From IMG/VR virus record IMGVR_UViG_3300006802_000085, positions 1 to 32,000 of that record: 32,000 nucleotides of DNA; one strand, 5' to 3'. This stretch comes from a virus. A program made the translations under genes and the position numbers. A model generated the notes under the pieces. It was given only the letters and a program-made list of their open reading frames with translations. It made no database searches and was not told the DNA's origin. Positions 1 through 32,000 of this stretch are shown here, piece after piece. Positions within the stretch are counted from its first letter, which is position 1. The number at the start of each line of letters is the position of its first letter.

Positions 1-6688: not shown

Positions 6689-6741
6689 CAACGACCCGCC
6701 TTGACATGCGGGTCGCGACCGACGTACGGTGAAATCCTCTG

Positions 6742-6789
6742 AAGGCGTGGGCGCTTCCCTTCCCCGGGTGCCCGCGCCTTCTTCTTTTG
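6742..6789 (+). terminator. Rho-independent terminator after the tRNA cluster
   Basis: 11-bp stem AAGGCGTGGGC / GCCCGCGCCTT with a 17-nt loop, followed by CTTCTTTT. Confidence 0.6.
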
Positions 6790-6794
6790 ACGGC

Positions 6795-6816
6795 CGCGTT
6801 TACCCGGGTAGACGCG
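6795..6816. promoter_or_regulatory. Palindromic element, copy 1 (CGCGTTTACCCGGGTAGACGCG)
   Basis: 22-bp dyad with one mismatch, 3 nt upstream of GAGGAGG (6820-6826) and GTG 6833. One of three copies. Confidence 0.6.
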
Positions 6817-6832
6817 CGTGAGGAGGCGGGCC

Positions 6833-7312
6833 GTGGGCTACTTCACGCAGACCGACCTAGAGAACGCGCTCAGCGTTGCGATCGTCAAGGCCATCTACGA
6901 CGACGACCGCGACGGTAGCGCGGACGAAGCAGCCGTCGCCGCGTGCATCGCCTACGGCTCGGCCATGTGCGACAGCTTCCTGCGCAAGATCGGCAGCAGC
7001 GCGGGCGGTGGTGCCGCGGTAACGCTCCCGCTGGCGACCGTGCCCGACGAGGTGAAGTTCGCCGCGCTCGACTTCGGCATCGCCTACAGCGTGCGGCGCC
7101 GCCCCGACATCGTGCGCGCGACCGGCGAGCAGCCGTGGACGGTCTTCTACGAGCAGGCGGTCGAGCAGATGAAGCGGTACATCTCCTCGATGCAGATGGT
7201 GAGCGCGACGGCGATGTCGCACGCCACCGTCGGCGGCAGCATCTTCGAGGGGCCCACCGGCACGGCGCTGCCCGCTCCGCGGTGGGGCAGCTCGTGGGGC
7301 GACTACTCGTGA
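6833..7312 (+). CDS. Head-tail connector protein, Mu gp36 / DUF1320-like
   Basis: GTG 6833 lies 6 nt after GAGGAGG. GYFTQTDLENAL...AAVAACIAYGSAMCDSFLRK...LPLATVPDEVKFAALDFGIAYSVRRR follows the DUF1320 pattern (Y.t..dl...ai..A...id.yL...Y.lPl...P..l......ia.Y.l..rr). Confidence 0.65.
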   Translation: MGYFTQTDLENALSVAIVKAIYDDDRDGSADEAAVAACIAYGSAMCDSFLRKIGSSAGGGAAVTLPLATVPDEVKFAALDFGIAYSVRRRPDIVRATGEQPWTVFYEQAVEQMKRYISSMQMVSATAMSHATVGGSIFEGPTGTALPAPRWGSSWGDYS

Positions 7313-7392
7313 ACCATGCGCGTAGGGGACGCGGACGTGCAGGTGCTGATCGTGTTCGCGGTCTTCATCGCGGCTGAGGCGCTGCGCCTCCT

Positions 7393-7854
7393 ATGGCGTT
7401 GGTGGAGGTGGCGGTGATCGAGGTCAAGGTCGACACATCCGCCTTCGTGCGCTGGCTCCGTCGCGCAAACGAGCAGGTGCGCATCGCTGCCAAGCAGACG
7501 CTCGGGCAGGGCGTCGCCCTCGGCGTCGCGCACGCGAAGGCGACCACCAAGTTCAAGGACCGAACGACCGCGCTGCGCAAGAGCATCGGCCGCGAGCCCC
7601 GCGGTGAATGGGGGTGGCGGCTCGTGGCAGGCGCGCCGCACGCGCGCTTCGTCGAGTCAGGCACCAAACCGCACGTCATCGAGGCTCGCCGCGCCCGCGC
7701 CCTTCGCTTCGTGTGGCATGGCGAACTCAGGTTCGCGCGGCGCGTGAACCACCCCGGCACCAAGCCCACCCACTTCATGCGCGACGCCGCGGCCGAGGTC
7801 GAGCGGTTCCTCGACGCGCGCATGGGTCAACACATCACCAACGCGTTGAGGTAG
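7393..7854 (+). CDS. HK97 gp10-like head-tail joining / tail completion protein
   Basis: ATG 7393. AKATTKFKDRTTALRKSI...GAPHARFVESGTKPH...HPGTKPTHFMRDA matches the HK97_gp10 family pattern (tG.Lr.si....Ya..vE.Gt....pf). Confidence 0.65.
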   Translation: MALVEVAVIEVKVDTSAFVRWLRRANEQVRIAAKQTLGQGVALGVAHAKATTKFKDRTTALRKSIGREPRGEWGWRLVAGAPHARFVESGTKPHVIEARRARALRFVWHGELRFARRVNHPGTKPTHFMRDAAAEVERFLDARMGQHITNALR

Positions 7855-7858
7855 AGCG

Positions 7859-8857
7859 GTGCCCTACGGCTTGCAGCGGTGGAAGCACGGCGGCGTCGAA
7901 TACCCGCTGACGAGCGCCACGACCAACTCGCTTCTGCGCGACGCCGACCCCGCGGTCTATTACGCGCTCGACTTGTTCGCGACGGTGATCAGGGAGTACG
8001 TCGGCGACCGCCTGCTCGCGCAGGCCGCGCTAGAAGGCCTGCGGTTCCCGAGCGCGGTGGAGCGCACGCTGCACTTCGAGCCGTCGCCGTTCCTGCAGGC
8101 GCACGACATGGTGTTCCCGGTGCTCGCGCTGTACCGCACCGAGGAGGGGTGGGACCAGCACACGGTGTCGTTCGAGAAGGACACGAGCACGTGGACATGG
8201 TGCTACGTGCTGCCGCCGCTCACGCCGCGGCAGATCGAGCAGCTCAACCCCATCCTGCGCTCCGTCGCGGTGGTGATGAGCACCTTCGGCATGCAGAGCT
8301 TCGACCCGTCCTGGGAGGCGGGCGCGACGCTGCGCGACAAGAGCGGCATCCAGAAGATGATCGCCGGGCCCGTGCGCTACCTCGACATCGAGATGCTCGA
8401 CGGCGGACAAGACCAGTGGTGGCGCGCGGTGAGCGGCAAGCTCATCGTGCAGGAGCGCAGCGCGCTCGTTACCGACGCCCTCGACACGTTCGAGGGCGCG
8501 AACGTGACGCTCGACATGGACCCGACCGAGAGCGGCGGCAACGTCGTCGAGGAGTTCGTCGAGGCGCGCAGCTACCCCGCGCCCGTCATCACCGCCATCC
8601 TACCCGACAGCGGGAGCAAGGTGGGCAGCGTCCCCTTCACCGTCCAGGGCACGGGCTTTCGCCCGGGTACCCCGGCGAAGGTGCTCATCGGCGGCAGCTA
8701 CGCGTCGAGCGTGGTGGTCGCCTCGCCGTTCGCGGTCACCGGGCTCACGCCCGAGCACGAGGCGTCGCCGACGTACGCAGCCGACGTGCAAGTGATCGAC
8801 GCCGACGGCAACGCGTCGAACGTGCTCGATGGCGCGTACACGTTCACGACGCCGTGA
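7859..8857 (+). CDS. Tail-proximal structural protein with C-terminal IPT/TIG (Ig-like) domain
   Basis: GTG 7859. The N-terminal roughly 240 aa are unassigned and sit in a tail terminator/completion position. C-terminal PVITAILPDSGSKVGSVPFTVQGTGFRPGTPAKVLIGG...VTGLTPEH...VQVIDADGNASN...YTF fits the IPT/TIG pattern. Confidence 0.55.
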   Translation: MPYGLQRWKHGGVEYPLTSATTNSLLRDADPAVYYALDLFATVIREYVGDRLLAQAALEGLRFPSAVERTLHFEPSPFLQAHDMVFPVLALYRTEEGWDQHTVSFEKDTSTWTWCYVLPPLTPRQIEQLNPILRSVAVVMSTFGMQSFDPSWEAGATLRDKSGIQKMIAGPVRYLDIEMLDGGQDQWWRAVSGKLIVQERSALVTDALDTFEGANVTLDMDPTESGGNVVEEFVEARSYPAPVITAILPDSGSKVGSVPFTVQGTGFRPGTPAKVLIGGSYASSVVVASPFAVTGLTPEHEASPTYAADVQVIDADGNASNVLDGAYTFTTP

Positions 8858-8878
8858 CCCCCCAAGAGGAGACCAAGA

Positions 8879-9292
8879 ATGCAGCTCAGATTCTACGCGC
8901 GGGGTACCGCGCTCGTCGCCGACGTCCACGCGCAGGAGCACCCCACGCACCCGGTGCGTCGGTTCATCGGTCGCAGGTGGCAGGAGGTGGCGCCTGGCGA
9001 GTGGGGGTGGTGCCCCACCGAAGAGCCGCAGGCGGTCGCCTACCACCACGACGTCGCGCGCGCGGCGCGCGACGGTGACCTCTGGCCAGCCGACGCCGAA
9101 ACGGCGCGCGCGGTCGGTGTTCCCTTCGACCCCGACTTCGGCGGCGAGGCGACGGAAACGATCAAGGCGTGGCGCGCTCGCGCACACGCGCAGAGTGCGG
9201 CAGCGCCTCCGGGTCCTCCCCCTTCCCCGGAGGTCGCTGCTGCGCCGTCGTCGGACGAGGCCCCGCGTCGGGGCGGAAAGGGTGAGAGATAA
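8879..9292 (+). CDS. Hypothetical protein (137 aa)
   Basis: ATG 8879 with GAGGAG upstream. Its stop TAA overlaps the sheath ATG (TAATG). High GC3. Confidence 0.5.
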   Translation: MQLRFYARGTALVADVHAQEHPTHPVRRFIGRRWQEVAPGEWGWCPTEEPQAVAYHHDVARAARDGDLWPADAETARAVGVPFDPDFGGEATETIKAWRARAHAQSAAAPPGPPPSPEVAAAPSSDEAPRRGGKGER

Positions 9293-10821
9293 TGCCTGGT
9301 GCAATCGTCGTCCCGGGGTTGTCGGCTGACGATCCGACCCCGGGCAATTACCTCTCCATCGACTTCGCCCAAGGCGAGGCCGCGGGCTCGGGCTCGCCCA
9401 TCGAGGTCATCCTCATGGGCAACATGCTCAGCACGGGGTCTGCTACCGCCGACACGATCGTCTACGGACCGGACACCGTCGTGCAGCTCCAGACAGAGCA
9501 GGACGCGATCGACCTGTTCGGCACGGGCTCGGAGCTGCACCGCATGTTCCGGCGCTTCGTGAAGGTCAACAAGTCGACCACGCTCCGCGCCATCGCCGTC
9601 AGCGAGAGCGCGGGTTCGCAGGCGACGGGCACGTTCCGCTTCGTGGGCACCGCCACCGCCAACGGCACGGCGCGCCTGTACGTGCACGACGAGGTGATCG
9701 AGGTCGGCATCGCCACCAACGACACCGCGTCGACGGCGGCCACGAACATGGCCAACGCCATCAACCAGCAGTCACACTGGGGCGTCACCGCCGCCGCGAC
9801 GGCGACGGGCACGTGGGGCTTCGTCACGCTCACGGCGCGGCAGAAGGGTCCGCGCGGGAACGAGATCCGGTACCAGCCCGGCATCAGCCCCAACATCGGG
9901 CTCACCATCCCCACCGCCATCGATCTCCCGCTCGCCGACGGCGCGACCGCGGACAGCAACACCTCCGCGCTCTCGACGATCAACAACTCGAAGTACTACT
10001 ACATCGTGCCCGCCGCGACGGACGCGACGCAGCTCAACGCCGTCAGCGCGCAGATCAACACGAACGCAGCGCCCACCATCGGCATCCGTCAGCGGTGGAT
10101 CGCCGGAAGCGTCGACACCATCTCGAACACGAACTCCATCGCGACCGGGCGCAACAGCGCGCGCGGCGAGTTGGTGTGGAGCGAGAAGTCGCCGTGGACG
10201 GGCGCGGAGTTGGCGGCGAACCACGCCGCGGTCGTCACCCTCTTCGAGGTCAAGCCGAACCCGCGCACCAACTTCGCGGGCTTCGGAAACGACGGCGCGA
10301 CGGCACCGTACTGGCTCGTGCCGCGCCCGCGCCTCGACAGCGCGATCCCGTCGCGGACGAACATCAAGAGCGCGCTCAACAACGGCGTCTCGCCCATCGG
10401 CGTCAACCCGAACGGCACCACCTACTTCGTCAACCGCATCACCACGCGCTCGCTCAACGGGTCGAACAACGACTACCGTATCCGCGACGCGCACAAGGTC
10501 ACGATCTGCGACTTCTTCGGCGAGGACCTCCTCGCGAAGATCAGCCTGCAGTTCCCCGGCATGCGCATCGGCGACGACGCGCCCGACGGTGCGCCGCAGC
10601 CTGGTCCGAACGTGCTGACGCCGCGGCGTCTGCGCAACTGCGTCTTCGGCCTCATCGACGTCTACAGCGGGAACGACCTGCTGCAGGACGTCGACAAGAT
10701 CAAGGAGGCGACGCTGGTGCAGCGCGAGACGAACCCGCGCACCCGCATGGGTGTGCGTGTTCCGCTCCGCCCCATCGACAACTTCCTGCAGTCCGCGATC
10801 CACGTTCCGCAGGTGGCCTGA
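9292..10821 (+). CDS. Contractile tail sheath protein (Mu gpL-like)
   Basis: 509 aa directly upstream of the tube gene. Size, position and sheath-like segments (GNYLSIDFAQGEAAG...YYYIVPAATD...NGVSPIGVNPNGTTYFVNRITT) support the call. Confidence 0.85.
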   Translation: MPGAIVVPGLSADDPTPGNYLSIDFAQGEAAGSGSPIEVILMGNMLSTGSATADTIVYGPDTVVQLQTEQDAIDLFGTGSELHRMFRRFVKVNKSTTLRAIAVSESAGSQATGTFRFVGTATANGTARLYVHDEVIEVGIATNDTASTAATNMANAINQQSHWGVTAAATATGTWGFVTLTARQKGPRGNEIRYQPGISPNIGLTIPTAIDLPLADGATADSNTSALSTINNSKYYYIVPAATDATQLNAVSAQINTNAAPTIGIRQRWIAGSVDTISNTNSIATGRNSARGELVWSEKSPWTGAELAANHAAVVTLFEVKPNPRTNFAGFGNDGATAPYWLVPRPRLDSAIPSRTNIKSALNNGVSPIGVNPNGTTYFVNRITTRSLNGSNNDYRIRDAHKVTICDFFGEDLLAKISLQFPGMRIGDDAPDGAPQPGPNVLTPRRLRNCVFGLIDVYSGNDLLQDVDKIKEATLVQRETNPRTRMGVRVPLRPIDNFLQSAIHVPQVA

Positions 10822-10870
10822 CCGCAAGTCACGCACCTTCATCACGCGCCGCCGACGAAAGGCACCCCCT

Positions 10871-10975
10871 GGGCGTCGACGCGCATCTCCCCCCTCAAGC
10901 CCGGCCGCGCGGTAGCGCGGATCCCTCCTCCCGGGTTCGCGGCGGTCGATGCGCGTCGACGCCCTTTTTCTGTTT
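10871..10975 (+). terminator. Long structured element / terminator between sheath and tube
   Basis: A perfect 16-nt inverted repeat, GGGCGTCGACGCGCAT (10871-10886) and ATGCGCGTCGACGCCC (10949-10964), encloses an inner hairpin CCGCGC-GGTA-GCGCGG and is followed by TTTTTCTGTTT. Confidence 0.5.
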
Positions 10976-10990
10976 CAAGGAGTCATCGAC

Positions 10991-11368
10991 ATGTCCGAAT
11001 TCCAGCTCTACGCCCTCGCCTACGTTCTCGTCGACGGAGCGATCCTCACGCAGGAGGGTCAGGTCAGCGTCAACCGCAGCACCAACTCGCAGCCGGTCAA
11101 CACCGTCGCCCTCGGCTACGCGGGCGAGAGCCCCGGTGCGGCGATGGTCGAGATCCAGGTGCGCAACGCCGTACCTTCCGCCGACTTCGAGATGAACCCC
11201 GGTCGCTACATGACCAAGCTGAAGGAGGTCGAGATCGGCGTGCTCGGTCCGGGCGGCAAGCAGCTCACCGCGCGCGGCTTCATCATCAGCGACACGTTCG
11301 AGCACTCGGTCAACTCCGAGTCGTCGCTCTCGTTCAACTTCCGCGGCAAGTACAAGGACTGGGTGTGA
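10991..11368 (+). CDS. Tail tube protein (Mu gpM-like)
   Basis: ATG 10991 with AAGGAG (10976-10981). A 125-aa beta-rich protein directly after the sheath gene. Confidence 0.75.
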   Translation: MSEFQLYALAYVLVDGAILTQEGQVSVNRSTNSQPVNTVALGYAGESPGAAMVEIQVRNAVPSADFEMNPGRYMTKLKEVEIGVLGPGGKQLTARGFIISDTFEHSVNSESSLSFNFRGKYKDWV

Positions 11369-11370
11369 GC

Positions 11371-11544
11371 GTGCGCCGCGCGCTCGTGCTCGCGGTGGCG
11401 GCGCACGCCGTCGTCATCGCGCTCGTGCTCTCCGCCACCGCGTCCTGCTACGACGCGACGACGAAGCCGCCGCCGTGCCCCGAGGGCGCGCGGTGGCCCG
11501 ACCCGTGCGCGGGCGGTGCAGCCGCCGACGCTGGCGTGGACTAG
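11371..11544 (+). CDS. Small putative lipoprotein / secreted peptide (57 aa)
   Basis: GTG 11371 lies 2 nt after the tube stop. MRRALVLAVAAHAVVIALVLSATASC resembles a signal peptide ending in Cys. High GC3. Below the ORF-track size cutoff. Confidence 0.35.
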   Translation: MRRALVLAVAAHAVVIALVLSATASCYDATTKPPPCPEGARWPDPCAGGAAADAGVD

Positions 11545-11573
11545 AACATGTGCGCATGCGCTAGGATGAGGCG

Positions 11574-11900
11574 ATGACCACCCCCTATCGCACACCCGCC
11601 GAGATGTTGCCTCAACCTCTGGGTCCGCGATGGGCGAGTCCCTTCAGCCGTTGGCTCGTGCGCCTCGCCCATCGCTTCCACGTCCCGCTCCGGTTCGTGC
11701 ACGTACCCCGGAGGCCCGGGGTATCTGCAGGACCGGGCACATGTCGGTGTCGCGAATGTACCGGCATCATGCGCGACATCACCGCTGCGCGAGAGGGTAT
11801 CTCCCACGCGCGCGCGCAACGCGAGTTGGCGTTCGAGAAGGTTCGACGCCTGCCACTGCGCCCGAAAAGCCCCAGCGCCCCCGTCGACCTCAAGGAGTGA
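11574..11900 (+). CDS. Questionable ORF (108 aa) in a structured, lower-GC3 region
   Basis: ATG 11574 with GAGG upstream. Hand-counted GC3 is only about 74 percent, against near 90 percent in neighbouring genes. Contains CRCRECTG. The region also holds two perfect hairpins. Confidence 0.3.
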   Translation: MTTPYRTPAEMLPQPLGPRWASPFSRWLVRLAHRFHVPLRFVHVPRRPGVSAGPGTCRCRECTGIMRDITAAREGISHARAQRELAFEKVRRLPLRPKSPSAPVDLKE

Positions 11901-11905
11901 CCGTC

Positions 11906-12292
11906 ATGAACGAAGAGATCACCGCGCTCTACGCCCTCGTCGTCGCGCACAAGTGGATCCCGCTCGGTGCCCTCGTCATCGGGCTCGTCGTGCGCCTGCT
12001 CAAGAGCGACACGAAGATCCCAATCGACCTCCCGCCGGTGTGGCGCCTGCGCACCGCCATCGCGCTCAGCATCGCCGGGGCCGTGCTCCAACGCATCTCT
12101 ACCGGTGTGACGTGGAGGCAGGCGGCGATCGAGGGGTTGTTCGCGCTCGCGCTCGCGGTGCTCGGTCACAACCTGGTCATCGACAACCTGCGCGCGGGCA
12201 AGGAGTTCGCGGTGCCGCTGCTCACCAAGCCCGGCACGCCACCGGGCCCGGGTAAGCCCCCCAGCTTGCCGCCCCCGCCCGCGGCGACGTAG
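11906..12292 (+). CDS. Membrane protein (128 aa, about 3 TM segments, Pro-rich tail); holin-like topology
   Basis: ATG 11906 with AAGGAG (11892-11897). Hydrophobic segments WIPLGALVIGLVVRLL, LRTAIALSIAGAVL and IEGLFALALAVLGHNLVI. Confidence 0.55.
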   Translation: MNEEITALYALVVAHKWIPLGALVIGLVVRLLKSDTKIPIDLPPVWRLRTAIALSIAGAVLQRISTGVTWRQAAIEGLFALALAVLGHNLVIDNLRAGKEFAVPLLTKPGTPPGPGKPPSLPPPPAAT

Positions 12293-12302
12293 ACTGGTCG
12301 CC

Positions 12303-13190
12303 ATGGCCGATGGCGATGGGGAATGCGCGGTGCCGACGATCGCGACAACGGCGACGCGGGGCGAGTTCGAGTTGAAGATCGACGACAAGTTGGTCGTGGA
12401 CGTGTTGGACCGGAACGCCTACGACGAGGACGGGTACGGCCCCGTCTGGTCGCTGCGGACACGACTCACGTACTTTTTCGAACACGTGCGGCAGGTGCTC
12501 GCGTCCGTCACCCGCTGCGGCGACCGCTGGATTGGCGTGGATTGGCCGGGCATCGGCGACCCCGTGCTCGTGGTGACGGCGGCCCGTGACGACGGTGCCA
12601 TCCCCCTGGCCACGTTCGAGGAGCATGCGGTGATGGCGTGGTCCATGTACTTCGATGCCGGTGAGATCGCGGTACGTGTGCGCGCGGTGGACTTCGACCC
12701 GCGCGCGGCGCTGCATGCGTTCGAGGTCGACGCTGATGGCCAACACGCAGCCATCGTCGACGCGCTGCTGGAGGCGCATGCGATCCCGTTCGCCGACGAT
12801 GTCGACCTCTCGCAGATCGACGTCGTGCGCAAGCACGTCACGAGCGTGTTTGCGCGGTCGACTCTGGAGTCGGCGTGGCGCATGCTCAGGCTCGCGACGC
12901 TCGGCCCCGACGATGTTCGGCGCCGAGCGTTGTTGCGAGTCGCGCATCTGATCCTCAAGTCGCACATCACCAACAACCCAGCCGACGCCGTCGCCTCGTT
13001 GATGGCTCAGGTCAGGGCCAGGTTCCAGGATCTTGGGGACGGGGTGTACCAGGTCACGTCGATCTCCGCGTCGAGCGGTGTCCCGGCCGATATGTTGCGA
13101 CGTCCGCGAACGCGTCTACGCCAGACGCAGGGGTTCCCACCCGGACCTCACTGCGTGTTCGAGCGCGGGCGTCGGCCGAAGTCGCGTTGA
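12303..13190 (+). CDS. Hypothetical protein (295 aa), accessory
   Basis: ATG 12303. Protein-like composition, whereas the antisense ORF 12222-12965 is Arg-rich junk. No family recognised. Confidence 0.55.
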   Translation: MADGDGECAVPTIATTATRGEFELKIDDKLVVDVLDRNAYDEDGYGPVWSLRTRLTYFFEHVRQVLASVTRCGDRWIGVDWPGIGDPVLVVTAARDDGAIPLATFEEHAVMAWSMYFDAGEIAVRVRAVDFDPRAALHAFEVDADGQHAAIVDALLEAHAIPFADDVDLSQIDVVRKHVTSVFARSTLESAWRMLRLATLGPDDVRRRALLRVAHLILKSHITNNPADAVASLMAQVRARFQDLGDGVYQVTSISASSGVPADMLRRPRTRLRQTQGFPPGPHCVFERGRRPKSR

Positions 13191-13335
13191 TGTCGACGGC
13201 GCTCGGTGCCCCCAGGACGTGCCAGGACGCGCGCGCGATGGCGCTGCGGCTACCCCCCGCCCCCAAGCTCTAGAGCCGTGCCTAGCCCCCGCGCAGGGGC
13301 GGCAAACCACACCCTTGAAGGAGGGACCCCGCAAC

Positions 13336-14130
13336 ATGACCATGCAAGCGTTGGCGCGCGGCCGAGCCGCCGCCGAGGAGAAGCCCGAACCCATGGCGCC
13401 GAGCGCGCTCTGGGCTGCCCTCACCGCCGTGCCCCGGCCCTCGCGCGAGGTCCCGCTGCCGCGCAACCTGCCTGGGACCGACACGCCCGTGGGCAGGGTG
13501 CTGGTGTGGCCGCTCACGCAAGAGGAGCAGATGGCCTGCAACACCGAGGCCGACCGCTTCGTGCGTGCGTTGATGAAGGAGGCCGTCAAGAAGGGTGAGG
13601 AGTCGCTCGGCTACACGCACTCGTTCACGAACGAGACCGCGGTGCAGGTGCTCTTCCGCGCGTGCCGCGATCCGCAAGACCCGAAGCGACCGGCGTTCCC
13701 GAGCCCGGCGGCGATGCGCGGCGAGTTGACGAGCGACGAGGTCGGTGTCCTGTTCGCGAGCTACTGCACGGTGCAGGCCGAACTCGGACCCATTCGCGCG
13801 TACCTCACCGAGGAGGAGAGCGAGGCGCTCATCCTGCGACTCGTCGAAGGCGGCTCCGCGTACCCTTTCGATTCGCTCTCCTGGGAAGCGCAGAGGACCC
13901 TGGTGAGTTTTTTGGCGTCCCGGCTTGCGAGTTGCTGGATTGCCATCTCCTCTGCTGGCTTGCCGCTCGACGTGAGCACGCTCGTCTCCGAGTGGCTGCA
14001 GAGCAGGAAGAGCGACGACGCATCCTCGATACCGCCCGGCATCAACGACGACGCTGACGACGACGACGCGCCCACCAACGACGCACCCGCGTCTACCCGG
14101 GTAGACGCGGAGGAGCCGAGCGACCCGTGA
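13336..14130 (+). CDS. Putative tail assembly chaperone (264 aa, acidic C-terminus)
   Basis: ATG 13336 with GAAGGAGGG upstream. Lies just upstream of the tape measure and ends in an acidic tail (DDADDDDAPTNDAP...EEPSDP). The call rests mainly on position. Confidence 0.5.
   Translation: MTMQALARGRAAAEEKPEPMAPSALWAALTAVPRPSREVPLPRNLPGTDTPVGRVLVWPLTQEEQMACNTEADRFVRALMKEAVKKGEESLGYTHSFTNETAVQVLFRACRDPQDPKRPAFPSPAAMRGELTSDEVGVLFASYCTVQAELGPIRAYLTEEESEALILRLVEGGSAYPFDSLSWEAQRTLVSFLASRLASCWIAISSAGLPLDVSTLVSEWLQSRKSDDASSIPPGINDDADDDDAPTNDAPASTRVDAEEPSDP
14087..14110. promoter_or_regulatory. Palindromic element, copy 2 (perfect 24-mer CCGCGTCTACCCGGGTAGACGCGG)
   Basis: A perfect dyad embedded in the last 44 nt of the chaperone ORF and abutting GGAGGAG (14109-14115), upstream of GTG 14127. 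Confidence 0.6.
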
Positions 14131-14309
14131 GCGTGCGCCGGGCGTGTGCGCGAGAGCGGTGCGGGCACGAGCGCGAGAGCCACCACAAGCACACGGTCGC
14201 GATCGACCTCGACGACGGCGGCACCGACATCATCGCCTTCTACGGGCGGTGCTCCGTCAGCTTCTGCGCATGCTTCGACTACGTCGAGCCTGCCCCCGAC
14301 AAGGACTAG
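14127..14309 (+). CDS. Small Cys/His-rich protein (60 aa), probable zinc binder
   Basis: GTG 14127 overlaps the chaperone stop (GTGA). Contains CARERCGH...H.H...CSVSFCAC. Very high GC3. Confidence 0.5.
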   Translation: MSVRRACARERCGHERESHHKHTVAIDLDDGGTDIIAFYGRCSVSFCACFDYVEPAPDKD

Positions 14310-14315
14310 TCGCCG

Positions 14316-16781
14316 ATGCCCGCACCCGTCGTCATCGAGTTCCTGCTGCGCGGCATGCCTGCGATCGACCGCGCCTTCAAGAGCGTGGAGCAGGCGGCGG
14401 CGGCGAGCGACCGCGCGCAGACGAACATCGCGCAGCGCGGTGCGCGGCAGCGGCAGAGCGCGGTCGAGAAGGAGGCTCAGGCGAAGGTCCGCGCGATGAT
14501 GAAGATGGACCGCGAGGTCAAGCGCATCCACGACAAGCTCACGCGCGAAGCCGAGCGCGCGGCGCAGCATGAGCTTCGGGTCGAGGAGCGGAAGGAGCAG
14601 GCGATTATCCGCGCGCGCGAGAAGCGTTCGCGCGAGGTCGAACGGCGTAACGAGCGTGACGCGCGCAACGCGCAGCGGTGGGCCGAGCGCCAACTCCAGA
14701 ACGAGCAACGCGCGGCGCAGCGCATGGAGCAGGTGCGGCAGCGGCGAGAGCAGCGCGAGCAACACATCACCGAGCGCAATGCCGATTACGACCGGCGCAG
14801 GTTCGCGCGCTCCATGGCGGGGCACGTGGTCTCGGGCGCGGCGCGAGGGGTGAGCCAAGTGGCGCAGACGACGGCGCGCGTTGGCGGCATGTTCGCGCAA
14901 CTCGGTGGCGGGTTCTCCGTGGCGGACGCGGTGCAGCAGCGCGGCAACATCGAGCGCGAGGCGGCGCTGCTCTCGAACCAGGCGTTCATTCCCAACCGCA
15001 CCGCGCGCCCTGGCGCGAAAGCGATCATGGCTCAGGCGAAGGCGACGAGCGCCGCGACCGGGATGGACATGCAGGACGTGATCGCGGGCACGCGACGGTT
15101 CGTCAACCTCACGGGCAACTACCAAGCGGCGGCGGCGAACCAAGAGTTCTTTGCCAAAGTAGCGAAGGCGACCGGTGCGCAGGTGACAGATATCGCGGGC
15201 ACGGCGGGCATGCTCATGGCGCAGAACCAAGGCATGAAGCCTGAAGAGATGCGCGAGACGCTCTTGCGCGTGATGATGCAGGCGAACCTCGGCGCCGTCG
15301 GCGTCGAAGACCTTGCGCGCGTTGGTGGCAAGCTCACGAAGACGAGCGCGAACTACTCGGGCTCGCAGACGGACACGCAGCGCCGCCTTCTCGGGCTGGC
15401 GCAGGTGGGCATCACCACCGGCGGAAACCCGGCCGAGACGCAGACAATGATCGCGAAGTTGTCGAGTGACGCGATCAAGAACCGCAAGAACCTCGAATCC
15501 ATGATGAAGGCTGGGGGCGTGACGGAGAAGACATTCGACGAGAAGGGCCGCATCGCCACGACCCCCGAGGAGCTGCTCGTCAATGCGCTGCAGGCGAGCG
15601 GTGGTCGAACGGACAAGCTTCAGGGTGTGTTCAAGGAGCGGTCGATCAAGTTGTTTCAAGCTCTTCAGCCCAAGTACTTCGAGTACGAGCAGGAGGCGAA
15701 GGACAAAGGAATTACCAAGGACGCGGACGTGCGCAAGTACGCGCGCGACCAGACGCTCAAGTACATCGAGGGCATCACCGCCAAAAGCTACGGGGAGGAG
15801 AACCTCAACAAGGACGTCGAGGAGGTGCTTGCCTCGGGCTCCGAGCAGTTCGAGAAGGCGATGCGCGATCTGCGCACCGAGGTCGGCGAGAAACTCATCC
15901 CCGAGTTCGTCAAGCTCATCCCCACGCTCAAGGAGCTGACGCCGATGCTCGTGGAGGCGTTGAAGGTCGGCGTGCCCGCGTTCATCAAACTGCTCAAGCA
16001 AGTGGGCGACTTCGCGAAGGCGCACGAAGGGATCATCAAGTCCATCGCCGCGAACCCGGTTGGTGCCATCATCGCCGCGAACGTCGGCGCGTCTATCGCG
16101 CAGGCGGGGCTCGCTGAGGTGCTACGTGCGGGGGTGGCGCGCGCCCTCGCGGCGCAGGTCGGCGGGCAGGTGGTGGGGCAAGGCGTCGCAGGCTCTACCG
16201 CTGCAGGTGTCCCCATGGGTACGCGCGTGGGTGCCGCGACGGGCGGTAGCGTGCTGGGGTACGTGGGCGCGGGCATCGCGCTTCAAGGCGCGCTCGCCTA
16301 CAACGAGGGCTCGCGCATCGCGGGCGACGACAAGGCTGCGCAGGACGCCATCGACCGCGCGGCGAAGGGCGACGCAACCGCGGTGCCCAACGCCATCGCC
16401 GCCGCGCAAGGGCGGCGGGGTGCGGGCGCTGCCACGCAGGCGACGATCACCGACGTCTCGCGCATGGCGAACTACATCAACCCGCTCGCCATCGCGGGGA
16501 TGTTCGCGAGCGACTACGTGACGAAGCAAGTCACGGGCAAGGACCCGATGGCGGTGCAGCAAAGCGCCGACTACCACAACGCGGGGGCGGAACTGCAGAC
16601 GCTCGGCGAGGCGCCCAAGATCATCGCCGCGCAGCAGAAGGTCGCCGACGAGAGCAAGGCACTCGCGGACGCACTCAAGGAGAACACAGCCGCCGTCGCT
16701 GCCGTCGCGCGGCAGAACGCGGGGCTGCCACCGGGCGGCGCCGCCGCAGGCACCGGCATCGTGCAAAGGCCGACGAAGTGA
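14316..16781 (+). CDS. Tail tape measure protein
   Basis: 821 aa. The N-terminal segment is charged coiled coil (Arg/Glu/Gln-rich), followed by a TMP core (ATGMDMQDVIAGTRRFVNLTG...) and a Gly/Ala-rich hydrophobic C-terminal region. Sits between chaperone and baseplate hub genes. Confidence 0.9.
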   Translation: MPAPVVIEFLLRGMPAIDRAFKSVEQAAAASDRAQTNIAQRGARQRQSAVEKEAQAKVRAMMKMDREVKRIHDKLTREAERAAQHELRVEERKEQAIIRAREKRSREVERRNERDARNAQRWAERQLQNEQRAAQRMEQVRQRREQREQHITERNADYDRRRFARSMAGHVVSGAARGVSQVAQTTARVGGMFAQLGGGFSVADAVQQRGNIEREAALLSNQAFIPNRTARPGAKAIMAQAKATSAATGMDMQDVIAGTRRFVNLTGNYQAAAANQEFFAKVAKATGAQVTDIAGTAGMLMAQNQGMKPEEMRETLLRVMMQANLGAVGVEDLARVGGKLTKTSANYSGSQTDTQRRLLGLAQVGITTGGNPAETQTMIAKLSSDAIKNRKNLESMMKAGGVTEKTFDEKGRIATTPEELLVNALQASGGRTDKLQGVFKERSIKLFQALQPKYFEYEQEAKDKGITKDADVRKYARDQTLKYIEGITAKSYGEENLNKDVEEVLASGSEQFEKAMRDLRTEVGEKLIPEFVKLIPTLKELTPMLVEALKVGVPAFIKLLKQVGDFAKAHEGIIKSIAANPVGAIIAANVGASIAQAGLAEVLRAGVARALAAQVGGQVVGQGVAGSTAAGVPMGTRVGAATGGSVLGYVGAGIALQGALAYNEGSRIAGDDKAAQDAIDRAAKGDATAVPNAIAAAQGRRGAGAATQATITDVSRMANYINPLAIAGMFASDYVTKQVTGKDPMAVQQSADYHNAGAELQTLGEAPKIIAAQQKVADESKALADALKENTAAVAAVARQNAGLPPGGAAAGTGIVQRPTK

Positions 16782-17770
16782 GCCCTCCCCCCGACCCCCC
16801 GAACCCCGACCCGACGGACGACGAGCACGACCTGCTCTTCGACCAGCTCCTCGAAGCGTCGTGGCGCGACGTGCCGTTCCCCGTCACGAAGATGAAGGTC
16901 TCGCTCGCGCACGACCTCGTCGAGCACAAGTACTGGGGCGTCGACGGTGCCTCGGTCGAGAACACCGGCGCGGCCCCGTGGCGCTACTCGTTCAGCGCGC
17001 CGTTCATCAACGGGCTGTCGAACTCGGGCGCGGAGACGTGGGATCACCGGCTCTACCCCGACCACCTACGCAAGTTCTTGGAGGCGTTCCAGGACAAGAG
17101 CGTGGGGCAGCTCCAGCACCCGGAGTTTGGGCTCATCTTCGCGAAGGCGGAGCGGCTCGACATCGACTGGGACGGCGGGCGTCGCGGCGGTGTCGAGGTC
17201 GAGATGTCGTTCGTCGAGACGAACGTGGAGGGGCAGACGGCACACCTCGACGCCAGCCCCATCGACAAGATCGATGCCGCCGCGGGCGAACTCAACTCGA
17301 TCATCAACAAGGCGGACTTCGCCGCGCTGCTCAAGAAGCAAGGGCTCGAACCGCCGCCGTACCTCAGCGACCCGACGTTCTCGTTCGAGGAAGCGATGAA
17401 CAAGATCAAGGCTGTCACCGACTACCCGACGCTGCTGAGCATGCGCGCGGGCGGGCGCATCGACGCCGTGATCTTCCAAGCTGAGCGCGTCGCCAAGAGC
17501 GCCGAGGCCGCCCGCTCCGCCGTGACGTGGCCCATCACGCAGAACGTGGAGCGCGTGAAGGCTGCTGCCTACAACCTCCGTGAGTCGTTGCTCGCTACGC
17601 GTTCGCGCCGCATCGCCTTCTTCACCGTGCCCGCCGACACCACCATCGCGGGCGTTGCGCGGCAGCTCCCGAGCGGGGCGAAGATGGGCGACGTGATCAA
17701 GCTCAACCCCGGGCTCATGCTCAACCCCGAGGTGTCGCGCGGCACCGTGGTTCGCTACTACGCAGACTGA
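16778..17770 (+). CDS. Mu gpN-like DNA circularisation / tail protein
   Basis: GTG 16778 overlaps the TMP stop. ASWRDVPFPV...LVEHKYWGVDGASVENTG matches the DNA_circ_N pattern (aSfrgvpF....he.P.rd...veDlG). The C-terminus looks LysM-like (TTIAGVARQL...GDVIKLNPGL). Confidence 0.7.
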   Translation: MSPPPDPPNPDPTDDEHDLLFDQLLEASWRDVPFPVTKMKVSLAHDLVEHKYWGVDGASVENTGAAPWRYSFSAPFINGLSNSGAETWDHRLYPDHLRKFLEAFQDKSVGQLQHPEFGLIFAKAERLDIDWDGGRRGGVEVEMSFVETNVEGQTAHLDASPIDKIDAAAGELNSIINKADFAALLKKQGLEPPPYLSDPTFSFEEAMNKIKAVTDYPTLLSMRAGGRIDAVIFQAERVAKSAEAARSAVTWPITQNVERVKAAAYNLRESLLATRSRRIAFFTVPADTTIAGVARQLPSGAKMGDVIKLNPGLMLNPEVSRGTVVRYYAD

Positions 17771-17773
17771 CCC

Positions 17774-19135
17774 GTGCCTACCTACTACGCGCCCACCCCG
17801 CCCGACGGTCAGGAGGTGCGGCTGCGCATCATGGATGGGCAAGTCGACCTCACGCAGTGGACCTCGTACGACTTCTCCAGCGACTTCCTCACGCCGAGCG
17901 ACTCGTTCTCGTTTCAGCTAGGTAGCGAGGGGCTCGCGGAGAAGCAACGTGCGGGGCTCAGGCTTGGCGCGCGCGTGCGCATCTACATCGACAGCATCAC
18001 GCTCGCCGAGGGGTTCATCGACTCCATCGAGATCAGCGCAACGCGCGGCGCGGGCGTCGTCTACAACATCCGCGGTCGCGACCGTCTGGGGCAGGCGCTC
18101 GACACGTGCGTCGATCCCGCGTTCCAGCTCAAGGAGGGCGGCACGCTGGCCGACCTCGTGCGGCGGCTGTACGCGCCGCTCGGCTTCGTTGCCGACGAGC
18201 ACTTTGTCGTCGACCCGAGCGCGAACCGCGATGCGCGCAGCGGCATCCGTGGCGTGCCCACCGCGAAGACGAAAAAGGCGAAGGCGGCTGCGAGCGCCGT
18301 TGACCTGCGAAGGGTCGTGCCCGCGGGGCACGTCATCATCCAGGATCCGAACGTCCGCGAACTCCCCGGCACCAACATCAAGCCGCTCAAGAGCTTCGTG
18401 CTGCACCAACTCAAGCCGTACAACCACGAGAGCGTCTATGCGTTCTCGGCGCGGGTCGCGCAACGCCATGGGTTGTGGATCCGCGTGAGCGCCGACGGCG
18501 AGCAGCTCATCCTCGCGAAGCCCGACTATGCCCAAGAGCCTGCGTTCATCCTCCATCGTTCGCGCACCGGCACGGGCAACGTCATCGACGGCACGGTGCG
18601 CTATGAGATGACCGACCAACCGACGATGATCATCGCCGACGGTTTCAGCGGCGGTGCCGAGTTCGGCAAGAGCCGCATCAAGGCGTTCATCGTCAACCCG
18701 CTGCTCGGGCTCACGGACGAGGGCGAGTACACCGACGAGGTGAAGGGGGTGTTGGAGAAGCACCCCCGCGCCGTCGAGAACACGTTGCCCGCCGCCGCCT
18801 TCCCCTTCCGCGCCGCCGACATCCCCTTCCGCCCGATGTACCTGCACGACGACGAGAGTAAGACGCAGGAGCAGCTCAACAACTTCGTCAAGCGCGAGAT
18901 GAGCCTGCGCTACCGTAAGAGCCTTCACGCCTCGTACACGGTCGAGGGGCACGGGCAGACCGTCAACGATCGCTTCATCACGTGGGTGCCCGACACCGTC
19001 GTCGAGGTGATCGACGAGGTCGCCGAGCTACGCGAGCGCATGTACGTGCTCGGCACGCACTGGACGAAGTCGCGCGGTGGTAGCGGCACGACGACGAAGA
19101 TCGATCTCGTTCGATTGAACGCGCTCGTGCTCTAG
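17774..19135 (+). CDS. Baseplate hub protein (P2 gpD / Mu gpP-like)
   Basis: 453 aa. Position after the gpN-like gene and gpD-like N-terminal pattern (LRIMDGQVDLTQW...SDSFSFQLG...GARVRIYIDSITLAEGFIDSIE...IRGRD). Confidence 0.8.
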   Translation: MPTYYAPTPPDGQEVRLRIMDGQVDLTQWTSYDFSSDFLTPSDSFSFQLGSEGLAEKQRAGLRLGARVRIYIDSITLAEGFIDSIEISATRGAGVVYNIRGRDRLGQALDTCVDPAFQLKEGGTLADLVRRLYAPLGFVADEHFVVDPSANRDARSGIRGVPTAKTKKAKAAASAVDLRRVVPAGHVIIQDPNVRELPGTNIKPLKSFVLHQLKPYNHESVYAFSARVAQRHGLWIRVSADGEQLILAKPDYAQEPAFILHRSRTGTGNVIDGTVRYEMTDQPTMIIADGFSGGAEFGKSRIKAFIVNPLLGLTDEGEYTDEVKGVLEKHPRAVENTLPAAAFPFRAADIPFRPMYLHDDESKTQEQLNNFVKREMSLRYRKSLHASYTVEGHGQTVNDRFITWVPDTVVEVIDEVAELRERMYVLGTHWTKSRGGSGTTTKIDLVRLNALVL

Positions 19136-19145
19136 GAGGAGACGC

Positions 19146-19844
19146 ATGGCAGCCATCGACCTTGCGGGCCTGTTCAAGGTCGGCATCGACATCCTCACCA
19201 CCACCGTCAACGCGACGACCAAGAAGATCTTGGCGCAGCTTGGCAGCGTGACCGAGGAGACGACCGACACCGACAACGCCGAGTGGTGGCAACACGTCGG
19301 CTTCGCCTCCCGCCCGCCCAAGCCGCAGGCGAAGAAGCAGGCAGCGCAGGCACTCACGTTCACATCCAGCGACCACGACGTCATCTTCGCAAGTCAGGAC
19401 CTGCGCGGGTTGGAGTTGTACGGTAGCTTGGCGCACGGCGAGACGTGCGTGTACGCAGCCGGTGAGGACGGTGAGGCGCAGGCCCGCGCGCTGTTCAAGA
19501 AGAACGGATCGATCGCGCTCTACACCCGCGTCGGCAACACGAGCAACGGCGCGGGGATGATCGTCCAACTCGACGCCGAGAACGACGCCATCCGTATCAC
19601 CAACGGAGCCGGGCACGGCATCATCATCGACGGCGACGGCGTGCGCGTCTTCGCGAACGGTAGCGGTGCGCTCACGGTCGGCGCGAGCGGCAAGTGCTCG
19701 CTCGTGGCGACGCAGCAGTGCCAAGTCGACGGCTCGTCGATCGTGCTTGGTTCGGTTGCGGTGCCCGTCGTCAACAGCGTGTGCGTTGGCCCCGCGGGCA
19801 TCGCCGCGGCGGCGAGCACCAAGGTCTTCGCCGCCATCGCGTAG
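19146..19844 (+). CDS. Baseplate spike protein (gpV / Mu gp45-like)
   Basis: ATG 19146 with GGAGGAG upstream. WWQHVGFASRPP...DVIFASQDLRGLELYGSLAHGETCVY fits the Mu gp45/gpV N-terminal pattern. The C-terminal half is Gly-rich beta. Confidence 0.75.
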   Translation: MAAIDLAGLFKVGIDILTTTVNATTKKILAQLGSVTEETTDTDNAEWWQHVGFASRPPKPQAKKQAAQALTFTSSDHDVIFASQDLRGLELYGSLAHGETCVYAAGEDGEAQARALFKKNGSIALYTRVGNTSNGAGMIVQLDAENDAIRITNGAGHGIIIDGDGVRVFANGSGALTVGASGKCSLVATQQCQVDGSSIVLGSVAVPVVNSVCVGPAGIAAAASTKVFAAIA

Positions 19845-19855
19845 GGAGGTCGGGC

Positions 19856-20188
19856 ATGTCGTGCGGCTTCCCCTCGTTCAGCCTCCCCGGGCTGCCGTCG
19901 TTGAGCCTGCCCGGCATCCCCTCGATCTCGTTCTCGCTCTCGATCCCGTGGCCGGACCTCGACCTGAGCATGACGCTGCCGTCGCTCTCGCTCCCCGGGT
20001 TGCCGTCGCTCTCGCTCCCCGGCATCCCCTCGATCTCGTTCTCGCTCTCGATCCCGTGGCCGGACCTCGACCCGAGCCTGGAGCTACCTTCGCTCTCGCT
20101 CCCCGGGCTGCCGTCGTTGAGCCTGCCCGGCATCCCCTCGATCTCGTTCTCGATCGCGCTACCCGACTTCCCCTGCCCCTTGGATTGA
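19856..20188 (+). CDS. Triple-repeat Pro/Ser/Leu-rich protein (110 aa) immediately after the spike gene
   Basis: ATG 19856 with GGGAGG (19844-19849). Nearly every codon ends in G/C in this frame. Three 36-aa repeats built from octads such as LPSLSLPG and IPSISFSL. Cys occurs near both termini. Confidence 0.55.
   Translation: MSCGFPSFSLPGLPSLSLPGIPSISFSLSIPWPDLDLSMTLPSLSLPGLPSLSLPGIPSISFSLSIPWPDLDPSLELPSLSLPGLPSLSLPGIPSISFSIALPDFPCPLD
19868..20185 (+). repeat. Tandem repeat, 108-bp period, about 2.9 copies (coding)
   Basis: The landmark CCGGCATCCCCTCGATCTCGTTCTCG recurs starting at 19911, 20019 and 20127, exactly 108 bp apart. The units are near-identical. Confidence 0.85.
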
Positions 20189-20192
20189 AACG

Positions 20193-20774
20193 ATGGCGCT
20201 CTCCGGCTCTGCGATCGGCAGCATCATGGCGGCGGCGGTCGGCGCGCCCGCGTCCGCGGGCGGTATGTTCGCCGCGCTCGGCACCGCGATCCAGGGGTGG
20301 GCGGTGAGCAAGGTCACGGTCGTGCCTACGACGATGGCGGCGGTGGGCGGCGTCGTCAGCGGGCTCGGCATCTTCACGGTCACCGGCGACGCCGTCGAGC
20401 TTGGCGGCTTGCTCGCGGACGCGCTCACGCTGCCCGTCGACGCGACGAGCGCGCGCGAGGTCTGGATCGCGACGGCGCAGGCGCTCATCGATCACTTCAC
20501 CAGCTTCGGGCAAGTCAACGGTACCGGCTTCACCAGCGGGGTGCCGCTCGCGGGCGCGGGCACCGTGGTGTGGACCTCGCCCGTGTTCGTGCCGCCGCTC
20601 GCGGTGCGCATCGGCGTGAGCGACCCCGTCGCGGGCGCACTGCTCGCGCTCTTAGAGGCGCAGCTCCTTCTCTACATTCAGATCAACGCGAACGTGGTCT
20701 CGGTCTCGCTCAGCGGCCCGCCGATGAGCGCCCCCACCGACGGGCCCGTGGCGGGCACGGGCACGATCGTCTGA
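20193..20774 (+). CDS. Ala/Gly-rich hydrophobic hypothetical protein (193 aa)
   Basis: ATG 20193 lies 4 nt after the upstream stop. High GC3. No family recognised. Confidence 0.5.
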   Translation: MALSGSAIGSIMAAAVGAPASAGGMFAALGTAIQGWAVSKVTVVPTTMAAVGGVVSGLGIFTVTGDAVELGGLLADALTLPVDATSAREVWIATAQALIDHFTSFGQVNGTGFTSGVPLAGAGTVVWTSPVFVPPLAVRIGVSDPVAGALLALLEAQLLLYIQINANVVSVSLSGPPMSAPTDGPVAGTGTIV

Positions 20775-20775
20775 G

Positions 20776-20797
20776 CGCGTCTACCCGGGTAAACGCG
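20776..20797. promoter_or_regulatory. Palindromic element, copy 3 (CGCGTCTACCCGGGTAAACGCG)
   Basis: 22-bp dyad with one mismatch. It fills the 31-nt gap between TGA 20772-20774 and ATG 20806 and overlaps GGAGG (20797-20801). Confidence 0.6.
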
Positions 20798-20805
20798 GAG
20801 GCACT

Positions 20806-21294
20806 ATGGCAGGAGCAGGCAACCAAGGCGCAGGCGCGTCGAGCGCAGGGGGTGGCACGCCCGCGCTCGCGAACGTGCCGAGCGGTGGCTTCCTTGCCGA
20901 CCCGTGGTCGAAGGTTCCGCTCGGCGCACGCAAGGTCGACCCGCACACTCGCGACTACGTCATCGACAAGGTTACCGGGCGCATCATCGGGGTGGGTAGT
21001 GTGCGCGCCGCTGTACAGATGAGCGTCCACATGGCGAAGCGGAGCAGCGCCGTGTTCGAGATGGGCCACGACCTCGCCGCGATCCAGCGCATCACGCCCA
21101 ACACCCGCAAACGCGTTCTCGCCACGCTCACGGACGCGCTCGCGCCGCTCATCCGCTTGGGTCTCGTCGAGGTCGTGGGGTTCACGCAGTACAAGGTGGG
21201 CGACGGGCTCAACGGCATGGAGCGCGGCGCAGTGTTTGGGCGCTTGCAATGGCGCGACCTGACGACGGGACAAGCCTTCACCGAGGTGGTGTGA
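20806..21294 (+). CDS. Putative baseplate protein (Mu gp46 / gpW-gp25 position)
   Basis: 162 aa directly upstream of the J-like gene. VRAAVQMSVHMAKRSSAVFEMGHDL...LTDALAPLIRLGLVEVVGF loosely fits the baseplate wedge W/gp46 pattern. Confidence 0.45.
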   Translation: MAGAGNQGAGASSAGGGTPALANVPSGGFLADPWSKVPLGARKVDPHTRDYVIDKVTGRIIGVGSVRAAVQMSVHMAKRSSAVFEMGHDLAAIQRITPNTRKRVLATLTDALAPLIRLGLVEVVGFTQYKVGDGLNGMERGAVFGRLQWRDLTTGQAFTEVV

Positions 21295-21295
21295 G

Positions 21296-22813
21296 ATGGC
21301 TGAGCTGAACGAGTTCGTTACCAAGGACGCGATCGAGATTCGAGACGACGTGCTGCGCACGATTAAGAACGGACTCATCAAGCAGGGCGTCACCGCGCCT
21401 TACGTTGGGCCGAACTCCGACTGGTACATCATCGCGACGTCGCTCGGTAACGAGTTGGCGGTGGTGCACGCGAACACGATCATCAAGGCCGACCAGCAGA
21501 TGCCCGACACCGCGGTCGTGGACGACCTCGCGCGCATCGCTGCGCTCTACAAGCGCGAGAAGCAGGGGGCCGCGGGTAGCGTCGGCAACGTCATCATCAC
21601 CGCGAGCGCGGACGCGCCCATCGTGACCGGCGCAGAGCTAACGGACGCGCTCGGCCTGCGCTACGCCGTCACCGCGGGCGGTACCTACGCCAACGGCGCG
21701 AGTGTCCCCATCCAAGCGATCGACACCAGCGACGACACCAACCACGCCGAGGGCGACGTGCTCACGTGGGTGAGCGCGCCCCCGTACTGCGACGACAAGG
21801 TCACCGTGGCCGCGGGCGGGCTCGTCAACGCGATCGACGAGGAGGACGACGAGGTGCTCCGTGCCCGCCTACTCGACTTCCTCGCCACCCCGCCCGGGGC
21901 GGGCAACTGGGAGCACGTGGCGGAGCTGGCCGAGGAAGCGAGCGCGAGCGTGCAGAAGGCGTTCACCTATCCCGCCGTCGGTGGCCCCGCCACCGTGCAC
22001 ATCGCCGTCGCTGCCGCGCCCACGGCAACAAGCAAGAGCCGCGCGGTGGCGAGTACGACCGTTAGCGGCATCGTGGACCCATACATCAAGGGCAAGCTCC
22101 CGACCCACCCCCACGTGGTGACGACGACGTGCACCGACGTGAATGTGGACGTCGCCATCGGGCTGAGCTTGCCCGAGGCCGCGACCGCGAACCCGCCGGG
22201 GCCTGGTGGTGGGTGGACGAACGGCACGCCGTGGCCGAGCGTCGACGGCACCAGCAATTTCAAGTGTGAGGTCACGGCGGTGACGAGCAACACCGCGTTT
22301 ACGGTCGACGCGCAGACGGCGCCCGTCGCCAACGTCACGCGCGTCGCGTGGCTCTCCACCGTGGACTGGACGGTCAAGACCGCGCTCGTCACCGCGTACA
22401 GCGGGAGCGCGGGCGCGTACTCCATCACCATCGACTCGCCCTTCACCGGCGTTGCGGTCGGCGCGTTGATCTGGCCCGAGTGCCAGAACGCGTCTACGTA
22501 CATCGGTGCTGTCCTCGCCGCGTTCGCGCTCATGGGTCCGGGCGAGAAGACGAGCAACGCCTCCGCGCTCGCGCGTGGTTTCCGGCACCCAACGCCCGCC
22601 AACTCGTGGCCATACTCGGTCGGGCCCGCAATCGAACGCGCGGTGACAGACGCGGGGGACGAGGTGCTCTCGTCGTCGTTCCTGTACCGCAGCGACGGCA
22701 CGGTGACGGTCAACGGTAGCGGCGGCGTGCTCACGCCCCAGGTGCCCGCCGCCATCACCGACGCGCCGAACATCTACGTGCCACGTCACATCGCGCTCTA
22801 CCGTCGAGCGTAG
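21296..22813 (+). CDS. Baseplate J-like protein (Mu gp47 / P2 gpJ family)
   Basis: 505 aa. N-terminal pattern (FVTKDAIEIRDDVLRTIKNGL...DWYIIATSLGNELAVVHAN...DDLARIAALY...GSVGNVIITAS...IQAIDTSDDTNHAEGDVLTW...EEDDEVLRARLLD) is typical of the Baseplate_J family. Confidence 0.85.
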   Translation: MAELNEFVTKDAIEIRDDVLRTIKNGLIKQGVTAPYVGPNSDWYIIATSLGNELAVVHANTIIKADQQMPDTAVVDDLARIAALYKREKQGAAGSVGNVIITASADAPIVTGAELTDALGLRYAVTAGGTYANGASVPIQAIDTSDDTNHAEGDVLTWVSAPPYCDDKVTVAAGGLVNAIDEEDDEVLRARLLDFLATPPGAGNWEHVAELAEEASASVQKAFTYPAVGGPATVHIAVAAAPTATSKSRAVASTTVSGIVDPYIKGKLPTHPHVVTTTCTDVNVDVAIGLSLPEAATANPPGPGGGWTNGTPWPSVDGTSNFKCEVTAVTSNTAFTVDAQTAPVANVTRVAWLSTVDWTVKTALVTAYSGSAGAYSITIDSPFTGVAVGALIWPECQNASTYIGAVLAAFALMGPGEKTSNASALARGFRHPTPANSWPYSVGPAIERAVTDAGDEVLSSSFLYRSDGTVTVNGSGGVLTPQVPAAITDAPNIYVPRHIALYRRA

Positions 22814-22816
22814 CCC

Positions 22817-23035
22817 GTGCGCAGTGATCCCGCGCTCTACGAGTTGGTGATGCTCCTTCGTCAGGGCGGCAAGCTTGTCTCGTCGAGCGCGTGCACGCCT
22901 GCCGAGATCGCGTATGCGCGCGTGCTCGGCTTCATGTGCGTCGACAGCGACGGCTTCGGCTACGTCTATATCCCCGACCCGGCGCCCCCGCCCGACACCT
23001 TGCCCGTACCGCGCAACGACAACGAGGACTCATGA
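22817..23035 (+). CDS. Small hypothetical protein (72 aa)
   Basis: GTG 22817. Its stop overlaps the next ATG (ATGA at 23032-23035). Confidence 0.4.
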   Translation: MRSDPALYELVMLLRQGGKLVSSSACTPAEIAYARVLGFMCVDSDGFGYVYIPDPAPPPDTLPVPRNDNEDS

Positions 23036-23550
23036 CTCTGCCCGACAAGGACTCGATCGAAACCTATGGCGGTGCGCTCTCGAACTACAGCGACCCCATC
23101 GACCCGACCACCGACGAGGATGCGGCGTGGCGGAACAAGTACGCGGCCAACGTCGCGATGATGACGCACACGCTCACGCGCGGCGCGCGCTCCTTCCTCG
23201 GCACCACCGGCGGCGCGACGCAGATCGCAGACCCGAGCACGGGGTTCGTTCATGACAACGTTTGGGGCGACGGTGCCGTGGTCAAGCTCACGGGCTCGTA
23301 CGTCTCGACTGGAACCTACTTCTTCACCGCGCCGACGGCGGTGAGCGACGAGCTGGGGGTAAGCCACGACGTCAACCTGCGCCGCGCGTGGGCCGAGGTC
23401 GAGTCGAGCGACGGCACCGCGCGCTTCGCCACCGCGAAAGTCTCCGGCGCGCAGACGATCACCGTCTACACCTACGAGGACGTGGCGGGCAACGGCGCGA
23501 TCCGCGCGTCGCAACTCGTGGGGCAAGTCATCACCGTGTTCTTCATCTGA
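23032..23550 (+). CDS. Hypothetical structural protein (172 aa)
   Basis: ATG 23032 in an ATGA overlap. High GC3 and beta-rich composition. Confidence 0.5.
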   Translation: MTLPDKDSIETYGGALSNYSDPIDPTTDEDAAWRNKYAANVAMMTHTLTRGARSFLGTTGGATQIADPSTGFVHDNVWGDGAVVKLTGSYVSTGTYFFTAPTAVSDELGVSHDVNLRRAWAEVESSDGTARFATAKVSGAQTITVYTYEDVAGNGAIRASQLVGQVITVFFI

Positions 23551-23564
23551 TGGGAGCGCAGCCG

Positions 23565-23918
23565 ATGTCGACGACGATCAAGACGCAGATCAGCATGAAG
23601 AGCAGCGGCGAAGGGCTGCAGGCCGAGAGCGAGTGGAAGAGCACGCTCGTGACCAACACTCTCGGTCCCGCGGGAGGTCCGGTTCGTGCGCTCCTCGCCA
23701 CGGGCGTCAACACGCTCACGGTACCGACGGGGGCGCGCAGCATCAGCATCCAGCCGCCCGAGGCGTCGACGGCGCGGTTCAACCTACCCGGTGTCTCCGG
23801 CGGCACGGGGATGATCCTCCGCACCGGCGACGCGTCACTGCACCCGCTGCCAACGGGCACGTCGAGCGTGCTCGTCGCGAGCGATAGCCAAGAACTGGTG
23901 TTCCTCCACTGGGGGTGA
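23565..23918 (+). CDS. Hypothetical protein (117 aa)
   Basis: ATG 23565 with GGGAG 6 nt upstream; ATG 23550 is an alternative start. Its stop overlaps the next start. Confidence 0.5.
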   Translation: MSTTIKTQISMKSSGEGLQAESEWKSTLVTNTLGPAGGPVRALLATGVNTLTVPTGARSISIQPPEASTARFNLPGVSGGTGMILRTGDASLHPLPTGTSSVLVASDSQELVFLHWG

Positions 23919-24658
23919 TGCGCATGGGCTACGGCGGATATCACCCTTACCCGCGCCGCTTCGGCGGCGGACGCCCGCGGTTGCGCATCGTGCACGACGC
24001 GCTCAACGCAGCGCGCGGTACCGCGATCAACGCCTCGGACACGACGACCGTAGCGTGGGTCGAGAACATGGCGTACGCCCGCGCGATCACGTTCGACGGT
24101 TACGGGCAGAACGAGCGCATGGCGCTGCAGTGGGACCCCGAGCGGATGACCGCGTTTCTTCCGCGATGGGAGCGCATCTTTAGGATCACGCCACCGCCGA
24201 CCGCCACCGACCGCGAGCGGCGCGTCGCGGTGCTGCGCGCCTTTCGCCGAGTGCTCGACGCGTCGGGCCTGCACGAGCGGCTCGTTAGCGCGCTCGCGGC
24301 TGAGATCCCCGACTACTTCAGCGCGGTCGAGTACATCGACATCACCAACGCCGTCGTCAACGTACCCGACAACACCTACCCGTGGGGCACGCCCAACGCC
24401 GCGGTGCCGTGGTCGTCGACGGTGGCTCACGTACTCATCCTCCTCATCAAGCCCGCGAACGCGAACGAGCGCGACTTCTACGCAGCCGCGTCCAAGGTCG
24501 CACCCATCGCCGACCGTATCCTGCCCACGTGGTGCTCGTTCGACTGGTACCGCGCACCGGCGGGCGGGCCCGCCGTCAACGTCAGCGGCGGCCCGAGTCA
24601 GGGCGGCTTCTACCTCGACGACGATCACAACCTCGACAACAACGTGTTTGATGTCTGA
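23915..24658 (+). CDS. Tail/baseplate protein, DUF2313 (Mu gp48 / YmfQ-like)
   Basis: WDPERMTAFLPRWERIFRITPPPTATDRERRVAVLRAF matches the DUF2313 hallmark (dP.t....L..WEr..gl.p......eRr..v.a). Lies downstream of the J-like gene. Confidence 0.6.
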   Translation: MMRMGYGGYHPYPRRFGGGRPRLRIVHDALNAARGTAINASDTTTVAWVENMAYARAITFDGYGQNERMALQWDPERMTAFLPRWERIFRITPPPTATDRERRVAVLRAFRRVLDASGLHERLVSALAAEIPDYFSAVEYIDITNAVVNVPDNTYPWGTPNAAVPWSSTVAHVLILLIKPANANERDFYAAASKVAPIADRILPTWCSFDWYRAPAGGPAVNVSGGPSQGGFYLDDDHNLDNNVFDV

Positions 24659-24962
24659 GGTCGTGTGTCCCGCGTGCGGTGCGGCGGAGCAGGTCGACGG
24701 CGACTGCACCTTCACCGAGATCGGACTCTTTCGCTGCGACGCGTGCAGCGCACGCTTCGTCTTCGGCAAGCGGGTGCCGCGCGTGGTGATCGAACCGTGC
24801 CGCGGACCGCAGCAGATGCTCTGGACCCGCATGCGCGTCTACGACCCCGTCACCGGTGTCGAGGCGTGCGTGCTCGAATTCGACCCGGCCTTCGCCGACG
24901 CCGTCGCCGACAACCTCAAGGCGATGAGCCGGTTGGCGCAGCACCCGAACAGGAGAACGTGA
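24651..24962 (+). CDS. Small CxxC...CxxC zinc-ribbon protein (103 aa)
   Basis: ATG 24651 overlaps the upstream gene by 8 nt. The sequence reads VVCPACGAAE...(17 aa)...RCDACSARF. Confidence 0.5.
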   Translation: MSEVVCPACGAAEQVDGDCTFTEIGLFRCDACSARFVFGKRVPRVVIEPCRGPQQMLWTRMRVYDPVTGVEACVLEFDPAFADAVADNLKAMSRLAQHPNRRT

Positions 24963-24966
24963 AGCG

Positions 24967-26388
24967 ATGGCGATCACCAGGACCTACCCGAGCGCGTGGG
25001 GCGTCGGCGACAAGCTGACGAGCGCGCAGCAGAACGCGCTCGACACCGCGCTCACGTACGCGCTCGACAAGCGTGCGGGCTACGCCGATGCCCTCGCGAG
25101 CATCGTGCGGGCGACGGGCTCGGGGCGGCTGATCGACTCGATGGCGACCGGGCCCGACGCGAACTGGAACTTCAACCTGCTCGCGCACGGCGCCAGCGCG
25201 GCGGCGGCGGGCATCGTCCGCATCCCCACGCTCACGGCCGCGCGTACGTACAAGCTCCTCGCCAGCGGCGCGACGATGGGCGACCGCATGATGTTCTACT
25301 ACGAGGGCACGGGCGGCAACGCGAGCGGCTACGCCAACATCACGAACTCGCAGGGCACCGGCATCTTCCGTCTCGGTGTGCGCGCTTCGAGCGACTACAG
25401 CTACGAGGCGCAGGGTGCGAGCGCGGAGTTCGTCTTCGGTTCGAGCGAGTGGGCGCTCGCGCGCGAAGGCGCGCACAACAAACGCGCGATCGTGTTCACG
25501 TCCCCGACAACGTGGGTTTGCCCCCCGGGCGTGTTCGAAATTCTTCTCATCGGCTACGGCGGCGGCGGCGGCGGCGCCGGTGGCGGGGGTGGCGCAGTCA
25601 CGTCGGGATGGTTCGCGACGGGCGGGGGTGGCGGCGGTAGTGCTCTATCGGACGTTCGCCGTGTAGTCGTGGTGCCGGGCACCGCTTACACCATCACGAT
25701 CGGTGTGGGCGGTGCGCCCGGCGGACCGGCCGGAGCAGGCATCGCGACGGCCAACACCGACGCCGCGCTTGCAGGTCCCGGCGATCCCGGTTCGGCGACG
25801 ACGTTCACGAACGCGAGCACGGGCGAGGTGCTCGCATCGTTCCAGGGTGCGAGCGGTGGTGCGCCCGGTGCCGTCCGTGCCGCCGCGTCCATCGGCGGGT
25901 ACGGCATCGCGCTGGGCGGCACGCCGTGGAACTCGTCGCCGACGACTCCGACCGGGATTAGCGTCCCGTCGGGATACGAGTCATTCATCTGGTCTATCCC
26001 CAAGTCGCCGGGGTACGGCGGGCCATCGATCAACGGCGCAACCGCTGTGCTCGGGCGGTTCTGGGATGCGCACTTCTCAAACGGATCGAACGCTTTCGGC
26101 TACACCGGCGGCGTCGCCGGTGCCAACCCTCCTCAAGGCTCGCGCATGCCGGGGTCAGGCGGTGGCGGTGGCGCCGCCGGGCCAGGGGGTAACGGCGGCG
26201 CGGGTGGCGACGGGGGCACCGGCGTGGTCGGCGCCGTTGCTTTGGTCGGTCTCGACGGTCAGGACGCCACCGCCAATAGCGGAGGCGGCGGCGGCGGCGG
26301 CGGCGGCGGCGGTTCGAGCGATGTGGGAGGAGCCGACGGCGGCACGGGCGGCGCGGGCGGTGACGGCAAGCTGGTTCTACTGCTTTGA
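24967..26388 (+). CDS. Glycine-rich tail fibre-like protein
   Basis: 473 aa. WVCPPGVFEILLIGYGGGGGGAGGGGG...VVVVPGTAYTITIGVGGAPG plus further poly-Gly blocks match the glycine-rich domain seen in phage fibre proteins. Lies downstream of the baseplate genes. Confidence 0.7.
   Translation: MAITRTYPSAWGVGDKLTSAQQNALDTALTYALDKRAGYADALASIVRATGSGRLIDSMATGPDANWNFNLLAHGASAAAAGIVRIPTLTAARTYKLLASGATMGDRMMFYYEGTGGNASGYANITNSQGTGIFRLGVRASSDYSYEAQGASAEFVFGSSEWALAREGAHNKRAIVFTSPTTWVCPPGVFEILLIGYGGGGGGAGGGGGAVTSGWFATGGGGGGSALSDVRRVVVVPGTAYTITIGVGGAPGGPAGAGIATANTDAALAGPGDPGSATTFTNASTGEVLASFQGASGGAPGAVRAAASIGGYGIALGGTPWNSSPTTPTGISVPSGYESFIWSIPKSPGYGGPSINGATAVLGRFWDAHFSNGSNAFGYTGGVAGANPPQGSRMPGSGGGGGAAGPGGNGGAGGDGGTGVVGAVALVGLDGQDATANSGGGGGGGGGGGSSDVGGADGGTGGAGGDGKLVLLL
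26284..26310 (+). repeat. (GGC)9 microsatellite, in frame (poly-Gly); a second (GGC)6 lies at 25558-25575
   Basis: Direct reading of the sequence. Both tracts lie in the codon frame of the 24967-26388 gene. Confidence 0.9.
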
Positions 26389-26895
26389 CGGGCACCACGC
26401 GTTCACGTATGCGATCACGTCTCGCGGAGCGATGCGCGGTTCGGCATCGGACCACACCGGGGTCATGATCGAATCGGGGTCGTCGTCGTGGCCGAGCCCG
26501 AGTCCGTGACCGATCTCGTGTGCGGCGACGCGCCAGAACTTGGGGTCGCGCACGTGCGGCCCGTTGTCGCGGATCATGACGCTACCGCCCCGTGGGAGCT
26601 GACGAGTCATGGCTTCGCAAGTGTCGTTCGGCGGGTTCGCGTCGAGCACCTCGATGTGCCAGTCGCGCGTCGTTGCTTGCGTCGTGGAGATGCGGGCAGG
26701 GCATGACGATGTAGCAAGCGCGTCGTTCCACGCAGCGACCGCGATCTCTACCGCGTCGCGGCGCTCGTCGCGGATCGAGTCTGCGATCGACAACGTCCAC
26801 TCGCTAGGCGGCCGATTGTCTTCCGTTTGCGGTGACACCGCAGAGCACGCGATCAGAGCAACAACCGCAACCGGAATAACGATGATGTTTTTCAT
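26377..26895 (-). CDS. Lipoprotein zinc metalloprotease (metzincin, matrixin/M10-like)
   Basis: The only convincing minus-strand ORF. Signal peptide MKNIIVIPVAVVALIAC has lipobox LIAC. The zinc motif HEIGHGLGLGH is followed by DDDPDSIM (Met-turn). Codons in the signal peptide are more A/T-ended (GTT ATT GTT GTT GCT). Confidence 0.8.
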   Translation of the reverse strand: MKNIIVIPVAVVALIACSAVSPQTEDNRPPSEWTLSIADSIRDERRDAVEIAVAAWNDALATSSCPARISTTQATTRDWHIEVLDANPPNDTCEAMTRQLPRGGSVMIRDNGPHVRDPKFWRVAAHEIGHGLGLGHDDDPDSIMTPVWSDAEPRIAPRDVIAYVNAWCPSKQ

Positions 26896-26910
26896 GACTG
26901 GAGTGTAGCG

Positions 26911-28095
26911 ATGCCTTCCCCCAACTGCACGGTCAAGGATGGCGCGGCGGCAGCCGTCGCGACCGCCAACGGCGTCGACGTCACGCCCGGCAACACCATC
27001 GTCATCGCGCTCGCGTCGACCGCCGACGTAGACACGTGGTCAATCACGTGCCTCACCACCGACGACACGAGCGACAAGGACGCGGTCACGGCGGCGCTCG
27101 TCGTCGATGGCGTGCTGCGCACGGCGACGTTCACGGCGCCCGCGCCCGGCAAGGCGTACCGCTTCCGTTCGCGCGTGAACTCGGGCATCGACCGCAACGG
27201 GGTGGCGCAGTCGAGCTACTCCACCACGTTCTGCGTCTACACGCTCATCAACGGGCGGCGCGTCATCGCGTTCGACGAGACGACCGAGGGCAACACGAGC
27301 TTCGGTTGGACGAAGTGGCAGAACGACATCGTCCGCAGCACCCCGAGCGGGCAGCCCTCGGGAACGTGGGCCGACGCGTTTGCGGCGGGTGGTGGTGGCG
27401 GTGGGGGCGCGGTCCAATTCTTCGCCGCCAACAACCACTTCCTTTCGTACCAAGGCGGTAGCGCGGTCGGCGCGACGGGGCTCAACCACATCCCCACGGG
27501 CGGCGTCGTCGAGATCAACCGCGGGCTACGCGTCGTGGGCACTGCCGTCGCCACGCTCGCGAACGCGATGATCAACAACGCCACGCTCGTGACGCCGATG
27601 ATCAACCGCGCCACGCTCGCGGGCGGGCGGCTGGTGTCGGGCGTCGCGCAAGACCTGATGCTCGGCGGCAACGTGGTGTACACGGGCACGAGCATCGACG
27701 CCACGGGCAACGCCTATCACCGCTCCTACTCCGACGTCGCGCGCATCTCAACGAGCAACGCGACCGTCACCGACGCGTTCACGTGGAACCTGACCGACGA
27801 GAGCGTGAGCCAAGTCTTCGTCGAGGTCACCGCGGTGCCGAGCGGGAGCGGTGGGGGTGGCGCGTACGGTCGCCGCGCCATGCTCATGAGCAACGGCGGC
27901 GCGGGCACGTGCAGCAGCGTCGAGGCGACGTGGGACACCGAGATGACGCGCGCCGGGTTTACAGGCATCAGCGTCGGTTCTGGTGTGAGCATCGGCGTCA
28001 CCGGCCTCGCCGCCTTCGTCAAGGTGAAGGGGACGGCGACGGGGTCGATCTCGTGGGGCATCACCATCAACCGGAGCGAGACGACGTGGACGTGA
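26911..28095 (+). CDS. Fibre/receptor-binding-like hypothetical protein (394 aa)
   Basis: ATG 26911. Thr/Ser/Gly/Val-rich beta composition with poly-Gly patches. Sits within the fibre cluster. No family recognised. Confidence 0.5.
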   Translation: MPSPNCTVKDGAAAAVATANGVDVTPGNTIVIALASTADVDTWSITCLTTDDTSDKDAVTAALVVDGVLRTATFTAPAPGKAYRFRSRVNSGIDRNGVAQSSYSTTFCVYTLINGRRVIAFDETTEGNTSFGWTKWQNDIVRSTPSGQPSGTWADAFAAGGGGGGGAVQFFAANNHFLSYQGGSAVGATGLNHIPTGGVVEINRGLRVVGTAVATLANAMINNATLVTPMINRATLAGGRLVSGVAQDLMLGGNVVYTGTSIDATGNAYHRSYSDVARISTSNATVTDAFTWNLTDESVSQVFVEVTAVPSGSGGGGAYGRRAMLMSNGGAGTCSSVEATWDTEMTRAGFTGISVGSGVSIGVTGLAAFVKVKGTATGSISWGITINRSETTWT

Positions 28096-28886
28096 TCGCC
28101 CCCTCTCCGCACCCGCGCTCGCGCTCGGCGCACGCGATGGGCTTCGGCTTCGGCTTCGGCCGCGGTGGGCGTGGCTTCAAGCGCGTGTCTAGCGGCGGCG
28201 GCGGGTTCGACCCGACGACGCTCGGGCCGACCGAACTTTGCCGCGCAGACGGTTCGGAGTACAACGGCGCTCCGTGGGCGGCCGAGTACGGCTCGGGCTT
28301 GAACGAGCTGACCAACCCGCCGCCCGTCTCCGCAGCGGTCAACGGCTACACCGGCGCCGACTTCGATGGCACGAACGACCGCCTCGACACCGGCGACGAC
28401 TTCTCCGGCTACGTCACTGCCACGGCGGGAACGATCCTCGTGCTCTTCAACGCCGACACGGGCGCAACGCCCTCGGCCTCGGCGTACGATGACCCCTCGC
28501 TCGTCAGCGATCTGCTCAACTGCTTCAACCTCGGGTTCACGTCGAGCGGGCTCGGGCTCGCGTTCTACGACGGCGTCGGCTGGATCGAGCCGACGAAGGT
28601 GACGTGCTCTACCGGCGCGCTGCACGTCGCCATGTGCCGGTGGAACGCGTCGACGGTCGAGATCAGCGTCGACGGGGGCACACCCTCGTCCATCGCGCAC
28701 GCGGGCTCGCTCGCGATCGTCTCCTCCGCTGGGTACCACTTCACGGTCGGGCACGCGGAGATCAGCGCTTCCACGTTCTTCGATGGCAAGGTCTACGAAG
28801 TGTGGGCGTTTAACAAGCGGCTCACCGATACCGACATCGCGAACTACATGACGTATGTGGCGGCTCGCTACAACCATACCTTCTGA
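28092..28886 (+). CDS. LamG / concanavalin-A-like lectin domain protein
   Basis: GTG 28092 overlaps the upstream stop; ATG 28137 is an alternative start. FDGTNDRLDTGDDFSG...GTILVLFN...HVAMCRWNASTVEISVDGG...TVGHAEISASTFFDGKVYEVWAFNKRLTDTDI fits the Laminin_G_3 pattern. Confidence 0.65.
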   Translation: MIAPSPHPRSRSAHAMGFGFGFGRGGRGFKRVSSGGGGFDPTTLGPTELCRADGSEYNGAPWAAEYGSGLNELTNPPPVSAAVNGYTGADFDGTNDRLDTGDDFSGYVTATAGTILVLFNADTGATPSASAYDDPSLVSDLLNCFNLGFTSSGLGLAFYDGVGWIEPTKVTCSTGALHVAMCRWNASTVEISVDGGTPSSIAHAGSLAIVSSAGYHFTVGHAEISASTFFDGKVYEVWAFNKRLTDTDIANYMTYVAARYNHTF

Positions 28887-28894
28887 GGTGGCGC

Positions 28895-29377
28895 ATGAGT
28901 GACCCCGTTCTCGACAGCAAGCTCCGCGAGTTTCTCGAAGCCGAGCACGAGTCGCGCTCGCGCGGTCATACCGCCGCGAACATCATGCTCGCGATCAGCT
29001 CGATGCGGCAGGAGCATCGCGAGCTAGCTGCGCGCTACGAGTCGACGGCGCTGCGTCACGAGCTGCGTCTCGACCGCCACGGCCAACGGCTGAAGAAGTT
29101 GGAAAACCGACTCGACTTCGCGCAAGACGAGATGGACACGGGCACGCACCAGATCGCTGACCTGCAGCGCGCGCTCGCGGACAAACAGAACGAGATCAAC
29201 GAACGCAAAGCCGATTCGATCTGGTGGCGGCGGCAGAAGTGGCAGTGGCTCGTCGCCGCCCTCGGCGCCCTCGCCCTCGTCGGCATCACCACCACCCTCG
29301 GCGTGCTCGGCTTCTTCATTGCGCGGTCGCTCTCGGTGGCCGCGCCGCAACAGCAACAGCAACAGCAACCGAAGTGA
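28895..29377 (+). CDS. Coiled-coil protein with C-terminal TM anchor and poly-Gln tail
   Basis: ATG 28895 with GAGGTGG upstream. Heptad-rich N-terminal 120 aa are followed by WWRRQKWQWLVAALGALALVGITTTLGVLGFFIA and then QQQQQQQPK, encoded by a CAA/CAG repeat at 29349-29369. Confidence 0.55.
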   Translation: MSDPVLDSKLREFLEAEHESRSRGHTAANIMLAISSMRQEHRELAARYESTALRHELRLDRHGQRLKKLENRLDFAQDEMDTGTHQIADLQRALADKQNEINERKADSIWWRRQKWQWLVAALGALALVGITTTLGVLGFFIARSLSVAAPQQQQQQQPK

Positions 29378-29745
29378 GGTACCTCTTGGACAAGCTCATC
29401 GACATGGTCCGCACCCCCATCTTCTGCGCCGTCTTCCTCACGGGCGCGTGTGCGTTGACGGCGACGCACACGGGGTGCACGCGCGCGCAGATCCTCAACG
29501 CGGCCGACCTGCTCGCGGACAAGATCACGTGCGCCATCGCGAACCAGGACTTGCCCGACAAGCTCATCGTCGAGAAGTGCGCGGTGCTGCCCGGCGACAT
29601 CGAGAAGGTGCTCGCGATCGTGGGTGAGTCTCGCCGCGGTGCCGAGCGCGCGGTGGCGCGCGAGCGCATCGCCGCCGCCGCCCGCGTGAGCGCGGCCGTC
29701 GAAGCCGACGCAGCCGACGCTGGCGTGAAGGACAGCGGCAAGTGA
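29374..29745 (+). CDS. Small secreted or lipoprotein-like protein
   Basis: GTG 29374 overlaps the upstream stop; ATG 29404 is an alternative start. MVRTPIFCAVFLTGACALTA resembles a signal peptide. Its stop overlaps the next start (GTGA). Confidence 0.45.
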   Translation: MRYLLDKLIDMVRTPIFCAVFLTGACALTATHTGCTRAQILNAADLLADKITCAIANQDLPDKLIVEKCAVLPGDIEKVLAIVGESRRGAERAVARERIAAAARVSAAVEADAADAGVKDSGK

Positions 29746-30560
29746 GCGAGCTACCGCGAGGCACCGGATGGGTGCCGGACAACGACGACGTCGTTGCCGA
29801 CCAGCTCGCGCGCTACCCGCTCGGGCGCTTGATCGGCGCCAAGCCTCCGAGCATGGACGATGCGCTTCCGGGCTTTCGCCTCACGTACCGGCACCTGCTC
29901 GCTGACGGCGTGCCGAACCAGGGTCCGACGCAGTCGTGCGTGGGCTTCGCCTTCGGCTCGGCGATCCTGCTCAACGCCTGCATCGCGGGCATGACCATCC
30001 CGCGCCCGAGCGACCTGTTGATCTACGACTTCGCCCGCATGGCGAGTCGACCCTACGCCCCGCTCGATGACGCGGGCTCGCGGCCGTTTCTCGCCCTCGG
30101 CGCGCTGCTCGAAAAGGGGATGGTCGCCGCGAGCAGGTGGCCGCTCATCATCCACGCCGACGGCACGAGCAACGTCAACGACCTGCCCCCGCTCGACGTC
30201 TTCCAGGACGCGCTCGCAGCGCGCCTCGACTCCTGGTACCGCATCGCCTCGGGCGTGGGCGCCGACGAGTTGGTGCGCGCCGCGCTCTCGCGCGGCTACT
30301 GCCCCGTCTTCGCCATGCCCGTCGACTCGACGTACATGTGGTGGAAGGGCGGGGGCATCTACGAGGGCCGCACCGGCGGCGTGCTCGGCTGGCACATGCA
30401 AGCCGTCTGCGGCTTCGGAGACGGCTACGTCGAGGTCGTCAGCTCGTGGGGCCCGGGGCACGGCGACCGCGGCTTCGTGAAGATTGCAAACGCGTACTTC
30501 ACCTCGGGCGAGTGCAAGGACATCATCGTGCCGAAGGTCGTGCCACCGCTCGCGGCGTGA
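29742..30560 (+). CDS. Papain-like (C1 family) cysteine peptidase
   Basis: VPNQGPTQSCVGFAF aligns with papain NQGSCGSCWAF, keeping the same Gln-to-Cys spacing of 6. GWHMQAVCGFGDGYVEVVSSWGPGHGDRGFVKI aligns with HAVAAVGYG...IKNSWGTGWGENGYIRI, with Ser in place of the Asn. No signal peptide. Confidence 0.8.
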   Translation: MSELPRGTGWVPDNDDVVADQLARYPLGRLIGAKPPSMDDALPGFRLTYRHLLADGVPNQGPTQSCVGFAFGSAILLNACIAGMTIPRPSDLLIYDFARMASRPYAPLDDAGSRPFLALGALLEKGMVAASRWPLIIHADGTSNVNDLPPLDVFQDALAARLDSWYRIASGVGADELVRAALSRGYCPVFAMPVDSTYMWWKGGGIYEGRTGGVLGWHMQAVCGFGDGYVEVVSSWGPGHGDRGFVKIANAYFTSGECKDIIVPKVVPPLAA

Positions 30561-30584
30561 CGACGGATCCGCGCGGATCCGTCG
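30561..30584. other. Perfect 24-bp palindrome / hairpin after the peptidase gene
   Basis: CGACGGATCCGCGCGGATCCGTCG begins 1 nt after TGA 30558-30560. No U tract follows. Confidence 0.6.
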
Positions 30585-30626
30585 CCGCCACCACCATCGC
30601 CCACACCTCGCAGGAGCCAACGCCGC

Positions 30627-32000: not shown

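Follow-up and report, generated by a model that had tools for sequence, protein, structure and literature searches.

A 22-bp palindrome dispersed between the genes of an uncultured tailed phage, possibly a binding site for a dimeric protein

At least nine copies of a 22-bp palindrome lie between the genes of a single phage genome. Three are in the 32,000-nucleotide stretch analysed here (IMG/VR record IMGVR_UViG_3300006802_000085, positions 1 to 32,000; hereafter the window) and six were found by walking beyond it, which makes the three copies listed in the first-pass annotation an artefact of the window edges. Judged from the sequence, there is roughly an even chance that the palindrome is a dispersed double-stranded-DNA dyad operator for a homodimeric sequence-specific protein, which would most likely be encoded by the phage itself. 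By analogy with Cluster O and Microbacterium Cluster EG phages, it most likely belongs to an ordinary kind of phage dyad repeat.

The phage, the dyad copies and their positions

The window corresponds to the late operon of a high-GC myovirus, as yet uncultured, whose head genes are Mu-like (Portal_Mu, Gp36); the source samples are estuarine. The Mu likeness is confined to the head genes, and the phage also has PolB, DnaB-like, primase and UvrD-like genes. The genome of this tailed phage is about 70-80 kb long and its genes lie on one strand throughout, so that all dyad copies are transcribed in the same sense. The phage looks virulent and has no recognisable internal promoters. The search for copies was extended along a 67-kb metagenome contig (99.9% identical) and a neighbouring contig (95% identical). 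Together 68 kb of the phage genome was covered and about 10-12 kb lies outside the data. A contig of 80,770 bp that encodes the same proteins is listed in the protein index. The window copies are present in the separate assemblies L011, L012 and L013, made from other samples, and are therefore not an assembly artefact. All available assemblies are at least 99.86% identical, and hence comparison of strain variants is uninformative on purifying selection at the dyads. The copies and the features next to them are as follows.

6115; 6260-6505; 6525-6607 and 6612-6688: promoter-like TTGACG, PTH2-like ORF fragment and tRNAs, respectively, the content of an inserted cassette
6741..6790, + strand: intrinsic terminator, a stem of about 14 bp and then CUUCUUCUUUUG
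6795..6816: dyad copy 1, CGCGTTTACCCGGGTAGACGCG, with T at the Y position of the left half-site; separated by 4 nt from the T-run of the intrinsic terminator on its left and by 16 nt from GTG 6833 (Gp36-like head-tail adaptor gene) on its right
6820..6835, + strand: SD GAGGAGG and GTG start of the Gp36-like gene, directly after copy 1
14087..14110: dyad copy 2, CCGCGTCTACCCGGGTAGACGCGG, a perfect 24-bp palindrome with the 22-bp unit at 14088-14109; within the last 44 nt of a tail-chaperone-like gene (13336-14130) and 16 nt before GTG 14127
14109..14129, + strand: SD GGAGGAG and GTG 14127 of a 60-aa Cys-rich ORF; the first two G are the end of the palindrome
20776..20797: dyad copy 3, CGCGTCTACCCGGGTAAACGCG, identical to copy 1 read on the opposite strand; separated by 1 nt from the TGA of a 193-aa gene (20193-20774) and by 8 nt from ATG 20806
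20797..20808, + strand: SD GGAGG and ATG 20806 of a conserved 162-aa baseplate-region gene; the first G is the last base of the dyad
L020 4054-4075 (95%-identical phage): dyad copy 0, 4 nt past a stop codon
L026 12532, 14715 and 20686: three further dyad copies
L028 13541 and 13872: two further dyad copies

The perfect palindrome of copy 2 and its two companions in the window are where the first-pass annotation had placed them, and its judgement that they exceed chance was confirmed: in 100 dinucleotide shuffles of the window 0 matches are expected even when up to 3 mismatches are allowed, versus 3 observed. The dyad consists of two half-sites of 8-11 bp, (CGC)GTYTACCC, which meet without a spacer. 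The 16-bp core, GTYTACCC followed by GGGTARAC (GTYTACCCGGGTARAC), is invariant in nine of nine copies, position 6/17 (Y/R) being the only variable one. It is at this position that copies 1 and 3 differ in mirror-image fashion, as had been pointed out before. Beyond the 22 bp, the flanks of copies 0-6 are unrelated.

The copies keep to the edges of genes. On the 63-kb record, 87% of which is gene interior, all eight copies fall outside such interiors (P = 8e-8, or 6e-7 with the duplicated pair counted once). Most often they adjoin the 3' end of the upstream gene, and two copies supply its TAA stop. Two copies adjoin intrinsic terminators: copy 1 follows one and copy 6 precedes another with a 19-bp stem. 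The terminator at 6741..6790 closes the inserted cassette of about 740 bp, and copy 1 marks the right edge of this insertion. Beyond the window there are six: they precede the portal gene, follow the lysis genes, lie around the replication genes or stand ahead of two early promoter-like repeats. Thus the dyad is not restricted to late module boundaries, as was originally proposed, but occurs also in the lysis, replication and early regions. Copies 7 and 8 are 28 nt upstream of TTGCGC in a five-member family of promoter-like repeats, which are not called by a simple sigma-70 consensus scanner and are regarded as promoters by inference.

Distances to the next start codon range from 8 to 120 nt. 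In the window they are 8-17 nt, with the SD either 3 nt away or overlapped by 1-2 nt, while at the six extra copies they are 22, 73, 22, 120, 63 and 63 nt. The contact with GGAGG-type SD sequences described in the first-pass annotation is therefore real in the window, where the starts GTG 6833, GTG 14127 and ATG 20806 match independent gene calls, but does not hold genome-wide. Over the genome the dyad and the SD are anything from -2 to more than 100 nt apart, and the spacing is not conserved as had been claimed. Tight contact with the ribosome-binding site in the window results from the small size of the intergenic gaps there, about 30 nt at most; it is a packing effect and not a mechanism. 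For annotation, the lesson is that contact between a dyad and an SD should not be taken as evidence of one.

Copy 2 lies within coding sequence, as noted previously, and encodes the peptide PASTRVDA of the chaperone candidate. This peptide belongs to the non-conserved C-terminal tail of the 264-aa tail-chaperone-like protein. A programmed −1 frameshift joining the chaperone to the 60-aa ORF, with the palindrome as the hairpin behind a slippery site, was considered for this copy and rejected: the −1 frame is free of stops, but an in-frame X XXY YYZ heptamer is missing. As a function of the repeat, −1 frameshifting fails also because the other copies lack such a context.

Occurrence of the dyad outside this phage

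The 22-mer CGCGTYTACCCGGGTARACGCG (Y/R allowed) has 0 exact matches in 185,579 species-representative reference genomes and 0 copies in 2.9 million IMG/VR viral contigs, and the full dyad has 0 matches in 50,697 GenBank phages. A metagenome scan for the 22-mer gave a single contig, which is the upstream continuation of the 95%-identical phage and not an independent occurrence. For 15.5 kb of the window there is no near-identical DNA among GenBank phages. A single-sequence search of the reference genomes found no sheath relatives, an alignment search gave only a Sorangium prophage with 50% identity, and a single distant match (48% identity) was obtained in IMG/VR for the early region.

Relatives with 57-90% sheath identity, compared over their structural regions, have no dyad at homologous junctions, and in those with 80-90% identity all three window junctions are without it. 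Substitute dyads were found neither at the same junctions nor elsewhere in 15 related loci. The relatives also lack the genes beside the window copies, namely the tRNA/PTH2 cassette (copy 1), the 60-aa ORF (copy 2) and the 193-aa gene (copy 3).

The 16-bp core is found more widely. It is present three times in an unrelated T7-like contig (L042) and occurs in many bacterial genomes, often inside longer palindromes, with symmetric variants about 4.6 times commoner than asymmetric ones. The bacterial matches are single, scattered over unrelated phyla and about as numerous as expected by chance. No REP-like multiplicity with the CGCG flanks of the phage was seen among the bacterial genomes that contain the 16-mer. 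In Chloroflexota contigs the core GTTTACCCGGGTAAAC is located at the 3' end of ParB-like genes, with flanks that differ from those of the phage dyad.

A genome-wide REP-like repeat of the host had been named as the finding that would overturn a role in the phage. Such a repeat, or a host regulator box acquired by the phage, would fit the presence of the 16-bp core in many bacterial genomes and the excess of symmetric variants. However, the 22-mer matches none of the representative genomes and the 16-mer is at chance number without REP-like multiplicity, so a host origin of this kind is extremely improbable.

Protein-binding DNA site and its alternatives

If the palindrome is a dispersed operator, a homodimeric phage DNA-binding protein would recognise the two half-sites, and its binding may mark or insulate the boundaries of transcription units and cassettes. 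In the late operon the dyads could limit read-through, as a roadblock or by aiding termination. Where they precede the two early promoter-like repeats, with the dyad centre at about -74.5 from a leaderless ATG, they may be promoter-distal regulators. Such mixed geometry would resemble a global regulator with several site classes and not a classical promoter operator. Two genes next to the dyads are candidates for the binder. One, which ends with its stop codon in copy 6, encodes a 102-aa protein (L028:9567-9875) in which winged-helix signals are weak; the other follows copy 4 closely and encodes a 302-aa protein (L028:2519-3427) with a pair of weak HTH motifs. All HTH signals are sub-threshold. 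Against the operator, relatives with 80-90% sheath identity have neither the dyad at the window junctions nor a substitute. Several 22-bp sites must hence be recent insertions, and a pure operator model gives no reason for these. In addition, the copies flank genes missing in relatives, as expected for the boundaries of cassettes or mobile elements.

These same observations favour a palindromic unit borne by mobility or recombination, either a miniature REP/MITE-like element or the edge of a "mobile regulatory cassette", that would have spread recently into tolerated gene 3' ends and intergenic gaps, any role in regulation coming second. No relative has the dyad, not even one whose sheath is 90% identical, and next to each window copy is a gene or cassette missing from relatives. 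At two copies the TAA stop of the upstream gene comes from the dyad, and at one the dyad extends a non-conserved tail by eight in-frame codons. Copies 1 and 3 are reverse complements of each other, as if a single asymmetric unit had entered in both orientations, and the same 16-bp core occurs three times in the unrelated T7-like contig. On the other hand, a half-site position tolerant of change explains the Y/R variants equally well. Neither a target-site duplication nor a shared flank was found, and 68 kb of phage contain no transposase, RAYT or integrase. The absence of the 22-mer from reference genomes, viral contigs and GenBank phages means that there is no source population, and analogous Cluster O repeats are not associated with indels (PMC4351075). 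On balance we consider a mobile unit unlikely.

It is somewhat less probable that the palindrome works as an RNA hairpin, formed on the + strand transcript with a stem of 9-10 bp and a CCGG loop. RNase III-type processing, stabilisation of 3' ends (REP or puf intercistronic type), a boxB-like protein-binding hairpin and an SD-adjacent translational operator are the roles that would come into question. All genes being on one strand, every copy is transcribed in the same sense, and in local RNA minimum-free-energy folds the hairpin forms for copies 0, 1, 2, 4, 5 and 6. Copies cluster at cistron 3' ends where protein dosage falls (from head to tail to tape measure and baseplate), and the window SDs are partly inside or beside the stem. 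Against this, the hairpin is absent from the minimum-free-energy fold of copies 3, 7 and 8, and no copy is convincingly more stable than its shuffles (z from -2.47 to +0.73 in 11 folds). Among the distinct copies, pair 6:17 is CG in 2, UG in 2, UA in 2 and C·A in 2. A covariation test at this pair, statistically weak with two variable positions, found that 391-394 of 500 shuffles do equally well. The Y/R letters vary independently in the two half-sites, with C·A mismatches at chance frequency (2/8 distinct copies), so there is no sign of selection on RNA pairing. RNA structure alone does not account for sequence identity over 16-22 nt either, the distance to the SD varies from overlap to more than 100 nt, and no copy is followed by a U-tract. 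Rfam 15 at the gathering threshold reports three tRNAs only in the window, and the dyad matches no family. The initial leaning towards a DNA-level site for a dimeric protein over a pure RNA hairpin is strengthened by the independence of the half-sites and by the unfolded copies 3, 7 and 8.

The particular DNA site suggested at first, a late-promoter activator or repressor site of the Mu C or P2 Ogr type that initiates three late modules, is very improbable. The dyad symmetry, the Mu-like head genes and the location of the window copies before functional blocks speak for it. However, in the window the dyad ends only 8-17 nt before the start codon, so that a promoter downstream of it would start inside the gene, and promoter-like hexamers were not found anywhere in the window. 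Outside the window, copies occur in lysis, replication and early regions and even before a terminator. No homologue of Mu C or Ogr_Delta was detected, the 60-aa ORF included. The Mu C-like model is thus not supported, in view of the lack of room for a promoter, of sites that are not late-specific, of unconserved spacing and of a phage that is not Mu-like outside its head genes. Promoters for a phage RNA polymerase of T7 or N4 type were ruled out by the dyad symmetry, the positions before terminators and the absence of a phage RNAP gene. A mimic of CRISPR repeats was ruled out as well, there being no conserved handle beyond 22 bp.

Comparison with known systems

The mechanistic model that we favour for the late-operon dyads is the roadblock known from the stoperators of Cluster A mycobacteriophages. 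These are numerous sites for the L5 repressor gp71 that lie at a distance from promoters, in short intergenic gaps of lytic operons, and block elongation. Stoperators are 13-14 bp long, asymmetric and orientation-dependent, and are found in temperate phages with a known repressor. The dyad described here is in contrast a symmetric 22-bp sequence, and 68 kb of the phage yielded no repressor, integrase or other sign of lysogeny.

In placement, the dyad is similar to REP elements and intercistronic stabilisers. Both are GC-rich palindromes of about 20-35 nt that follow stop codons in operons, sometimes by terminators, and can tune how strongly upstream and downstream cistrons are expressed relative to each other. 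REPs are host-chromosomal, imperfect, present in hundreds of copies and usually mobilised by RAYT, whereas the phage dyad is in no reference genome, has no RAYT and shows no selection on pairing. Extragenic palindromes of the REP/BIME type and intercistronic stabiliser hairpins served as the comparison here (PMC3184786).

A further comparison is with sites of ParB-family proteins. These sites are perfect palindromes of 16 bp, T-rich towards the outside, and like the phage dyad they are spread over the replicon at heterogeneous distances from promoters. The KorB OB sites of RK2 occur in site classes. Sequences of such sites are TGTTTCAC-GTGAAACA for parS and TATTTCCC-GGGAAATA for the Noc binding site NBS (PMC7383237), and phage N15 has four dispersed inverted-repeat centromere sites (PMC7205306). 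NBS and the phage dyad have the CCC/GGG centre and a T-run in common, but the register differs by one base and the phage half-site is one base longer. We see it as improbable, yet conceivable, that a protein of the ParB/KorB/Noc type, or another clamp or spreading protein, encoded in the 10-12 kb outside the data or by the host, would load onto the DNA at the dyad as at a centromere or OB site. The nine or more sites would then organise or silence the whole chromosome instead of working as classical operators. No ParB-like protein was found in 68 kb with Pfam or with an HMM of the Chloroflexota ParB-like proteins, and a partition ATPase is absent. If this reading is true, GTTTACCCGGGTAAAC would be a shared "address" that is reused by the T7-like phage (L042, three copies) and by Chloroflexota plasmid-like elements.

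Closest to the dyad operator that we prefer are the dispersed intergenic dyads of actinobacteriophages, which have been attributed to dimeric DNA-binding proteins (PMC4351075, PMC7302621). Microbacterium Cluster EG phages carry an 18-bp inverted repeat, GATCAACCNNGGTTGATC (PMC7302621). The EG repeats are "start-associated", as are our window copies at 8-17 nt, but they occupy only the non-structural right end at a narrow distance from starts, while the phage dyads extend over late, lysis, replication and early regions at 8-120 nt. In Cluster O mycobacteriophages (Corndog and relatives) a 17-bp dyad repeat, TGTTCGGNNNCCGAACA, is present in 34 copies (PMC4351075). It has 7-bp arms and a 3-bp spacer, occurs in all cluster members and is not linked to indels, and its authors predict a dimeric DNA-binding protein with a role other than transcription initiation (PMC4351075). 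The Cluster O sequence differs from that of the phage dyad, as do the copy number (34 versus at least nine) and the architecture, with a spacer between 7-bp arms there and half-sites of 8-11 bp without spacer here. The Cluster O repeat is also kept cluster-wide, whereas the relatives of this phage, in the structural regions examined, are without the dyad, the copies of which lie beside variable genes.

Dispersed intergenic dyads have been recorded for a decade in several actinobacteriophage clusters without an assigned function. The present phage offers a clean small case, with about nine sites, a long unambiguous 22-bp dyad and positions that fall clearly into classes, namely behind stop codons, next to terminators, and 28 nt ahead of a repeated early promoter-like element. 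Moreover, two candidate small HTH genes adjoin the sites. Finding the binder could reveal how a virulent-looking phage divides its genome of about 70-80 kb, with all genes oriented one way, into expression units, and the apparent recent gain of sites beside accessory cassettes bears on the joint travel of regulatory sites and morons. Several near-identical copies of a dyad in one genome, placed in short gaps or at gene ends, are found here as in Cluster O and EG phages. With Cluster O in particular the phage dyad shares short and near-invariant arms, many copies, and a distribution over small intergenic gaps genome-wide, mostly away from promoters.

The repeat in the window and along the phage genome

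Three copies of the dyad lie in the window, and a GGAGG-type Shine-Dalgarno (SD) sequence adjoins each of them.

Dyad copies in the window
6795-6816: copy 1, CGCGTTTACCCGGGTAGACGCG; SD, then GTG 6833
14087-14110: copy 2, CCGCGTCTACCCGGGTAGACGCGG, a perfect 24-bp palindrome; SD, then GTG 14127
20776-20797: copy 3, CGCGTCTACCCGGGTAAACGCG; SD, then ATG 20806

These are the only window matches with up to 3 mismatches, and 100 dinucleotide-preserving shuffles of the window gave 0 matches, which bears out the first-pass annotation on the coordinates and on their not being due to chance. Copy 3, reverse-complemented, is exactly copy 1. The same copies are found in independent assemblies of other samples (ENA, Logan and JGI contigs L011-L013) and are thus not an assembly artefact; the three starts match independent gene calls. 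As had been proposed, copy 2 lies inside coding sequence, within the final 44 nt of a 264-aa gene, where it encodes PASTRVDA, part of an acidic tail that is not conserved. The repeat is a real, non-random feature. The count of three is correct for the window, but the set is truncated by the window edges and six more copies are present elsewhere in the phage.

The window corresponds to part of a 66,977-bp metagenome contig (the 67-kb contig) at 99.87% identity, with 37 mismatches in 32 kb. The only length difference from this ENA contig is one 6-bp indel at window ~5600-5800, in a 132-aa gene (5568-5966). The contig was read over 1-63,343 via look-up of proteins near edges. A metagenome scan with the 22-mer returned one contig, L020. 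Over its first 584 nt this contig matches the start of the 67-kb contig with 95% identity, and it therefore extends the phage upstream, in a close variant.

Further dyad copies (67-kb contig positions except copy 0)
L020: copy 0, in the order terminase, 225-aa ORF, dyad, 160-aa ORF, Mu-type portal
44877: copy 4, 3' of lysis genes; next ATG 73 nt away
47060: copy 5, includes the TAA stop of a 94-aa gene; helicase ATG 22 nt on
53031: copy 6, includes the TAA stop of a 102-aa gene; terminator (19-bp stem and T12 run) 21 nt later
56713 and 57044: copies 7 and 8, each inside a duplicated 113-bp unit

When the nine copies are aligned, the 16-bp core GTYTACCC|GGGTARAC is invariant in 9/9 and its CGC/GCG extensions are usually conserved; beyond 22 bp, copies 0-6 have nothing in common. 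The repeat is genome-wide and not limited to late module boundaries.

The window itself (68% G+C, all real genes on the + strand) represents the late operon of a phage that has a contractile tail and Mu-like head genes, as follows from its gene content and from a strong intrinsic terminator at 31055-31090, at the end of the operon. Head genes encode a prohead protease/scaffold, major capsid protein and Mu Gp36-like adaptor; tail genes encode tail sheath, tape measure, DNA_circ_N, gpP-like, Baseplate_J and Mu Gp48-like proteins. 3' of the tail genes lie glycosyl-/methyltransferases, an endolysin-like gene, small ORFs, a DEAD/ResIII helicase, a DnaB-like helicase and a Toprim primase, and further on clustered tiny ORFs and the genes for a UvrD-like helicase and a family-B DNA polymerase. 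Contig positions 1-63,343 showed no integrase, repressor or transposase, and outside the head genes the phage is not Mu-like.

Several other features of this region were recorded. A sugar-modification block (L014, a stretch of the same phage, 10669-19277; record 33.7-42.3 kb; phage strand) separates the tail-fibre genes from the endolysin; its products include a GFO/IDH/MocA oxidoreductase, an NAD-dependent epimerase/dehydratase and two methyltransferases, one of them fused to a glycosyltransferase in a 1169-aa protein. Only one minus-strand gene in the window is credible, a 172-aa metallopeptidase-like ORF among the tail-fibre genes (26377-26895; Peptidase_M10/Reprolysin hits in the collection's gene table). 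A 108-bp tandem repeat (19883-20152; 2.5 copies, 87% matches), in a small ORF 5' of a 193-aa gene, encodes Pro/Leu/Ser-rich units, and relatives L002 and L005 have 102-/108-nt repeats at the equivalent place. A single 28-bp palindrome, GACGACGGATCCGCGCGGATCCGTCGCC (one mismatch; 30559-30586), lies between the last two late genes and is unrelated to the dyad family.

Placement relative to genes, terminators and promoter-like elements

By the collection's own gene calls, gene interior (more than 15 codons from the 3' end) makes up 87% of the 63-kb record and is avoided by 8/8 copies (P = 8e-8; 6e-7 with the duplicated pair counted once). The conserved spacing to the ribosome-binding site that had been claimed does not hold across nine copies: the next start is 16, 17, 8, 73, 22, 120, 63 and 63 nt away for copies 1-8 and 22 nt for copy 0. 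The distance to the upstream gene end is more regular, six of the nine copies lying at -42 to +4 nt of a stop codon and copy 1 lying 4 nt past a terminator. In the long gaps, at copies 6 and 7, the dyad keeps to the upstream gene end, away from the next SD. The 0-3 nt to the ribosome-binding site seen in the window thus reflects gaps of ~30 nt or less, not a conserved geometry.

The terminator directly 5' of copy 1 closes an inserted cassette.

Inserted cassette
6115: promoter-like TTGACG
6260-6505: PTH2-like ORF fragment
6525-6607 and 6612-6688: two tRNAs
6741-6790: intrinsic terminator

Together with 3820-3894, these make three tRNA genes within the structural operon; the calls are tRNA-Met, a second by Rfam only, and one tRNA-Tyr by ARAGORN with the odd anticodon 'ata'. 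The 81-aa ORF at 6260-6505, just 5' of the two tRNAs, matches PTH2 peptidyl-tRNA hydrolase weakly (Pfam E=0.0024). Its frame is open from ~6155 without a start codon before GTG 6260, which may mean a truncated gene or an unusual start.

Copy 6 lies directly 5' of the strongest terminator in the genome. On the 3' side of that terminator a ~45-bp element, AAAAAGTG-TTGCGCGTYGGCGCGCGAYRGTTCATAG, occurs five times.

AAAAAGTG-TTGCGCGTYGGCGCGCGAYRGTTCATAG elements (L028, a stretch of the same phage; record 53138-57121)
9965-9992
11336-11363
11643-11670
13590-13617
13921-13948

The element ends 6-7 nt 5' of an ATG in 4/5, and three of those ORFs start ATGACGACG. Such elements are probably early promoters of leaderless transcripts; they are not called by a simple sigma-70 consensus scanner. 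In two of the elements, TTGCGC is preceded at 28 nt by copy 7 or copy 8, with the dyad centre ~74.5 nt before the ATG.

Relatives and the core in other genomes

The dyad is not conserved in relatives: neither it nor any other repeated dyad was found in 15 related loci (57-90% sheath identity), be it at the three junctions or in the rest of their available structural regions. The genes beside the window copies, i.e. the tRNA/PTH2 cassette, a 60-aa Cys-rich ORF and the 193-aa gene, are also absent from most relatives, and compared with the 90% relative copy 1 lies at the right edge of a ~740-bp insertion. The 60-aa Cys/His-rich ORF (GTG 14127; window 14055-14309) is in the -1 frame of a tail-chaperone-like gene and open from ~14055, an arrangement like that of G/GT-type frameshift products; the overlap showed no canonical slippery heptamer. 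Relatives do not have the ORF, and in the 90% relative its place is taken by two unrelated ORFs of 72 and 34 aa. The 22-mer had 0 matches in 185,579 reference genomes, 2.9 million viral contigs and 50,697 GenBank phages. Its absence from the reference genomes means that it is not a known host REP, the reading that the first-pass annotation had named as fatal to its own.

The 16-bp core alone gives scattered hits at roughly chance numbers, with three exceptions. L042, a T7-like viral contig of 57% GC that is unrelated to the phage and has a terminase and a tail fibre of T7 type, carries the core three times with a common GCA flank; no proteins common to it and the window phage were found.

GCAGTTTACCCGGGTAAAC in L042 (same 16-bp core)
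1013-1028
2443-2458
3287-3302

One of these copies adjoins a stop codon, one an intrinsic terminator and one a TTGACA hexamer. Chloroflexota MAG contigs carry GTTTACCCGGGTAAAC where a ParB-like gene of ~400 aa or more ends (end position checked in 4/5).

GTTTACCCGGGTAAAC sites in Chloroflexota contigs
L067 180-201
L069 2424-2439
L077 2424-2445
L105 3755-3776
L145 629-650

Four of the five contigs have the extended form AAAAGGTTTACCCGGGTAAACCTTTT, and a primase-like gene is near in two. The ParB-like genes have HTH_ParB/ParB_N hits near threshold, and a divergent ParB family probably uses GTTTACCCGGGTAAAC as a parS-type site. Symmetric core variants outnumber asymmetric ones by 102 to 22 (124 sites in 120 genomic stretches). 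The 68 kb of phage seen yielded no ParB-like protein. A 191-kb viral contig, L166, found via its UvrD-like helicase (48% identity), has a dyad of its own, the exact 14-bp GGCAGTCGACTGCC, at three places within 22 kb (6117, 13819, 18002).

Possible role and known systems

The best-supported reading is that the dyad is a dispersed operator for a predicted homodimeric DNA-binding protein, probably phage-encoded. Position 6/17, the sole variable core position, has C in 8 half-sites and T in 10. Among distinct sequences the hairpin pair 6:17 is C-G, U-G, U-A and C·A two times each, as expected from independent half-site variation, and 391-394 of 500 shuffles match the observed pairing score. The pattern fits a symmetric duplex site whose half-sites tolerate change at one position, at modest statistical weight since few positions vary. 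A role as an RNA hairpin is possible but less likely, and finds no positive support. The hairpin forms in local folds of copies 0, 1, 2, 4, 5 and 6; it is absent from those of copies 3, 7 and 8, z-scores run from -2.47 to +0.73 across 11 folds, a U-tract follows none of the nine copies, Rfam matches in the window are tRNAs only, and a purely structural role leaves 16-22 nt of sequence identity unexplained. The earlier preference for a DNA-level dimeric-protein site stands; the linkage to ribosome-binding sites and the late-promoter control attached to it do not. A model like the Mu C-dependent late promoters is not compatible with the geometry, no promoter-like sequence or room for one being found near the late-operon copies, nor with copies distributed beyond the late operon.

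The main rival to a dispersed operator is recent spread of the dyad unit as a mobile or cassette-edge sequence, which would explain its absence from relatives, its place beside accessory genes and the stop codons that it provides; for this reading no source population, target duplication or transposase was found. If the dyad is an operator, boundary control is the likeliest action of the bound protein, since the sites lie at heterogeneous positions relative to promoters and terminators. At late-operon sites read-through would be blocked or terminated, and in the early region the dyad would act at a distance on nearby early promoters. Two weak candidates for the binder are the 102-aa protein encoded by the gene that ends in copy 6, with sub-threshold winged-helix signals (Pfam, PHROGs, PDB SmtB), and a 302-aa protein downstream of copy 4 with two sub-threshold HTH motifs.

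By analogy, the action of the dyad would be likest that of stoperators or KorB/ParB-type dispersed sites, some of whose defining features it lacks. Consensus sequences of parS and NBS (PMC7383237) and the four IR sites of phage N15 (PMC7205306) have been described; a link of the dyad to ParB-type sites is speculative but testable. The nearest published parallels are, first, a 17-bp dyad in Cluster O mycobacteriophages, which has 34 copies, most of them away from promoters, and is ascribed to a dimeric DNA-binding protein of unknown role (PMC4351075), and second, the 18-bp inverted repeats 14-22 bp upstream of starts in Microbacterium Cluster EG phages (PMC7302621). Unlike these, the present dyad is not common to relatives and flanks variable genes. 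It belongs with them in an ordinary and already described kind of phage repeat.

What the first reader, a model, noticed from the sequence alone, without database searches (positions are those of the whole stretch)
19856..20188. 110-aa protein built from three near-identical 36-aa repeats in the PAAR position after the spike gene
Directly after the gpV/Mu gp45-like spike gene, with a good RBS (GGGAGG), lies an ORF consisting of 2.9 tandem copies of a 108-bp unit. Its peptide is (L/F)PS(L/F)SLPG-LPSLSLPG-IPSISFSL-SIPWPDLD-xxxx, an 8-residue sub-periodicity reminiscent of beta-helical needle repeats. Almost every codon ends in G/C in this frame only, so it is coding. One Cys lies near each terminus (C3, C107). 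A monomer with internal pseudo-threefold symmetry encoded next to a trimeric spike is the design principle of PAAR tip proteins. The sequence, however, has no PAAR motif and is extremely Pro/Ser/Leu-rich. It may be a new spike-tip or membrane-piercing cap. The near-identity of the DNA repeats also implies recent duplication or ongoing gene conversion, and copy number could vary.
Basis: partly seen in the sequence, partly recalled or inferred. Interest (0 to 1): 0.7.

Follow-up and report, generated by a model that had tools for sequence, protein, structure and literature searches.

The report
New three-repeat protein beside phage spike
A real, conserved 110-residue phage gene made of three near-identical greasy, proline-rich repeats, with one cysteine near each end, sits next to the tail-spike gene in dozens of related uncultured Mu-like phages; it belongs to an undescribed protein family that most likely forms part of the membrane-piercing spike tip, though this is inferred and not shown.

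Summary
ORF 19856-20188 (+) is a 110-aa gene made of three 36-aa units, with GC3 of 0.96 in this frame only, a GGGAGG ribosome-binding site, and Cys3 and Cys107. It is not an assembly artefact, because two other assemblies carry the same 333 bases while differing at 8-11 nearby sites.

It belongs to a family with no match in Pfam, PHROGs, NCBIfam or PDB sequences. A homologue lies next to the central-spike gene in 14 of 17 hub-anchored and 26 of 34 spike-anchored IMG/VR loci. All members share an N-terminal Cys and a C-terminal C-P-L-[D/E/N].

Repeat-type members have units of 32-53 aa but always about 3.0 copies (one exception with 2). The copies evolve in concert, and dN/dS is 0.33, equal to the spike's.

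The neighbouring gene folds confidently as a contractile-system central spike. It lacks the C-terminal HxH iron apex, as do 120 of 120 homologues. No PAAR domain turned up in the window ORFs I scanned.

A spike-tip or cap role is therefore the best reading, at about 0.45. It remains unproven: AlphaFold2 gave no fold (pLDDT 34), non-repeat four-Cys and one-module variants exist, and the 8-residue sub-period is not conserved across the family. Copy number does not vary.

The parts
19844..19849 (+). Ribosome-binding site GGGAGG, six bases upstream of the ATG. It overlaps the last base of the spike gene's TAG stop.
   Evidence: Read directly from the sequence.
19856..20188 (+). 110-aa three-repeat gene with a Cys near each end (the finding).
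   Evidence: GC3 is 0.964 in this frame only. Homologues sit at the same position in more than 35 loci. dN/dS is 0.33 against the L030 orthologue. The ORF is identical in L024 and L025.
19862..19864 (+). Codon for Cys3, the conserved N-terminal cysteine (position 2-5 in repeat-type and four-Cys members).
   Evidence: Alignments A2 and A6 and the family table.
19865..19972 (+). Repeat unit 1 (36 aa: GFPSFSLPGLPSLSLPGIPSISFSLSIPWPDLDLSM).
   Evidence: Register and pairwise differences computed.
19973..20080 (+). Repeat unit 2 (TLPSLSLPGLPSLSLPGIPSISFSLSIPWPDLDPSL).
   Evidence: It differs from unit 1 at 19 of 108 bases, 6 codon changes being synonymous and 5 not.
20081..20173 (+). Repeat unit 3 up to Pro106 (the codon before Cys107). 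It diverges after the IPSISFSI strand.
20174..20185 (+). C-terminal motif C-P-L-D. The Cys is invariant and the P and L nearly invariant across the family. It aligns with the 'PDLD' that ends units 1 and 2.
   Evidence: Alignment A6: C107 invariant, P108 and L109 at least 90% conserved.
19146..19844 (+). Central spike gene (232 aa, gp45/gpV-like), with beta-strands running to the very C-terminus and no HxH motif.
   Evidence: AF2 mean pLDDT 88.9. Top Foldseek PDB matches are contractile-system central spikes: 7b5h_AJ at 2.9e-5, 7aef_q, PhiTE 9cuy_Y and R2 pyocin spike 4s37. 0 of 120 homologues have HxH in the last 80 residues. Weak Mu_Gp45 and VgrG profile matches.
17774..19135 (+). Baseplate hub gene (Mu gp44/GpP-like).
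   Evidence: Pfam GpP-like_1st at 9.9e-9; phrog_177 'baseplate hub' at 5.9e-33.
16778..17770 (+). Mu gp43-like gene (DNA_circ_N; tube initiator).
   Evidence: Pfam PF07157 at 1e-13. The role in Mu is taken from PMC11915804.
20193..20774 (+). 193-aa Ala/Gly/Val-rich ORF starting 4 nt after the repeat ORF. It is an accessory gene found in only a subset of related loci.
   Evidence: No Pfam or PHROG match. tblastn finds it only in L030-33, L045, L015/L051 and L039.
20806..21294 (+). 162-aa ORF assigned as the gp46-like baseplate wedge by its position before Baseplate_J; no family match. It is found throughout the related loci.
   Evidence: tblastn matches in nearly all related loci, always just before the J gene.
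21296..22813 (+). Baseplate_J (gp47-like) gene.
   Evidence: Pfam PF04865 at 1.4e-17.
19771..20133 (-). Antisense ORF (120 aa). It is a by-product and not a gene.
   Evidence: This antisense frame can only acquire stops opposite sense Tyr, His or Gln codons, and the protein has none. The same frame is open in nearly all repeat-type homologues, whatever their G+C.

Best explanation
The ORF encodes a small structural accessory of the tail's central spike complex. It is the founding example of an undescribed family of proline-rich, hydrophobic, 'Cys-clasped' proteins.

Most likely mechanism (inferred):
- One copy sits on the three-fold axis at the blunt distal end of the gp45-like spike trimer.
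- Each of the three ~36-aa repeats offers the same short amphipathic beta-strands (PSLSLP / PSLSLP / PSISFSLSIP) to one spike chain.
- The N- and C-termini meet, and Cys3 and Cys107 (the latter in C-P-L-D) hold them together, by a disulfide or a shared metal ion, closing the ring.
- The proline-stiffened, greasy body then forms the membrane-attacking tip. It would do the job that PAAR/gp5.4 does in T4 and T6SS, and that the fused HxH-iron apex does in P2 and Mu.

Shown here: the gene is real, is under purifying selection, is tied to the spike gene, and keeps three repeats and the terminal cysteines.

Not shown: presence in virions, stoichiometry, fold, the contact with the spike, and the chemistry of the two cysteines.
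For: 1. Position. A family member lies directly next to the spike gene, after it or between hub and spike, in L001-L006. The same holds in 14 of 17 hub-anchored IMG/VR loci and 26 of 34 spike-anchored loci. Two more loci carry one-module versions, and a Sorangium chromosome carries one in a prophage. Starts and stops abut or overlap the neighbouring genes.

2. The spike needs a tip. The neighbouring gene models as a contractile-system central spike whose strands run to its last residues. None of 120 homologues has the C-terminal HxH motif. [quoted passage not shown] No PAAR domain was found in the protein, its family, or the other window ORFs scanned.

3. Co-occurrence. L013/14, L018, L063 and L065/66 have spikes ending in a different, helix-like C-terminal domain, and they have no small gene. 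L061/62 also lack it, but the spike C-terminus there was not examined closely.

4. Three-fold design. Unit length ranges from 32 to 53 aa, yet copy number is 2.95-3.15 in about 24 distinct sequences. Units change together: SLSLPG in all three units of the window corresponds to DLDLPS in all three units of L030.

5. Selection. dN/dS is 0.33, the same as for the spike.

6. Size and strands. Members are 99-125 aa, which I recall is about the size of a minimal PAAR domain. The period-2 (beta-type) hydrophobic moment exceeds shuffled controls (z = 1.4-5.0).

7. Cysteines. The family has an invariant C-terminal Cys and a conserved N-terminal Cys. Four conserved cysteines that bind metal define the PAAR-like DUF4280 tips (PMC5014421), which is a precedent.
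Against: - AlphaFold2 with a 7-sequence alignment gave no fold (mean pLDDT 34, pTM 0.13). Neither the fold nor any interface is supported by modelling.
- There is no sequence relation to PAAR, DUF4280 or any PDB chain.
- The family includes non-repeat members of 84-101 aa with four Cys, one-module members of about 50-60 aa, and one two-repeat member (P0004). Internal three-fold symmetry is therefore not universal.
- The composition (21% Pro, 37% L/I/V/F/M, GRAVY 0.65, up to 1.3 in relatives) resembles no known tip protein I am aware of and would also suit a membrane-inserting or disordered protein.
- The window's protein has only two Cys and no His, too few for a metal site of its own.
- There are no proteomic or structural data. 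The adjacent 193-aa ORF is an alternative tip candidate in this particular phage.
Confidence: 0.45

Rival explanations
1. It is a membrane-active ejection or 'pilot' protein. It would be carried in or on the hub-spike complex, or in the tube lumen, without acting as a rigid cap. On contraction it would be released and would insert its amphipathic beta-strands into the host outer or inner membrane, helping the tape measure and DNA to cross.
For: - Strong hydrophobicity: GRAVY 0.5-1.3 and 33-48% L/I/V/F/M.
- Four-Cys relatives end in a long hydrophobic or amphipathic helix.
- The family profile's only PDB match is a weak one (E = 0.015) to ApoB-100 residues 2689-2764. From memory, that lies in its lipid-binding amphipathic beta-belt.
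- The profile also resembles AHNAK-type repeats.
- No compact fold was predicted.
- This reading shares all the synteny evidence with the best explanation and is not strictly exclusive of it.
Against: - A copy number fixed at three despite variable unit length is hard to explain for a simple membrane-inserting peptide.
- The gene is absent exactly where the spike C-terminus is replaced, which points to a specific partnership with that end of the spike.
- The many prolines break up every hydrophobic stretch, so classic transmembrane helices are not expected in the repeat type.
Confidence: 0.2
2. It is a non-virion assembly factor. It would act as a chaperone or temporary plug that helps the spike trimer or hub fold and assemble, and would be absent from the finished particle.
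For: Small genes beside tail structural genes are often chaperones (general knowledge). No fold was predicted. The gene's position relative to the spike varies, before it in L006/L021/L022 and after it elsewhere.
Against: From general knowledge, chaperones are usually acidic and soluble, not this hydrophobic. Conserved terminal cysteines and a fixed three-fold repeat are not expected features of a chaperone. It evolves at the same dN/dS as the spike.
Confidence: 0.15
3. It forms a homotrimeric beta-helical needle extension. Three chains would wind together and continue the spike's triple beta-helix, which is the first reader's 8-residue 'needle repeat' idea.
For: The window's protein has an 8-residue sub-period (self-identity 0.31 at lag 8). 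One-module relatives could only cover a three-fold axis as trimers.
Against: The 8-residue period is absent from the other four members tested, whose best short lags are 2, 3, 7, 10 or 13. A trimer gives no reason for exactly three internal repeats in each chain. Two prolines per eight residues is unlike the VxGxxxxx repeats of T4 gp5 (from memory).
Confidence: 0.08
4. It is not a real gene: an assembly artefact, a non-coding repeat, or the antisense ORF is the true gene.
For: All six frames are largely open across the repeat. Short-read contigs break there.
Against: - The ORF is identical in three slightly different assemblies.
- Orthologues at 77% identity and below keep the frame, start, stop and termini in loci of 46-70% G+C.
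- GC3 is 0.96 and dN/dS is 0.33.
- The antisense frame is open only because the protein lacks Tyr, His and Gln.
Confidence: 0.02

Closest known systems
PAAR-repeat spike-tip proteins (Pfam PF05488; T4 gp5.4, VCA0105, P1 UpfC)
   Same: Small size (about 100 aa). Encoded beside a spike that lacks a fused apex. Built from three internal repeats, which would fit one chain on a three-fold axis. [quoted passage not shown] The background comes from PMC12407873; the three-repeat build of PAAR is from memory.
   Different: No PAAR motif and no HMM match. No His, and only two Cys instead of a 3 His + 1 Cys zinc site (PMC5014421). The composition is extremely Pro/Leu/Ser-rich and hydrophobic. The repeats are nearly identical to each other, whereas from memory PAAR repeats are diverged. 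No PAAR-like fold could be predicted.
PAAR-like DUF4280 proteins (Francisella IglG)
   Same: A tip family recognised mainly by conserved cysteines. Four Cys bind Fe or Zn and are each required for function (PMC5014421). The non-repeat sister subtype here also has exactly four conserved Cys: one N-terminal, a central CC pair, and one C-terminal.
   Different: No sequence match to DUF4280. The window's protein has two Cys, not four. The Cys spacing and the composition are unrelated.
Fused apex domain of P2 gpV, Mu gp45 and R2 pyocin PA0616
   Same: The same genomic module (hub, spike, wedge genes) and the same task at the distal end of a gp45-type spike. In Mu the apex carries Fe and Ca ions (PMC11915804).
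   Different: In those systems the tip is part of the spike chain and is built around three HxH motifs. Here the spike has no HxH (0 of 120 homologues) and a separate gene follows it.
RB43 orf205w (proposed non-PAAR spike tip)
   Same: A precedent that the locus after the spike gene can encode a tip unrelated to PAAR (PMC12407873).
   Different: orf205w is about 690 aa and largely alpha-helical, with no sequence or size resemblance to this protein.
AHNAK/periaxin-type repeat proteins of animals
   Same: The best scores in the exhaustive profile search come from proteins with short hydrophobic-Pro-x-hydrophobic-x-hydrophobic-Pro units, for example MPKFKMPSFG. One of these hits carries an N-terminal PDZ domain.
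   Different: These are giant eukaryotic cytoskeletal or membrane scaffold proteins (1,000-7,500 aa) that are highly charged. They lack the terminal Cys motifs and have no phage context. The resemblance is one of repeat pattern, and common descent is not shown.

Membership tests
PAAR (PF05488) and PAAR-like (DUF4280, DUF4150) spike tips | Sequence match to the family profile (PAAR motifs). | tested here: not met
   hmmscan against Pfam found no such hit for the window protein at E <= 0.1, nor for any of 21 family members at E <= 10. PDB searches with the sequence and with the profile found no PAAR chain.
PAAR (PF05488) and PAAR-like (DUF4280, DUF4150) spike tips | Metal site: 3 His + 1 Cys in PAAR, or 4 Cys in DUF4280. 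| tested here: not met
   The window protein has no His and only Cys3 and Cys107. The sister non-repeat subtype has four conserved Cys. The criterion is taken from PMC5014421.
PAAR (PF05488) and PAAR-like (DUF4280, DUF4150) spike tips | A single chain of about 100 aa with three internal repeats forming a cone. | tested here: inconclusive
   Size (99-125 aa) and three repeats are met. The fold could not be predicted (pLDDT 34).
PAAR (PF05488) and PAAR-like (DUF4280, DUF4150) spike tips | Binds as a monomer to the blunt end of the spike beta-helix. | not testable with these tools
   No multimer prediction was available. Only indirect support exists: the spike lacks HxH and has strands to its C-terminus, and the gene is absent where the spike C-terminus differs.
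Central spike of simple contractile tails (Mu gp45 / P2 gpV) - the neighbouring gene 19146-19844 | Spike fold (in Mu gp45 an OB-fold followed by a beta-helix), encoded after the hub gene. | tested here: met
   AF2 mean pLDDT 88.9. Foldseek matches contractile-system spikes at E = 2.9e-5 to 1e-3, probability 0.99-1.00. The gene follows the GpP-like hub.
Central spike of simple contractile tails (Mu gp45 / P2 gpV) - the neighbouring gene 19146-19844 | Fused apex domain with a C-terminal HxH iron site. | tested here: not met
   No HxH in the last 80 residues of the window spike or of any of its 119 aligned homologues.
Proposed new family: Cys-clasped, Pro-rich, spike-adjacent proteins | N-terminal Cys (position 2-5), C-terminal C-P-L-[D/E/N/K], 12-29% Pro, and a gene adjacent to the spike. 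| tested here: met
   The window protein runs MSC...CPLD with 21% Pro. The same features appear in the repeat-type and four-Cys members found. The one-module versions keep CPLD but have their first Cys at position 8 or 19.
T4 gp5-type triple beta-helix octapeptide repeats | A conserved 8-residue periodicity. | tested here: not met
   A lag-8 self-identity peak (0.31) is present only in the window's protein. The other four members tested peak at lags 2, 3, 7, 10 or 13.
o-spanin / bacterial lipoprotein | Signal peptide with a lipobox before the Cys, and a location in the lysis cassette. | tested here: not met
   The Cys is residue 3, so there is no room for a signal peptide, and the gene lies inside the baseplate operon.
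AHNAK-like repeat proteins | A giant multi-repeat scaffold with an N-terminal PDZ domain. | tested here: not met
   Only the repeat pattern matches. The architecture, size and terminal motifs differ.

The most novel reading that the evidence does not exclude
This is a second, non-PAAR solution to capping a trimeric spike. It would be a 'single-chain trimer' that arose by triplication of a one-module, Cys-flanked ancestor, of which the ~50-60-aa relatives may be survivors that cap the spike as homotrimers. Two of the three inter-module joints would have become peptide bonds: the internal '...PDLD-LSMT...' junctions line up with C-terminal 'CPLD' followed by N-terminal 'MSCG'. The remaining joint would be closed by the terminal Cys pair. 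Gene conversion would keep the three modules identical because each faces an identical spike chain. The greasy amphipathic-beta surface would act directly on the lipid bilayer during puncture.
Probability: 0.25. Interest if true: 0.8.

Novelty: new variant of a known kind. Interest (0 to 1): 0.62.

Why it matters
How contractile tails finish their spike is known for two designs: a fused HxH-iron apex, and a separate PAAR-type tip. A third has been proposed for RB43.

A whole clade of Mu-like phages has neither of the two established designs. At least some of its members are myxobacterial: one prophage sits in a Sorangium chromosome, and one spike homologue is labelled Labilithrix. In place of those designs, this clade carries a conserved, unannotated mini-protein beside the spike gene.

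If it is the tip, three things follow:
- It would be a new fold class for membrane puncture, and a compact one that could be engineered onto tailocins or eCIS.
- It would be a clean natural example of a repeat protein whose copy number is fixed by the symmetry of its partner, while gene conversion keeps the copies alike.
- It would supply a missing annotation for many metagenomic phage tails.

If it is not the tip, these spikes are left without any known tip, which is itself worth explaining.

Tried and rejected
- Structure prediction of the 110-aa protein with a 7-member alignment gave pLDDT 34 and no secondary structure, so it is uninformative.
- The protein has no match in Pfam, PHROGs, NCBIfam or PDB sequences. 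The only hits are noise-level: a proline-rich stretch of a tape-measure PHROG (E >= 0.0012, 4 of 21 members) and ApoB-100 (E = 0.015).
- There is no match among cultured-phage records. The hub protein finds only distant Mu-like phages there.
- The first scan of genome contigs, with the hub protein, found nothing. The second, with the spike profile, found Sorangium sp. So ce1014 and one Saccharibacteria MAG.
- The exhaustive representative search was dominated by AHNAK-like eukaryotic giants. I rejected these as homologues because only the repeat pattern is shared. P0002 and P0007 were rejected as low-complexity matches without the terminal motifs.
- The antisense ORF was rejected as a gene.
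- Lipoprotein/spanin, sortase-motif and RiPP-like ideas were dropped. There is no signal peptide, the hosts are Gram-negative, and the gene lies in a baseplate operon.
- Literature searches found no paper describing such a protein.
Full report
**1. The observation**

The stretch 19856-20188 (+) is an ATG-to-TGA ORF of 110 codons. GGGAGG precedes it by six bases, and the previous gene's stop lies 12 nt upstream. Tandem Repeats Finder reports a 108-bp unit at 19883-20152 (2.5 copies, 87% matches, score 449), the strongest array in the 32-kb window. At the protein level the period is 36 aa, with 76% self-identity and 3.06 copies.

G+C by codon position is 0.52/0.56/0.96, the signature of coding sequence in this 68% G+C DNA. 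The flanking genes have GC3 of 0.85-0.94. Between units, serine codons switch between AGC and TCG and leucine codons between TTG and CTC, while the peptide LPSLSLPG is unchanged. That is what selection on the protein looks like. The only cysteines are Cys3 and Cys107.

The repeat is not an assembly artefact. Two other assemblies (L024 from ENA, L025 from JGI) differ from the window at 8 and 11 sites over 5.7 kb, yet contain exactly the same 333 bases. Short-read Logan contigs end inside the repeat, as expected for a true repeat. The antisense ORF 19771-20133 is open only because that frame can acquire stops only opposite sense Tyr, His or Gln codons, and the protein has none.

**2. Context**

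The window is the structural region of a Mu-like tailed phage or prophage. I identified the following genes:

| Coordinates | Assignment |
|---|---|
| 2526-3608 | prohead protease/scaffold |
| 4378-5562 | capsid |
| 6818-7312 | Mu gp36-like |
| 9292-10821 | sheath |
| 14316-16781 | tape measure (by position) |
| 16778-17770 | DNA_circ_N (gp43-like) |
| 17774-19135 | GpP-like hub |
| 19146-19844 | 232-aa spike |
| 19856-20188 | the repeat ORF |
| 20193-20774 | 193-aa ORF |
| 20806-21294 | 162-aa gp46-like ORF (by position) |
| 21296-22813 | Baseplate_J |
| 23915-24658 | gp48-like |

The protein has 215 database homologues. With 120 of them as an alignment, AlphaFold2 gives mean pLDDT 88.9, with strands running to residue 229 of 232. 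The best Foldseek matches in the PDB are central spikes of contractile injection systems:
- Anabaena CIS 7b5h_AJ (E = 2.9e-5)
- Algoriphagus eCIS 7aef_q
- phage PhiTE 9cuy_Y
- R2 pyocin spike 4s37
- the PVC, phiKZ and P1 spikes

None of the 120 spikes has an HxH motif in its last 80 residues.

According to PMC12407873, HxH-bearing spikes carry a fused iron-binding apex. [quoted passage not shown] Mu gp45 itself has the fused apex, with Fe and Ca ions (PMC11915804). No PAAR domain was detected in any window ORF I scanned.

**3. A family, not a one-off**

A word-indexed search with the 110-aa protein found P0001 (144 aa, E = 1.3e-17), P0003 and P0004. A profile search added P0005, P0006 and P0008. 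All begin M-x(1-3)-C and end C-P-L-[D/N/E/K] (P0005 ends C-I-L-D plus four residues), with hydrophobic-Pro repeats in between.

Their contigs show the same operon. P0001 and P0006 follow the spike gene. P0008 and P0004 lie between the hub and the spike.

I then anchored on the neighbouring genes:
- A hub profile retrieved 17 IMG/VR loci, and 14 of them have such an ORF beside the spike. One of these (L021) has a single-base frameshift.
- A spike profile retrieved 34 loci, 26 with the ORF. Two more carry one-module versions of about 50-60 aa ending CPLD.
- Close relatives of the window (spike 77-78% identical: L030-32, L033) have 105-107-aa orthologues with three repeats.
- A complete Sorangium sp. 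So ce1014 chromosome carries the module, with three repeats, though its ATG is one base out of frame.
- One spike homologue is labelled Labilithrix. Myxobacteria are therefore likely hosts of at least part of the clade.

No member matches any Pfam, PHROGs or NCBIfam model or any PDB sequence, and cultured-phage records contain none.

**4. Anatomy of the family**

There are three architectures.

(a) Repeat type, 99-144 aa with two Cys. Units are 32, 33, 34, 35, 36, 37, 39, 41 or 53 aa long in different lineages. Copy number is nevertheless 2.95-3.15 in about 24 distinct sequences. P0001, P0003, P0008 and the Sorangium copy also show three units by eye. The single exception is P0004, with two units, from a 3-kb contig whose DNA could not be fetched.

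(b) Non-repeat type, 84-101 aa with exactly four Cys: one N-terminal, a central CC pair near residues 34-46, and one C-terminal. It has a Pro-rich first third and a hydrophobic helix-like tail.

(c) One-module type of about 50-60 aa.

Within a repeat-type protein the units are 50-79% identical, while proteins of different lineages differ in both sequence and unit length. Between the window and L030, three positions differ in all three units at once (SLSLPG against DLDLPS). The predicted copy-number variation, however, is not seen.

dN/dS between the window and L030 is 0.27/0.83 = 0.33. The spike gives 0.18/0.55 = 0.33.

The 8-residue sub-period is specific to the window's protein among the five members tested. 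The period-2 hydrophobic moment exceeds shuffled controls in repeat-type members (z = 1.4-5.0), and the helical moment does not. This fits short amphipathic beta-strands between prolines.

Members are unusually hydrophobic (GRAVY 0.5-1.3). The window's protein has no basic residue.

The internal unit junctions of the window's protein ('...PWPDLD-LSMT-LPSL...') line up with its own C-terminus followed by its N-terminus ('...FPCPLD' + 'MSCG-FPSF...'). This follows from the register.

**5. Link to the spike's distal end**

L013/14, L018, L063 and L065/66 have spikes that end in a different, helix-like C-terminal domain. In these loci the spike gene is followed directly by the gp46-like gene, with no small Cys gene. 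L061/62 also lack the small gene.

The 193-aa ORF that follows the repeat ORF in the window occurs in only a subset of loci. The small protein is therefore the only widely shared extra partner of this spike type.

**6. Interpretation**

The data show a real, selected gene of a new family, tied genetically to a spike that lacks the usual fused tip. The reading I favour, at about 0.45, is that it is the tip or cap of that spike.

Under that reading:
- One chain lies on the three-fold axis.
- The three repeats each face one identical spike chain. That would explain why exactly three copies are kept and why they are kept alike.
- The two terminal cysteines clasp the ends together, by a disulfide or a shared metal.

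Cysteine-based metal sites do define one class of PAAR-like tips (PMC5014421), and a non-PAAR tip has been proposed for RB43 (PMC12407873).

The weak points are serious. No fold was predicted and no multimer modelling was possible. The non-repeat and one-module relatives show that three-fold internal symmetry is not obligatory. The composition would equally suit a membrane-inserting released protein (about 0.2) or an assembly factor (about 0.15). A trimeric beta-helical needle (about 0.08) fits the window's 8-residue period but not the family. An artefact or non-coding reading is excluded for practical purposes.

**7. Comparison and novelty**

The protein works, on this reading, like a PAAR tip. 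It is not a member of PAAR or DUF4280: the profile match and the metal-ligand set were both tested and not met. The best hits of its profile in an exhaustive search are AHNAK-like animal repeat proteins, which I take as pattern resemblance only.

I class it as a new variant of a known kind, a spike accessory or tip, carried by an undescribed protein family. I score interest at 0.62. The comparative pattern of fixed triplication, concerted evolution, a terminal Cys clasp and an apex-less spike is striking and directly testable, but the function is inferred.

Noticed in passing
window 20193-20774 (+): A 193-aa Ala/Gly/Val-rich ORF starts 4 nt after the repeat ORF. It has no Pfam or PHROG match. 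Homologues occur in only some related loci (L030-33, L045, L015/L051, and L039, where it lies before the small gene). It is an alternative or additional spike or baseplate accessory.
   Followed up: partly
L026 (ends at window 19900); L027-L029 (end after the first repeat unit): Short-read Logan assemblies consistently break inside this repeat gene. The family is therefore probably under-represented, or truncated, in metagenome gene catalogues. The window's own protein was not returned by the protein-collection search.
   Followed up: partly
L027:3200-3390 (same in L028, L029): About 190 nt of non-coding DNA lies between the spike stop and the small ORF in the closest relative (spike 82% identical). 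It contains internally repeated motifs (CATGACTCC.GAG and TTCGGTTGCGA.CC) and may be a small mobile insertion.
   Followed up: no
L067:3260-3589 (Sorangium sp. So ce1014, NZ_CP150356.1): A prophage in a complete myxobacterial genome carries the three-repeat ORF. The ATG that overlaps the spike's TAA is one base out of frame with the ORF, leaving no canonical in-frame start. This could be decay, a sequencing error or an unusual start.
   Followed up: partly
L021:6137-6449: The three-repeat homologue has a single-base frameshift in its second unit (an error or a pseudogene).
   Followed up: yes
L007/L038, L008/L044, L010, L016/L058, L019, L052, L057: A sister subtype without repeats is 84-101 aa long and has four conserved Cys (N-terminal, central CC, C-terminal CPL[N/D/E]) and a hydrophobic helix-like tail. 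The hub proteins closest to the window's among the IMG/VR loci (58-59% identity) pair with this subtype and with longer, Ala-rich spike C-termini.
   Followed up: partly
L060:3700-3891; L064:3713-3883: One-module versions (63 and 56 aa as called) end in FCPLD and TCPLD and have a single upstream Cys. They may represent the ancestral unit.
   Followed up: partly
L013/14, L018, L063, L065/66 (and L061/62): In L013/14, L018, L063 and L065/66 the spike's distal beta-helix is replaced by a helix-like C-terminal domain and the small Cys gene is missing. L061/62 also lack the small gene.
   Followed up: partly
P0009-P0154 (protein-representative hits): The family profile scores highest (E down to 6e-169, dozens of stretches) on giant AHNAK-like eukaryotic repeat proteins. 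One of them carries an N-terminal PDZ domain. A weak PDB hit falls in ApoB-100 residues 2689-2764. Both share amphipathic, Pro-punctuated beta-type repeats.
   Followed up: partly
window 19771-20133 (-), and the same antisense frame in most repeat-type homologues: The antisense frame offset by one base is open across the whole gene in nearly all repeat-type loci, even at 46-48% G+C. The reason is that stops in that frame require sense Tyr, His or Gln codons, which these proteins lack.
   Followed up: yes
window 28895-29377, 24648-24962, 31232-31999: Weak XhlA-like hit (possible lysis gene), a Zn-ribbon-like 104-aa ORF after the gp48-like gene, and a family-2 glycosyltransferase at the window's right edge.
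   Followed up: no
L001:10623-10889 (-), L003:4124-4573 (-): An HNH endonuclease gene is inserted on the opposite strand just after the Baseplate_J gene in the P0001-bearing phage.
   Followed up: no
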